Assembly: GCA_044339885.1 (NCBI GenBank)
Contig: JBIIUP010000001.1
Location: 1 to 49,414, forward strand
Source: Pirellulales bacterium
Lineage (GTDB): Bacteria; Planctomycetota; Planctomycetia; Pirellulales; UBA1268
Direction: 5' to 3'
DNA length: 49,414 nucleotides
Part shown: piece after piece, positions 1 through 49,414 of the stretch
Layout: each line of letters starts with the position of its first letter
How positions within the stretch are numbered: position 1 is the first letter of the stretch
The notes under the pieces: model-generated
Told to the model about the DNA's origin: nothing
Database searches by the model: none
What the model saw: the letters and a program-made list of their open reading frames with translations, nothing else
Translations under genes and position numbers: made by a program

Positions 1-263
1 TGCCGCGCGACCGCCGCGGCCGCGCCGCCGTCCCAGGGGCGGAGCCGGCCCGTCCATTCCGCCGACACCAGGCCGTCGAGGGTGTCTCCCGCGAGCACGA
101 CCTGCAACCCGTCGATCGGCCGGTAGGAGCCGTCGCGGCGAAAGCCCGCCCGGGCCGCCGCGCGGAGCACGGCCCGACGCCAGCCCCGGACGTGCCCCCG
201 CCGGAACACGGGGGCCACCAACGTGCCGTCGGCGAATCCCCAGTTCGCGGTGACGACGAGCAT
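1..263 (-). CDS. hypothetical protein, N-terminal part only (gene runs off the left edge of the window)
   Basis: ATG at 263 on the minus strand opens a frame rich in G/C third positions (MLVVTANWGFADGTLVAPVFRRGH...VVLAGDTLDGLVSAEW...) that is still open at base 1. It is absent from the ORF track because it has no stop in the window. VLAGDTLDG is faintly metallophosphoesterase-like, which is not enough for a call. Confidence 0.35.
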   Translation of the reverse strand, partial: MLVVTANWGFADGTLVAPVFRRGHVRGWRRAVLRAAARAGFRRDGSYRPIDGLQVVLAGDTLDGLVSAEWTGRLRPWDGGAAAAVAR

Positions 264-377
264 GACGGGCCTCCGCCCGTCTCATCGACCACGGCGGCCG
301 TCCCCCGCGCACGGCCCGACCGCCCATGCCGGTCGCGGAAGGGGCGGGGGCTGTACGGGCCCTCGTGGCCCGCAGGC

Positions 378-1706
378 TCAAGGACCGAAGAACTCGGTCT
401 GGCAGGAGCGGTCGAGCCTGCCGTCGAGCCCGGCGCCGGATACCGTCGCCTGGGCCGTCGCCCGACCGGCGTCCGGCAGTTTGTAGGTGATCTCGAAGGA
501 CTGCTGGCGGCCCGGGGCCACGTCGATCGCGTCGAACAGGACGCGGCCGTCGTCCACTCGAACCCGGGCGTCGCCGACGAGCCTGGCTCCCCGCGGCAGG
601 TCGACGACGAGATTCAGCGGCCCCGACGGGGCGTCGCCGTCGTTGGTGATCGTGCAGACCAGCGTCGTCGCATCGCCGATCCGCACGGGATCGTCGAGAT
701 CGGCCAGCGACAGCCGGAGCCCGGCCTCGCTGGGGGTACGGAGCCGCGGTCGCGGCGTCGTGGAGCGGATCTGCACGCACTCGTGGTCGCCCACCACCGC
801 CCCGCCGGCCAGCCCGGTCAGTTCGGCACGCACGCACGCCCGCGCCGGCGCGGCGTCGCGGTAGGAGCCGGCCGGCGCCTGGGCCCGGAGGTTGATCTGT
901 CGCTTCAGTTCGCCCCCCGGCTCGATCGCCGGCAGGTTCCACGAGACCCGCGACGCTCCCAGGCTGTAGCCGTCGGACGCCTCCAACGGCACCAGCCCCT
1001 CGTCCCACGAGAACTCCAGTGCCGACGCCGGCGCCGCCGCGTTGCCGGTGTTCTTCACGGTGGCCACGTACTCGGTCACGCCGCCGGACATCGCCTCGAC
1101 GGGTCCCGAGAGGTCGAGCGCGATCGCCGGCGCCGCTGGCGCCGCCGGCGGCGCCAGCGGCAGCGTGGGGAGCGTGCTGGCCGTCGCCGTCGGCAGGGGT
1201 GCCGCGACGGGCGCGGGAACCACGACCGGCGCGGGATTCACCACCTGGGGCGGGGGCGAAGTCGTGATCGGCGGCGCGGATGCGACCGCGGCCGGCGCCA
1301 CCTGGACGCATTCGGTGGCCCCGCCGATGAACCGGCTCGACTGGTCGAGGATCTCGACGCGGTGGCACTGGCGGCCCGGCTCGTCGAGGAGGAATTCCAG
1401 CGTGATCCGCCGCGCCGTGCCGGCGGCCAGGTCGATCGTCCCCTTCTGCTCGATCGGGCTCTTCGAGGCCTCGTGGTGGAAGCCGGCGTCGAAGTAGTCG
1501 ACCACCCGCAGCTGCTGCAGGTTGCGGCCGGAGCGGTTGACGATCTCCACGTCGTAGGTCACGCGGTCGCCCACCTTGCCGGCCAGCGGCCCGGTGATGT
1601 TCACGAGCACGTCGTCCTCGCCCCGCGCCCCGCCCGCGGTCGCGAGGACCACGAGGATCGCCGGCAGCAGACGGCCGACCGACCACGCCCAAACCTGGTT
1701 CGCCAT
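378..1706 (-). CDS. secreted repeat protein with DUF11-like (conserved repeat) domains
   Basis: 442 aa. N-terminal signal peptide (MANQVWAWSVGRLLPAILVVLATAGGARG). Three similar beta-rich modules of the type GDxVTYxVxIxNxG...L (GDRVTYDVEIVNRSGRNL; VTEYVATVKNTGNAAA; TTLVCTITNDGDAPSGPL) separated by a Pro/Ala-rich linker. Confidence 0.7.
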   Translation of the reverse strand: MANQVWAWSVGRLLPAILVVLATAGGARGEDDVLVNITGPLAGKVGDRVTYDVEIVNRSGRNLQQLRVVDYFDAGFHHEASKSPIEQKGTIDLAAGTARRITLEFLLDEPGRQCHRVEILDQSSRFIGGATECVQVAPAAVASAPPITTSPPPQVVNPAPVVVPAPVAAPLPTATASTLPTLPLAPPAAPAAPAIALDLSGPVEAMSGGVTEYVATVKNTGNAAAPASALEFSWDEGLVPLEASDGYSLGASRVSWNLPAIEPGGELKRQINLRAQAPAGSYRDAAPARACVRAELTGLAGGAVVGDHECVQIRSTTPRPRLRTPSEAGLRLSLADLDDPVRIGDATTLVCTITNDGDAPSGPLNLVVDLPRGARLVGDARVRVDDGRVLFDAIDVAPGRQQSFEITYKLPDAGRATAQATVSGAGLDGRLDRSCQTEFFGP

Positions 1707-1968
1707 GTGCCCTCGTACCTCCGCCGCGGGACCGCCTCTCCCGAGCCACGCGGCGCAGAGGCTACCATGCCGCGACGCGGGGGGTGAACGTCGGACCGCC
1801 CGCCGGCGCGACCGTTTGCCGGCACCGCGGGGGTGTCCGGACCGGGGTCCGCGGAGCCCCGGGGGCCCTCAAAAACGACGGTCTGCGGCGATCTGGCCGA
1901 CTGGCCACGCCTCCGCCGGGGGCCGGGCCGCGGATGGCCGGAGGGCCGGCGCGGCCGCCCCGCGGCCG

Positions 1969-2664
1969 TCAATCCGTGGCCCGGTGGCGGACGATGTCCC
2001 CCTCCACCATGTAGACCACGTCCTCGGCGATGTTCGTCGCCATGTCGGCGATCCGCTCGATGTGCTTGGACACCGAATTGATCCGCAGGAGGCACTCCAC
2101 GCTCTCCGGATCGTCGCGGATGCCCTGCATCACGCGGCGCTGGATCCGCTGCCGCGCCTCGTCCACCGCGTCGTCCGATTCCCGCACCTGCCGGGCGAGG
2201 GCCGGGTCGCGGTTGACCACGGCGTCGAGACAGTGCTTCACCATCTCCTGCGCCTGCATGGCCATGCCGCGGATCTCGGGGGGCAGTTCGTATGGCCGGC
2301 CGGCGGCGAGCTGCGCGACCCGCTTGGCGATGTTCCGGGCCAGATCCCCCATCCGCTCGAGGTCGTTGTTGATCTTCAGCGCGGCCACGACGAACCGCAG
2401 GTCGGCGGCCACCGGCTGGTAGAGCGCGAGGATCTTGAGGCACTCCTCCTCGACCTCCACCTCCATCCGGTCAATCTCCTCGTCGCTGGCCATCACCCGC
2501 TGCGCGAGGCCCGCGTCGCGGTTGATGAGCGCGGTGATCGACTTCGAGATCGCCTCCTCGACGAGGGTGCCGACCCGCAGGATCCGCTCCTTGAGGTGGC
2601 CGAGCTGGCGTTCGATGTGCCGGGTCATTTTCGAACGATAGGCCGCAGCGGCGAAAAAGTCCAC
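1969..2664 (-). CDS. phoU: phosphate signalling complex protein PhoU
   Basis: Two PhoU repeats visible (DEEIDRMEVEVEEECLKILALYQPVAADLRFVVAALKINNDLERMGDLARNIA and DDAVDEARQRIQRRV...INSVSKHIERIADMATNIAEDVVY). Last gene of the pst operon. Start uncertain: GTG at 2664 or ATG at 2628. Confidence 0.9.
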   Translation of the reverse strand: MDFFAAAAYRSKMTRHIERQLGHLKERILRVGTLVEEAISKSITALINRDAGLAQRVMASDEEIDRMEVEVEEECLKILALYQPVAADLRFVVAALKINNDLERMGDLARNIAKRVAQLAAGRPYELPPEIRGMAMQAQEMVKHCLDAVVNRDPALARQVRESDDAVDEARQRIQRRVMQGIRDDPESVECLLRINSVSKHIERIADMATNIAEDVVYMVEGDIVRHRATD

Positions 2665-2711
2665 GCGAGAAGGTGGTCACGAGCCCCGCCCCCGCGGCCG
2701 CGCCCGCGGCG

Positions 2712-3677
2712 TCACCCGAAGCGGCCGGTGACGTAGGCTTCCGTCTCGCGGAGGACGGGTTTCGTGAAGATCTCGGTCGTCGGGCCGTACTCGATCAGCC
2801 GGCCGAGGTACATGAAGGCCGTGTAGTCGCTCGTGCGGCTGGCCTGCTGCATGTTGTGGGTCACGATCAGGACCGAGTAGCGTCCCCGGAGCTCCTGGAT
2901 GAGGTCCTCGACCTTCCCGGTCGCGATCGGGTCGAGGGCCGAGCAGGGCTCGTCGAGCAGCAGAACCTCCGGCTCGGCGGCGATGGCCCGGGCGATGCAG
3001 AGCCGCTGCTGTTGCCCTCCCGAGAGCCCCAGGGCGCTGTCGTGCAGCCGGTCCTTGACCTCGTCCCAGAGCGCGGCGCCACGCAGGCTCCTCTCGCACA
3101 CCTCGTCGAGCACCGCGCGGGTGTTCTCGCCGTCGATCCGCAGCGAGTAGACGACGTTCTCGTAGATGCTCATGGGGAAGGGGTTGGGCTTCTGAAACAC
3201 CATGCCCATCCGCTTTCGCAGGTCGATCACGTCCATCCGCGGGTCGTAGATGGAGTCGCCGCTGAGCCGCATGTCGCCCATGATTCGCACGTTCGGCACG
3301 AGGTCATTGAGCCGGTTGACGCTCCGCAGGAGCGTCGACTTGCCGCAGCCGCTCGGGCCGACGAGCGCCGTCACCTTGCCGTGCGGCACCGGCATGCTGA
3401 TGCGGTGCAGCGCCTGCTTGGAGCCGTACCAGAGGTTGAACCGGTCGATCTCCAGGACCGGCGGCTCCCGCAGGACGAGCTCGTGCACCTCCGACGGCAC
3501 CTCGCGGCCGGCGGCCACGGCCAGCAGCCGGTCCTCCCGCGGATCGCCGCCGCCGTCCGGGCCGGCGGCCACGGCGTGGGGCGTGTGACCGGTCACGGGC
3601 GGTCGCGCCGCCTCCAACCGCGGGTCCATGGTGTCGCTTTCTCCGCCGGGCATGTCGGTGATTCTCTTTCGGGGCAT
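2712..3677 (-). CDS. pstB: phosphate ABC transporter ATP-binding protein PstB
   Basis: Walker [10 protein letters not shown], signature LSGGQQQRL, Walker [13 protein letters not shown]-loop IVTHNMQQA, and a PstB-typical N-terminus ([16 protein letters not shown]). About 60 aa of N-terminal extension; an internal start (3653 or 3629) is possible. Confidence 0.95.
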
Positions 3678-3692
3678 CCTACCGGACGCGGT

Positions 3693-5375
3693 TCAGAACT
3701 GCTGCGCGACGAACCGCCGCCGCAGCCGGGAGCGGATCCAGATCGCAGCCACGTTGAGCAGCACGATGATCGCCACCAGGAGGAAGGTGATCGTGAACAC
3801 CATCGGCCGCGCCGCCTGGCTGTTGGGGCTCTGGAACCCGACGTCGTAGATCAGGTACGCGAGGTGCATGAACTCCCGTTCGGGATGGACGAAGGGGAAC
3901 GTGCCGTCGATCGGCAGCTCGAGCGCGAGCTTCTTGACCCCCACGAGCATCAGGGGCGCCACCTCCCCGGCACCGCGGGCCATGGCGAGGATCATGCCCG
4001 TCATGATTCCGGGCAGGGCCCGCGGCAGCACGATCCGCCGGATGGTCTGCCACTTGCCGGCCCCGCAGGCGTAGGAGCCCTCGCGCATCGAGTTCGGCAC
4101 CGCGGCGAGCGCTTCCTCGGTGGCCACGATCACGACGGGGAGCGTGAGCAGCGCGAGCGTGAGGGCCGCCCAGAGCAGACCTCCCGTGCCGAAGGTCGGC
4201 TGGCTGTCGGCCACGAGGCTGGCCCGGAAGAACAGCTGGTCGATGCCGGCGCCGAGGCCGTAACAGAAGAACCCCAGGCCGAACGCGCCGTAGACGATGC
4301 TCGGCACGCCGGCCAGGTTGTTGATCGCCACGCGGACCGCGGTGGTGAGCGGACCGCGGCCGGCGTATTCCCGCAGGTAGAGCGCCGCCAGCACCCCGAA
4401 GGGCGCCACGAGCACCGCCATGATGAGCGTCATCGCCACGGTGCCCCAGATCGCCGGAAACACGCCCCCGGCGCTGTTCGCCTCGCGCGGGTCGTCGCCG
4501 AGGAACTCGCCCCAGCGGGACAGGTAGACCTCGGCCTTGCCCAGGGTCGAGAGCCGGTTGGGCTGCCACGCCCGCACGATGCCGGCGAGCGGGATCACGG
4601 CCACGTCGCCCGACGCCGTCAGGAATTCGACGCCCCAGCCGGCGTTCGCGTCGCGGAGCTTGGCGGTCTCCACGTCGAGGACCGCCACCTCGCGATCGAC
4701 CGCGGCGATCACCTCGCGCTCGGCGACCCGGGCCGCCTCCTGCGGTGCCGATCCCGGGCCGTGGTCGAGCCCGGCCTGGACCACGGCCAGCCTCGCGGAC
4801 CGCAGCCGCCGCTGCAGCAGGCCCCGGTCCTCGCGGTCGATTCGCAGGGCCGTCCGCCACCGCCGGCGGGCGGCCGGATGCTCGCTGCGGAATGCGGCCC
4901 AGACGGCGGCCGGGCCCTCGGCCACGGCCTCGTCGCCGTGCAGCAACCGCTCGGGAAAGCCGTGGAACCGCCCCCCCTCGAGCCGCTCGACGGCCGTCGC
5001 CCATTCCGGCCGCGAGGTGACGGCGATGTCGCCCTCGTCGAACCAGGCGAAGTGCTCCCCGGTGAGCTCGAAGTTGGCGGTCCGGAGGAGGCGGCGGGCC
5101 GCCGGTTCGCGCCCCTCGACCCCCCCGTCACCGACCAGTTCGCGGCCGGCGACCTCGCCGAGCGCGCGGCGGCCGTCGGCGAGCTCGACGAGCTCCAGGG
5201 GAACCGGCCAGAACGTCACGGCGCCCCGCGCCACGATGAGCGCCAGCAGGCCGACGATCATCGCGATGGCCACCGCCAGGGAACCGGCCGTCAGCCAGAC
5301 CCACGGCTCGCCGTGCGCGGCCAGGCTCGACGACGCGCTGCGGAGCCGCCGCGGGCGGCCACGGTCAGAGCTCAT
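3693..5375 (-). CDS. pstA: phosphate ABC transporter permease PstA, long form
   Basis: 560 aa. N-terminal TM helix, about 250 aa of predicted periplasmic insert, then the canonical permease core (GGVFPAIWGTVAMTLIMAVLVAPFGVLAALYLREYA ... EGSYACGAGKWQTIRRIVLPRALPGIMTGMILAMARGAGEVAPLMLVG). Overlaps pstC by 11 nt. Confidence 0.9.
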   Translation of the reverse strand: MSSDRGRPRRLRSASSSLAAHGEPWVWLTAGSLAVAIAMIVGLLALIVARGAVTFWPVPLELVELADGRRALGEVAGRELVGDGGVEGREPAARRLLRTANFELTGEHFAWFDEGDIAVTSRPEWATAVERLEGGRFHGFPERLLHGDEAVAEGPAAVWAAFRSEHPAARRRWRTALRIDREDRGLLQRRLRSARLAVVQAGLDHGPGSAPQEAARVAEREVIAAVDREVAVLDVETAKLRDANAGWGVEFLTASGDVAVIPLAGIVRAWQPNRLSTLGKAEVYLSRWGEFLGDDPREANSAGGVFPAIWGTVAMTLIMAVLVAPFGVLAALYLREYAGRGPLTTAVRVAINNLAGVPSIVYGAFGLGFFCYGLGAGIDQLFFRASLVADSQPTFGTGGLLWAALTLALLTLPVVIVATEEALAAVPNSMREGSYACGAGKWQTIRRIVLPRALPGIMTGMILAMARGAGEVAPLMLVGVKKLALELPIDGTFPFVHPEREFMHLAYLIYDVGFQSPNSQAARPMVFTITFLLVAIIVLLNVAAIWIRSRLRRRFVAQQF

Positions 5376-7995
5376 GCGACCTCCTGCGGAACCGCTGCCG
5401 GATGAGCTCCGCCGCCGTGTTGACCACGAAGGTGAGCGCGAAGAGCACGAGGGCCGCCAGGAACAGCACGCGGTAGTGGGCGCTGCCGCGGGCCGCCTCC
5501 GGCAGCTCCGTGGCGATGGCGGCCGAGAGCGTCTGGAATCCGTTGAAGAGGTTCCAGTCCATGATCGGCGTGTTGCCGGCGGCCATGAGCACGATCATGG
5601 TCTCGCCCACCGCGCGGCCGAGCCCGATCATCACCGCCGAGAAGAGCCCGCTGGCCGCCGCCGGGACGATGACGCGGACGGCGGTCTGCCAGGGGGTGGC
5701 CCCCGCCCCCAGCGACGCGCTCCGCAGGTGCTCGGGCACGCTCGTCAGGGCGTCGTCGGCGATCGTGAAGATGAGCGGGATGATCGCGAAGCTCATCCCC
5801 AGGCCGACGACGAGGGCGTTCCTCTGGACGTAGGTGCCGAACAGGCCGCCGCGGGTGTCGATCCGCAGGGCGTCGCAGAACATCGCGGCGGCCACCGCCA
5901 GGCCCGCCGTCGCCAGCACCCCGCAGGCGAACACGGCACACGACACGACCGCGGCCCGGCGGTCCGACCAGCCTTGGCTCGACCGCCGCAGCCACGGGCC
6001 GACGTACCGGCCGCACACCGCCGTCACCGCCACAGCGGCCAGCGGCACGGTCGCCAGCACCCAGCCGCCGAAGCCGCTGCCGCCGCGGCCGTCGAGCCAG
6101 CCCCGGAAATCGCCCTGGAAGAGGACTCGCTCCACGACGGGCGCCGCCAGCCGCGAGGCCGCCAGGCCGGCCGGGATCGCCACCACCGCCACGAACACGA
6201 ACCGCCACGCGGCGAGGCGGCTCCGCCAGCCGGCGGGCACGAACTGCCAGAGGTGGGCGCACGTCAGGAGCGACAGCGGCACGACGAACAACGCCGTCAC
6301 CGCCGGCACCACGGCCCGTTCGAGCAGCGGGGCGAACACGAGCCCGGCCACGAATCCCAGGACGACGCTCGGCAGGCCGGCCATCAGCTCGATCGTCGGC
6401 TTGATCCGGGCCCGCCACCGGGCGTGCATGAACTGGCTGGCGTAGACGGCCGCGAGGATCGCCACTGGCGTCGCGAACAGCATCGCGTAGAGCGTGGCCT
6501 TGAAGGTGCCGAAGATGAGCGGCAGCAGGCCGAACTTCGGCTCGAAGGCCTCGTGGCCCGTGGTCTCCCAGGCATGGACCGGCCCCGGGTAGCTCTCGTA
6601 CCAGACCGGTCGCAGGAGCGTCCGCGGCGACACCTCCGGATGGCCGACCGCGAGGGCGTAGGCCGTCATGCCGCGATCGCCGGCGACGAGCAGGTGGTCC
6701 TCGCGGGGCGCGATGCAGAGCCGCACCGCGGCCCCCGTCGCACCACCGGGAGCGGGCGGCAGCCGCAGCACCGTGGCGCCGGTCGTGGCGTGCAGCAGAC
6801 GGACGTCCCCCGCGGCGTCGGCCGTCGCGAACAGCCGCGAGCGGGGCGACGCCGCGATCGCGGTCACCGCCGGCTCGTCGCCCCCAGGCGCACCACCGGC
6901 GGCGAACGTCCGGGCCACCACCGTCGTCAGTCCGTCGGCCGCGGCGGTGTCGGCGACCCGCGCCGTGAACAGTTCCCGGATCGTGCCCCGCCCGTCGACG
7001 ACCACCAGCGCGGACCCGCCGAAGAGCCGCTCCACGAGCGCCACTCCGGCCTCGGCGGGGGCGGCCGTGAACGACTCCATCTCCACCGGGGCCTCGACGT
7101 CCCGGATGACGTAGCGGCGGCCACGGCCGTCCGCCGCGAACAGGAACAGCTGGTCGCCCAGCTCGGAGAGCCGCACGAACCGCGGGGTGAATCCAGGCGG
7201 CGGTTCGATCGTCGTGCCGATCGACTCGCTCACGACCTCGTCGGTCAGCAGGTTCCGCCGCGACGTCGTGGCGGCGACCCGCACGAGGCCCGCGCCGTCG
7301 AGCGCGGCCACGAGCGGGCCGCCCTCCAGCGACGTCAGATCGATGTCGATGACCGGCGCGTCGGTCTCGGGAGAAGCGGCGCCGAACTCGGCGACGAAGG
7401 TTACGCGCGCGTACCGCTCGTTCGCGCCGCGAACCAGGGCGGCGCCGTTCCAGGGAACAGCCCCCCCGGACTCCGGCCGCGGTGCGTCGGCCGCGAGGTC
7501 GGCGACGTCGACGAACGACGACTCCAGGCCCAGGCGACCGCTGCGAAACGATCCGTCGGCGAAGCCGACGGCGGCCTGCAGTGTTCCCGGCAGGACGCGG
7601 ATCGCCGTGGCGCCGGCGACGCCGGCCTCGACGGCCGACTCCGTGAACAACGGTGCGCCGTCCGCGACGCCGACCACGCTGACGCCCCCGGACCTGGCCT
7701 GTTCCCCGCCGTCCCCAGCCGGCTCGACGAACCAGGCGACCGCCCCGGACTCGTCAATGCCGAGGGCGGCGGGCGCCGTCGCGGCGGCCGCGAACGAACC
7801 GGCCGGCCGCGCCACCGCGGCGCGGAACAAGGGGAGCGCCACCGCGAGCAGGAAGACGCCGACGAGCAGCACCGCGACGATCGTGCCGATCCCGCCGATC
7901 GTGATCAGCAGCCGCGCGACCCGGTCGGCCCCGCGGACGCGGGCATGGGTGGAACGACGTCGCGGCCGACCGGTGAATGTGCCGCTGGAGTCCAT
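5365..7995 (-). CDS. pstC: phosphate ABC transporter permease PstC, long form
   Basis: 876 aa. TM1, about 400 aa extra-cytoplasmic region, then the PstC core (FGLLPLIFGTFKATLYAMLFATPVAILAAVYASQF ... ASLGAGATPWQTAVRVIVPAAASGLFSAVMIGLGRAVGETMIVLMAAGN). Confidence 0.9.
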   Translation of the reverse strand: MDSSGTFTGRPRRRSTHARVRGADRVARLLITIGGIGTIVAVLLVGVFLLAVALPLFRAAVARPAGSFAAAATAPAALGIDESGAVAWFVEPAGDGGEQARSGGVSVVGVADGAPLFTESAVEAGVAGATAIRVLPGTLQAAVGFADGSFRSGRLGLESSFVDVADLAADAPRPESGGAVPWNGAALVRGANERYARVTFVAEFGAASPETDAPVIDIDLTSLEGGPLVAALDGAGLVRVAATTSRRNLLTDEVVSESIGTTIEPPPGFTPRFVRLSELGDQLFLFAADGRGRRYVIRDVEAPVEMESFTAAPAEAGVALVERLFGGSALVVVDGRGTIRELFTARVADTAAADGLTTVVARTFAAGGAPGGDEPAVTAIAASPRSRLFATADAAGDVRLLHATTGATVLRLPPAPGGATGAAVRLCIAPREDHLLVAGDRGMTAYALAVGHPEVSPRTLLRPVWYESYPGPVHAWETTGHEAFEPKFGLLPLIFGTFKATLYAMLFATPVAILAAVYASQFMHARWRARIKPTIELMAGLPSVVLGFVAGLVFAPLLERAVVPAVTALFVVPLSLLTCAHLWQFVPAGWRSRLAAWRFVFVAVVAIPAGLAASRLAAPVVERVLFQGDFRGWLDGRGGSGFGGWVLATVPLAAVAVTAVCGRYVGPWLRRSSQGWSDRRAAVVSCAVFACGVLATAGLAVAAAMFCDALRIDTRGGLFGTYVQRNALVVGLGMSFAIIPLIFTIADDALTSVPEHLRSASLGAGATPWQTAVRVIVPAAASGLFSAVMIGLGRAVGETMIVLMAAGNTPIMDWNLFNGFQTLSAAIATELPEAARGSAHYRVLFLAALVLFALTFVVNTAAELIRQRFRRRSHEL

Positions 7996-8041
7996 GGGGC
8001 CGCCGCGGGGCAGGTGAAGAGGACGCGGAAAACCGCCGAAA

Positions 8042-9037
8042 TCAGGGCTGCCCGCCGTCCATGGTCGCCAGCGCCCGCTTGGCGACCGCCCCGGTCACGG
8101 GCAGGTAGCCGTCCTTGAGCACGTCCTGCTGCCCGGTGGCGCTCAGCACGTACCTGAGGAATTCCCGTCGCAGCGGCTCCAGCGGGGCACCCGGCTTCCG
8201 GTTGACGCTCATGAACAGGAACCTGGCGAGCGGGTATTCGCCCGAGTACGCGGCCTCGGCCGCGGGGGGCACCGCTTCGGCGCCGGTCTTGGGGGCGATG
8301 GGCAGGGCCCGCACGTCGGCCGTGCGGTAACCGATGCCACTGTAGCCGATCCCATAGCGGTCGCTGGCGACGGCCTGGACGACGGCCGAACTGCCCGGCT
8401 GCTCCTTCACCGTGGGCTTGAAGTCGCCCTTGAACAGGGCCCGCTCCTTGAAATAGCCGTACGTGCCGCTGGTGGCGTTGCGGCCGTAGAGGCTGATCGG
8501 CTTGTCCTTCCACTCGCCATCCAGGCCGAGGTCGCCCCAGGTGCGGATCTCGGCGGCGGCCCCGCCGGTGCGGTTCTTCGAGAAGATGGCGTCGATCTGC
8601 TGGAGCGAGAGTCCGGCGAGCGGATTGTCCTTGTGGACGAACACGGCGAGCATGTCGATCGCGACCGGCACCACGATCGGGGCGTAGCCGTACTTCTTCT
8701 TGAACTCGTCGATCTCGGAAGGCTTCCAGTCGCGGCTCATGGGGGCGAAGGTCGCCGTTCCCTCGATGAGCGCCGGCGGCCCCGAGGCCGATCCCTTCCC
8801 CTCGATCGCCTCGCGGACGCTCGGATAGGACTTCTTGAACCCTTCCGCCCAGAGCGAGACGAGGTTGTTCATCGTGTCGGAGCCGACGAACTTCAGCGAC
8901 CCGGCGACCTCGCCGGAGACCCGCGCGTAGGGCTCGAGGGCAGGGTCCAACCCCGCGCCGCGGGCGGCCGGAGGCGGGGCGGCGGAGGCCAGGGCGAGGG
9001 TGATCAGAAGGGCATCGACGAGGGTGCGTCTCACCAT
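8042..9037 (-). CDS. pstS: phosphate ABC transporter substrate-binding protein PstS
   Basis: ORF track gives 8042..9445. I trimmed it to ATG 9037, which yields a signal peptide (MVRRTLVDALLITLALASAAPPPAARG) followed by PstS/PBP-like sequence (LKFVGSDTMNNLVSLWAEGFKKSYP ... GIGYSGIGY). First gene of the pst operon. Confidence 0.9.
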   Translation of the reverse strand: MVRRTLVDALLITLALASAAPPPAARGAGLDPALEPYARVSGEVAGSLKFVGSDTMNNLVSLWAEGFKKSYPSVREAIEGKGSASGPPALIEGTATFAPMSRDWKPSEIDEFKKKYGYAPIVVPVAIDMLAVFVHKDNPLAGLSLQQIDAIFSKNRTGGAAAEIRTWGDLGLDGEWKDKPISLYGRNATSGTYGYFKERALFKGDFKPTVKEQPGSSAVVQAVASDRYGIGYSGIGYRTADVRALPIAPKTGAEAVPPAAEAAYSGEYPLARFLFMSVNRKPGAPLEPLRREFLRYVLSATGQQDVLKDGYLPVTGAVAKRALATMDGGQP

Positions 9038-9076
9038 GGGAATGCTCCGAGAATTCGGCCGAGAGGTCGCCGCGGA

Positions 9077-9104
9077 CGTCGGCGTCGGTGGACCGACGCC
9101 GACG
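9077..9104. promoter_or_regulatory. perfect 12+12 bp inverted repeat (possible operator or 5'-UTR hairpin) in the pstS/rpe divergent intergenic region
   Basis: CGTCGGCGTCGG-TGGA-CCGACGCCGACG read directly from the sequence. It lies 40-67 nt upstream of the pstS ATG (9037). Confidence 0.45.
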
Positions 9105-9130
9105 TGGCGACGACGTGGTGTATCCGCCGA

Positions 9131-9158
9131 CTGTGAGCGCATCGTGAGGAATCGTGAT
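9131..9158. promoter_or_regulatory. candidate Pho-box-like direct repeats
   Basis: Three direct hexamer-like repeats at 10-11 bp phasing: CTGTGAG (9131), TCGTGAG (9142), TCGTGAT (9152). OmpR/PhoB-family regulators bind direct repeats with about one helical turn of spacing. Located about 100-120 nt upstream of pstS. Confidence 0.3.
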
Positions 9159-9236
9159 TCGGTCGACGCAACCCCTTGCTTCAACTGCGGTTGTGACACG
9201 CCGCCACGACGAACGGCCTCCGGTCGTGCCCGCCGC

Positions 9237-10022
9237 ATGGTAGACTCCCGGGGTTCCGATGTCGGGCACGGTCGCCCGGCTCTTTCCGCGTTTCGGCCCC
9301 ACGTGACAGCCCCGGCAGGACAAGCCTTCGGCCAGGTGACGGCGGCACTCGAGGCCCAGGGCCCGGTCGTGCTGCCGGCGCTGCTGCTCTGCGACTTCGG
9401 CCATCTCGCCCGCGAGGTCGAGCGGCTGGAGGCCGCCGGGGCCACGGCGCTCCACCTGGACGTGATGGACGGCCGGTTCGTGCCGCAGCTGACCTACGGC
9501 CCGGTCGTCGTCGAGGCGGTCCGCAGGGCCGCGAAGGTGCCGCTCGAGGTGCACCTCATGATCGAGCAGCCCGAGCGGTCGCTGGCCGACTACGCGAGCC
9601 TCGGCGCCGACGTGCTCACGGTGCACGTCGAGGCGCTCGCCGACCCGCGGCAGACCCTCCGCACGATCTCGGCTCTCGGCCCCCGGGCCCACCTCGCCCT
9701 CAGCCCGGAGACTCCCGTGGACCGCGTCGAACCGTTCCTCGACGTCTGCGACGGGGTGCTCGTGATGAGCGTCGAGCCCGGTTACGGCGGCCAGCGGTTC
9801 AATCCCGTCGCACTCGCCAAGCTCGCGCGGCTGGCCGACCTGCGGCGGCGCGGCGGCGGGAAGTTCCGCCTGGGCGTCGACGGCGGCATCTCGACGGAGA
9901 CGATCGGCCCCGTCGCGGCGGCGGGGGCGGAGCTCATCGTCGCCGGGAGTGCCGTGATCCGCTCCCGCGACTACGCCCACGCGATCACCGAACTTGAAAC
10001 CCTGGCCCGCGCCGCCGCATGA
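9237..10022 (+). CDS. rpe: ribulose-phosphate 3-epimerase
   Basis: LPALLLCDFGHLAREVERLEAAGATALHLDVMDGRFVPQLTYGP ... HLMIEQPE ... LTVHVEA ... MSVEPGYGGQRF ... LGVDGGIS match Rpe hallmarks. Start uncertain: ATG 9237, or GTG 9336 which gives a more typical length. Confidence 0.9.
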   Translation: MVDSRGSDVGHGRPALSAFRPHVTAPAGQAFGQVTAALEAQGPVVLPALLLCDFGHLAREVERLEAAGATALHLDVMDGRFVPQLTYGPVVVEAVRRAAKVPLEVHLMIEQPERSLADYASLGADVLTVHVEALADPRQTLRTISALGPRAHLALSPETPVDRVEPFLDVCDGVLVMSVEPGYGGQRFNPVALAKLARLADLRRRGGGKFRLGVDGGISTETIGPVAAAGAELIVAGSAVIRSRDYAHAITELETLARAAA

Positions 10023-10077
10023 CCCGCCGTCGCAGCGGCGGCCCGCGGCCCGTCCATCCCGGAGACACGCCCGTCCG

Positions 10078-10695
10078 ATGCCCGACCACCTGATCCTGAT
10101 CCGCTCGGGACCGACCGACTACGACCTCCAGGGGCGCATCCGCGGCACCCTGGAGGTTCCGCTCTCGCCGGCCGGCATCGTGGCGGCGGAGGCGGCGGCG
10201 GAGGCGATCGCCGGCACCGACGTCGAGGCCCTCTACACGTCGGCCGACATCGCGGCGGTGGAGACCGGCCGCATCCTGGGCCGCGGCTGCGGCCTGCGGC
10301 CGCGCCGCCTGGCGAAACTCGGGAACCTCGACCAGGGGCTGTGGCAGGGCATGCTGGTCGACGAGATCCGCCGCAAGCAGCCGCGGCTGTATCGACAGTG
10401 GCAGGACAATCCGTGGGCCGTCGCCCCCCCCGAGGGCGAATTGCTCGAGGACGCGGTCCATCGCGTCGAGGAGTCCCTCGAGCCGCTCGTCCGCCGGCAT
10501 CGCGCCGGCCGGATCGTGCTCGTGGTGCCACAGCCGCTCGACCAGATCGTGCGGTGGATCGTGTCGGGCGTCTCGATGGGAGACCTGTGGGCCGGAGAGC
10601 CGCAGCACCCGCCTGTGGCGGAGCTCCCGCTCGCGTCCCAATGGCGTTCGGCCGCACCCCGGCCAGTCCCATCGCGGCAGCAGGCCTCCGGCTGA
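10078..10695 (+). CDS. histidine phosphatase (phosphoglycerate mutase-like) fold protein with degenerate catalytic residues
   Basis: [33 protein letters not shown]...[14 protein letters not shown]...[14 protein letters not shown]...[10 protein letters not shown] follows the family layout. RHG is replaced by RSG and the C-terminal SHG by PQP. ORF trimmed to ATG 10078. Confidence 0.7.
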
Positions 10696-10814
10696 CGGAG
10701 CTTTCAGGGGGCGATTCGGCGCTGCGGCGTCAGCCCCGAAACCACTACACTGACTCCGTCTTGGAAGCCCCCGCCCGGGTTCCTCCCCTCTTCACCACGC
10801 CCCGGCACCCCAGC

Positions 10815-11762
10815 ATGGAACGCCGCCGCGACTCACGTGCGAGCCTGTCGGAGGCCGCGGTGGAGACCGCCACAACCCGACCCGGCGGCGACCCGCCGCG
10901 GCCCGCCGCGGGTGATCCGAAGCCGCACGAGCCCTCCCGCCCGTCCGTCCGTGGCCCCCGCGAGAAGCGGGGCGTGCCCGAAGGGCTGTGGCTGAAGTGC
11001 GACGGCTGTGGCGCCACGATCTACCGCAAGGAGGCGGAGGAACTGCTCAACGTCTGCCCGCAGTGCGGCTTCCACTGGTACGTGTCCGCCGCCCAGCGGA
11101 TCGAGCAGCTGCTTGACGCCGGCACGTTCGAGGAATGGGACGCGAACCTGCGGCCCACCGATCCCCTCGGCTTCAAGGACAAGAAGCCCTACGCCGAGCG
11201 GATCGTCGCCGAGCAGCGGCGGACGGGCCTCCGCGACGCGGCGGTGACCGGCACCGGCATGATCCGGGCCCGCCGGGTGGCCTGCGGCGTCACCGACTCC
11301 TCGTTCATCATGGGGAGCATGGGCAGCGTGGTCGGCGAGCGGCTGGCGCGGCTGGTGGAACGGGCGACCGCGGGCCGGCTGCCGCTGATCATCATCAGCG
11401 CTTCCGGGGGCGGGGCCCGCATGCACGAGGGCATCCTGTCGCTCATGCAGATGGCCAAGGTGTCGGCGGCCCTGGCCCGGTACTCGCAGGCCGGCGGCCT
11501 GTTCATCTCGGTGCTCACGAACCCGACGATGGGGGGCGTAGCGGCGAGCTTCGCCTCGCTCGGAGACCTCTGCTTCGCCGAACCCCGGGCGCTGATCGGC
11601 TTTGCCGGCCCGCGGACGATCAAGGCCACGATCCGGGTGGAGCTGCCCAAGGGTTTCCAGACGAGCGAGTTTCTCCTCGAGCACGGGTTCGTCGACCGCA
11701 TCGTGACCCGCCGGGACCTCAAGAGCGAGATCGCGCGAGCCATCGACTACTGCGGCGGCTGA
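10815..11762 (+). CDS. accD: acetyl-CoA carboxylase carboxyltransferase subunit beta
   Basis: Zn-ribbon [24 protein letters not shown] followed by the CT-beta core ([11 protein letters not shown]...[24 protein letters not shown]...[17 protein letters not shown]...GFAGPR). ORF trimmed to ATG 10815. Confidence 0.95.
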
Positions 11763-11792
11763 CGCGGCGGCGTCCGGCAGCCGGCGCGGCGG

Positions 11793-12158
11793 TCAGGAGG
11801 CCGGCGCGATCCCGTCGATCTTGGCCGCCAGGATGAAGTCGTTCGCCGAGAGCCCGCCGATCGCGTGGGTGAAGATCTCGATCCACACGCGGCGGTAGCC
11901 CTCGAGGTGCAGGTCGGGGTGATGCTGCTCGCGTTCGGCGAGCGCCGCGACGTTGTTGACGAGCCTGACGGCCGCACGAAAGTCTTGCAGCTGCCAGTCG
12001 CGGCGAATCCGCGTGCCGTCGTGCGTCAGCCTCCACCCCGGGAGGGCCGCGACCTGGGCGGCGGCGGCCTCCGCCGTGTAGCGGGCCACGCCTCCCTCGC
12101 AGGGGACGCAGGATCCGGCGACCAACTCGGAGGCCGCGCGGGGTGCAGGCGTGCTCAT
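11793..12158 (-). CDS. 4a-hydroxytetrahydrobiopterin (pterin-4-alpha-carbinolamine) dehydratase family protein
   Basis: LPGWRL...I.R.W...DF..A..LVN.VA.LAEREQHHPDL...Y..V.I...TH..GGLS.NDF.LA is the classic PCD/DCoH signature. Start taken at ATG 12158. Confidence 0.85.
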   Translation of the reverse strand: MSTPAPRAASELVAGSCVPCEGGVARYTAEAAAAQVAALPGWRLTHDGTRIRRDWQLQDFRAAVRLVNNVAALAEREQHHPDLHLEGYRRVWIEIFTHAIGGLSANDFILAAKIDGIAPAS

Positions 12159-12304
12159 CGGACCGATTCTCCTCGGCGACAGTATCGCACGCACCGGCGG
12201 TCCGATCCAGCGGCCGGCAGCCCGCGTCGCGACGCGAAGCTACACTGTCGGAACGAGATGCGATCCGGCCACGGTCGCGGCCGAGTCGAGGGAGCCAGCG
12301 ACAG

Positions 12305-13705
12305 ATGGCGGGGTCGGCCCGACGAATCACCGGGACGCCGCGGCGACGAACCCGTGGCCAGGTGCTCGCCTGGCTGCAGGAGCGGGTCGACTTCGAGCGG
12401 ACCCCGCCGCGGGAACACCCGACGACCGCCTTCGGCCTGGCCCGCATGCGGAGGCTGCTGACCGCGGTCGGAAACCCCCACCATCGCTTCCCCGTGGTGC
12501 ACGTCGCCGGCACGAAGGGCAAGGGCTCCACCGTCGCGATGGTGGCCGAGATGCTCGTGGCGGGGGGCCATCGCGTGGGCCGCTACATGTCGCCCCACGT
12601 CCGCTCCATCGAGGAACGGATCTGCGTCGATGGCCGGCCCATCCGCGGAGCGGACCTCGTGGCGGCGTTCGACGTGGTGATCCCGGCCGTCGAGTCGCTC
12701 GACAGGGCCGCGGCGCCCCGGGGCCGCCGCGGCCCGACCTGGTTCGAGGCCGTGACGGCGGCCGCCATGATTCATTTCGCGAGGCGGCAGGTCGAGATCG
12801 CGGTGCTCGAGACGGGACTCGGCGGCCGGCTCGACGCCACCAACGTCTCGAACCCGCTGGTCTCGGTCATCACGAGCGTGAGCCTCGATCACATGGAGCT
12901 CCTGGGCCGCACCGTCGGCCGGATCGCCGCCGAGAAGGCCGGCATCATCAAGCGGGGCAGGCCGGTGATCTCGGGCGCGACGCACCCGGATGCCCGTCGG
13001 GTGATCGCGGCGACGGCCGCCCGCCGGCGGGCGCCGCTCCTGCAGCTGGGGCGGGATTTCCAGGTCGCCCACGTGCCCGCCGCAGCCGGCGCGGACCCCC
13101 TCGATGGCGGCGTGGTCGAGGTGGCGCCGCCACCGAGCCGGTCCAACTCCGGACCGCGACGGTACCGGGTGGCCATGGCCGGTCGGCACCAGGCGGAGAA
13201 CGCCGGCATCGCCGTCGCGACGGTGCTCCACCTGGAGGCCTTCGGCTTCGTCGTGCCCGATCGGGCGATCGCCCGGGCACTGGCCCGCGTCCGGCTGCCC
13301 GCCCGCATCGAGCGGGTCGCCGACCGTCCGCTCGTCGTCGTCGACGCGGCGCACAACGTGGCCTCGATGCAGTCGCTCGTCGAGACACTCACGCCGACGC
13401 TGGGCGCCCGGCGCCCCGGCGTGCTCGTGTTCGCCGCCAGCGCCGACAAGCAGATCGAGGAGATGCTCGCCTGCGCCAGGGGGCGGTTCGACCGCGTGAT
13501 CGTCACCCGGTACGTGACGAACCCGCGGGCGGCTGCGATCGATCGGCTCGTGGCCGCCTGCCGCAAGGCCGGGCTGCCGGGCCCCACGGTGGCGGAGTCT
13601 CCGGCGGAGGCCCTGCGGCTCGCCCGCTCACACGCCGGGCCGCGGGGCGTGGTCTGCGTGGCCGGCAGTTTCTTCCTCGCGTCCGAGCTGCGGGACAGGG
13701 TTTGA
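12305..13705 (+). CDS. folC: bifunctional folylpolyglutamate synthase / dihydrofolate synthase
   Basis: P-loop VHVAGTKGKGST, YMSPHV..IEERI, ETGLGGRLDATN, SVSLDHMELLG.T...IA.EKAGIIK, C-terminal VDAAHN ... VCVAGSFFLASE. ORF trimmed to ATG 12305. Confidence 0.9.
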   Translation: MAGSARRITGTPRRRTRGQVLAWLQERVDFERTPPREHPTTAFGLARMRRLLTAVGNPHHRFPVVHVAGTKGKGSTVAMVAEMLVAGGHRVGRYMSPHVRSIEERICVDGRPIRGADLVAAFDVVIPAVESLDRAAAPRGRRGPTWFEAVTAAAMIHFARRQVEIAVLETGLGGRLDATNVSNPLVSVITSVSLDHMELLGRTVGRIAAEKAGIIKRGRPVISGATHPDARRVIAATAARRRAPLLQLGRDFQVAHVPAAAGADPLDGGVVEVAPPPSRSNSGPRRYRVAMAGRHQAENAGIAVATVLHLEAFGFVVPDRAIARALARVRLPARIERVADRPLVVVDAAHNVASMQSLVETLTPTLGARRPGVLVFAASADKQIEEMLACARGRFDRVIVTRYVTNPRAAAIDRLVAACRKAGLPGPTVAESPAEALRLARSHAGPRGVVCVAGSFFLASELRDRV

Positions 13706-15028
13706 CGACGGGGCGAAGATCTCGACGGCCCGGGCCAGCACCTCGTCCACCTCGGTCGGCAGCGCTTCGGCACCGTCGGGTCCACGGCCGTCTTCGGGAC
13801 GCGGCCGTGGGACGGCGCGCCGGCGGCGCCAATCCCGCAGCCGCTCCAGGGAGAGGCTGCTCGGGCTGACGTCGAACCCCGTGTCGGGAGACACGCCCCA
13901 GAGGGCGTCCGGCCCGTCCTCCGGCCGCCTGTGGATCCGCCCGCCTCCGGGCCGACGGTACTGGGAGGTGGTCAGCTTGAGGGCGGCCCCGTCGCTGAGC
14001 GGCAGGATGGACTGGACGGTGCCCTTGCCGAAGGACCTGCTTCCCACCACGGTCGCCCGGCCATGGTCCTGCAGGCACGCGGCCACGATCTCCGCGGAAC
14101 TCGCCGTGAGCCCGTCGATCAGCACCGCGACGGGCACCTCGGCCAGAGCCGTGCCGAGACGGGCGCGCCGGGTGTCGAGCCCCGGATCGCGATCCGCGGA
14201 CCGGCCCCGCAGCGAGACGATCACGCCGTCGTCGAGATACCGGTCGCAGACCTCGATGGCCGGCGCGAGCAGCCCGCCCGGATTGCCCCGCAGGTCGATC
14301 ACGAGCCCCCGGACCATCTCCGCGGCCCCGATCGAAGCCAGCGCCGCGTCGAACTCCTCCACGGTGCGCTCGCCGAACCCGGTGAGCCGCAGGTACGCCA
14401 CCCCGGGCTCGCCCTCGAGGAACCAATCCCACGAGCCGTCGGCGTTGCGTCGGTCACCCTGCACGCTCTCCACGCGGATCACCTCCCGCACCAGCTGCAC
14501 GTCGCGCCCCGACGGAGCGGTCGCCCCCGCCCCGGCGGTTGCCGGGACGACCCGGATCACGACCTCCGAGCCCGGCATGCCCCGCAGTTTCTGCACCGTC
14601 TCCTCCAGCGGCCGGCCGCGGGTCGCGGCGCCGTCGACGGCCACGATCCGGTCGTCCGCGCCGACGTCCGCCCGCCACGCGGGGCCGCCGACGATCGCCG
14701 CGACGACCCTCGGTTCGCCCGCCTCGCCGTCCCGGGAGGCCATTCCCAGCTCGAGCCCCACGCCGCCGAACCGCTGGTCGAGGACGGACTCCAGGTCGCG
14801 GCGGTCGGCGGGCCGCAGGAAGGCGGAGTTCTCGTCGAGCCGCGAGACCGCGGCCTGCACGGCGGCGTCCACGAGCATCTCGCCGTCGACCGGCTCGATG
14901 TACGAGCCGGCGATGTGCGTCAGCACCTCGTTGACGCGGTGGCCGCGGAGATCGCGGTGCCGCGCGAACCACGACGCGAGGCTGGCGACCGTGGCGACGA
15001 TCAGGAAGACGACGTTGCGGGGAGGCAT
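13628..15028 (-). CDS. S41 family C-terminal processing peptidase
   Basis: N-terminal TM anchor, a PDZ-like segment (GGVGLEL...VVAAIVGGPAWRADVGADDRIVAVDG), LVIDLRGNPGGLL, catalytic Ser in LIDGLTASSAEIVA and Lys in SFGKGTVQS. The 3' end overlaps the folC 3' end by 78 nt. Confidence 0.9.
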   Translation of the reverse strand: MPPRNVVFLIVATVASLASWFARHRDLRGHRVNEVLTHIAGSYIEPVDGEMLVDAAVQAAVSRLDENSAFLRPADRRDLESVLDQRFGGVGLELGMASRDGEAGEPRVVAAIVGGPAWRADVGADDRIVAVDGAATRGRPLEETVQKLRGMPGSEVVIRVVPATAGAGATAPSGRDVQLVREVIRVESVQGDRRNADGSWDWFLEGEPGVAYLRLTGFGERTVEEFDAALASIGAAEMVRGLVIDLRGNPGGLLAPAIEVCDRYLDDGVIVSLRGRSADRDPGLDTRRARLGTALAEVPVAVLIDGLTASSAEIVAACLQDHGRATVVGSRSFGKGTVQSILPLSDGAALKLTTSQYRRPGGGRIHRRPEDGPDALWGVSPDTGFDVSPSSLSLERLRDWRRRRAVPRPRPEDGRGPDGAEALPTEVDEVLARAVEIFAPSSNPVPQLGREEETAGHADHAPRPGV

Positions 15029-15041
15029 GGTGCCGATGGGC

Positions 15042-16349
15042 TCACGGAGCTGCCGGTTCGCAGGCGACGGCCGTCGCCTGCAGATCCGGCGCGGACGAGA
15101 AGCAGAATCCCTTGGGAATCACGGTGACTCCCTCCGGCGAGACGGTCAATCCCCGGGCGGCATCCTCGTGGGGGTCGATCCCGATCCTGGCGTTGGCGGG
15201 CACGGAGACACCCTTGTCGATGATCGCCCGGCGGACGACGGCGTGCCGCCCGATGTCGACACCCTCGAAGACGATGCTCTCCTCCACCCGTGCGAAGCTG
15301 TTGACCCGCACTCCCGGGCCGATGATCGAGCGGTGCACGCGGCCGCCGGAGAGGATCGCGCCGGGGCAGACGAGGCTGTCGGTCGCCTCGCCACGGCGGG
15401 CGTCGGGCCCCTCGCCGGCGAACACGAACTTCGGCGGCGGATAGGCGGGATGGTGGGTGCGGATGGGCCACTGCTCGTCGTAGAGGTTGAGCTGCGGGTC
15501 GACCTCGACGAGGTCCATGTTGGCCTCGAAGTAGGCGTCGACCGTGCCCACGTCCCGCCAATAGGCGTCGCGCTTGCGGTTCTCGTCGCAAAACGGGAAG
15601 GCGTGCACGCCGTGGGTCTGGATGACCCGCGGCAGGATGTCGTGGCCGAAGTCGTGGCGGCTGGAGGCGTCGTCCGCGTCGATCCTCAGCTGTTCGAAGA
15701 GGAAGTCTGCCGAGAAGCAGTAGATGCCCATCGACGCCAGCGACAGCGCCGGGTTGCCCGGATACGGAGGCGGGTCGGCGACCTTCTCGCGGAACTGCCG
15801 CACGCGGCCGGAACCGTCGACCTCCATGGTGCCGAACTCACGGGCGGCCGCCCGCGGCACCGGCAGGGCCCCGATGGTCACGTCGGCACCGCTCGCCTCG
15901 TGGGCCTCGACGAGCGACTGGTAGTTCATCTTGTAGATGTGGTCGCCGGCGAGCACGACGACCAGCCGCGGGTCGGCCATCTCCAGGGAGTAGATGTTCT
16001 GGTACACGGCGTCGGCGGTCCCCAGGTACCAGTTCTCGTCGACCCGCTGCTGGGGGGGCAGCACGTCGAGAAACTCGCCGAGGTCCCGGCAGAAGAACCG
16101 GTGCCAGCCGAGGTTCAGGTGGCGATCGAGGCTGCTGGCCTTGTACTGCGTGAGCAGGAGCAGCTGCCGCAGCCCGCTGTTGAGACAGTTGGAGAGCACA
16201 AAGTCGACGATCCGGTAGCTGCCGCCGAAGGGCACGGCGGGCTTCGCCCGGTCGCGGGTCAACGGGTCGAGCCTCGCCCCCTTGCCGCCGGCGAGCACCA
16301 CGGCGACCACATCCCGCATCCGAGTCACGTCGACGTCCCGCGATCGCAT
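15042..16349 (-). CDS. glgC: glucose-1-phosphate adenylyltransferase
   Basis: VVLAGGKGARLDPLTRDRAKPAVPFGGSYRIVDFVLSNCLNSG...LTQYKASSLDRHL...WYLGTADAV plus a C-terminal left-handed beta-helix region. Alternative start at ATG 16319. Confidence 0.95.
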   Translation of the reverse strand: MRSRDVDVTRMRDVVAVVLAGGKGARLDPLTRDRAKPAVPFGGSYRIVDFVLSNCLNSGLRQLLLLTQYKASSLDRHLNLGWHRFFCRDLGEFLDVLPPQQRVDENWYLGTADAVYQNIYSLEMADPRLVVVLAGDHIYKMNYQSLVEAHEASGADVTIGALPVPRAAAREFGTMEVDGSGRVRQFREKVADPPPYPGNPALSLASMGIYCFSADFLFEQLRIDADDASSRHDFGHDILPRVIQTHGVHAFPFCDENRKRDAYWRDVGTVDAYFEANMDLVEVDPQLNLYDEQWPIRTHHPAYPPPKFVFAGEGPDARRGEATDSLVCPGAILSGGRVHRSIIGPGVRVNSFARVEESIVFEGVDIGRHAVVRRAIIDKGVSVPANARIGIDPHEDAARGLTVSPEGVTVIPKGFCFSSAPDLQATAVACEPAAP

Positions 16350-16625
16350 GGCACCACGCTTTCGATGGGCGGCCCGCCGGCGCCGGACCCGACGGGCCGC
16401 CGAACTCCCGGTCCCGACCGGAACCGGACGAATCGCCCCCGGACTATACGCCCCCGGGGGGTCTCCGGGCGAAGCCGGCCGGCGGAATCCCCTCGATTCG
16501 CGGGGCCGAAGCGGTCTGGCACGGGCGGCGGCCCCTTTCTACCATCCCCCGCCCGCGTTCGCGCCGCACCGGGGACGGTGACAGCGAGCGAATGCTGGCA
16601 CGCCCGATCAGGGAGCAACGGTCGC

Positions 16626-17891
16626 ATGGCCGGCACGTCGAACAACGGCAGCCGTCACTCACGGGACTCCGATTCCATGGAAGCGATCAAACCACTCGTC
16701 GTCCTGACGCTGTTCGGAACCATCCTGTACGGCGCCTATTCGATCGTGCAGAAGGGCCCCGGGGCGCCGCCTCTGGCCGGCCAGGAGGCACTGCCCGATC
16801 CGGCGCCGTTCGCGCCGCCGGCCGCCCCGGTGGACACGCTCTCCGCGATGCCCGCAGCGGGGGTCCCGGTCCCCGTAACGCCCGCAGCGACTCCCCTTGC
16901 CGCCGGACCCGCCGCGGCCGACCCGGCACCGACCTACCTGGCCGCGGAAGCTGCACCGCCACCCGTTGCCGCGCCCGTTGCCGCGCCCGTTGCCGCGCCC
17001 GTTGCCGCGCCCGTTGCCGCGCCCGTTGCCGCGCCCGTTGCCGCGCCCGTTGCAGCGGCCGTCACCGCAGCGGCCGTCGCCGCGCCCTTGGCCGCGTCCG
17101 CCGTCGAGCCGCGGCCCGACCGGTATGCCTCGCTGCCGCCGGCCCAGATTCCGCCCCCGGCCGCGGAGACCGCCCCGCCGCCGGCCGCGGCCACCGTCGC
17201 GCCGGCCGTGGCCTCGGCGGCGTTCACGTCCGCCTGGACCGACGCGCACAACAAGCTGGCGGCGAGCCGTTACGCCGAGGCGCTGGCGGCGTTGTCCGTC
17301 TGGTACGACGACCCGTCATTGGGACTCGAGGAGAGCCAGCGGCTCGAGGATCTCCTGGGCCAGCTCGCGGGCACGGTGATCTATTCCCAGCAGGACCTCA
17401 TGCTGCCGCCCCACGTCGTGGCTCCGGGAGAGACGCTCGCCACGATCGCCGCGGCGCTCGCCGTCTCGCCCCAGCTGCTCGCCAAGATCAACGGTGTCGA
17501 AGACCCGTCCCGGCTCCTGCCCGGCGAGCACCTCAAGGTCATCCGCGGCCCCTTCGACGCCGTGGTCAGCGTCTCCCGCCGCCGCGTGAGCCTCCAGCTC
17601 AACGGCAACTACGCCGGCAGCTTCCCCGCCGTCGTCGGCCGGCAGTTCCTCGACCGCGTCGGGGGATCGCTCCCGGTGGTCGAGGTCTCGCGAGGCGAGG
17701 CGTGGGCTGGACAGCCCGCGACGCTGCGCCGCCGGATCGCCCTGGGGGACGGCCTCGTCATCGAGGCCGTGGACGATCCCGGCATTGTCACCGACAACGC
17801 GCCGCAGTCGAGCCTCGTGGTCTCGGTCCGCGACCTCGACGAGCTCATCGACATCCTCGGCCCCGGCTCGCGGGTCCTCGTGCGGCAGTAG
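16626..17891 (+). CDS. membrane-anchored LysM domain protein with Pro/Ala-rich linker
   Basis: This is the real 3' part of the 1336-aa ORF 13881..17891. It has a TM helix (PLVVLTLFGTILYGAYSIV), a long P/A-rich region including (PVAA)n, and a LysM motif (HVVAPGETLATIAAALAVSPQLLAKINGVEDPSRLLPGEHLKVI). Start at ATG 16626 or 16677. Confidence 0.8.
   Translation: MAGTSNNGSRHSRDSDSMEAIKPLVVLTLFGTILYGAYSIVQKGPGAPPLAGQEALPDPAPFAPPAAPVDTLSAMPAAGVPVPVTPAATPLAAGPAAADPAPTYLAAEAAPPPVAAPVAAPVAAPVAAPVAAPVAAPVAAPVAAAVTAAAVAAPLAASAVEPRPDRYASLPPAQIPPPAAETAPPPAAATVAPAVASAAFTSAWTDAHNKLAASRYAEALAALSVWYDDPSLGLEESQRLEDLLGQLAGTVIYSQQDLMLPPHVVAPGETLATIAAALAVSPQLLAKINGVEDPSRLLPGEHLKVIRGPFDAVVSVSRRRVSLQLNGNYAGSFPAVVGRQFLDRVGGSLPVVEVSRGEAWAGQPATLRRRIALGDGLVIEAVDDPGIVTDNAPQSSLVVSVRDLDELIDILGPGSRVLVRQ
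16959..17054 (+). repeat. 12-bp tandem repeat, 8 units (6 perfect), encoding (PVAA)n
   Basis: GCGCCCGTTGCC is repeated perfectly at 16971, 16983, 16995, 17007, 17019 and 17031. It is flanked by one-to-three-mismatch units at 16959 and 17043. Confidence 0.95.
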
Positions 17892-18052
17892 CTGCCGCCC
17901 CGCGCGTGCCGCGGGCCCGCGGCGCTTCGCGCACCGCGGGCCCGCAGATCTTCCCCCGCGTCCCCTGCCCGGGGCGCGGTCGTCGCTTCACGCCGGCAGA
18001 CGAACGTGCACGGCGGAGGTCGCCGCGGCGGCTCGCGGCCGCCGCGGCATGC

Positions 18053-18928
18053 TCAACGGACGGCCTCCTGGAGCATCCTGGAGTTCGGCACCGAGTGCCG
18101 CGACACGAGGCCCTGCTCGCGGGTCTCGATGATCGTGGCCACGGGCCCCACCTCGCGGACGGTGCCCTCGAGCCCGGCGACGCTCACGGTGTCGCCCGCC
18201 TGGAGCCGCTGCCGCACGTAGTAGCCGGCGAGGATGCCCGCCATCACGTCTCGGCCGCCGAGGCCGAAGGCGAGGGCGAAGCCCGCCGCCAGGCCGGCCG
18301 ACCCGATGAGGATCAGCTTCTCGAGCAGGGCGAACTGGATGCCGAGCTGGTTGAAGGCCGCGATGAAGGTCAGGATCGACAGCACCCAGTAGCAGCCGCC
18401 GGCGAGGTACTCCGCGTACGACAACCCGACGCGATCGGCGCTGGTCGCCACCACGCCGCGGACGAACGTCGCCGCCAGGAGGCCCACCACGACGACGACC
18501 GTCGCCACCAGCACCTTCGGGATGTAGGTCACGACCTCCTTCATCGCCAGGGAGACGCTCTCCAGGCCGAGGATGCTGAAGGCCGCCATCACGAACACGC
18601 TCATGAGGAGCCAGAACACGATGCCGCCGACGATCGCCGGCACGGGCCGCCGGATCCCGACGTCGTGCATGCTCTTGGCCAGGCCGCTCTTCTCGGCGGC
18701 CGTCTGCAGGCCCACCTTCTCGGTGACGACGGCGACGAGGCCGCCGAACCAGCGGGCCAGCACGTAGCCGATCACGAGCACCGACACCATCGCCACCACC
18801 TTCGGGGCGAGCAGGATCACCTGGCTCCATGCCTGGGTGAAGCTGTCGACGAGCGCCTGCCTCGAAACGTTCACGGTCTCGCGAGCCGTCTCGGCGGCCG
18901 TCTGCCCGATCATCACGAAATCAGCCAT
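18053..18928 (-). CDS. small mechanosensitive-channel-like membrane protein (conserved TM-helix repeats)
   Basis: Several TM helices, then an MscS-like beta-domain start (LQAGDTVSVAGLEGTVREVGPVATIIETREQGLVSRHSVPNSRML). Start set to ATG 18928 because a strong AAGGAG Shine-Dalgarno sits 6-7 nt upstream. The ORF track starts at 18961. Confidence 0.7.
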   Translation of the reverse strand: MADFVMIGQTAAETARETVNVSRQALVDSFTQAWSQVILLAPKVVAMVSVLVIGYVLARWFGGLVAVVTEKVGLQTAAEKSGLAKSMHDVGIRRPVPAIVGGIVFWLLMSVFVMAAFSILGLESVSLAMKEVVTYIPKVLVATVVVVVGLLAATFVRGVVATSADRVGLSYAEYLAGGCYWVLSILTFIAAFNQLGIQFALLEKLILIGSAGLAAGFALAFGLGGRDVMAGILAGYYVRQRLQAGDTVSVAGLEGTVREVGPVATIIETREQGLVSRHSVPNSRMLQEAVR

Positions 18929-19048
18929 TGCCTTCTCCTTGCCGTCACGCCCGTCCGTCATGGACGGCCGTGCCGGGAAACCCGCGGGAATTTCCAGTTG
19001 GCCCGCAACCCAACCTGCCGCCGGCAGCCGTGCCGGCGTCGTGTTTCG

Positions 19049-19294
19049 TCATCGCGCGTCGCCGCGCGTCTCCCGTCGCGATCCGGGCCAGGCTCCGGTC
19101 ACCGTGTAAAGGACCGCCGCCAGCAGCGCCACGAGCATGTGCCTCACCCCCCACGCCGTCGCCCCGAACGCGAACTCCGCGACATGCAGGGCGAGCAGCC
19201 GGGGATGCAGCTTCCGCCGCACGCCCGCCGTGAACTCCCGCGCGGCCGGCACCTCGGGCACCGTCGCATCGCCGAGCCGCTCGAGCAGATCCAT
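19049..19294 (-). CDS. small hypothetical membrane protein (81 aa)
   Basis: MDLLERLGDATVPEVPAAREFTAGVRRKL... followed by one hydrophobic helix (MLVALLAAVLYTVTGAW). G/C third-position bias is consistent with coding. It lies just upstream of the channel-like gene. No recognisable family. Confidence 0.3.
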   Translation of the reverse strand: MDLLERLGDATVPEVPAAREFTAGVRRKLHPRLLALHVAEFAFGATAWGVRHMLVALLAAVLYTVTGAWPGSRRETRGDAR

Positions 19295-19429
19295 GCGTGT
19301 CCCGAATCGCGCCCCGCATCGCATCCGCCGGACCGCCGCGGCCGCCGTTCGGCCGCGGTCCCGTCCGACACAAGGTGAGTTGCCGCCGCCGCCCCCCGCG
19401 TCACACAAAATTTTTCGCCCCTGTTTTCC

Positions 19430-19810
19430 CCGGGCCCGACCCCACCGTGGCAGACCTTGCGGGCGGTGGGGCCGGGCCAGGGCCTACTTGCTGTCGCGCC
19501 GGCGAGGCCCTCCGGGCCCTCGGCGGCTTACGCGGTCGGAGGGAACGCCAAGGGTTCACTCGACCGCGGCCGAGCCATCCTGGCTCGGAATCGCGCCGGC
19601 GAGGCCCTCCGGGCCCGCATCACAACCGCTCACCTCCCGAGGGGTTGCCCGTGCCCTGGAGCCCGGCCTTGCTGGCCAGCGCAGCCAGGATGGCGAAGCG
19701 CAGCCAGCACGGAGTGAACGCAGGCCCGGAGGGCCGGAGTGAACGTCCGGGCGAGAGGGCACGGGCAACCCCGCCCCCCCAAGAGCCGACTTCGAGTGCC
19801 CGCAGTCCCG
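19430..19810. repeat. composite palindromic intergenic repeat, locus A (two modules in inverted orientation)
   Basis: 17-nt perfect inverted arms: GGGGTTGCCCGTGCCCT (19641-19657) and AGGGCACGGGCAACCCC (19756-19772). 26-nt perfect direct repeat TCGCGCCGGCGAGGCCCTCCGGGCCC at 19494-19519 and 19591-19616. The module recurs at 47960-48118 and, degenerate, at 34110-34334. Confidence 0.8.
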
Positions 19811-19895
19811 ACCACTGATCCACCAACGGGTGGACCGGTCGGCTGCAGCAAACGTCCAGTCATACCCCGAGCCCACGAGCAAGCCGGCGTCGCCG

Positions 19896-20486
19896 CTAGC
19901 GTTCGCCCCGGGCGGCCAGCCGTTCGCGGATGCGGCTGACCCGCATCCGCAGCGCGCCGGCCGTCGTCCCGAACATCTCGGCCAGCTCGTCGTAGTCGTG
20001 CCCCTCGGCGAACTTCATGAGAACCAGTGCCCGATCCTCCTCGTCGAGGTCGTCGAGCAATCGCGCCACGTCGTGGGCCGCGTCGACCGTGTGCGCGACG
20101 GCAGGCCGCGTGTCGGCATGCGCCTGCACCAGGGCCGCCTCGTCGCCGACCGCGGACTCGGGCGACTCCCGACGACGGCGGCGGGACCGCGATCGCCGCA
20201 ACGTCAGGCAGGTGCGGATGGCGACGCCGTGGACCCAGGTCGAGTAGCGGCTGCGGCCGGCGAACTTTCCCCGCTCGAAGAACAGGCGGACGAACACCTC
20301 CTGCGCCGCGTCCTCGGCGTCCTGCTGGCTGTTCATGAGCCGCCAGCAGACCCGCCAGACCCGCTCGCGGAACCGATCGACGAGCGCCGTGAAGGCGACG
20401 CCGTCGGAGCCTTCACGGGCCGCCTGCGCGGCGAGTTCCTCGTCGGTGAGGGCCGTCCCGCCGTCGTGTCCGTCGCGGCTGTCCAC
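19896..20486 (-). CDS. ECF-type RNA polymerase sigma factor (sigma-70 family)
   Basis: Region 2 (FTALVDRFRERVWRVCWRLMNSQQDAEDAAQEVFVRLF...YSTWVHGVAIRTCL) and region 4 (DEEDRALVLMKFAEGHDYDELAEMFGTTAGALRMRVSRIRERL). There is no in-frame ATG before region 2, so I propose the GTG at 20486. The remaining upstream part of the 356-aa ORF is R/G-rich and non-coding-like. Confidence 0.85.
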   Translation of the reverse strand: MDSRDGHDGGTALTDEELAAQAAREGSDGVAFTALVDRFRERVWRVCWRLMNSQQDAEDAAQEVFVRLFFERGKFAGRSRYSTWVHGVAIRTCLTLRRSRSRRRRRESPESAVGDEAALVQAHADTRPAVAHTVDAAHDVARLLDDLDEEDRALVLMKFAEGHDYDELAEMFGTTAGALRMRVSRIRERLAARGER

Positions 20487-20666
20487 CGGGTGCCGATCTC
20501 CCTCGCGCCATGGGCCGACCGACGAGTTGGACCACGATACCCTGCCCGGTCGGGAGCCGGGGCCGGCGGCGGTGACGGCCCCGGGAAACCGCCTTGACCC
20601 CCCGCCCGCCTGTTTTCTACGGTCCCCCTCGCCGGCGGAGTCGCCGGGAGCCTCGAGGAGCCCTCC

Positions 20667-21476
20667 ATGACCGCCCCGCTCGACCCCGCGCTCACCAGGC
20701 AGATGCTCGACCACATGGTCGCCACCGTCGAGGCCACCCCGTTCCGCGACGACCCGTTCCCGCACTTCCAGGCCCGCGGCTTTGTGCCCGACGACGTCTA
20801 TCGCAGGCTGCTGGAACTCCTGCCGACCGACGCCAGCTACGAGCCGTTCGGCTATGAGCGACACCAGACCGCCGGCGTCTCCAACCGCCACCGCTTCCGG
20901 CTGCTGGCGGCGTCCCTCGACCGGCTCGACGCGGAGCGGCGGACGTTCTGGTATTCGCTCCGGCACGCCTTCGGCAGCCGCGAGCTGAAGCAGGCGGTGT
21001 ATCGCAAGCTAGCGCCGGGGCTCTCCCTGCGATTCGGCGTAGCGGAGTCGCGGGTCGACGAGGTCGCCGGCTTCGCCTGCCCGGAGCTGTTCCGCGAGAC
21101 CGACGGCTACTCGATCACGCCCCACCCCGATACGCGGAAGAAGTTGGTGACGATGCAGTTCGCGCTCGCCGCGGACGACTCGCAGGAGGCCCTCGGCACG
21201 GAGTTCTACCGCCGCAGCCTCAACCCGCTCGCCTGGCTCCGTGAGCCGCGCGGGTTCGACACCGTGAAGCGGATGCCGTTCGTGGCCAACGCCGTTTACG
21301 CGTTCGCCGTGCTCAACACGCTCACGCTCAAGAGCTGGCACGGCAGGACCACGATCCAGGGCCACCAGGGAACCCGCAACTCCCTGCTCAACATCTGGTA
21401 CGGCGCCGCGGAGCACGCCAACGTCGAGCTCGCCGAGGAGTGCGGCCTGGCCCCGCGGCAGGCCCGGGCTGCGTAG
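20667..21476 (+). CDS. putative 2OG-Fe(II) oxygenase superfamily protein
   Basis: HxD facial-triad-like motif followed by a T-x-x-F-x-L strand (ITPHPDTRKKLVTMQFAL), a distal His (KSWHG) and an RxS-like 2OG-binding motif (GTRNSLLNIWY). The layout resembles prolyl-hydroxylase-like enzymes. Recognised by eye only. Confidence 0.5.
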   Translation: MTAPLDPALTRQMLDHMVATVEATPFRDDPFPHFQARGFVPDDVYRRLLELLPTDASYEPFGYERHQTAGVSNRHRFRLLAASLDRLDAERRTFWYSLRHAFGSRELKQAVYRKLAPGLSLRFGVAESRVDEVAGFACPELFRETDGYSITPHPDTRKKLVTMQFALAADDSQEALGTEFYRRSLNPLAWLREPRGFDTVKRMPFVANAVYAFAVLNTLTLKSWHGRTTIQGHQGTRNSLLNIWYGAAEHANVELAEECGLAPRQARAA

Positions 21477-21479
21477 GCG

Positions 21480-22865
21480 TCAGGCGAGCGCGGTGGCCGC
21501 GCGGGCGATCGCCTCGTCGACGGCCGCGGCATCGGCGGCCTCGGCGATGATCCGCACGATCGGCTCGGTGTTGCTGCCGCGGACCAGCAGCCAGCCCCCG
21601 TCCCAGTCGAGCCGCAGGCCGTCGAGGCGATCCGCACGGGCCCCCGGAAACGCTGCCGCGACCCGCTCCAGCGCCGCGGTCAGGGCCGGGCCGCGGGTCT
21701 CCGCCGAGAGGGCGACCTTCGCCTTCCGCATCACCATCCGCGGCAGCCGCCCGGCAAGGTCGGCCACGCGCTGGAGCGTCCCCCCGGCGCACATCCTGTC
21801 GAGGACGAGGGCCATCGCCACGAAACTGTCCCGCACGAGCACGACGCGGGGATCGATCACGCCGCCGTTGCCCTCGCCGCCGATGACGGCGCTCGCCGCC
21901 AGCATCGCGTCGACGACGTTGGCCTCGCCGACCGCGGCGACGTGGCAGGGCACGCCGTGCCGCGCCGCGATCGCGGCGGTCATGCCGCTCGTCGCGCAGT
22001 TCACCACGACCGGTCCCCTGGTCCCGGCGAGCACGCCCTCGACGGCCAGGGCGAGCGTCGCCTCCTCGCCGATGTAGGCCCCGTCGGCCGTCGCGATCGC
22101 CAGCCGGTCGGCGTCGGGATCCTGGAAGAATCCGACGTCCGCCCCGCTCGCCGTGATCCGCGGCAGCATGCCGGCGAGGTTCTCGGCCGTGGGCTCGGGG
22201 TCGTGCTCGAACAGCCCGTCGGGCGTGCCCCCCTCGATGACGAAATCGCAGCCCAGGGTCTCGAACAGCAGGCGGGCGACGCGGCTACCCGCGCCATGGC
22301 CGCTGTCGAGCCAGACCCGCGGCCGGTGCCGCCGGATCGCATCGACGTCGACCGTGGCGGCGACGAGCCGCACATGCTCGGGCCCGACGTCGAAGCCGCG
22401 GACCGTCCCGCGGGGCGTGCCGGAAGGCGGCGCCGCGTGGGCCCCGGACTCGAAGCGGGCGAGCACCCCGCGGCCGGCGGCCGCCGTGAGCACCCGCCCT
22501 TCCGCCGCGAAGAGCTTCATGCCGTTGTAGCGGGCGGGATTGTGGCTCGCCGAGATCTGGATGCCGCCGGCCGCCCCGAGGGCACGGATCGCGATCCCGA
22601 TCGACGGCGTGGCGGCCGGACCGCAGTCGATCACGTCCCGGCCGGCCGCCGCGAGGTGGTCCGCGACCGCGGCGGCGAAGGCGGCGCCGCTCTCGCGGCC
22701 GTCGCGACCGATCACGACGGCGCCCGCGGGCAGCGTCTCCGCGAAGGCCGCCGCGTAGCGGACGGCCACCTCGGGGGTGAGCGTTCGCCCCACGATCCCG
22801 CGGAGCCCGGACACGCTGACGATCAGCGGCTCGGCGGAGGGCGCGGTGGAGGCGGTGTCGCTCAT
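21480..22865 (-). CDS. alpha-D-phosphohexomutase family protein (phosphomannomutase / phosphoglucosamine mutase-like)
   Basis: Active-site ISASHNPARYNGMKLF, Mg-binding FQDPDADRL, sugar loop GGEGNGG, phosphate loop RGSNTEPIVRI. ORF trimmed to ATG 22865 (MSDTASTAPSAEPLIVSVSGLRG). Confidence 0.9.
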   Translation of the reverse strand: MSDTASTAPSAEPLIVSVSGLRGIVGRTLTPEVAVRYAAAFAETLPAGAVVIGRDGRESGAAFAAAVADHLAAAGRDVIDCGPAATPSIGIAIRALGAAGGIQISASHNPARYNGMKLFAAEGRVLTAAAGRGVLARFESGAHAAPPSGTPRGTVRGFDVGPEHVRLVAATVDVDAIRRHRPRVWLDSGHGAGSRVARLLFETLGCDFVIEGGTPDGLFEHDPEPTAENLAGMLPRITASGADVGFFQDPDADRLAIATADGAYIGEEATLALAVEGVLAGTRGPVVVNCATSGMTAAIAARHGVPCHVAAVGEANVVDAMLAASAVIGGEGNGGVIDPRVVLVRDSFVAMALVLDRMCAGGTLQRVADLAGRLPRMVMRKAKVALSAETRGPALTAALERVAAAFPGARADRLDGLRLDWDGGWLLVRGSNTEPIVRIIAEAADAAAVDEAIARAATALA

Positions 22866-22926
22866 GGCAGCCGCGAGTATAAAAGTCCGGCCCGGGTTCG
22901 ACAGGCCCGGCAGAGGAGGATTTACC

Positions 22927-24798
22927 ATGCCCGCGGCTCCCACCGATCCCGTCCAGGCCCGTCGCCTCGAGGCGATCGCCGCTGCCCGATCCTCGGCCGC
23001 CATCACGGCGCACTCCGCCGAGGCGATGGGCAACTGGCTCACGCAGCCGCGGTACGCCGAGTTCGCCGCCGAGCTCGGCGACCGCATCGACCGCGGGCTC
23101 TGGAAGGAGCTCGACGACGCCTTCTGGACCGTGATTCCCTTCGGCACCGGAGGCCGCCGCGGCGTCATGTATCCCGTGGGCTGCAACGCCATCAACGACC
23201 GCACGATCGGCGAGAGCGCCCAGGGCCTCGCCGACTACGTGCGGGGCGTGCTGCCGGCCGGGACGACCCCCTCCTGCGCGATCGCCTACGACACCCGGCA
23301 CCGCTCCGAGCACTTCGCCCGGCTGTGCACCGAGGTGCTCCTGGCCGCCGGCTTCCGGGTGAACTTCCTGCGCGGCCACCGCAGCACGCCCGAGCTCTCG
23401 TTCGCCGTCCGGCACACCCGCAGCAGCTGCGGCATCATGGTGACGGCGAGCCACAACCCGCCCACCGACAACGCCGTGAAGGTCTACTGGGCCGGGGGCA
23501 TCCAGGTCTCGCCGCCGCACGACAAGGGGATCATCGACCACGTCATGCGGATGGAGACGGTGCGGCGCGAGCCCTTCGACGCCGGCGTGGCAGCCGGCCG
23601 CGTGCGGTTCGTCGAGGAGGAGGTCGACCGGGCCTTCGTGGCCGCCGTGCTCGAGCAGTCGACGCCGGGCCCGCGGGACATCTCGATCCTCTACACGCCG
23701 CTGCACGGCGTGGGGGCGACCGCGATCGTGCCCGTGCTCGATGGGGCGGGCTTCCGGCGGCTGCGGCTCTACGGGCCGCACGAAAAGCCCGACGGCGATT
23801 TTCCCAACGTCCCGGGGCACGTGGCGAACCCGGAGAATCCGGCCGTCCTCACCGGCCCGATCGAGGAGGCCCGTGGCCGCGGCGACGACCTCGTGATCGC
23901 CAGCGACCCGGACTGCGACCGGCTCGGCGCCGCCGCGCCGCTCACGGCCGACCCGCGCGGAGAGTGGCGGACGTTCACCGGCAACCAGCTCTGCGGCCTG
24001 CTCTGCGGGCAGGCGATCGCCGGCCGCCGGGCCCGGGGCCTGGCGCGGCCGGGCGACTACGTCGTCACCACGCTGGTGACCACCGGGCTCGTCCGCCGCC
24101 TGGCCGAGGCCCACGGCCTGGAGGTCGACGACGCGGAGCTCGTCGGCTTCAAGTGGATCTGCGCGGCCGTGGACCGGCTCGGCCCCGAGCGGTTCGTGTT
24201 CGGCGCCGAGGAGTCGCACGGCTTCGTGGCGGGCACGCACGTGCGGGACAAGGACGCCAGCGTGGCCGCCCTGCTCCTGGCCGAGCTGGCCGCCGCGCTC
24301 AAGGCCCGCGGCCGCACGCTCCACGAGGAGCTCGACGATCTCTACCTCCGGCATGGCTGCCACCAGGAGCGGCAGATCAACGTCATGCTTCCGGGGGCAT
24401 CCGGCATGGATCGCATGCGGGAGATCATGGCCGCGATCCGCTCCCGTCCGCCGGCCTCGTTCGCGGGCCTGCCGGTGGTCCGCACCCGCGACCAGGCCAC
24501 CCTCACCACCTGGACCCCGGGAGCGGCCCCGACGTCGTACCCGGGCGTGAAGAGCGACCTGGTGCTCTTCGACCTCGGCGGGCTGGACGGCGCCGGGACG
24601 CTGCTGCCTGACGGCCGCTTCCCGGCGCTGAGCAACGCCGTGGCGGCCCGCCCCTCGGGCACCGAGCCGAAGATCAAGTTCTACCTGTTCGCGGTCTCGC
24701 CCCCCGGCCCGGCAGCCGACCTCGCGGAGACCAAGCGGGCGCTGCAGGCGCGGCTGGACGCGATGGAGCGGGAACTGCGTGCCCTGGTGGGCGCGTGA
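22927..24798 (+). CDS. pgm: phosphoglucomutase-type alpha-D-phosphohexomutase (long form)
   Basis: FGTGGRRG, MVTASHNPPTDNAVKVY, ASDPDCDRLG, FGAEESHGF, RPSGTEPKIKFY. ORF trimmed to ATG 22927, preceded by GGAGGA. Confidence 0.9.
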   Translation: MPAAPTDPVQARRLEAIAAARSSAAITAHSAEAMGNWLTQPRYAEFAAELGDRIDRGLWKELDDAFWTVIPFGTGGRRGVMYPVGCNAINDRTIGESAQGLADYVRGVLPAGTTPSCAIAYDTRHRSEHFARLCTEVLLAAGFRVNFLRGHRSTPELSFAVRHTRSSCGIMVTASHNPPTDNAVKVYWAGGIQVSPPHDKGIIDHVMRMETVRREPFDAGVAAGRVRFVEEEVDRAFVAAVLEQSTPGPRDISILYTPLHGVGATAIVPVLDGAGFRRLRLYGPHEKPDGDFPNVPGHVANPENPAVLTGPIEEARGRGDDLVIASDPDCDRLGAAAPLTADPRGEWRTFTGNQLCGLLCGQAIAGRRARGLARPGDYVVTTLVTTGLVRRLAEAHGLEVDDAELVGFKWICAAVDRLGPERFVFGAEESHGFVAGTHVRDKDASVAALLLAELAAALKARGRTLHEELDDLYLRHGCHQERQINVMLPGASGMDRMREIMAAIRSRPPASFAGLPVVRTRDQATLTTWTPGAAPTSYPGVKSDLVLFDLGGLDGAGTLLPDGRFPALSNAVAARPSGTEPKIKFYLFAVSPPGPAADLAETKRALQARLDAMERELRALVGA

Positions 24799-24820
24799 GC
24801 CGCCCGGCCGTCCGCTGCGG

Positions 24821-24850
24821 TTGACGCCGCACCGGCTGCCCGCCTAGTGT
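24821..24850 (+). promoter_or_regulatory. candidate sigma-70-type promoter for the GT39 gene
   Basis: TTGACG (24821-24826), 18-nt spacer, TAGTGT (24845-24850), about 35 nt upstream of ATG 24885. Pattern match only. Confidence 0.25.
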
Positions 24851-24884
24851 CCCGCCACCCGTCCCCGGCGGGCAGAAAGGCTCC

Positions 24885-26597
24885 ATGTCCGCGTCCCCCG
24901 CCGCTTCCCACGATCCCGACGCCCGGTGGCTGAAGCCCGGTGTCGTCGCCGCCGTGGCGTGTCTCATGAACGGCCTCGTCCTCCTCCTGGACGTGCCGCT
25001 GGTCGATCCTTCCGAGGGTCTCCACGCCACGATCGCCCAGGAGATGGTGGAGCGGGGCGACTGGATCACGCCCCGGCTGTTCGGCGAGCCATTTCGCGAC
25101 AAGCCGATCCTCTACTTCTGGGCGGAGGCCCTGGCGCTCGCCACGTTCGGCATGCGCGTGGCCGCGTTCCGCCTGCCCGGCGTCCTGCTGGCGATCCTGG
25201 GGGCGGCGGCCACCGGACTGCTCGCCAGACGGTTGTTCGACGCGCGGACCGGCCTCATCGCCGCGGGCTTCTATGCCACCATGCTCCTGCCGACGGCGCT
25301 CGCCCAGGCACCCGTTCACGACGTGGCGCTGGTTCCGCTGGTGACGCTGGCGATCCTCGGCTTCTGGGACGCCGACCACGCCGGGGCGTGGCGCCGGAGG
25401 CTGGCCATCGGCTGCGGTGTCGGCCTGCTGCTCGGCCTGATCGCGCTGGTGAAGGGGCTGCCGGGCGTGGCCGTGGTGGGGGTCGCCTACGGCCTGTTCG
25501 TCGTGGCCGCCCGGGGCCCCGCGCTCATGCGGCTCTGTCTCGGCCGCCCCACGGCGGCCGACCGCGGCCTCCCGCCGCTGGCGCCGCTCGTCGCGGTGGG
25601 CGTGCTCTCGCTGGTCGTCGGTGGACTGGTGGCCGCGCCGTGGTACCTCGTTCAGGAGGCCCGTGATCCCGGCTACCTGCGGTACTTCTTCGTCGCCCGG
25701 CACGTCGGCGGCTTCACGACGGGGGGCCAGTCCCACGACGGCCGTCCCTGGTGGTACTACCTGCCGATGCTCCTCGTCGGCGGCATGCCGGCGGTCGCCT
25801 ACCTGCCGGCGGCGGCCATCGAGGCCCGCAGCCGCGGCGGCTTCGACCGCCGGATCCTCCTGCTCTTCTCGTGGCTCGTCGGCGGCACGCTCTTCTTCTC
25901 GGCGGCCAACTCCAAGCTGGTCACCTACGTCTGGCCGCTCTTTCCCCCGATCGCGGTGCTGGCCGCCGTGGTCTGGGGACGCTTGATCGCCGGCACCGCC
26001 GCGGCGGCGGCCCGCAGCTGGTCGGGCTGGGCCATCCACGCGGCGTGCCTCGCCGGCCTGCCCGCGTTGCCGGTGGCCGCCATCGCCCTCCGCCGGTTCG
26101 CGGGCGTCGAGGTGCCGGGCGTCGCCTGGGCGGCCATCCTGCCCGCGGCGGCGGTGTCCCTCGTGCCGCTGGCCCTGTGGCGCCGCGGACGTCCGGCCGC
26201 GGGCGTCGTCGCCGGCGGGCTGGCGGTGGCGGCCCAGTTCGTGGTGCTCATGACCTGCCTCGTCGCACCGTGGTTGCGGGCGATCTCCCCCCGTGACCTG
26301 GCGGCCGCGTTCAACGCCCGCGGCAGCCTGCCGCCGCGGCTGGTGTTCGTCGCAGAGCGGCCCTATTCCTTCTTCTTCCACCTCGCTCCCGCCCTGCGGC
26401 GCGGATTCACGCCGGAGCGGCTCGTGACCTGCTCTCCCGACGAGGCACGGCGGTTCCACGACCCGCGGCCGGGTGACGTCTTCGTCTACCCCCGCTCCCT
26501 CGCGCCGGCCGCGGAACCCGCGGAGAAGATCGGCCGGTGGTGGCTCTACGCCCCGAAGGCGGTCACGACCGGCCCTGCGGCCGCCGCGCTCCCCTGA
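24885..26597 (+). CDS. ArnT/PMT-like glycosyltransferase (GT39/GT83 family), polytopic membrane protein
   Basis: N-terminal signature DPSEGLHATIAQEMVERGDWITPRLFGEPFRDKPILYFW ... LPGVLLAILGAAATGLLARRLF, and at least 10 hydrophobic helices. Confidence 0.85.
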   Translation: MSASPAASHDPDARWLKPGVVAAVACLMNGLVLLLDVPLVDPSEGLHATIAQEMVERGDWITPRLFGEPFRDKPILYFWAEALALATFGMRVAAFRLPGVLLAILGAAATGLLARRLFDARTGLIAAGFYATMLLPTALAQAPVHDVALVPLVTLAILGFWDADHAGAWRRRLAIGCGVGLLLGLIALVKGLPGVAVVGVAYGLFVVAARGPALMRLCLGRPTAADRGLPPLAPLVAVGVLSLVVGGLVAAPWYLVQEARDPGYLRYFFVARHVGGFTTGGQSHDGRPWWYYLPMLLVGGMPAVAYLPAAAIEARSRGGFDRRILLLFSWLVGGTLFFSAANSKLVTYVWPLFPPIAVLAAVVWGRLIAGTAAAAARSWSGWAIHAACLAGLPALPVAAIALRRFAGVEVPGVAWAAILPAAAVSLVPLALWRRGRPAAGVVAGGLAVAAQFVVLMTCLVAPWLRAISPRDLAAAFNARGSLPPRLVFVAERPYSFFFHLAPALRRGFTPERLVTCSPDEARRFHDPRPGDVFVYPRSLAPAAEPAEKIGRWWLYAPKAVTTGPAAAALP

Positions 26598-26792
26598 CCG
26601 GCCGCTCGCCACCGCCATGGCTGGAGCACATTCGATGAATGTGGAGTTCCGGCTCGGGGGCGGCAAAAGTCTCGTCGCTGTGGGCCGCGACGGCCCAAGG
26701 CTCCTCGAGCGTTCGCCGACCCCCTCCGCCTCGTCGCCTGATTTGCAAATGCGTTGCTCCACGCATCCCGAAGTCGCTCTAGAATCGAAGTT

Positions 26793-28157
26793 ATGGACGC
26801 CTCCGACGCCGGAACGACGCCCGCCGACACCGACCTGATCGCCGCGGCCCGCGACCGCTCGGTCGCGGCGGAGAAGGTGAGGTCGTTTCCGCAGACGCCC
26901 GGCGTCTACCTCATGAAGGACTCGGCCGGCCGCGTCATCTACGTCGGCAAGGCCAAGAACCTCCGGTCCCGGGCCGGGAGCTACTTCCTCAAGGCGGCGG
27001 CCGAGGACCGGCGCACGGCCGACCTGGTCCGCGAGATCCGCGACATCGACTACCTCGAGGCGGAGAGCGAGGTCGACGCGCTGCTCCTCGAAAGCCGCCT
27101 CGTGAAGGACGTGCAGCCGCGGTTCAACTCCGATCTCAAGGACGACAAGACCTTTCCCTACCTGCAGATCACGACCCACGAGGACTATCCCCGGGTCGAG
27201 TTCACGCGGACGCCGCGGCGGAAGGGCGTCAAGCTCTACGGCCCGTTCACGAGCGCCGGAAGCCTCCGCGGCGCCATCGTCGTCCTCCAGCGGATCTTCA
27301 AGTTCCGCACCTGCACCCTCGACATCGACGCCGACGACGAGCAGTGGCGGTGGTTCCGCCCCTGCCTGCTGGCCTCGATCGACCAGTGCACGGCCCCGTG
27401 CAACCTGCGGATTTCGAAGGAGGACTACCGGCGCGACATCAACCGGCTCAAGACCTTCCTCGACGGGGGCAAGCGGCGGCTGCTGGAGGAGATGCGGAAG
27501 GAGATGCTGGAGGCCTCGGCGGCGCTGGCCTTCGAGAAGGCGGCGCGGCTGCGGGACGAGATCCGGCTGCTCGAGACGCTCGGCGACCGAGGGGACCTGG
27601 AGGAGCACGTCCAGCCCGAGGTCTTCCTCGTCGACCCGAAGAAGGGGCTCGCCGGCCTCGAGAAGGTGCTCGGGCTCGCCGCGCCCCCGCGGGTGATCGA
27701 GGGGGTCGACATCGCCCACCTCCACGGCAACGAGACGGTCGCCAGCCTCGTGCAGTTCATCGACGGCCTGCCCTTCAAGCCCGGCTACAAGCGGTACCGC
27801 ATCCGCTCCGTCGACGGGATCGACGACTTCAAGAGCATCCACGAGGTGGTCTCCCGCCGGTTCTCGCGACTCGTCCGCGAGGGGGCGTCGCTGCCCGACG
27901 TGTTCCTCGTCGACGGCGGCAAGGGGCAGCTCGCGGCCGCCCTCGACGCCGTCGAGTCGCTCGGCATCGAGCCCCCCTGCATCGTCTCGCTGGCGAAGCG
28001 GGAGGAGGAGCTGTTCCTCCCCGGCCGCAGCGAGCCGCTGCGGCTGTCCCGCGACTCCTATTCGCTCCGCCTCCTGGAATACGTCCGCGACGAGGCCCAC
28101 CGCTTCGCCCAGCACTACCACCACCTGCTCAGGGGAAAGCGGACGTTCGACGAGTGA
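26793..28157 (+). CDS. uvrC: excinuclease ABC subunit C, short form lacking the C-terminal (HhH)2 domain
   Basis: GIY-YIG (PGVYLMKDSAGRVIYVGKAKNLRSRAGSYF), UVR motif (EEMRKEMLEASAALAFEKAARLRDEIRLLETL), and RNase-H-like endonuclease domain (IEGVDIAHLHGNETVASLV ... FLVDGGKGQL ... YVRDEAHRFA). The ORF ends about 15 aa after the EAHRFA motif. Confidence 0.9.
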   Translation: MDASDAGTTPADTDLIAAARDRSVAAEKVRSFPQTPGVYLMKDSAGRVIYVGKAKNLRSRAGSYFLKAAAEDRRTADLVREIRDIDYLEAESEVDALLLESRLVKDVQPRFNSDLKDDKTFPYLQITTHEDYPRVEFTRTPRRKGVKLYGPFTSAGSLRGAIVVLQRIFKFRTCTLDIDADDEQWRWFRPCLLASIDQCTAPCNLRISKEDYRRDINRLKTFLDGGKRRLLEEMRKEMLEASAALAFEKAARLRDEIRLLETLGDRGDLEEHVQPEVFLVDPKKGLAGLEKVLGLAAPPRVIEGVDIAHLHGNETVASLVQFIDGLPFKPGYKRYRIRSVDGIDDFKSIHEVVSRRFSRLVREGASLPDVFLVDGGKGQLAAALDAVESLGIEPPCIVSLAKREEELFLPGRSEPLRLSRDSYSLRLLEYVRDEAHRFAQHYHHLLRGKRTFDE

Positions 28158-28280
28158 CGCCGTCCATGCGGCTCCCACGCAAGTCTCACGCATCCTTCTT
28201 TCCCAAGCATTGATTTCGAGAGGGGCAACCCCTCGCTCGTCGACACGGCGACGTACGGGCAACCCGAGCCCGGGGCCCCG

Positions 28281-30515
28281 TCAGCGGTTGGTCATGTCGC
28301 AGGAGACGCCGCCGGCCGCCGGCACGTAGCAGGCCCGCGCGTAGTCCATCACCATGCGATGCGCGCTGAACCGCCAGGCCAGCGAGCTGATCGAGTTCAT
28401 CATCATGCGGATCCACCGCCGGGGCAGCCCGTCGGCGTCGCGTTCGTAGAACAGCGGCACGACCTCCCGCTCCAGCACCTTGAAGAGCGCCTCGCCGTCG
28501 CGGCGGTCGGTGATCTCGTCGTCGTGGTGCGTCTCGCCCCGGCCGATGGCGAAGCCGTTGCAGCCGTCGAAGGCCTCGGCCCACCAGCCGTCGAGGATCG
28601 AGCAGTTGAGGCCGCCGTTGAGCACCACCTTCTGGCCGCTCGTGCCCGAGGCCTCCAGCGGCCGGCGGGGGTTGTTGAGCCAGACGTCGACGCCCTGCAC
28701 GAGGTGGCGGCAGACGTTGATGTCGTAGTCCTCGATGAAGACCACGCGGCCCGCGAACCGCGGGTCGTTCCGCAGGTTCGCGATCTTGCGGATCAGGGCC
28801 TTGCCCGGCTCGTCGGCCGGGTGCGCCTTGCCGGCGAAGATGATCTGGATCGGCCGGTCGCGGTCGGCGATCAGGGCGTGCAGCCTTTCGAGATCGGCGA
28901 GCACGAGATCGGCCCGCTTGTAGGTGGCGAACCGCCGCGCGAACCCGATGGTGAGAATGTTCGGGTCGAGGACCGTCCGTGCCAGCTCGACGGCCTCGTC
29001 GCACTCGCCCCGCCGGCGGCACTGGCGGGCGAGCCGGCGCCGGACGAACTGGAGGAGCAGGTTCTTCAGCGCGTAGTGCGTCTCCCAGAGCTCCCCGGGA
29101 TCGCACTCGTGGATCTTCTGCCAGATGTCGGGCTCGCCCATGCGGCGAAACCAGTTGGCGGGGAAGATGCGGTCGTAGAGCTGGAGCATCTGCCAGGAGA
29201 GCCAGCTGGGAACGTGGACGCCGTTGGTGATGTGCCCGATCGGCACCTCCTCCTCGATCCGCCACGGCCAGAGATTGGCCCACATCCGCCGGCTCACGTG
29301 GCCGTGCAGCGCGCTGACGGCGTTGGCCCGGCGGGACATCTTGAGGCCGAGCACCGTCATGCAGAACGGCTCGGAGTGGTTGTGGGGCTCGACGCGGCCC
29401 AGCCCCATGAGCTGGTCGTGCGAGATGCCCAGGGAGTCGCGCATCGGCCCCAGGTGCTCCTCCATGAGGCCGCCGTCGAAGCGGTCGTGGCCGGCTGGCA
29501 CGGGCGTGTGCGTGGTGAACACCGTCTGCCGGGCGACCCGCCGAACGGCGTCGTCGAACGGGTAGCCGTCGCGGTCCATCCGGCCGCGCACGGCCTCGAG
29601 CGTCGCGAAGGCCGAGTGCCCCTCGTTGAGATGGTAGACGCCGGGCACGATGCCCATGGCGCGGATCGCCTTCACGCCGCCGACGCCGAGGATCAGCTCC
29701 TGCCGGATCCGCGTGCGGTTGTCGCCGCCGTAGAGCCGGCTGGTGAGCTCGCGGTCCTCGGTCGAGTTGCCCTCGACGTCGGAGTCGAGGAGGTAGAGGC
29801 TGACGCGGCCCACCGCCATCTTCCACACCTTCGCGTGGAGCGGGCCGTTGCGGGTGTCGATCGTCACCTGCACCGGCCCGCCGTCGAGGCCGAGGGCCGG
29901 CTCGATCGGCAGCGCTTCGACGCGGGACTGGAGATATTCCTCGTGCTGGTATCCGTCGATGTCGAGCTTCTGCCGGAAATACCCCTGGTCGTAGAACAGG
30001 CCCACGGCGATGAGGGGGACGCCCAGGCCGCTGGCGCTCTTGATGTGGTCGCCGGCGAGCACGCCCAGGCCGCCGGAATAGATCGGCACCGACTCGTGGA
30101 TGCCGAACTCGGCGGAGAAGTAGACGACCGGCTTCGAGCCGAGCACCCCGGCATGGACCGTGCTCCAGGTCGACTCGGACGTCATGTATTCCTTGAGCCG
30201 CCGGTGCGCCTGGTTGATCCGGCTGTAGAGGACGAGCTCGGCGGCCCGGGCCTCCAGCCGCTCCGGCGTGAACTCGGCCAGCAGCGCGATCGGGTTGTGG
30301 TCGAGCTGCCGCCAACGGATCGGGTCGAGCTCGCGGAACAGGTTGGTCACCTCGGGGTGCCAGCTCCACCACAGGTTCCGGGCCAGGGCGAGGCACTTGT
30401 CGTAGAGGTTCTGAGGGGACAGCTCGTCCAGCCGCAGCGGGGGCAGCCCCAGGGGGGCGGCGGCATTGGCCGCGGCACCGGCGGCGGGCACCGAGACGTC
30501 TTCGGCGTGGCTCAT
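28281..30515 (-). CDS. glgP: alpha-glucan phosphorylase (GlgP family, DUF3417-type N-terminus)
   Basis: LARNLWWSWHPEV..LF..LDP..W....HNP ... YFSAEFGIHESVPIYSGGLGVLAGDHIKSASGLGVPLIAVGLFYDQGYFRQ ... TSGQKVVLNGGLNCSILDGWWAE. ORF trimmed to ATG 30515. Confidence 0.9.
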   Translation of the reverse strand: MSHAEDVSVPAAGAAANAAAPLGLPPLRLDELSPQNLYDKCLALARNLWWSWHPEVTNLFRELDPIRWRQLDHNPIALLAEFTPERLEARAAELVLYSRINQAHRRLKEYMTSESTWSTVHAGVLGSKPVVYFSAEFGIHESVPIYSGGLGVLAGDHIKSASGLGVPLIAVGLFYDQGYFRQKLDIDGYQHEEYLQSRVEALPIEPALGLDGGPVQVTIDTRNGPLHAKVWKMAVGRVSLYLLDSDVEGNSTEDRELTSRLYGGDNRTRIRQELILGVGGVKAIRAMGIVPGVYHLNEGHSAFATLEAVRGRMDRDGYPFDDAVRRVARQTVFTTHTPVPAGHDRFDGGLMEEHLGPMRDSLGISHDQLMGLGRVEPHNHSEPFCMTVLGLKMSRRANAVSALHGHVSRRMWANLWPWRIEEEVPIGHITNGVHVPSWLSWQMLQLYDRIFPANWFRRMGEPDIWQKIHECDPGELWETHYALKNLLLQFVRRRLARQCRRRGECDEAVELARTVLDPNILTIGFARRFATYKRADLVLADLERLHALIADRDRPIQIIFAGKAHPADEPGKALIRKIANLRNDPRFAGRVVFIEDYDINVCRHLVQGVDVWLNNPRRPLEASGTSGQKVVLNGGLNCSILDGWWAEAFDGCNGFAIGRGETHHDDEITDRRDGEALFKVLEREVVPLFYERDADGLPRRWIRMMMNSISSLAWRFSAHRMVMDYARACYVPAAGGVSCDMTNR

Positions 30516-30715
30516 GGCAGGGTTTCCGGACGGGGGTGGGCTGGGAACGCCGGCACGCAGCGGGTCGGAGTATATCCCGCCCCCGGAATGGCCGCGAAAC
30601 CGCCCACCCGCGGCGCCCGGGCCCGGGACGCCTCCGGGCGTGCGGAAAATCTGGCCTTGCAGCCGCCGGGGTCGGCCGCGATCCTTCGCCGCCACTCGAC
30701 GCCCAGGCACCGTTC

Positions 30716-34085
<3,370 letters not shown>

Positions 34086-34104
34086 GCGGCGGCCCGGCGG
34101 GCAC

Positions 34105-34340
34105 CGTGGAGGGGCTGCCCATGCCAGGGAGCCGGCGTCGCTGACAAGCGGAGCCAGGATGGCGCAGCGCCGGCAGCATCGAGTGAACGGAGCCCAGGAT
34201 GGGCGCAGTGAACGTCCGGCGAGCGGGCATGGGCGGCCCCGACCCACGCCAGACGTCGATTCAGCACATGCCGTGCGGAACAGCATTGCCAGGATGGGCG
34301 CAGCGAACGTCCGGCGACAGGGCACGGGCAGCCCTTCCCT
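34105..34340. repeat. composite palindromic intergenic repeat, locus B (degenerate copy)
   Basis: GGGGCTGCCCATGCC (34110) pairs with GGCATGGGCGGCCCC (about 34226) and AGGGCACGGGCAGCCC (34319). Internal AGCCAGGATGG...GAGTGAACG and CCAGGATGGGCGCAG(T/C)GAACGTCCGG units match the sub-repeats of loci A and C. Confidence 0.65.
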
Positions 34341-34377
34341 GATGCGTTCGGCGGAGCAGGGCCGACCCGTCGCGCGG

Positions 34378-35232
34378 CTACGGATCGCCCGCCGCCAGCG
34401 GGACGCAGAAGATCGCCAGCGCGCAGCCCCAGAGCGGTTCGCCGGCGAGGATCCCGATGAGCGGCCAGGCGACGAGGCCCGCGCGGGCCAGCGGCTGCTG
34501 CGTGGCCGAGAACCACAGGCCGACCGCGAAGACCGCCTCGAAGGCCGTGATCCCGTGCGTCACGAGGTTGACGAGGTATTCCGAAGCCGCGTAGGCCCCG
34601 GTGAGGTCGAGGATCCGGGAATCGGGCCGCGCGGCGAGCCACCAGGCCGCGGTGCCGTCCCACCAGGCGTCCCCCTTGAGCTGCGAAAGGAGGCCCGCCG
34701 TCGCGATGGCCGAGGCGTGGAGCTGCATGAGTCCCGCGGCGATCCTCGGCCGCAGCGCCGGACCGGCCGCCCCGCCGCCGCCGATCGCCAGGCACCAGAG
34801 CAGGACGGCCAGGCAGTCGTCGGCGGGACCGGCGAGCATCGGCCCGCGGTGCATGAGCGACGCCCAGAGCCCGGCGGCGAGCACGGCGACCACGGTCGTC
34901 GCGACGCCCGTCAGGAGGAGCACGAACGCCGCCCCCGTCGCGGCGAACGCGCCCCAGACCGCCCAGTCGGTGACCGTCAGGTCGAAGAGCGACACGCCGA
35001 ACCGCGGCCGCGACGCCGCGGCGGCCTCCACGGGGATCATGCCCCGCGGACCGAACCAGACGAGAAGGTCGCCGGCGTAGCTCCAGAGGAGCGCCAGGCC
35101 GAGCAGGGCGGCGAGGATGCGAACGATGGCCAGCGGCCGCGGATCGGCGGGCGTGAACCAGAACCGCATCCAGGTGGCGGCGACCTCCGCCGCCGGGGAG
35201 CGGCTCGTTCGCTCGACGGAAGGCCTGCTCAT
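34378..35232 (-). CDS. HTTM-domain-like polytopic membrane protein
   Basis: N-terminus WMRFWFTPADPRPLAIVRILAALLGLALLWSY followed by multiple TM helices, resembling HTTM (vitamin-K carboxylase-related) domains. Recognised by eye only. Confidence 0.55.
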   Translation of the reverse strand: MSRPSVERTSRSPAAEVAATWMRFWFTPADPRPLAIVRILAALLGLALLWSYAGDLLVWFGPRGMIPVEAAAASRPRFGVSLFDLTVTDWAVWGAFAATGAAFVLLLTGVATTVVAVLAAGLWASLMHRGPMLAGPADDCLAVLLWCLAIGGGGAAGPALRPRIAAGLMQLHASAIATAGLLSQLKGDAWWDGTAAWWLAARPDSRILDLTGAYAASEYLVNLVTHGITAFEAVFAVGLWFSATQQPLARAGLVAWPLIGILAGEPLWGCALAIFCVPLAAGDP

Positions 35233-35885
35233 GGCGCCGCCTCGGGCCGCACGAGTGGCGCGACCGCGGTGGGATCCTCGGCGGCCAGGAGCTGGACCTC
35301 GCCGTCGACCCGCCGCACGCGGGCCTCGTAACCGCGTTCGAGGCCGGCCGGCGGCGGCCCGCCCCGCGCGGCGAGCGGCCGGCGCAGGATCCGCAGCGTC
35401 AGGTCATCCGTGCCGATCGCGGTGAAGCCGCCGGAGCCGACGGCGGCGGCGAGCATGCCGGAGGCGGCGCCGGTGTCGGCATCGGCCGCGATCGCCCGCG
35501 CCAGCCGCCGCCAGCGGGCCGCCCGCTCGCCCCGCAGGCCGTCCGGCCATCGGCGGGCGATCGCGTTCGGGCCGCCACCGGCGAGCTCGAGCAGATGGTC
35601 CGCGTCGTCGGGCATGCCCCACGTGAGCCGGTGATCGAAGCCGAGGTCGAGCCAGGCCGGCGCCAGCCAGGGGGAGAACAGTCGGCCCTTGATCGTGCGG
35701 AGGACCGCCGAGCTGCCGCTGCCGGTGTTGACGACGATCGTGAGCAAGAGCCCGACGAGGTACAGCGTCAGCAACACCGTCACCGCTGCGACGACGGCCT
35801 CCGACGGTCGGTTCGACTCAGGGGGTGGTGCGGGCATGGCGGCGGATGACGCGCGACGCGGACGGGAGGGCCGACGGATTGCCAC
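35229..35885 (-). CDS. hypothetical single-pass membrane protein, translationally coupled to the HTTM-like gene
   Basis: 218 aa with one TM helix (AVVAAVTVLLTLYLVGLLLTIVV). Its stop overlaps the downstream start (ATGA at 35229-35232). No family recognised. Confidence 0.5.
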   Translation of the reverse strand: MAIRRPSRPRRASSAAMPAPPPESNRPSEAVVAAVTVLLTLYLVGLLLTIVVNTGSGSSAVLRTIKGRLFSPWLAPAWLDLGFDHRLTWGMPDDADHLLELAGGGPNAIARRWPDGLRGERAARWRRLARAIAADADTGAASGMLAAAVGSGGFTAIGTDDLTLRILRRPLAARGGPPPAGLERGYEARVRRVDGEVQLLAAEDPTAVAPLVRPEAAP

Positions 35886-36009
35886 GTCGGCACGGAAGGC
35901 GAGTTACGAGTGTGCTTCGTCGTCCCGGGAATCGCCAGTGCCGGATTCCACGCTCCTGCCGTGAGACGCCGTCGGCACGCGTCCCGACGCCTCCGCACCC
36001 GCCGTCACG

Positions 36010-36038
36010 TTGACACGCCGCTGCGGGGGCGATAGTTT
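36010..36038 (+). promoter_or_regulatory. candidate sigma-70-type promoter for tRNA-Ala
   Basis: TTGACA (36010-36015), 17-nt spacer, TAGTTT (36033-36038), about 80 nt upstream of the tRNA. Pattern match only. Confidence 0.35.
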
Positions 36039-36120
36039 TCGGAGGTGTCGCGGGCTTTTTCCGCACCGCGACAGGCCCCGTCGGATCCCCGATCCCAGAC
36101 GGGTGGCGCAGGTTTCACTC

Positions 36121-36193
36121 GGGGGATTAGCTCAATTGGGAGAGCGTCTGGCTGGCAGCCAGAAGGTCAGGGGTTCGAATCCCCTATCCTCCA
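36121..36193 (+). tRNA. tRNA-Ala (anticodon GGC)
   Basis: Folded by hand. Acceptor GGGGGAT/ATCCTCC with the G3:U70 Ala identity pair, D stem GCTC/GAGC, anticodon stem TCTGG/CCAGA with loop CT-GGC-AG, 5-nt variable loop, T stem AGGGG/CCCCT with loop TTCGAAT, discriminator A73. CCA is not encoded. Confidence 0.95.
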
Positions 36194-36311
36194 TTCAAGT
36201 TCCCGACGCCCGCGGGGCCAGCGTGGCCCCTGCGGGCCGATCGGTGAGAGGTCGCCCGCCGGGCGACGCCCGGAGCCATATCGCGGGCCTCGACCGCGAA
36301 CGACAGCGGCC

Positions 36312-37277
36312 ATGGTGATCGACCCCGGCGTTGAGGTGGCGTGGGTCGACGGACGGTTCCTCCCGCGGGCCGATCTCGCCCTGCCCGTGGGCGACGCCGG
36401 ATTCGTGATGGGGGCCACCGTCACCGAGCAGCTGCGGACCTTTCACGGCCGCCCGTTCCTGCTGCCGGAGCATCTCGAGCGGCTGGCGGAGTCGCTCGCC
36501 GTCGTGGGCATCGAGCCGCCCCTCCCGCTCGCCGACTTCGGCTCGGCGGCGGAGGAGGTCGCGGCCCGCAACCACGCGGTGCTCGCCGGTGCCGCATCCG
36601 GCGGCGCGGGCCCCCCGCCGGACCTCGGCCTCGTCGTCTTCGTCACGCCGGGCGACCTGGCGGCACAGCACGGCGGCCGCGGCGGCAGGCCGCGGGCGAT
36701 GATCCACACGTTTCCGCTCGCCTTCACGATCTGGGCCGACGCCTACGAACACGGCGTTTCGCTGCGCAGCGTGACGGTGCGGCAGGTGCCCGAGGCGTGC
36801 TGGCCGATCCGCGCCAAGGTGCGGAGCCGGCTGCACTACTGGCTCGCCGACCGCGAGGCCCACGCGGCCGAACCCGGTGCCCGCGGCGTGCTCGCCCACG
36901 CCGACGGCCGGATCAGCGAGACCTCGACGGCCAACGTCGCGATCGTGTCGTCCGGTGTCATCCACGCCCCTCCCGCCTGCGACGCGCTCGTCGGCGTGAG
37001 CCTCGGTCACGCCCGGCGGCTCGCCGCGGCCCGGGGCCTCGGCTGGCGGGAGCGGTCGCTCACCGCCACCGATCTCGCCACCGCCGACGAGATCCTCCTC
37101 ACGAGCACGCCCAGCTGCATCCTGCCGGCCACGCGATTCGACGGCCAGCCCGTCGGCGCCGGCACGCCGGGACCGGTCTTCCGTGGTCTGCTCGACGCCT
37201 GGAACCTCGACGTCGATCTCGACATCGCCGCCCAGGCCCGGGCCTGGCGCGGCCGACCCGCCCGGTCCGCGTCCTGA
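36312..37277 (+). CDS. aminotransferase class IV (branched-chain/D-amino-acid aminotransferase or ADC lyase-like)
   Basis: VAWVDGRFLPRADLALPVGDAGFVMGATVTEQLRTFHGRPFLLPEHLERL ... ISETSTANVAIV ... GVSLGHARRLA ... ADEILLTSTPSCILPATRFDG are fold-type IV hallmarks. ORF 36045..37277 trimmed to ATG 36312 because its 5' part overlaps the tRNA. Confidence 0.85.
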   Translation: MVIDPGVEVAWVDGRFLPRADLALPVGDAGFVMGATVTEQLRTFHGRPFLLPEHLERLAESLAVVGIEPPLPLADFGSAAEEVAARNHAVLAGAASGGAGPPPDLGLVVFVTPGDLAAQHGGRGGRPRAMIHTFPLAFTIWADAYEHGVSLRSVTVRQVPEACWPIRAKVRSRLHYWLADREAHAAEPGARGVLAHADGRISETSTANVAIVSSGVIHAPPACDALVGVSLGHARRLAAARGLGWRERSLTATDLATADEILLTSTPSCILPATRFDGQPVGAGTPGPVFRGLLDAWNLDVDLDIAAQARAWRGRPARSAS

Positions 37278-37536
37278 AGCACCGACGTCGAGCCCCCGGG
37301 CGGCGCGGCCCGCGGCGGCCGGCATTGCCCGCGGCGGCCAAACCGTCATACTGTCCGTGTTCGGGGGGGGTGTTCATCGACCTGACATCTTCGAGCCTGC
37401 GCACCCGTTGGCCTCCCCGCCCGTAGCGTTCCTGGAAATTTAACCCTTTTCGGAGCCTCTTTGATCGACGGCGGGCCGAAGCCCGTCGCGCTCGCGCCGC
37501 CGTCTTCCCGACGGGGGCAACACTCGGAGGTGGATC

Positions 37537-38292
37537 ATGCACTTTCTCCTGGCCAACGCGGCGAACACCGCCGCCCTGTCGATGGACTTCACCAAGAATG
37601 CCGACATCCTGCAGTCGATCACGCTCTACCTGTTCTTCGCCGGCACCGTCGCCATGGGGGCCGGTGCCCTCTACTTCTTCCTGCTGCGCGACGACGTCGA
37701 CCCTGCCTACCGCAGCGCGATGGTGGTGGCGGGGCTCGTCTGCGCGATCGCCTGCTTCCACTACTACAAGATGACGGCCGTCTACCAGGCGGGCGGACAG
37801 TTCCCCACCGCGCTGCGGTACATCGACTGGCTGTTCACGACGCCGCTGCTGCTCGTGAAGTTCCCCCTGCTGCTGCGGATGGGCGAACGCGGGGCGAAGT
37901 TCTTCTGGCAGCTCGTCATCCTGGACGTCGCGATGATCGTCACGGCCTTCATCGCCGAGACCTCGGTGGTCGACTCGCAGCGGTGGTGGGGCTTCTTCCT
38001 GGTCTCGTGCCTCTTCGAGGCGTTGATCGTCGGGACGCTCTACCTGCAGCTCGGCCAGTCGATCTCGGAAGCACCCGCCCCGCTGGCCAGGGCCCTGGAG
38101 ACGATGCGTCTGTTCGTCCTCGTCGGCTGGGCGATCTACCCGATCGGCTTCCTCATGGCCCGGTCGGGATACGGCGAGCTCCGCGAGATCGTCTACAACG
38201 TCGCCGACGTGATCAACAAGGTGGGTTTCGGCCTCGTCGCCTACCACGGCATCAAGGCCCTGGGCTCCGATTACGGCCGACGCGGCCACTGA
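37537..38292 (+). CDS. microbial (type 1) rhodopsin, proteorhodopsin/xanthorhodopsin-like, D97-T101-K108 motif
   Basis: 251 aa with seven hydrophobic helices. Helix B FHYY (His75). Helix C RYIDWLFTTPLLLVKF. Helix F VGWAIYPIGF. Helix G ADVINKVGFGL, with the Schiff-base Lys at 228 (codon 38218-38220) and Asp224. GGAGG lies 6 nt upstream of the ATG. Confidence 0.93.
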   Translation: MHFLLANAANTAALSMDFTKNADILQSITLYLFFAGTVAMGAGALYFFLLRDDVDPAYRSAMVVAGLVCAIACFHYYKMTAVYQAGGQFPTALRYIDWLFTTPLLLVKFPLLLRMGERGAKFFWQLVILDVAMIVTAFIAETSVVDSQRWWGFFLVSCLFEALIVGTLYLQLGQSISEAPAPLARALETMRLFVLVGWAIYPIGFLMARSGYGELREIVYNVADVINKVGFGLVAYHGIKALGSDYGRRGH

Positions 38293-38313
38293 GCAGCGCA
38301 TGAGCGGCGCATC

Positions 38314-38348
38314 GGCCGGCCCGCCCGCCTGACCGCGGCGGGCCGGCC
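38314..38348 (+). promoter_or_regulatory. intercistronic GC stem-loop between rhodopsin and blh (possible attenuator or mRNA-stability element)
   Basis: GGCCGGCCCGCC (38314-38325) and GGCGGGCCGGCC (38337-38348) form a perfect 12-bp stem with an 11-nt loop. There is no downstream T-run. The GGAGG for blh follows at 38357. Confidence 0.5.
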
Positions 38349-38369
38349 TGCCCGCCGGAGGTGGCCCGC

Positions 38370-39461
38370 ATGACGTCCTCGTGCATCCCCGCGGCGGGAG
38401 CGTTCCAGGACGCGGCCTTCCGCCGGCTGCCGCTGGCCGTGATGCTCGCCTCCGCGGCGGCGTGCCTGGCCTGGGGGCCGGGCTGGTCGGTGCGGGCGGC
38501 CCCCTGGCCGTGGCTGGCCTCGCTCGCCGTGGTCGGGCTGCCACACGGTGCCGCCGACCTCGCGGTCACGCGGCGGCTGCTGGGGCGGACTGGAGTCCTA
38601 TGGCTCTTCGTCGGTTATACGGCCATCATGCTCCTCGTCGGCGCGGCCTTCGCGACCTGGCCGGCGACCGTGCTCGCCTCGTTCCTCGCGCTGAGCGGCT
38701 GGCATTTTGGCGCCGCGCATGCCGACGGCCAGTCGCCTCCGCTGCGGCGACGCCCCGGCGGGCTGTTCCTGGCGGCCGTCGCGCGAGGCGCCTCCGTGAT
38801 CGGCATGCCGCTGGCGGCGTGGCCGGAGGCGGCGGCCGAAGTCGCCCGGTCGCTGGCGGCCCTCGCCGGGACGGATTGGGTGGCCGATCCGGCCGCGATC
38901 CGCTCGGCCGGCACCGCCTGCGTGGCGGTCGGCGCCGCCTCCCTCGCCGCCGAGGCCTGGTCGACGCGGCAGGATCCCGGCGGGCCGGGCCGCTCGCTGG
39001 CGACGCTCGGCGAACTCGCCGTCTTCGGCGGGCTGGCGGTCGTCGCCGACCCGCTGTTCTCCGTGGGGACGTACTTTCTCTGTTGGCACGCCTGGCGGCA
39101 GATGCGGCTGCTGGCCCCGGTGATCGGCGCGACGCCGATCCAAGACGCCCGGTCGCTCGCCCGGGCCCTCGGCGAGATCCACCTCGCGGCGCTGCCGCTG
39201 CTCGTCCCCACATGGGCGGCCCTCGCCGCCCTCTGGTGGCTCGTGCCGGCCGCCCACTCGACGCGCGGACTGGCCATCCTCTCGCTGGCGGTCTACATCG
39301 TCGTCACGCCGTCGCACGACCTGCTGAGAGACTGGTGGCGGTCCCGGACGACCTCCGACGAGGCCGCCGGCCGCCGCCCACGGCGGCAATCCGCCGGATC
39401 GCACGGCGGCGGCACGCTCCGCCCCCGAGCCGGAGCTACCCAGAAGTCCAGTGCGCCCTAG
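38370..39461 (+). CDS. blh: Brp/Blh family beta-carotene 15,15'-dioxygenase (retinal synthase)
   Basis: Polytopic membrane protein with the spaced His motifs of this family (GLPHGAADL, SGWHFGAAH, CWHAWRQM, TPSHDLL), sited immediately after a rhodopsin gene. Start set at ATG 38370 (GGAGG 8 nt upstream); the ORF track starts at GTG 38361. It has an R/S/G-rich C-terminal tail of about 40 aa. Confidence 0.8.
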   Translation: MTSSCIPAAGAFQDAAFRRLPLAVMLASAAACLAWGPGWSVRAAPWPWLASLAVVGLPHGAADLAVTRRLLGRTGVLWLFVGYTAIMLLVGAAFATWPATVLASFLALSGWHFGAAHADGQSPPLRRRPGGLFLAAVARGASVIGMPLAAWPEAAAEVARSLAALAGTDWVADPAAIRSAGTACVAVGAASLAAEAWSTRQDPGGPGRSLATLGELAVFGGLAVVADPLFSVGTYFLCWHAWRQMRLLAPVIGATPIQDARSLARALGEIHLAALPLLVPTWAALAALWWLVPAAHSTRGLAILSLAVYIVVTPSHDLLRDWWRSRTTSDEAAGRRPRRQSAGSHGGGTLRPRAGATQKSSAP

Positions 39462-39611
39462 CTGGAACAAGTCTGCCGGAGCAGGGATGCGACGACGGCC
39501 CCTCGGTGTTTTCACCGGTCGGCGCAGTGGATAAAGGCCATGGATGGCTTTTTCCACGGGCAGCTAGACTGCCGGCTTTCGCCGGAGGCCCGCACGCCGC
39601 GCGGGCACGCC

Positions 39612-40259
39612 ATGAACGCCCTGAAGGCCCTACTCGACGTCTTCCTGCACCTCGACGAGCATCTGCACGGGATCATCGAGGCCTGGGGGCCTTGGACCTA
39701 CGTCCTGCTCTTCGCCATCATCCTCTGCGAAACGGGCCTGGTGGTGACCCCGTTCCTGCCGGGGGACTCGCTCCTGTTCGCCGCCGGGGCCATGGCGGCG
39801 CTCTACCCCGACGACCTCAACGTCGTCCTCCTCCTGGGGCTGCTCAGCGTGGCCGCGATCCTCGGCGACACGCTCAACTACGCCATCGGCCGCTGGCTCG
39901 GCCCGCGGGCCTTCAAGATCGACCGCTGGTTCCTCAAGCACGAGCACCTCGAGCGGACGCGGGCCTTCTACGAGCGGCACGGCGGCAAGACGATCGTGCT
40001 GGCGAGATTCGTGCCGATCGTCCGCACCTTCGCCCCGTTCGTGGCCGGCGTGGGGAGGATGAACTACCCGCAGTTCCTCTTCTACAACGTGGCGGGCGGG
40101 ATCGCCTGGGTGCTCATCTGCACGCTCGCGGGCTACTTCTTCGGAAACATCCCGGTCGTGAAGGAGAACTTCGAGCTCGTGGTGGTCGGCATCGTGCTGG
40201 TGTCGGTGCTGCCGATCGCCTGGGAAGTCCTCTCCGCCCGGCGCCGCGGCCGCCGGTGA
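39612..40259 (+). CDS. dedA: DedA family membrane protein
   Basis: WTYVLLFAIILCETGLVVTPFLPGDSLLFAAGAMAA ... LGDTLNYAIGRWLG ... HGGKTIVLARFVPIVRTFAPFVAGVGRMNY are classic DedA/SNARE-associated motifs. ORF trimmed to ATG 39612. Confidence 0.9.
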   Translation: MNALKALLDVFLHLDEHLHGIIEAWGPWTYVLLFAIILCETGLVVTPFLPGDSLLFAAGAMAALYPDDLNVVLLLGLLSVAAILGDTLNYAIGRWLGPRAFKIDRWFLKHEHLERTRAFYERHGGKTIVLARFVPIVRTFAPFVAGVGRMNYPQFLFYNVAGGIAWVLICTLAGYFFGNIPVVKENFELVVVGIVLVSVLPIAWEVLSARRRGRR

Positions 40260-40287
40260 ACCGGCCGCGGCCTCCCGCCGGCGTCCG

Positions 40288-43200
40288 CTACCGGAGCCGC
40301 GCCGCCGTCTCGTCGAACACCCGGTCGAATTCGGCGCGGGTCCGCGCCGTGATCGACTGCACTTCCGCCCCGAGGGCATCGGGCGGGTCGTAGCCGAGCA
40401 GCTGCGCCAGCTTCCGCCGCTCGTCCGGCGCCGCGGGGAAGTCGTGGCGGGCCGGCGCGTCGAGGAGCCGCAGGCGGCCCTCGATCGCCCGCAGCGTGCG
40501 GTAGGCCCGCTCGAGGAACGCGAACCGCTCGTCGTCGAGGTGGCCGGCGGCGTGGAGAGCGTGGAGGGCGGCCGACGTCCGCGTCGTCCGCAGCCGCTCG
40601 TCGGCCCCGCCGTGCACGAGCTGGAGCACCTGGGCGATGAACTCGATGTCGACCACGCCGCCGGGACCGCGCTTGAGGTTCGTCGCCTGCGCCCCCTCCT
40701 CCATGCGCCGCCGCATCCGCCGGATCTCCTCCACATGTTCGGCCCGCCAGCCGTGGCCGTAGCTCGCCGCCACGATGATCCGCTCGGCCTCAGCCCGCGC
40801 GGCAGGCGCCGCCACGACGACCCGGGCCTTGAGGAGCGCCTGCCGCTCCCAGACGGCCGCGGGGCCTTCCGGGGCGAAGTAGCGGCCGAACTCGTCGAGC
40901 GAGATCGCCGGCGAGCCGCTGCGGCCCATGGGCCGCAGCCGGGAGTCGAGCTCGTAGAGCCGCCCCTGCGGCCCCAGCCCGTTGCACGCCTTGGCCGCGC
41001 GGAGCGCCAGCTCGCCGAAGAAGTGGGCGTTCGTCGTGCTCCCGGTGTCCCGCGCCCGGCGGCGGTGCGCGCAGACTCCGTCGTGGTCGTAGAGGAAGAC
41101 GACGTCCACGTCGCTGGCGTAGTTCATCTCGCGACCGCCGAACTTCCCCATGGCGAGGACCACGGGCTCCGCCGGCGCGGCCGCCTCCCCGCCGCCGACC
41201 GTCGGCTCGCCGAAGCGGTCGACGAGCGCCGCCCGCTCGGCGGCCACGACCGCCCGCAGGATCGTCTCGGCGATCGCGGTGAGCGCGGCGGTCGTCGTCT
41301 CCGCGTCCTGCTTGCCGAGGATGTCCCGCACGCCGACCCGCAGCTGCTGCGAGGCCTTGAACGCGTGGAGGATCGGCGCGCGGTCGGTGGCCCCGCGGGA
41401 GAGCTCGTCGAGGCCCGCGGCCAGGTCCTGTGGGGTGGGCAGCCGGTCGACGAGCAGGCTGTCGAGCAGCTCGTCGATCATGCCGGGGTTGCCGACGAGG
41501 AGCCGGGCCAGGAACGGGCTCGACGAGCAGAGCCGCACCGTGAGGTCGAGCGACGGGGGATGGAAGCTCAGCAGCTCCCAGAGCACCCCCTTGCCGCCGA
41601 GCGACCCGGCCACGGCGCCGAGGTTCACGAGCGTCGCGTCGGGGTCGGGCGTGCGGCCGATGGCGGCCAGGAGGCGGGGGGCGATCGCGGCGAGGAAGTG
41701 GCGGCAGCGGCGGGAGGAGAGGAAGCGGACCCTCTCCTCGCCGAGGTCGACCAGCGCGCGATGCGCCGCCGTCACGTCGCGGAATCCGTGGCGGGCCAGC
41801 ACCTCCCGCACCCGCTCCGCCGGCGGGTCGGGATCGAGCACGAGGTCGACCTCGGGCTCGGGCCGCTCGTCGTCGGGAAAGGCGTCGTGGAGCAGGTGGT
41901 CGAGGATCCTGCGATTGAGGTCCGTCGCCTCGGCGAGCCTGCGCCGCAGCCGGTCGCGGCCGTCGGGGCCCGTGCCGAAGCCCAGTCGCACGGCCAGCCG
42001 GCCGAGCTCCTCGTCGCCGGCGGGGAGCCGGTGCGTCCGCCGGTCGTAGAGGATCTGGAGGCGGTGTTCGACGGTCCTCAGCAGCGTGGAAGTCCGCTCG
42101 AGGATCTCCCGCTCCTGGTCGGTGAGGCTCCCGGTCTCGGCGAGCCGGCGGATCGCCTCCAGCGTGTTGCCCGTGCGGACCCGGGGCGTGTCCCCGCCGC
42201 CGAGGAGCTGGAGGAACTGGATCGTGAACTCCACGTCGCGGATGCCTCCCCGGCCGTGCTTCACGTCGGACCCGTCGGTGCCCGCGCGGATCGCCTGCTG
42301 CTCGATCCGCCGCTTGAGCGCCTTGATGCCGGCGATGTCGGCCCGCGTCAGCCAGCGCCGGTAGACCCAGGGCTCGAGCTCGGCGAGCAGCCGCCCGCCC
42401 AGCCGCTCGTCGCCGGCGACGCAGCGGGCCTTGATCCACGCCTGCCGCTCCCAGGTTCGGCCCTCGCGGTCGAAGTACTGCAGCATCGCGTCGAGGCCCA
42501 GCGACACGGCGCCGGCGTTGCCGTGCGGGCGCAGCCGCAGGTCGACGCGGTAGGCGGCCGCCAGGTCGGTCGTCTCGGCCAGCAGCCGCACCGTCTCCTG
42601 CACGACCCGCTCGAAGAACTCCTGGTTCGTGCCCGGCTTCGGCCCCTCGACCCGGCCGTCCGCCGAGTGGACGAACACCAGGTCGATGTCGCTGGAATAG
42701 TTGAGCTCGCCCCCCCCGAGCTTCCCCAGCGCGATCGCGGCGATCGTCGCCGGGCCACCCCCCGGCTCCCGCGGGATCCCGCGCCGCTGCCCGACGCCGG
42801 CGAGGGCCGCGGCGAGCGCCGCCTGCACGATGCAGTCGGCAACGTGCGACAGCTGCGCGGCGACGGTCTCCAGCGGCAGCCCGGCCACCACGTCGCCGTA
42901 GGCGATCCGCAGCGTCTGCCGCCGCTTGAACCGCCGCAGGGCCCGCATCACGCCCTCCGGTTCGTGGAGCGGCCCGACCTCCGCGGCGAGCGCGGCGGCC
43001 AGGCTCTCGCGCTTCTCGGGACGGCCCTGCCCCACGCGGACCTGCTCCCACGACTCCGGATCGGCGATGACGATCTCGGCGAGGTACGGGCTGGCGGAGA
43101 AGATCCGCAGGAGCGTCTCCAGGGACCGCGGATCCCGCTCGCAGAGCGTGCCGACGGCCAGCGGGCTGCGGACGGCCCCGACGAAGCGTTCGAGGGCCAC

Positions 43201-43410
43201 CAGCACGCGGTCGGGGTCGCTCGTCTCGGGCAGCAGGGCGGCAAGGCGGCCGCACAGCCCGGACAGCAGGTCGAACGTCAGGCCGTGCTCCGCCAGCCCG
43301 CGGATCGCCCGGCCGGCGGCGGCGGGGTCGGCGAGGCCCGCCGAGCGGCCCCACTCGGCGGCGGCCGCCGCGTCGTCGAGGAGCCGCACGGCGTCGACCG
43401 CCGTCGTCAT
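40288..43410 (-). CDS. glnE: bifunctional glutamine synthetase adenylyltransferase / adenylyl-removing enzyme
   Basis: Two nucleotidyltransferase modules (ALGKLGGGELNYSSDIDLVFVH and AMGKFGGREMNYASDVDVVFLY), each followed by GlnE-type helical domains (RVDLRLRPHG / ELDSRLRPMG). ORF trimmed to ATG 43410. Confidence 0.95.
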   Translation of the reverse strand: MTTAVDAVRLLDDAAAAAEWGRSAGLADPAAAGRAIRGLAEHGLTFDLLSGLCGRLAALLPETSDPDRVLVALERFVGAVRSPLAVGTLCERDPRSLETLLRIFSASPYLAEIVIADPESWEQVRVGQGRPEKRESLAAALAAEVGPLHEPEGVMRALRRFKRRQTLRIAYGDVVAGLPLETVAAQLSHVADCIVQAALAAALAGVGQRRGIPREPGGGPATIAAIALGKLGGGELNYSSDIDLVFVHSADGRVEGPKPGTNQEFFERVVQETVRLLAETTDLAAAYRVDLRLRPHGNAGAVSLGLDAMLQYFDREGRTWERQAWIKARCVAGDERLGGRLLAELEPWVYRRWLTRADIAGIKALKRRIEQQAIRAGTDGSDVKHGRGGIRDVEFTIQFLQLLGGGDTPRVRTGNTLEAIRRLAETGSLTDQEREILERTSTLLRTVEHRLQILYDRRTHRLPAGDEELGRLAVRLGFGTGPDGRDRLRRRLAEATDLNRRILDHLLHDAFPDDERPEPEVDLVLDPDPPAERVREVLARHGFRDVTAAHRALVDLGEERVRFLSSRRCRHFLAAIAPRLLAAIGRTPDPDATLVNLGAVAGSLGGKGVLWELLSFHPPSLDLTVRLCSSSPFLARLLVGNPGMIDELLDSLLVDRLPTPQDLAAGLDELSRGATDRAPILHAFKASQQLRVGVRDILGKQDAETTTAALTAIAETILRAVVAAERAALVDRFGEPTVGGGEAAAPAEPVVLAMGKFGGREMNYASDVDVVFLYDHDGVCAHRRRARDTGSTTNAHFFGELALRAAKACNGLGPQGRLYELDSRLRPMGRSGSPAISLDEFGRYFAPEGPAAVWERQALLKARVVVAAPAARAEAERIIVAASYGHGWRAEHVEEIRRMRRRMEEGAQATNLKRGPGGVVDIEFIAQVLQLVHGGADERLRTTRTSAALHALHAAGHLDDERFAFLERAYRTLRAIEGRLRLLDAPARHDFPAAPDERRKLAQLLGYDPPDALGAEVQSITARTRAEFDRVFDETAARLR

Positions 43411-44900
43411 GGGGCCGGGCCCCGCGGGGACGGCGCGATGTCGTAGAGGTCGGTCGGCTGCTCGCCGGAGAGCCGCAGGTGGTCCAGCGGGACCGCGTCG
43501 TCCAGGCCGTCGGCGACGACGGCCGCGAGCGACCAGGCGCCGGCCGAGAGGATGTCGACGTCGACGAGCCGGCCGACGAGCCGGGTCGGCGCGTCGAAGA
43601 CCACGATCCGATCGCACATCGTGCGGCCGGAGAGCTGGGCGACTCCGTCGGGGCCGGGATCGACCCCCTGCTTCTCGTCCCGGGTGGAGAGCCCCTCGAC
43701 GAGCACCCGCTGCCGGGTGCCGACGAAGCGGAGGTTGCCGGCGAGGCTCACCTCCTCCTGGGCCTCCAGCAGCAGGCGGTTCCGCTCCTTCTTCACCTCC
43801 TCGGGAACGTCGTCCGGTAGCCGCTCGTGGGCCTTGGTGCCGGGCCGCGGGCTGTACTTGAATATGAAGCTGTTCTTGAATCCGGCCGTCCGCACCAGTT
43901 CCAGCGTGGTCGCGAACTCCGCATCGGTCTCGCCGCAGAAGCCGACGATGAAGTCGCTCGTCACGGCGGCCTGGGGCAGCGCCTCGCGGACGCGGCCCAG
44001 CATCTCCATGTATTCGCCGATCGTGTACCCGCGTTTCATCCGCGCGAGCACGGCGTCGGACCCGTGCTGGGCCGGCACGTGGAGGTAGTGGCAGACCTTG
44101 GGCAGGTCGCGGACGGCCGCGATCAGGTCGGTGGTCATGTCCCGCGGGTAGTTCGTCACGAACTTGATCCTGTCGAGCCCCTCCACGGCGTCCAGCCGGG
44201 CGAGCAGGTCGGAGAGCCGGTGCGTCGTGCCGCCGGATGTCCAGCGGTAGGAGTTCACCGTCTGCCCGATGAGCGTGACCTCACGACAGCCCTCGGCCAC
44301 GAGCTTCCGCGCCTCGGCGAGGATCGTGTCGGGGGACCGCGCCTGCTCCGGGCCGCGGACGTGCGGCACGACGCAGAACGCGCAGAACTTGTCGCAGCCG
44401 GTCTGCGTGCGGATGAAGGCCTGGAACGGCGTAGGCCGCATCGCCGGATCGCGGTCGGGGTCGTAGCTCTCGAAGCTCCGCGCGATCGCCTCGCGGCTGG
44501 CCCCCTTGCGGTCGAGGCTCACCTCGATCCGCGGGCCGCCGCCGGCGAGCACGTCGGCGACGAGGGCCGGCACCTGGTGGAGCTGCCCCGGGCCGACGAC
44601 GAGGTCGACCCACGGCGCCCGCTTCCGCACCAGTTCCCGGTCCTTCTGGGCCATGCAGCCGAGCACGCCCACGACGAGCCCGGGACGCTTCGCCTTCTCC
44701 AGCCGGATCCGGCCCAGCGCCGAGTAGATCTTGTCCTCCGCGTGCTGGCGGACGGAGCAGGTGTTGTAGAAGACGGCGTCGGCCTCGGCGTGGCTGGTGG
44801 CGAGGTCCCAGCCCTGCCGGCGCAGGGCGGCCACCACGAGCTCGCTGTCGAGCACGTTCATCTGGCAGCCGACGGTCTCGATCCAGAGTCGCTTGGGCAT
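43407..44900 (-). CDS. miaB: tRNA (N6-isopentenyl adenosine(37)-C2)-methylthiotransferase
   Basis: UPF0004 N-domain cysteines (ETVGCQMN ... YNTCSVR ... GCMAQ), radical-SAM CDKFCAFCVVP, and a C-terminal TRAM domain. Its stop overlaps the glnE start (ATGA). Confidence 0.95.
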   Translation of the reverse strand: MPKRLWIETVGCQMNVLDSELVVAALRRQGWDLATSHAEADAVFYNTCSVRQHAEDKIYSALGRIRLEKAKRPGLVVGVLGCMAQKDRELVRKRAPWVDLVVGPGQLHQVPALVADVLAGGGPRIEVSLDRKGASREAIARSFESYDPDRDPAMRPTPFQAFIRTQTGCDKFCAFCVVPHVRGPEQARSPDTILAEARKLVAEGCREVTLIGQTVNSYRWTSGGTTHRLSDLLARLDAVEGLDRIKFVTNYPRDMTTDLIAAVRDLPKVCHYLHVPAQHGSDAVLARMKRGYTIGEYMEMLGRVREALPQAAVTSDFIVGFCGETDAEFATTLELVRTAGFKNSFIFKYSPRPGTKAHERLPDDVPEEVKKERNRLLLEAQEEVSLAGNLRFVGTRQRVLVEGLSTRDEKQGVDPGPDGVAQLSGRTMCDRIVVFDAPTRLVGRLVDVDILSAGAWSLAAVVADGLDDAVPLDHLRLSGEQPTDLYDIAPSPRGPAP

Positions 44901-44941
44901 CGGAAGGATTCTAATACCTCCGCCGCCGAGCCGGCGGGGCT

Positions 44942-45928
44942 TCAGCCCAGGCGGGCCCCCGGCACCAGCGGGCTGCCGCGGAGGAATTCGCCGCTCGACA
45001 TGCTCCGCCGCCCCTCCGGCACCAGCCGCAGGATCCGCACGGCCGTGCCGTCCCCGCAGGCGACCACGAGCCGGTCATCCGCGGCCTCGACCACGGTGCC
45101 CGGAACGGCCTGCAGGGCGGTCGTCGGCTCCACGACGAGGTCTTCGAGCACGAGCCGCTGCCGCGTGCCGTCGCCGCGGGTGAAGAAGGTCGCGGCCCGG
45201 GGCCAGGGCTCGAGGGCGCGGCGCAGCCGCTCGATCCGCGCCGCCGGCTCCGTCCAGTCGACGATGCCGTCGGCCTTGGCCAGCCGCGGCGCCCGCGTGG
45301 CCCGGGCGGCATCCTGCGGCTCGCCCACCGTGAAGCCCCCGCCGCCGGTCGCGGCCGCACGCAGCCGCTCGATCGCCTCGGGCACGGCCTCCGCGCCGAG
45401 TTCGGCCAGCCGCGGCTCGAGTTCGGCGGCGGTCTCCCGGTGGCCGACCGCCGTGGACCGCGCGAGGATCACGTTGCCGGCGTCGAGCGACGCCGTCATG
45501 TGGATCACGCTCACGCCGCCGAGCGGGTCGCCCTCGCGAATGGTCCACTGCACGGGGGCGGCGCCGCGGTGCCGGGGCAGCAGCGAGCCGTGGAGGTTGA
45601 TCCCGCCGAGCGGGGCGACGGCGAGCAGTTCGGGGGCGAGGATCTGCCCGTAGTCGCAGACGACCAGCAGGTCGGGTGCGGTGGCGGCGATCGCGGCCAC
45701 GGCCCCAGGGTCGTTGACCCGCTCGGGGTCCAGGATCGGCAGCCCGGCCGCGGCGGCCGCCTCGCGGAGCGGATTCCGCGGCGGCCTGCGGCCGGGGGCC
45801 GCGTGATCGGGCCGTGTGACGACCGCGACGACGACGTGCGGACCCGCGGCGACAGCCCGGAACATCGGCACCGCGAACGGGCCGGTGCCCATCACCACGA
45901 TCCGCAGCGGACGCGTCACGCCACGCAC
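44942..45928 (-). CDS. fmt: methionyl-tRNA formyltransferase
   Basis: RIVVMGTGPFAVP ... DLLVVCDYGQIL ... GGINLHGSLLPRHRGAAPVQWTI. GTG start at 45928, or more likely GTG at 45919, which forms a GTGA overlap with the def stop. Confidence 0.93.
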   Translation of the reverse strand: MRGVTRPLRIVVMGTGPFAVPMFRAVAAGPHVVVAVVTRPDHAAPGRRPPRNPLREAAAAAGLPILDPERVNDPGAVAAIAATAPDLLVVCDYGQILAPELLAVAPLGGINLHGSLLPRHRGAAPVQWTIREGDPLGGVSVIHMTASLDAGNVILARSTAVGHRETAAELEPRLAELGAEAVPEAIERLRAAATGGGGFTVGEPQDAARATRAPRLAKADGIVDWTEPAARIERLRRALEPWPRAATFFTRGDGTRQRLVLEDLVVEPTTALQAVPGTVVEAADDRLVVACGDGTAVRILRLVPEGRRSMSSGEFLRGSPLVPGARLG

Positions 45929-46542
45929 CTGGCCGACTCGAGCCGGGCGAGTTCGGCCACGAGCACCTCGGTCGCCGGCACCTCGCCCCGGGACTGCTTG
46001 CCCGCGAAGACCTCCTCGAAGCTCTCGATCGCCCGCCTCGAGGCGAGCGCCGCCGCCTCGGGCAGACGGTCGGTGAACAGCCGCCCCTCGAGATGGTCGA
46101 ACTCGTGCTGGACGACCCGCGCGAGCAGCCCGTCGAGATCGAGGTGGATCGCATCGCCGTCGAGCGTCCAGGCGTCGACCACGATCCGCTCCGGCCGCCG
46201 CACGTCCATCCGCAGGCCCGGCAGGCTCAAGCAGCCCTCCTCCTGCACGGCCGTTCCGCGGGGCCGGCTCAGCGTGGGGTTCACGAACACGAGCTCATCC
46301 CCCTCGCCGCGGCGTCCGGCCACGTTGACGACGAACATCCGGTACGGGAGGGCGACCTGGTTGGCGGCGAGCCCCACGCCCTGGGCCCCGTACATGATGT
46401 CGAACATCCGCGCCGCCGCGTCGCGGACGGCGTCGTCGAGCAGGACGAGCGGCTTCGTCCGCCGCCGCAGCGCCGGGTGCGGGTACTCGACCAGCGCCAG
46501 CGGTCCGATGGTGGCGGCGTCCGGGTGCGATGTCGTCGTCAT
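45916..46542 (-). CDS. def: peptide deformylase
   Basis: Motifs GVGLAANQV, EGCLSLPG and QHEFDHLEG are all present. ORF trimmed to ATG 46542. Confidence 0.93.
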   Translation of the reverse strand: MTTTSHPDAATIGPLALVEYPHPALRRRTKPLVLLDDAVRDAAARMFDIMYGAQGVGLAANQVALPYRMFVVNVAGRRGEGDELVFVNPTLSRPRGTAVQEEGCLSLPGLRMDVRRPERIVVDAWTLDGDAIHLDLDGLLARVVQHEFDHLEGRLFTDRLPEAAALASRRAIESFEEVFAGKQSRGEVPATEVLVAELARLESARCVA

Positions 46543-46715
46543 GTCGTCGTCATCTCGTCGTCGGGGGTCGTCAGGGGTCGGGATGGAAAGCCCTCGGCAC
46601 GCGGGGCAGCGGTCGGCCAGCCGCCGGGGCATCACGGCCATCACGCCTCGGCGGGACACCGTCCCCTGATGATACCGGCAACCGGACGGGGTGCGGCTGG
46701 TACCATGCCGGGGTC

Positions 46716-47276
46716 ATGCACGGGGAACCTTCCGCCGCGAGAGACGCCTCCTGTCAGGCCCCCGGTGCCTGGCGATCACCCGCCGTCTGGCTGGCGACCT
46801 GCGGAGGGATCGGCCGGGCACGGCCGGCGCCCGGAACATGGGGCTCGGTGCCGGGCATCGCGGTGTCGCTGGCGTCCGGCGCGGCCGCGGTCAGGCTGGC
46901 CGGCCTTCTCGGCGGGGGGCCGGCGGCGACGGTCGCGGTCGAAGCCGCCCTGCTGGTGGCCCTGGCCGCCGCCGGCATCCCGATCTGCGCGCGGGCCGCC
47001 CGCCTGCTCGGCCGCGGCAAGGATCCCGGGGCGATCGTGTTCGACGAGATGGCGGCCCTGCCGATGGCGCTGCTGGCGGTGCCACCGGCCGCCCGCTCGG
47101 CGGCCGTCCTCGGGACCGCGTTCGTGCTCTTTCGGTTCTTCGACGTCACGAAGCCGTTCCCGGCGCGGCAGCTCGAGCGGCTGCCGGAGGGCTGGGGCAT
47201 CATGGCCGACGACTGGGCGGCTGCCGGGTGGGCGGCCGCGGTGCTGGCCGCCGTGCGGGCCGCGGGCTGGGTGTAG
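46716..47276 (+). CDS. pgpA: phosphatidylglycerophosphatase A
   Basis: CGGIGRARPAPGTWGSVPG ... GKDPGAIVFDEMAALPMALL ... FRFFDVTKPFPARQLERLPEGWGIMADDWAAAGWA match PgpA hallmarks. Start at ATG 46716 is tentative. Confidence 0.85.
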   Translation: MHGEPSAARDASCQAPGAWRSPAVWLATCGGIGRARPAPGTWGSVPGIAVSLASGAAAVRLAGLLGGGPAATVAVEAALLVALAAAGIPICARAARLLGRGKDPGAIVFDEMAALPMALLAVPPAARSAAVLGTAFVLFRFFDVTKPFPARQLERLPEGWGIMADDWAAAGWAAAVLAAVRAAGWV

Positions 47277-47280
47277 GGCG

Positions 47281-47931
47281 ATGCGGATCCTCCTGGTGGA
47301 TCACGGCTGCAGCGACCATCCGCACACGCGGGTCCACCGGATCCGCGAGGGCCTGGCGGCCGCGGGCATCCGGGCCGCGGTCTGCGGGCCGTCGTCGGTG
47401 TCGTCGCTCGAGGCCCAGTCTCCCGACATGCACGGGATCCACCTGAACGACGTGGCCGCTGCCTCCCGCGGCCTGCTCGCCGCCGTGCGGGACGGGTCGG
47501 CCGCGGCGTTCCTCGCCGCCGTCGCCACCGTGCCGGCCCGCCTGCTCGGACTGGTCCGCGAGACGGCGCGGCAGACGATCGCCGAGGCGACCGACGTCTT
47601 CGATCCCGACGTGATCTTCGTGCTCCACGCCGGCATCCTCACCGACCTGGCCGTCGAGACCGGCGCGCCGACGGTCGTGCACGTGACGGCCGGAGACCTG
47701 GCCGCGGCCGACGCCCGCCCCTCGCTGCGGCGGCTGGTCGCCGGCGCGATCGGGTCCAGCGGCGTCGTCGTGGCCGATGACGAGGAGACCGCGGCGATCG
47801 TGCGGCGGGACTGGCTCGCCGGCGACGCCGACGGTCGCTGCGAGTCCTGGCCGCTCGACCCCGCCGACTCGGCCCCGCAGGTCGCCGCCGCCTGCGGCCG
47901 CGCCCTGGCACGGCGGCTCGGCACGACCTGA
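47281..47931 (+). CDS. hypothetical protein resembling only the N-terminal half of a GT4-type (GT-B) glycosyltransferase
   Basis: MRILLVDHG...RIREGLAAAGIRAAVCGP...DVIFVLHAG...GAPTVVHVTAGDL...SSGVVVADDEETAAIV follows the GT4 N-domain pattern. The ORF stops after 216 aa with no C-terminal nucleotide-sugar domain. Repeat locus C starts about 25 nt after the stop. Confidence 0.45.
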   Translation: MRILLVDHGCSDHPHTRVHRIREGLAAAGIRAAVCGPSSVSSLEAQSPDMHGIHLNDVAAASRGLLAAVRDGSAAAFLAAVATVPARLLGLVRETARQTIAEATDVFDPDVIFVLHAGILTDLAVETGAPTVVHVTAGDLAAADARPSLRRLVAGAIGSSGVVVADDEETAAIVRRDWLAGDADGRCESWPLDPADSAPQVAAACGRALARRLGTT

Positions 47932-47954
47932 CAGCGATTCCGTTCGATCCGCGA

Positions 47955-48200
47955 GCTTCGGGGTTGCCCGTGCCCTGGAGCCCGGCCTTGCTGGCCAGCG
48001 GAGCCAAGGGCACCGATCCGCCGCAGGCGGATTGGTCTGCGGAGCGCAGCCAGCACGGAGTGAGCGCAGGCCCGGAGGGCCGGAGTGAACGTCCGGGCGA
48101 GAGGGCACGGGCAACCCCGGCCCACAGGAGCCGACTTCAAAAAACCGCAGTTCAAAGGGCAGTGAACGTCCGGGCGAGAGGGCACGGGCAACCCCGGCCT
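47955..48200. repeat. composite palindromic intergenic repeat, locus C (one left arm, duplicated right arm)
   Basis: Left arm GGGGTTGCCCGTGCCCT at 47960-47976. Right arm AGGGCACGGGCAACCCC at 48102-48118 and again at 48179-48195. 37-nt perfect direct repeat AGTGAACGTCCGGGCGAGAGGGCACGGGCAACCCCGG at 48084-48120 and 48161-48197. The first 41 nt and last about 70 nt are nearly identical to locus A. Confidence 0.85.
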
Positions 48201-48308
48201 CGAAGAGTCGGCCTCGTCGCCCGGCGGGGCTTTTACGGGTCGCCGGCGGCTGCCAGATTACCGGGGTTCCGGTTCCCGCCCGCGTCCTCACCGTTCCTGG
48301 AAACCACC

Positions 48309-49414
48309 ATGGCCCGCACGAAGCCCGCGCCCGAGTCCCGCACCCGTCCCGCGCGGCCCACCGCCCCGCCGGAGCCCGACCTGCAGACGGCCCGCCGGAT
48401 CGTGCTCGACCTGCTCGGCATCCCGGGCCCGTCCGGCCGTGAGAAGGCGGTCGCCGAGCGGATCGTGAAGTGGCTCCGCGACGCCGGCTGTCCGGCCAGC
48501 TCCATCGCCTTCGACACGGCGCACACCAAGACGCCGATCAAGGGCGAGGTGGGCAACCTCATCGTGAAGCTGCCCGGCACCGTGGCCGGGGACCGCCGGC
48601 TGCTCATGGCCCACATGGACACCGTCCCGGTCTGCGTGGGGGCCAAGCCCGTCGTCGCGGGGCGGTTCGTGAAGAGCTCCGACCGGACGACGGGGCTCGG
48701 GGGCGACGACCGCGCGGGCGTCGCCGTCGTGCTCGCGACGGCGGTCGAGATCCTGCGCCGGTCGCTGCCCCATCCACCGCTCACCCTCCTGTTCGCGGTC
48801 CAGGAGGAGGTCGGCCTGTACGGCGCACGCTTCGTGAAGGCGGCCGACCTGGGCCGCCCCAGGCTGGCGTTCAACTTCGACGGCGGGGCGCCCGAGAAGC
48901 TCACCGTGGGGGCCACGGGCGGCTACCGCATGGACATCGCCATCGACGGCATTCCCAGCCACGCCGGCGTGGCCCCGGAGAAGGGCGTCTCGGCGATCGC
49001 CATCGCGTCGCTGGCGATCGCCAGCCTCGTGGAGGGCGGCTGGCACGGCCTCGTGGAGAAGGGGGGCAAGCGGGGCACGAGCAACGTCGGCGTGATCCAG
49101 GCCGGCGCCGCCACGAACGTGGTGGCCGAATCGGCCCGGCTGCGGGCCGAGGCCCGCGGCCACGATCCGGCTTTCCGCGGGCGGATCGTCAAGGCCATCG
49201 AGAAGGCCTTCACCGACGCGGCCCGGAAACTGCGGAACGTCGACGGGAGGACGGGCAAGGTCTCGTTCGACGGCCGGCTCGACTACGAGGCCTTCCGCCT
49301 CGATGCCGACGAGCCCTGCGTCGTGGCCGCGCGGGGGGCCGTGCAGGGAGTCGGCCTGACGCCGAGGCTCGACATCTCCAACGGCGGCCTCGACGCCAAT
49401 TGGATGGCGGCCAA
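48309..49414 (+). CDS. M20-family metallopeptidase (peptidase T-like), C-terminus beyond the window
   Basis: Translated by hand from ATG 48309; absent from the ORF track because it has no stop in the window. GPSGREKAVAERI ... LLMAHMDTVP ... GGDDRAGVAVVL ... LLFAVQEEVGLYGA ... GIPSHAGVAPEKG ... NVGVIQAGAATNVV are M20/M42 metal-binding and dimerisation-domain motifs. Confidence 0.85.
   Translation, partial: MARTKPAPESRTRPARPTAPPEPDLQTARRIVLDLLGIPGPSGREKAVAERIVKWLRDAGCPASSIAFDTAHTKTPIKGEVGNLIVKLPGTVAGDRRLLMAHMDTVPVCVGAKPVVAGRFVKSSDRTTGLGGDDRAGVAVVLATAVEILRRSLPHPPLTLLFAVQEEVGLYGARFVKAADLGRPRLAFNFDGGAPEKLTVGATGGYRMDIAIDGIPSHAGVAPEKGVSAIAIASLAIASLVEGGWHGLVEKGGKRGTSNVGVIQAGAATNVVAESARLRAEARGHDPAFRGRIVKAIEKAFTDAARKLRNVDGRTGKVSFDGRLDYEAFRLDADEPCVVAARGAVQGVGLTPRLDISNGGLDANWMAA

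Follow-up and report, generated by a model that had tools for sequence, protein, structure and literature searches.

An ESR-type rhodopsin gene and its adjoining blh gene as a predicted two-gene phototrophy unit in a high-GC freshwater Pirellulales-type planctomycete

Experiments have established that the rhodopsin of Exiguobacterium sibiricum (ESR) pumps protons and takes them up with the help of Lys96 (PMC11155677; PMC8927995), and roles have been described for its residues His57, Glu130 and Glu214 (PMC11155677). Planctomycete opsins carrying the DTK motif and belonging to the ESR branch are on record from clearwater lakes, Mendota among them (bioRxiv 10.1101/2022.08.01.502354), green-light rhodopsins were found in freshwater Planctomycetes by Andrei et al. 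2019 (PMC6461901), and the operon layout of a rhodopsin gene with blh has been described as typical (PMC13043013). The pairing of an ESR-type rhodopsin with blh in lake Planctomycetes is already known and ordinary, and in view of the last three reports a first-pass annotation of the present DNA, which had called phototrophy-related genes in this lineage deserving of attention, overstated their novelty.

The DNA analysed here, referred to as the window, is a stretch of 49,414 nucleotides (49 kb) and belongs to a high-GC, Pirellulales-type planctomycete that lives in fresh water. The identical opsin protein is present on 12 JGI metagenome contigs and occurs in JGI sample 3300043567, where contig Ga0453105_0002590 represents the same population; a related MAG carries that sample number in its name, 'ME2014-10-11_3300043567'. 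These contigs apparently come from Lake Mendota, since the 'ME' of the MAG name can be read as the abbreviation used in the preprint (bioRxiv 10.1101/2022.08.01.502354). The features of the locus are as follows.

36121 to 36193, forward strand: tRNA-Ala(GGC) (ARAGORN; Rfam, 70 bits)
36312 to 37277, forward strand: class IV aminotransferase, upstream neighbour (PF01063, 117.6 bits; synteny)
37526 to 37532, forward strand: Shine-Dalgarno sequence GGAGGTG, 4 nt 5' of the opsin ATG (read directly from the sequence)
37537 to 38292, forward strand: predicted type-1 rhodopsin, ESR-type, 251 amino acids (PF01036, PDB search, residue mapping, AF2, Foldseek)
38314 to 38348, forward strand: GC-rich inverted repeat in the opsin-blh spacer, stem of ~12 bp, no T-tract (fold)
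38357 to 38363, forward strand: Shine-Dalgarno sequence GGAGGTG, 5' of the blh ATG (read directly from the sequence)
38370 to 39461, forward strand: predicted Brp/Blh-family beta-carotene 15,15'-dioxygenase, 363 amino acids (PF15461, TIGR03753, His conservation)
39540 to 40259, forward strand: DedA/VTT-domain membrane protein, downstream neighbour (NF008102, 272.8 bits; synteny)
40288 to 43410, reverse strand: GlnE glutamine synthetase adenylyltransferase, convergent neighbour (PF03710, 378 bits; synteny)
Opsin key residues, mapped against BR, GPR and ESR: H75, R94, D97, T101, L105, K108, E141, E217, D224, N227, K228
Opsin helices predicted by AF2: 24-49, 56-84, 91-113, 116-142, 148-178, 181-209, 213-250

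The aminotransferase is a conserved neighbour with no evident functional link to the opsin and blh genes.

The opsin matches PF01036 with 152.7 bits (E value 1.4e-44; cut-off 24.6) over profile positions 5-221 of 224 and contains the segments RYIDWLFTTPLLL, GWAIYPIGF and DVINK. The AF2 model (pLDDT 89.1) has seven long helices and superposes onto solved rhodopsins with TM-scores of 0.8-0.9 in Foldseek. Lys228 occupies the Schiff-base position, aligning with BR Lys216, GPR Lys231 and ESR Lys225, and is kept in 119 of 120 homologs, the lone exception being a partial sequence. The product of 37537-38292 is assigned, by its sequence, as a functional-looking type-1 rhodopsin. The profile match and the alignment bear out the first-pass annotation in naming a seven-helix type-1 rhodopsin of 251 amino acids with Lys228 as the Schiff-base lysine; that annotation missed the lysine at the donor position, the DTK motif it creates and the subgroup to which it points.

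In the alignment, Asp97, Thr101 and Lys108 fall at BR positions 85, 89 and 96 and form the DTK motif, with a lysine at the donor position in 114/120 homologs, and Leu105 lies at the colour-tuning position, where residue mapping indicates green. His75, Glu141 and Glu217 are kept in 118, 120 and 119 of the 120 homologs, respectively. The ESR residues His57, Arg82, Asp85, Thr89, Lys96, Glu130, Glu214, Asp221 and Lys225 all have their counterparts in the window opsin, and each ESR functional residue position is kept in at least 114/120 homologs. A phmmer search of PDB sequences ranks ESR (PDB code 4hyj) best, with an E value of 3.3e-50 and 174 bits, followed by a match at 121 bits; PR, MAR and XR all score 121 bits or less. 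Foldseek with the AF2 model likewise returns 4hyj as the top match (TM-scores 0.83/0.88, rmsd 1.9 Å). The opsin is placed in the ESR subgroup because Lys108 at the donor position gives the DTK motif, and residues, phmmer rank and Foldseek rank all identify it as a predicted ESR-type (DTK) protein and not a generic proteorhodopsin.

The second gene starts at ATG 38370, which gives a product of 363 amino acids and a gap of 77 nt to the opsin gene, in agreement with the JGI gene call and with the spacing first proposed. The start of the program-listed open reading frame, GTG 38361, falls within the Shine-Dalgarno sequence GGAGGTG at 38357-38363. The protein scores 129.4 bits against TIGR03753 (cut-off 95.25) and 125 bits against PF15461 (cut-off 28), the latter over profile positions 2-266 of 267, and contains GLPHGAADL, SGWHFGAAH, CWHAWRQM and TPSHDLL. 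With these histidine motifs and the score above the TIGR03753 cut-off, the first-pass view that this frame fits Brp/Blh is upheld, and its product is, from sequence, a Brp/Blh family member and predicted beta-carotene dioxygenase. His59, His112, His240 and His316 are invariant in 68/68 orthologs and His271 is kept in 66/68; the conserved histidines of Brp/Blh proteins are the presumed iron ligands. The C-terminal ~45 amino acids are of low complexity and rich in R, G, S and P. A PDB sequence search found no solved relative of Blh.

Among related loci with room for blh, the gene adjoins the opsin gene on the same strand in 64/67. The shared strand, the 77-nt spacer and a Shine-Dalgarno sequence for each gene suggest that opsin and blh are probably co-transcribed, a reading drawn from the layout because neither a promoter nor a terminator could be assigned. 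A scan of 36000-40400 found no sigma-70-like promoter, and the terminator scan over the same range did not pick up the spacer repeat, all of its terminator-like matches lying inside coding sequence. An alignment of 35 upstream regions from relatives shows conservation confined to GGAGG and the ATG of the opsin gene, with no further conserved motif found. The Rfam scan of 35800-40400 returned nothing beyond the tRNA. The region 38290-38372 folds with -50 kcal/mol, yet with a z-score against shuffled sequences of just -1.54, not better than shuffled sequence at such GC, and a regulatory role for a hairpin at 38314-38348 was dropped; the inverted repeat is possibly an mRNA hairpin.

Taken together, the two genes very probably make up a phototrophy unit of their high-GC freshwater host, with a green-absorbing outward proton pump of the ESR subgroup and a Blh that makes its retinal. 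The analysis itself shows to which families the proteins belong, which residues are conserved, the predicted fold, the synteny and the fit in composition; what Lys108 does, the direction of pumping, the colour and the reaction of Blh are read by analogy with the biochemistry of ESR and Blh. As identity to ESR is only 40-46% and a search of the literature found no experimentally characterised member of the planctomycete opsin branch, which way the protein pumps and what Lys108 contributes are extrapolated. By this analogy all-trans retinal would be bound to Lys228 as a protonated Schiff base, and photoisomerisation would be followed by proton transfer to Asp97, whose pKa would be set by His75. 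The Schiff base would be reprotonated from the cytoplasm via Lys108 in place of the usual Asp or Glu donor, and the proton would exit toward the periplasm through a network including Glu217. Blh would act as a membrane non-haem-iron oxygenase cutting beta-carotene at the 15,15' bond to yield two retinals that serve as chromophore, with the carotenoid precursor supplied by genes outside the 49-kb window.

A photosensory role for the opsin, as a sensory rhodopsin and not an energy-conserving pump, is very unlikely. Sensory rhodopsins also lack an Asp or Glu donor, so that the non-carboxylic residue of the window opsin superficially recalls them, and many homologs are named 'sensory rhodopsin' in JGI source names; however, near-identical proteins switch there between 'bacteriorhodopsin' and 'sensory rhodopsin', and the labels therefore look automatic. 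The full ESR pump set of His75, Asp97, Lys108, Glu141 and Glu217 is retained, pumping is proven for ESR itself, which of all solved relatives is nearest in sequence and in fold, and neither in the window nor among the syntenic loci does a transducer or signalling gene adjoin the pair. The neighbours in the window are an aminotransferase, Blh, DedA and GlnE, with no cognate transducer beside the opsin, which speaks against the sensory reading. The pair as a mobile cassette recently landed beside a tRNA gene in a housekeeping region is more improbable still and can be set aside almost entirely. The tRNA-Ala does lie 1.3 kb upstream, the spread of the ESR branch over Firmicutes, Planctomycetes, Verrucomicrobia and Actinobacteria implies ancient transfers, and the opsin gene has 65% GC compared with about 73% for the window. 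However, the order tRNA-Ala, aminotransferase, opsin, blh, GlnE is kept in about 45 related loci from MAGs of 47-73% GC, the tRNA gene standing upstream of the pair in low-GC loci as well, which makes it a conserved synteny anchor and no island boundary. GlnE, at 53-75% identity across the clade, closes the conserved block, and DedA follows blh in the closer relatives. GC3 is 0.94 for opsin and 0.91 for blh, within the 0.90-0.97 of the neighbours, and the codon-adaptation index of both genes, scored on verified reading frames with leave-one-out, is inside the range of the neighbour genes. That the opsin gene has less GC overall is due to its GC2 of only 0.41, a value shared by the membrane-protein gene dedA. 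Pfam scans of the window's open reading frames found no integrase or other mobility gene. A recently transferred island was rejected on the host-like codon usage, the lack of mobility genes in these scans and the occupation of the same site in about 45 loci. Synteny down to 47% GC and codon usage like that of the neighbours identify the pair, as judged from sequence, as a long-standing resident passed on vertically in the clade, not as an import. The earlier observation that codons end in G or C as in host genes, and the conclusion drawn from it against recent import from a low-GC donor, are thereby confirmed; the description as a 'self-contained cassette' overstates the autonomy of a pair embedded in deeply conserved synteny of a planctomycete clade.

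The source of the chromophore bears on a further alternative, in which both genes are intact but the holoprotein needs an external carotenoid or retinal, or a non-canonical pathway, in a lineage that may make only C30 carotenoids. A Pfam scan of every window open reading frame with a coding signature gave no match for phytoene synthase, phytoene desaturase or lycopene cyclase, in line with the first-pass statement that crt genes are absent from the window. Planctopirus limnophila builds its C30 carotenoids from squalene, beta-carotene having gone undetected, and this is the only planctomycete carotenoid route found characterised in the literature consulted (PMC9907078); functional rhodopsins are on record in a bacterium without known retinal genes (PMC7734400). 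Against this, the position of Blh beside the opsin in nearly all loci and its four invariant histidines argue that the enzyme has a substrate, and a 49-kb window is uninformative on all other parts of the genome. In some relatives blh is directly followed by a crtI-family gene (TIGR02734, 525 bits), which ties the opsin-blh module to carotenoid metabolism; among the NCBIfam equivalogs the product of this gene matches the C40 enzymes CrtI/CrtD best, though every match is under its cut-off. Neither crtB nor a lycopene cyclase gene was found beside the pair in relatives, the genes near it being only crtI-family genes, an HpnE-like amino-oxidase, ispH and a CarH-like regulator. Dependence on an external or non-canonical source is decidedly unlikely. 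A broader departure is an outside prospect: the clade might obtain its chromophore unconventionally, from carotenoids scavenged from algae, by a C40 or cyclase pathway so far unrecognised, or through a Blh acting on another substrate, and its DTK pumps might also work unlike ESR. The strict linkage of opsin and blh in a phylum known for C30 carotenoids makes the origin of the beta-carotene a checkable question.

Compared with ESR (PDB code 4HYJ), the window opsin shares the DTK motif, the lysine at the BR-Asp96 position, the histidine partner of the acceptor aspartate, the glutamates at ESR positions 130 and 214 and the DxxNK of helix G, and the helix C segment is almost the same in both, RYIDWL(F/V)TTPLLLVKFPLL. 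Overall identity is nevertheless just 40-46%, the loops of the window opsin are shorter, the aligned B-C loop for instance by 6 residues, and the hosts differ, ESR coming from a permafrost Firmicute and the window opsin from a Gram-negative-type planctomycete of lake water. GPR is of the same 7-TM pump type, with an Asp97/His75 pair of equal numbering, Leu105 tuning, the NK of helix G and a linked blh gene, but has Glu108 as donor where the window opsin has Lys108. In marine PR-blh/crtEIBY-blh operons crt genes are linked, whereas none are linked in the window, and the opsin is less similar to PRs (about 121 bits) than to ESR (174). Xanthorhodopsin and Kin4B8 share the overall fold (TM-score about 0.81) but carry DTE in place of DTK. 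The position of BR Trp138 is a glycine in xanthorhodopsin, which opens a carotenoid-binding fenestration; its equivalent here is Trp151, a tryptophan in 120/120 homologs, although a nearby gap in the helix E alignment to BR makes this mapping less certain than those of helices C and G. With Trp and not Gly at the fenestration position, an antenna carotenoid is not expected, and the xanthorhodopsin-type reading was rejected. The window confirms a stable, vertically inherited unit of ESR-type rhodopsin and retinal synthase in abundant lake Planctomycetes, which should therefore be counted among the freshwater photoheterotrophs; natural variants of DTK, with DTT, DTQ and DTD among them, could also be drawn from the clade by the hundreds to study how lysine replaces a carboxylic donor. 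The published opsins of lake planctomycetes have phylum, habitat, DTK motif and predicted green tuning in common with the window opsin and differ from it in nothing substantive, and to these the window adds gene-level context for one high-GC lineage in the form of synteny, blh linkage and a residue inventory.

The ORF at 37537-38292 (+), proposed in the first-pass annotation as a 251-aa type-1 rhodopsin, matches Pfam Bac_rhodopsin over nearly the entire model (152.7 bits, E 1.4e-44), and the peptide motifs quoted there are all found in this ORF and its downstream neighbor. A MAFFT alignment with bacteriorhodopsin (BR) and green proteorhodopsin (GPR) places the proposed Schiff-base Lys228 on BR Lys216 and GPR Lys231, Asp97 and Thr101 on BR Asp85 and Thr89, His75 on GPR His75 and Leu105 at the spectral-tuning position. 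Lys108 occupies the position of BR Asp96 and GPR Glu108, which makes the motif D-T-K; the earlier reading was correct in outline but overlooked this lysine. The full residue set of Exiguobacterium sibiricum rhodopsin (ESR) is present (H75, R94, D97, T101, K108, E141, E217, D224 and K228), each residue being kept in 114-120 of the 120 best database homologs of the opsin, and the identity between the opsin and ESR is 40-46%. Natural DTT, DTQ and DTD variants occur inside this otherwise DTK clade, with the donor lysine replaced by Thr in the homologs P0068, P0090 and P0095, by Gln in P0070 and by Asp in P0109; P0068 and P0095 have Asn instead of His75.

The downstream ORF belongs, as had been suggested, to the Brp/Blh beta-carotene 15,15'-dioxygenase family, scoring 125 bits with Pfam BCD and 129.4 bits with NCBIfam TIGR03753 (curated cut-off 95.25). 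The mechanical ORF list puts its start at GTG 38361, which lies within a GGAGGTG Shine-Dalgarno sequence; the ATG at 38370 gives a 363-aa product, is identical to the JGI gene call and agrees with the 77-nt gap after the opsin stop noted earlier. GGAGGTG also stands 4 nt upstream of the opsin ATG. Among 68 orthologs from related loci, 33 Blh positions are at least 90% conserved, and His59, His112, His240 and His316, which correspond to the previously listed PHG, WHFG, CWH and PSH motifs, are invariant (68/68). No solved structure related to Blh by sequence was found. An Arg/Gly/Ser/Pro-rich tail of ~45 residues extends past the conserved domain (residues ~320-363; window 39326-39461), with another ~45 residues ahead of the domain start; both additions could be no more than a consequence of the very high GC content.

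The two genes are closely linked in related genomes, blh being next to the opsin on the same strand in 64 of the 67 loci that extend 1100 bp or more past the opsin. It was not detected in the other three (L006, L027 and L080), and the presence of GlnE nearby in L006 and L027 suggests that blh was lost there or has moved. Across 64 related loci the identities of opsin and Blh to the window correlate (r = 0.80), with medians of 77% and 42%, respectively; of the two, the opsin is by far the slower to evolve. Two metagenome-assembled genomes (MAGs) are each assigned two separate opsin-blh pairs (L033 and L051 in CAIXGY01, L037 and L071 in CAZMOU01), reflecting either true paralogy or mixed bins. 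Genes of the crtI family accompany the pair in some relatives, namely in the more divergent members of the clade and in a Blastopirellula MAG (L073).

L087:10001-14620, opsin, blh and crtI-family desaturase, in the same order in L062-L068, L072, L088 and L089
L073:5468-7021, crtI-family gene upstream of opsin-blh
L073:7750-8928, ispH/LytB upstream of opsin-blh
L073:8969-9949, minus strand, divergent, MerR and B12-binding regulator of the CarH/LitR type, just upstream of opsin-blh

The desaturase beside blh scores 525 bits with TIGR02734 (cut-off 238), with CrtI/CrtD as the best sub-threshold equivalogs. In L087-L089 it is followed directly by a second amino-oxidase, weakly HpnE-like (66 bits, well below the cut-off), of which weaker homologs occur elsewhere in L085 and L072. 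Neither gene stands beside opsin-blh in the window's own subclade, and the loci examined showed neither a phytoene synthase nor a lycopene cyclase adjoining the pair. L073:5468-11936 looks like a light-regulated isoprenoid/retinal module.

The view that the pair is not a recent import from a low-GC donor is borne out by both gene order and codon usage. In tblastn comparisons of the window's neighbors with the related loci, aminotransferase, opsin, blh, (DedA) and GlnE follow one another in dozens of MAGs, down to marine relatives of only 47-48% GC, and in about 45 loci this conserved block also takes in the tRNA-Ala(GGC) upstream of the aminotransferase. The G/C-ending codons resemble those of the host as described, with GC3 values of 0.94 (opsin) and 0.91 (blh; neighbors 0.90-0.97) and leave-one-out codon-adaptation indices of 0.78 and 0.69 (neighbors 0.66-0.81). 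Total GC is lower in the opsin because of the second codon positions (0.41), a feature it shares with the membrane protein DedA. Synteny and codon usage thus identify opsin-blh as an old, vertically inherited resident of the clade, and the occurrence of the ESR branch in several phyla (bioRxiv 10.1101/2022.08.01.502354) indicates transfers of far greater age.

The 80 loci from species-representative genomes are almost all from Planctomycetota MAGs, many titled "Pirellulales bacterium ... ME20xx", with three from Verrucomicrobiota; named opsin homologs come from Planctomycetia, Planctomycetaceae and Pirellulales MAGs and the cultured Stratiformator vulcanicus. Twelve JGI metagenome contigs encode the exact 251-aa opsin, with identical neighbors, and a MAG dated "ME2014-10-11" carries the number of one of these samples, 3300043567, in its name; "ME" is read as Lake Mendota following the abbreviation in the lake-opsin preprint (bioRxiv 10.1101/2022.08.01.502354). 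Ten records (L001, L006, L007, L023, L034, L037, L041, L061, L067 and L071) are titled "Candidatus Kuenenia" or "Chitinophagaceae/Chitinophaga"; their opsins are 66-85% identical to the planctomycete opsin, several share the tRNA-Ala/aminotransferase/opsin/blh/GlnE synteny, and their organism labels look wrong.

GC content is 69-77% across the window, and the identified genes (pstSCAB-phoU, rpe, a Mur-ligase-like gene, an S41 peptidase, a sugar-nucleotide transferase, MscS, an ECF sigma factor, two PGM/PMM paralogs, uvrC, a glycogen phosphorylase-like gene, ligA, glnE, a MiaB-like enzyme, def and an M20 peptidase) include no carotenoid gene, so the earlier statement that crt genes are absent holds for the window. 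The pst permease ORFs at 3693-5594 (-) and 5365-8094 (-) are very long, 633 and 909 aa stop to stop, with BPD_transp_1 confined to the C-terminal end, indicating either long N-terminal extensions or true starts far downstream; the overlapping PGM/PMM ORFs, 21480-23234 (-) and 22759-24798 (+), call for the same caution. Regulatory evidence around opsin-blh is unconvincing: no sigma-70-like promoter was found, tRNA alone matched among Rfam families, and upstream conservation of the opsin comprises nothing beyond the ribosome-binding site. The spacer that separates the opsin stop from the ribosome-binding site of blh contains a GC-rich inverted repeat of 12 bp that lacks a T-tract (38314-38348); its folding does not exceed that of shuffled sequence (z = -1.54), and at this GC content it cannot be told from chance.

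The analysis shows family membership, the full ESR residue set, the fold, the conserved linkage to blh and the compositional fit to the genome; by analogy with ESR biochemistry, the opsin would be a green-absorbing outward proton pump in which the Schiff base on Lys228 gives its proton to Asp97, tuned by His75, and is reprotonated via Lys108. Blh, judged from the biochemistry of its family, would cleave beta-carotene centrally to supply all-trans retinal. A C40 route in the clade is suggested by the crtI/D-like genes that adjoin blh in relatives; the only characterized planctomycete carotenoid pathway found is a C30 route from squalene, with no beta-carotene detected (PMC9907078).

The closest solved structure to the opsin by sequence is ESR (PDB code 4HYJ; E 3.3e-50, 174 bits), followed by proteorhodopsins at ~121 bits, and the segment RYIDWL-TTPLLLVKFPLL is common to the opsin and ESR. 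The AlphaFold model, built from 35 homologs, has seven long helices (pLDDT 89.1, pTM 0.85), and Foldseek places first the same entry, "Crystal structure of Exiguobacterium sibiricum rhodopsin" (TM 0.83/0.88, rmsd 1.9 Å). A xanthorhodopsin-like carotenoid antenna is not expected, since the position of BR Trp138, which we take to be the site opening the antenna fenestration in xanthorhodopsin, is Trp in 120/120 homologs. Experiments have established that ESR pumps protons in the light; it uses Lys96 for proton uptake and has a His57-Asp85 pair, a salt bridge between Arg82 and Glu130 and, on the release side, Glu214 (PMC11155677), and its pattern has been named the DTK motif (PMC8927995). The assignment can be refined to a predicted DTK pump of the ESR type, in a lake planctomycete of the Pirellulales type.

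The opsin-blh finding is real and its kind already known. Five green-light rhodopsins of freshwater Planctomycetes were reported in 2019 (PMC6461901), and a lake-opsin survey placed freshwater Planctomycetes within the ESR branch, with DTK sequences from clearwater lakes (bioRxiv 10.1101/2022.08.01.502354). A 2026 study again describes an ESR-containing branch as divergent at position 96, finds rhodopsin genes in MAGs of Planctomycetota and other phyla and calls the rhodopsin-blh operon typical (PMC13043013). Given these reports, the window is one more instance of a described kind, and the remaining interest lies in the source of the carotenoid and in the biochemistry of the planctomycete DTK branch.

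Follow-up and report, generated by a model that had tools for sequence, protein, structure and literature searches.

A predicted outward proton pump of the ESR type, with lysine at the proton-donor position, in a freshwater planctomycete

The closest described systems are the rhodopsin of Exiguobacterium sibiricum (ESR) and its orthologue E17R from Exiguobacterium sp. S17. Both are proven outward H+ pumps with absorption at 524-534 nm (531 nm for ESR and 524 nm for E17R), and both carry an Asp-Thr-Lys (DTK) motif in a KFPLLL context identical to the one described below. In ESR, Lys96 is the donor; swaps of this lysine for Glu or Asp are still functional, and K96 replacement slows M decay (PMC8387761). 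Similar donor swaps show that ESR and proteorhodopsin (PR) can use Lys, Glu and Asp interchangeably; in PR the E108K mutant stays functional with Lys as its donor (PMC8387761). Lys96 is deprotonated in the dark, and Asp85, His57, a water and Glu214 form a network (PMC11155677). The 'DTK pumps' have been treated as one deep PR-related group, for which KFPLLL and LRE are the motifs described (PMC10519204).

Opsins with this motif have also been seen in lakes. He et al. (bioRxiv 10.1101/2022.08.01.502354) place DTK opsins of freshwater Planctomycetes, from lake MAGs, in an 'ESR branch' (see also PMC13043013 and, for DTK opsins in freshwater Planctomycetes, PMC10519204), and 'green-light rhodopsins' of freshwater Planctomycetes are reported in PMC6461901. 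These opsins come from the same kind of organism and the same habitat and carry the same motif as the rhodopsin presented here; He et al. and PMC6461901 are sequence surveys without biochemistry. Below we show how a locus from a Pirellulales bacterium compares with these systems.

The window, i.e. the whole stretch of DNA that was analyzed, measures 49,414 nucleotides and has a G+C content of 73%, which results in long spurious open reading frames in all frames. The rhodopsin gene (Table 1) is picked out as a real gene by its frame-specific composition (GC3 0.94, GC2 0.41), which resembles that of the neighbouring genes. Its product matches the Pfam model PF01036 (Bac_rhodopsin) with an E-value of 1.4e-44; NCBIfam has no model naming it. 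An AlphaFold2 model built with 40 homologues (mean pLDDT 90.6) contains seven long transmembrane helices, and its top Foldseek match is the ESR structure 4HYJ (TM 0.81-0.88, identity 42-44%). The protein has the seven-transmembrane microbial-rhodopsin fold, with the Schiff-base lysine in helix G (K228 within DVINK). The Shine-Dalgarno octamer GGAGGTGG in front of the gene precedes blh as well. A scan of positions 37200-40400 revealed no sigma-70-like promoter, and every 'terminator' that it returned was located inside coding sequence.

Other genes in the window are ordinary housekeeping genes. They include a pst operon, rpe, glgC, two PGM/PMM genes and an alpha-glucan phosphorylase, as well as uvrC, ligA, glnE, a MiaB-like radical-SAM enzyme, fmt and def. 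The rhodopsin gene agrees in GC3 with its neighbours (0.86-0.97), and related MAGs show synteny for the class-IV aminotransferase and DedA genes on its flanks. Nothing points to recent horizontal import, and the gene is a resident of a freshwater planctomycete's chromosome. The identical protein call is found on 12 metagenome contigs from lake samples, and the window's DNA was detected in approximately 20 lake-water metagenome runs. Metatranscriptome contigs from two aquatic datasets are about 98% identical to the gene over 156-222 nt. Given their small length, their origin in near relatives and a possible carry-over of DNA, they are weak evidence that the gene or a very close relative is transcribed.

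Table 1. Features of the rhodopsin-blh locus. Positions are those of the window; ESR residues are those paired with the rhodopsin in the alignments; fractions are counts among the 121 family sequences.
Feature	Position	Strand	ESR residue	Evidence
Shine-Dalgarno GGAGGTGG, 3 nt upstream of the rhodopsin ATG	37526..37533	+		sequence reading
Rhodopsin gene, predicted ESR-type 'DTK' proton pump (251 aa + stop)	37537..38292	+		PF01036, 4HYJ match, AF2, Foldseek
His75 (CFHYYK), partner of the Asp97 counterion	37759..37761	+	H57	119/121
Helix C segment RYIDWLFTTPLLLVKF, residues 94-109 (R94...F109)	37816..37863	+		translation, HMMER, MAFFT
Arg94	37816..37818	+	R82	translation, ESR alignment
Asp97 (GAC), Schiff-base proton acceptor (BR D85, GPR D97)	37825..37827	+	D85	121/121
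Trp98			W86	local alignment
Thr101 (ACG; BR T89)	37837..37839	+	T89	121/121
Leu105 (CTG), green/blue switch position (GPR L105)	37849..37851	+	L93	Leu 109/121, Met 9/121
Lys108 (AAG), cytoplasmic proton-donor position (BR D96, GPR E108)	37858..37860	+	K96	Lys 115/121
Glu141, extracellular Arg/Glu cluster	37957..37959	+	E130	121/121
Glu161 (GAG), carboxylate at the ring-contact Trp position (GPR W159, BR M145)	38017..38019	+	W154	121/121
Arg216-Glu217 in the 'LRE' motif, putative proton-release end of the network	38182..38187	+	R213-E214	ESR alignment, family conservation
D224-V-I-N-K228: second counterion Asp (BR D212) and retinal Schiff-base Lys (BR K216)	38206..38220	+	D221, K225	alignments
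Phe231			F228	local alignment
Ala235			A232	local alignment
GC-rich hairpin, 12-14 bp, in the 77-nt rhodopsin-blh spacer	38314..38348	+		z = -1.5
blh (Brp/Blh beta-carotene 15,15'-dioxygenase, 363 aa), retinal-forming	38370..39461	+		Pfam BCD 5.6e-36; TIGR03753

A first-pass annotation, made from the sequence alone, had aligned helix C by eye to bacteriorhodopsin (BR) and green proteorhodopsin (GPR) and read a DTK motif, D97-T101-K108, with the lysine codon AAG at 37858-37860. The motif proved exact to the base. Asp97, Thr101 and Lys108 match ESR D85, T89 and K96 without gaps, which gives Asp-Thr-Lys at BR positions 85, 89 and 96. In the HMMER alignments helix C is ungapped both against ESR (RYIDWLFTTPLLLVKFPLLL against RYIDWLVTTPLLLVKFPLLL, with 19 of 20 residues identical) and against a PR (RYVDWVLTVPLMCVEF, ...PLMCVEF). 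A MAFFT L-INS-i alignment of 124 sequences, including ESR, GPR, XR, Kin4B8 and BR, puts K108, ESR K96, GPR E108, XR E107 and BR D96 in one column, and in the rhodopsin this column holds the lysine and no carboxylate. Comparison of the reference sequences with the PDB showed 100% identity for BR and XR and, for GPR, a difference in one signal-peptide residue. A register shift placing a carboxylate at the donor position appears neither in the HMMER pairwise alignments nor in the MAFFT alignment, and the register read by eye holds against ESR, GPR, XR and BR alike.

When the rhodopsin was compared with all PDB sequences, ESR (4HYJ) came out as the best match (E 3.3e-50, 174 bits), followed by a group of proteorhodopsins and MacR at approximately 117-121 bits. 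In the reciprocal search, with ESR as query, family members score 180-220 bits and no PR is present within ESR's top 60. By bit score, Foldseek and reciprocal search the rhodopsin is closer to ESR than to PR, XR or BR. The local alignment with ESR shows 46% identity across 221 residues and pairs the proton-path residues given in Table 1. The mapped ESR proton-path residues, 14 positions from H57 to A232, are 95-100% conserved in the 121 family sequences; in the ESR literature they cover the counterion pair, the Lys96 cavity and the Asp85-His57-water-Glu214 exit path (PMC11155677, PMC8387761). Each residue of the extracellular cluster R94/E141/R216/E217 (ESR R82/E130/R213/E214) is 99-100% conserved, and the second counterion Asp224 (ESR D221) is present in 121 of 121 sequences, alongside His75. 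The sole mismatch among the ESR proton-path residues that were checked is Thr43, which adjoins Lys96 in ESR and is Ala61 here; in the family this column holds Thr in 55, Ala in 38 and Val in 22 of the 121 sequences.

With ESR and E17R the rhodopsin has in common the His partner of Asp85, Leu at the colour switch, the R82/E130/R213/E214 set, D221/K225 and the seven-transmembrane fold. Of the motifs described for the DTK pumps, LRE occurs as L215-R216-E217, and KFPLLL stands in helix C, where it continues as FPLLLR and not as FPLLLG (ESR Gly102 is Arg114 here); at that site the family has Arg in 88 and Gly in 11 of 121 sequences. The B-C loop is shorter than in ESR by six residues, and the D-E and F-G loops are shorter too. 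The ring pocket is altered (Trp154 to Glu161 and Tyr to Phe205), and a blh gene adjoins the rhodopsin gene. While ESR comes from a Firmicute, the rhodopsin belongs to an uncultured, Gram-negative planctomycete of lakes, with 73% GC.

From the fold, the residues and their conservation, the linkage to blh and the relatives, all of which are observed, we infer ion, direction, colour and the role of Lys108: judged by its sequence and by analogy with ESR, the protein is most likely a retinal-binding, green-absorbing, light-driven outward H+ pump of the ESR/'DTK' branch of the proteorhodopsin superfamily. The first-pass annotation had left the choice between an ESR-like outward pump in a distant lineage and a functionally different subgroup; with ESR the closest in sequence and fold and the proton path conserved, the former alternative is favoured. 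It had also recognized His75 as the conserved partner of the counterion and Leu105 as the residue at the green/blue switch, both of which agree with the alignments. The predicted green absorption follows from Leu at the L/Q switch together with the measured maxima of ESR and E17R.

A search of 5.8 billion proteins returned 302 clusters (90% identity) at E <= 1e-10. The best 120 of these 302 clusters are 55-99% identical to the rhodopsin; their named sources are Planctomycetia, Planctomycetaceae, Pirellulales, Gemmataceae and Lacipirellulaceae MAGs and the cultured Stratiformator vulcanicus. The query and these 120 closest clusters form the 121-sequence family alignment. Its donor column contains Lys in 115 sequences, Thr in four, Gln in one and Asp in one, followed by Phe109 in 121 and Pro110 in 120 of the 121. 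Scanning one genome per GTDB species gave 303 stretches encoding relatives. The best 80 of these 303 come almost exclusively from Planctomycetota MAGs of lakes or rivers, and a few, at 57-60% identity, are from Verrucomicrobiota; some labels among the relatives, such as 'Kuenenia' and 'Chitinophagaceae', look like binning or naming noise. The window has its closest genomes among lake MAGs of Pirellulales and Planctomycetia. In 83 of 86 related loci, mostly from lake Planctomycetota MAGs, DTK is followed by FP, and always as KFP; one of the remaining three reads DTQ, and in the other two the pattern matched an unrelated site first. Because the lysine is kept in 115 of 121 family sequences and in 83 of 86 loci, Lys108 is not a chance occurrence.

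These counts go against the rarity of DTK that the first-pass annotation had implied: the lysine is family-wide, the ESR/DTK branch is known and DTK opsins of freshwater Planctomycetes have already been reported. The annotation had also allowed for DTK rhodopsins turning out to be both common and characterised in close relatives. Common they are, but the nearest characterised protein is ESR, at approximately 46% identity; our literature search found no characterised DTK rhodopsin outside Exiguobacterium, and no experiment on this rhodopsin or on any planctomycete homologue.

The origin of the lysine was analyzed with a wider sample. An exhaustive search of 50%-identity representatives gave 1176 clusters at E <= 0.001. 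Approximately 100 full-length representatives include at least 21 additional DTK clusters, and in some of these N, S, A or M replaces the His partner. The clusters nearest to ESR among the sequences compared are a mix of DTV, DTK, DTM and DTI, followed by the planctomycete family. In a neighbour-joining tree (Kimura distances, 225 columns, 200 bootstraps) the planctomycete clade has a bootstrap value of 94 and the XR clade is solid. The backbone joining ESR, the other DTK groups and PR has less than 20% support, and the planctomycete clade and ESR are not sisters. Parsimony tests were carried out on trees rebuilt without the donor column. Of 200 bootstrap trees, 199 have continuity of Lys on the path from ESR to the query among their most-parsimonious reconstructions. 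A break in this continuity requires one additional step in the main tree and in 69 of 100 bootstraps, while the other 31 of 100 allow a non-Lys ancestor on the path at the same cost.

Had the lysine arisen independently of that in ESR, an origin for which the first-pass annotation had left room, the mechanism of ESR would not be transferable. The unsupported backbone, the absence of a sister relation and the 31 trees with an equally parsimonious non-Lys ancestor all fit such a convergence. It has to be set, however, against the KFPLLL and LRE motifs common to the rhodopsin and ESR, the lower cost of Lys continuity in the main tree and in most bootstraps, and the further DTK clusters nearby, and we consider it unlikely. 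Parsimony and the common motifs make common descent of the lysine in the planctomycete family and ESR the better reading, though not a proven one given the backbone support below 20%. Within the large planctomycete-rich family itself, which by similarity belongs to the known ESR/DTK branch, Lys is, on the aligned sequences, the ancestral state.

The blh gene starts 77 nt past the stop codon of the rhodopsin gene, and its product scores 129 bits against TIGR03753 (cutoff 95). The hairpin in the spacer is not significantly more stable than shuffled sequences (z = -1.5), and no T-run comes after it. The arrangement, with blh immediately downstream of the rhodopsin gene and in the same orientation, recurs in 74 of 86 related loci, practically all of those whose sequence extends far enough. 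Blh itself diverges far more than the rhodopsin (30-55% against 75-88% identity across related loci). Both genes are probably co-transcribed, with Blh supplying retinal from beta-carotene; no crt genes are present in the window.

The neighbourhood also bears on whether the protein is an energy-conserving pump at all. Proteo-SRs (YTM motif) are the closest described relatives of the DTK pumps, to which they are deeply related and with which they have FPLL and LRE in common (PMC10519204), and a photosensor related to them could be imagined here. Proteo-SRs, however, carry Tyr instead of the Asp counterion and Met in the donor position, and a gene for an Htr-like transducer adjoins theirs (PMC10519204), whereas the rhodopsin has Asp97 and Lys108. 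The window contains no transducer or che gene within approximately 37 kb upstream or 11 kb downstream, and blh is the only conserved functional partner. A sensory role is accordingly very improbable.

GPR, a DTE pump, resembles the rhodopsin in its His-Asp counterion pair, Leu105, fold and even numbering (D97, T101, L105 and position 108). Nonetheless it has Glu at 108 within EFYLIL, against Lys within KFPLLL, it is 29% identical and scores 117 bits (against 174 bits for ESR), and its Trp159 stands where the rhodopsin has Glu161. With Lys108 the protein lacks the donor Glu of a proteorhodopsin sensu stricto. Xenorhodopsin-type inward pumps have lost the BR-D212 aspartate and the cytoplasmic donor and are close to XeR/ASR. 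The rhodopsin keeps D224, and xenorhodopsin structures match it with an E-value of only 3e-18, against 3e-50 for ESR; the earlier argument that Asp224 speaks against a xenorhodopsin-like inward pump is borne out. For any other direction or ion, be it inward H+ transport of the xenorhodopsin kind or Na+ or Cl- pumping, there is nothing specific, apart from the general point that motifs alone cannot fix function with certainty. The motif is DTK and not NDQ, NTQ or TSA, and both counterion aspartates and the His partner are in place, which together with the distance to xenorhodopsins renders such a function extremely unlikely. A fenestration for a carotenoid antenna was considered as well, as Gly152 ('WWGFF') resembled XR Gly156 ('LWGF'), but was rejected on the helix E alignment: the ungapped helix, anchored at Ser157-Cys158, puts the invariant Phe154 at XR G156/BR W138, and no fenestration is predicted.

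If the outward pump works as ESR does, all-trans retinal would be bound to Lys228 as a protonated Schiff base, balanced by Asp97 (salt-bridged to His75) and Asp224. Photoisomerisation would transfer the Schiff-base proton to Asp97, giving the M state. Lys108, which would be uncharged in the dark because it is situated in a dehydrated cytoplasmic half-channel (a proposal taken from ESR), would then take up a proton from the cytoplasm and subsequently give it to the Schiff base. This order, uptake before transfer, would be the reverse of that in carboxylate donors. Late in the cycle the proton of Asp97/His75 would leave via water and the Glu217/Arg216/Glu141/Arg94 cluster to the outside, with Arg216-Glu217 at the putative release end according to the role of ESR E214 (PMC11155677).

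The lysine is apparently not strictly required, as a few family members have T, Q or D at position 108; these natural variants, and a sister cluster with a Glu donor (P0121, Phycisphaerales), fit the donor interchangeability seen in ESR and PR. The same six of 121 sequences, the V, M or I at the donor site in the clusters nearest to ESR, and the lack of conservation of ESR Thr43 could also be taken to mean that Lys108 is no true proton shuttle in an outward pump. The Schiff base would then be reprotonated from the solvent as in the donor-less DTG/DTS pumps (family defined in PMC8927995), and Lys would have a structural or gating role. The rhodopsin has Lys108 and not the Gly or Ser of that family, however, Lys is kept in 95% of its own family with an invariant KFP context, and the residues that surround the lysine in ESR (A47, F228 and A232) are retained. 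In ESR the lysine does act as donor, its replacement slowing M decay (PMC8387761). We regard a non-shuttling lysine as quite unlikely, and a donor role of Lys108 remains the preferred reading.

A comparison of the family's invariant residues with five references (ESR, GPR, a second PR, XR and BR) yields ten family-specific positions, the most striking of which is Glu161. Its column is ungapped and lies three residues past the conserved Cys158. In GPR the equivalent Trp159 packs on the beta-ionone ring at its C18 methyl and forms a hydrogen bond with the backbone of helix F (PMC10807816), and at this site nearly all of the other 102 aligned sequences have W, F, Y, M or L. Other changes in the pocket and its packing are Phe205 for Tyr (Trp189 in BR) and Ala137 and Ala140 for Gly. 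The Glu-donor sister cluster has Ala137, Ala140 and Phe205 as in the family, but Trp at 161.

Since the ionone-ring pocket differs from that of ESR (Glu161, Phe205), colour and kinetics may deviate from ESR, and Glu161 adds some uncertainty to a simple 'green' prediction. It is conceivable, though rather doubtful, that the planctomycete DTK rhodopsins are a functionally distinct ESR-type subgroup, which combines the Lys donor with a second buried ionisable residue, Glu161, in a remodelled pocket. If so, the colour could be shifted or the preferred chromophore could be another one, or Glu161 and the Lys donor could be coupled electrostatically over a long range. Glu161 may also simply play a part in packing. 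Our literature search found no paper on a carboxylate at the BR-M145/GPR-W159 site, and the accessible parts of He et al. and PMC6461901 mention neither Glu161 nor the pairing of rhodopsin and blh. Glu161 is an unreported oddity of this rhodopsin family, as far as this search goes.

Summarizing, the motif, the branch and its occurrence in Planctomycetes are already in the literature, and the discovery value of the locus in that respect is small. ESR has so far been essentially the sole biochemical model of "breaking the carboxyl rule", i.e. of Lys as internal proton donor. The Lys donor is, however, no curiosity of Exiguobacterium: it is the conserved state of a large family, which comprises more than 300 clusters (90% identity) and, in the genomes retrieved, approximately 80 at species level. 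In lake Planctomycetota, which are abundant, and in some Verrucomicrobiota, this family is linked to a retinal-synthesis gene of its own. It offers natural variation for the tuning of a Lys donor, with K, T, Q or D at the donor position, T, A or V where ESR has Thr43, and a sister group whose donor is Glu, and it points to rhodopsin phototrophy in freshwater planctomycetes.

Alignment of the rhodopsin with its 120 closest clusters shows that Glu161 is invariant throughout the family (121 of 121 sequences), whereas the characterised reference rhodopsins carry Trp159 (GPR), Trp154 (ESR) or Met145 (BR) at this position. The residue at this site, Trp159 in GPR, packs against the ionone ring of retinal (PMC10807816). 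Among the remaining 102 aligned sequences position 161 is occupied by W, F, Y, M or L almost throughout. Phe205, Ala137 and Ala140 of the rhodopsin are likewise specific to the family.

The nearest sister within the well-supported planctomycete clade is the cluster of protein P0121, from Phycisphaerales MAGs, with 55% identity. Its donor site is Glu (LMEFPLLL) and position 161 is still Trp, and therefore K108 with E161 in the family can be set against E108 with W161 in P0121, although this is one contrast only (n = 1) and does not by itself demonstrate covariation.

The downstream blh gene (38370-39461) is much less conserved than its neighbour: compared with loci L007-L086, identities are 30-55% for Blh against 75-88% for the rhodopsin in the same genomes. 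The spacer between both genes holds a GC hairpin (see the table), which might set the rhodopsin:Blh expression ratio. No T-run is present 3' of this hairpin, and by folding energy it is not significantly more stable than shuffled copies of the same GC-rich stretch. An A+T-richer patch, likely the promoter region of the gene, precedes the rhodopsin start by about 70-110 nt; a promoter scan of 37200-40400 did not find a sigma-70 consensus there.

Features located in the window
Feature	Position	Strand	Remarks
Phosphate-uptake operon	1969-9445	-	phoU, pstB, two permease ORFs, pstS
glgC	15042-16349	-	near the two phosphoglucomutase/phosphomannomutase-family genes
Phosphoglucomutase/phosphomannomutase-family gene	21480-23204	-	divergent from the next
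Phosphoglucomutase/phosphomannomutase-family gene	22777-24798	+	divergent from the previous
Alpha-glucan phosphorylase	28281-30710	-	near the same two genes
Class-IV aminotransferase, longest ORF	36045-37277		downstream of the tRNA
tRNA-Ala (GGC)	36121-36193	+	
A+T-richer patch	37425-37470		GC 0.57-0.68 (window 0.73); contains TTCCTGGAAATTTAACCCTTTTCGG
Glu161 codon	38017-38019		
GC hairpin	38314-38348		near-perfect, stem of 12+2 bp; between rhodopsin stop and blh start (77-nt spacer)

The longest ORF of the aminotransferase runs across the tRNA-Ala, the sole RNA gene found in the window, so the real start must lie further in; gene callers place it at about 36312. The longest ORFs of the two phosphoglucomutase/phosphomannomutase-family genes share about 430 nt, and because of this overlap their true starts are probably internal. 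Together with the nearby glgC and alpha-glucan phosphorylase genes, this pair suggests a loose neighbourhood of glycogen-metabolism genes. Both permease ORFs of the phosphate-uptake operon are very long (560 and 876 aa), with the BPD_transp_1 match confined to their C-terminal parts. This length could reflect genuine long N-terminal extensions, or else start-codon artefacts in such GC-rich DNA.

A DTK rhodopsin is also found in a separate subgroup: P0135 (RYVDWTVTTPLLLAKFPD), encoded at locus L087 on a 6.1-Mb contig, has Ser at the His-partner position. Its gene is without an adjacent blh and adjoins a prepilin-type N-methyl/SBP_bac_10 gene, of a kind typical of Planctomycetota/Verrucomicrobiota.

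In the clusters most similar to ESR among the sequences compared (P0137, P0133, P0136, P0142 and P0143) the donor residue is non-protonatable (DTV, DTM, DTI) and the His partner is mostly replaced by Asn, Gln or Ser. The donor Lys is naturally replaced by Asp in cluster P0109 (DTD), by Gln at locus L064 (DTQ) and by Thr in four DTT clusters among P0001-P0120, with the surrounding xFP context otherwise conserved in all of these. They could be used as a natural donor-swap series.
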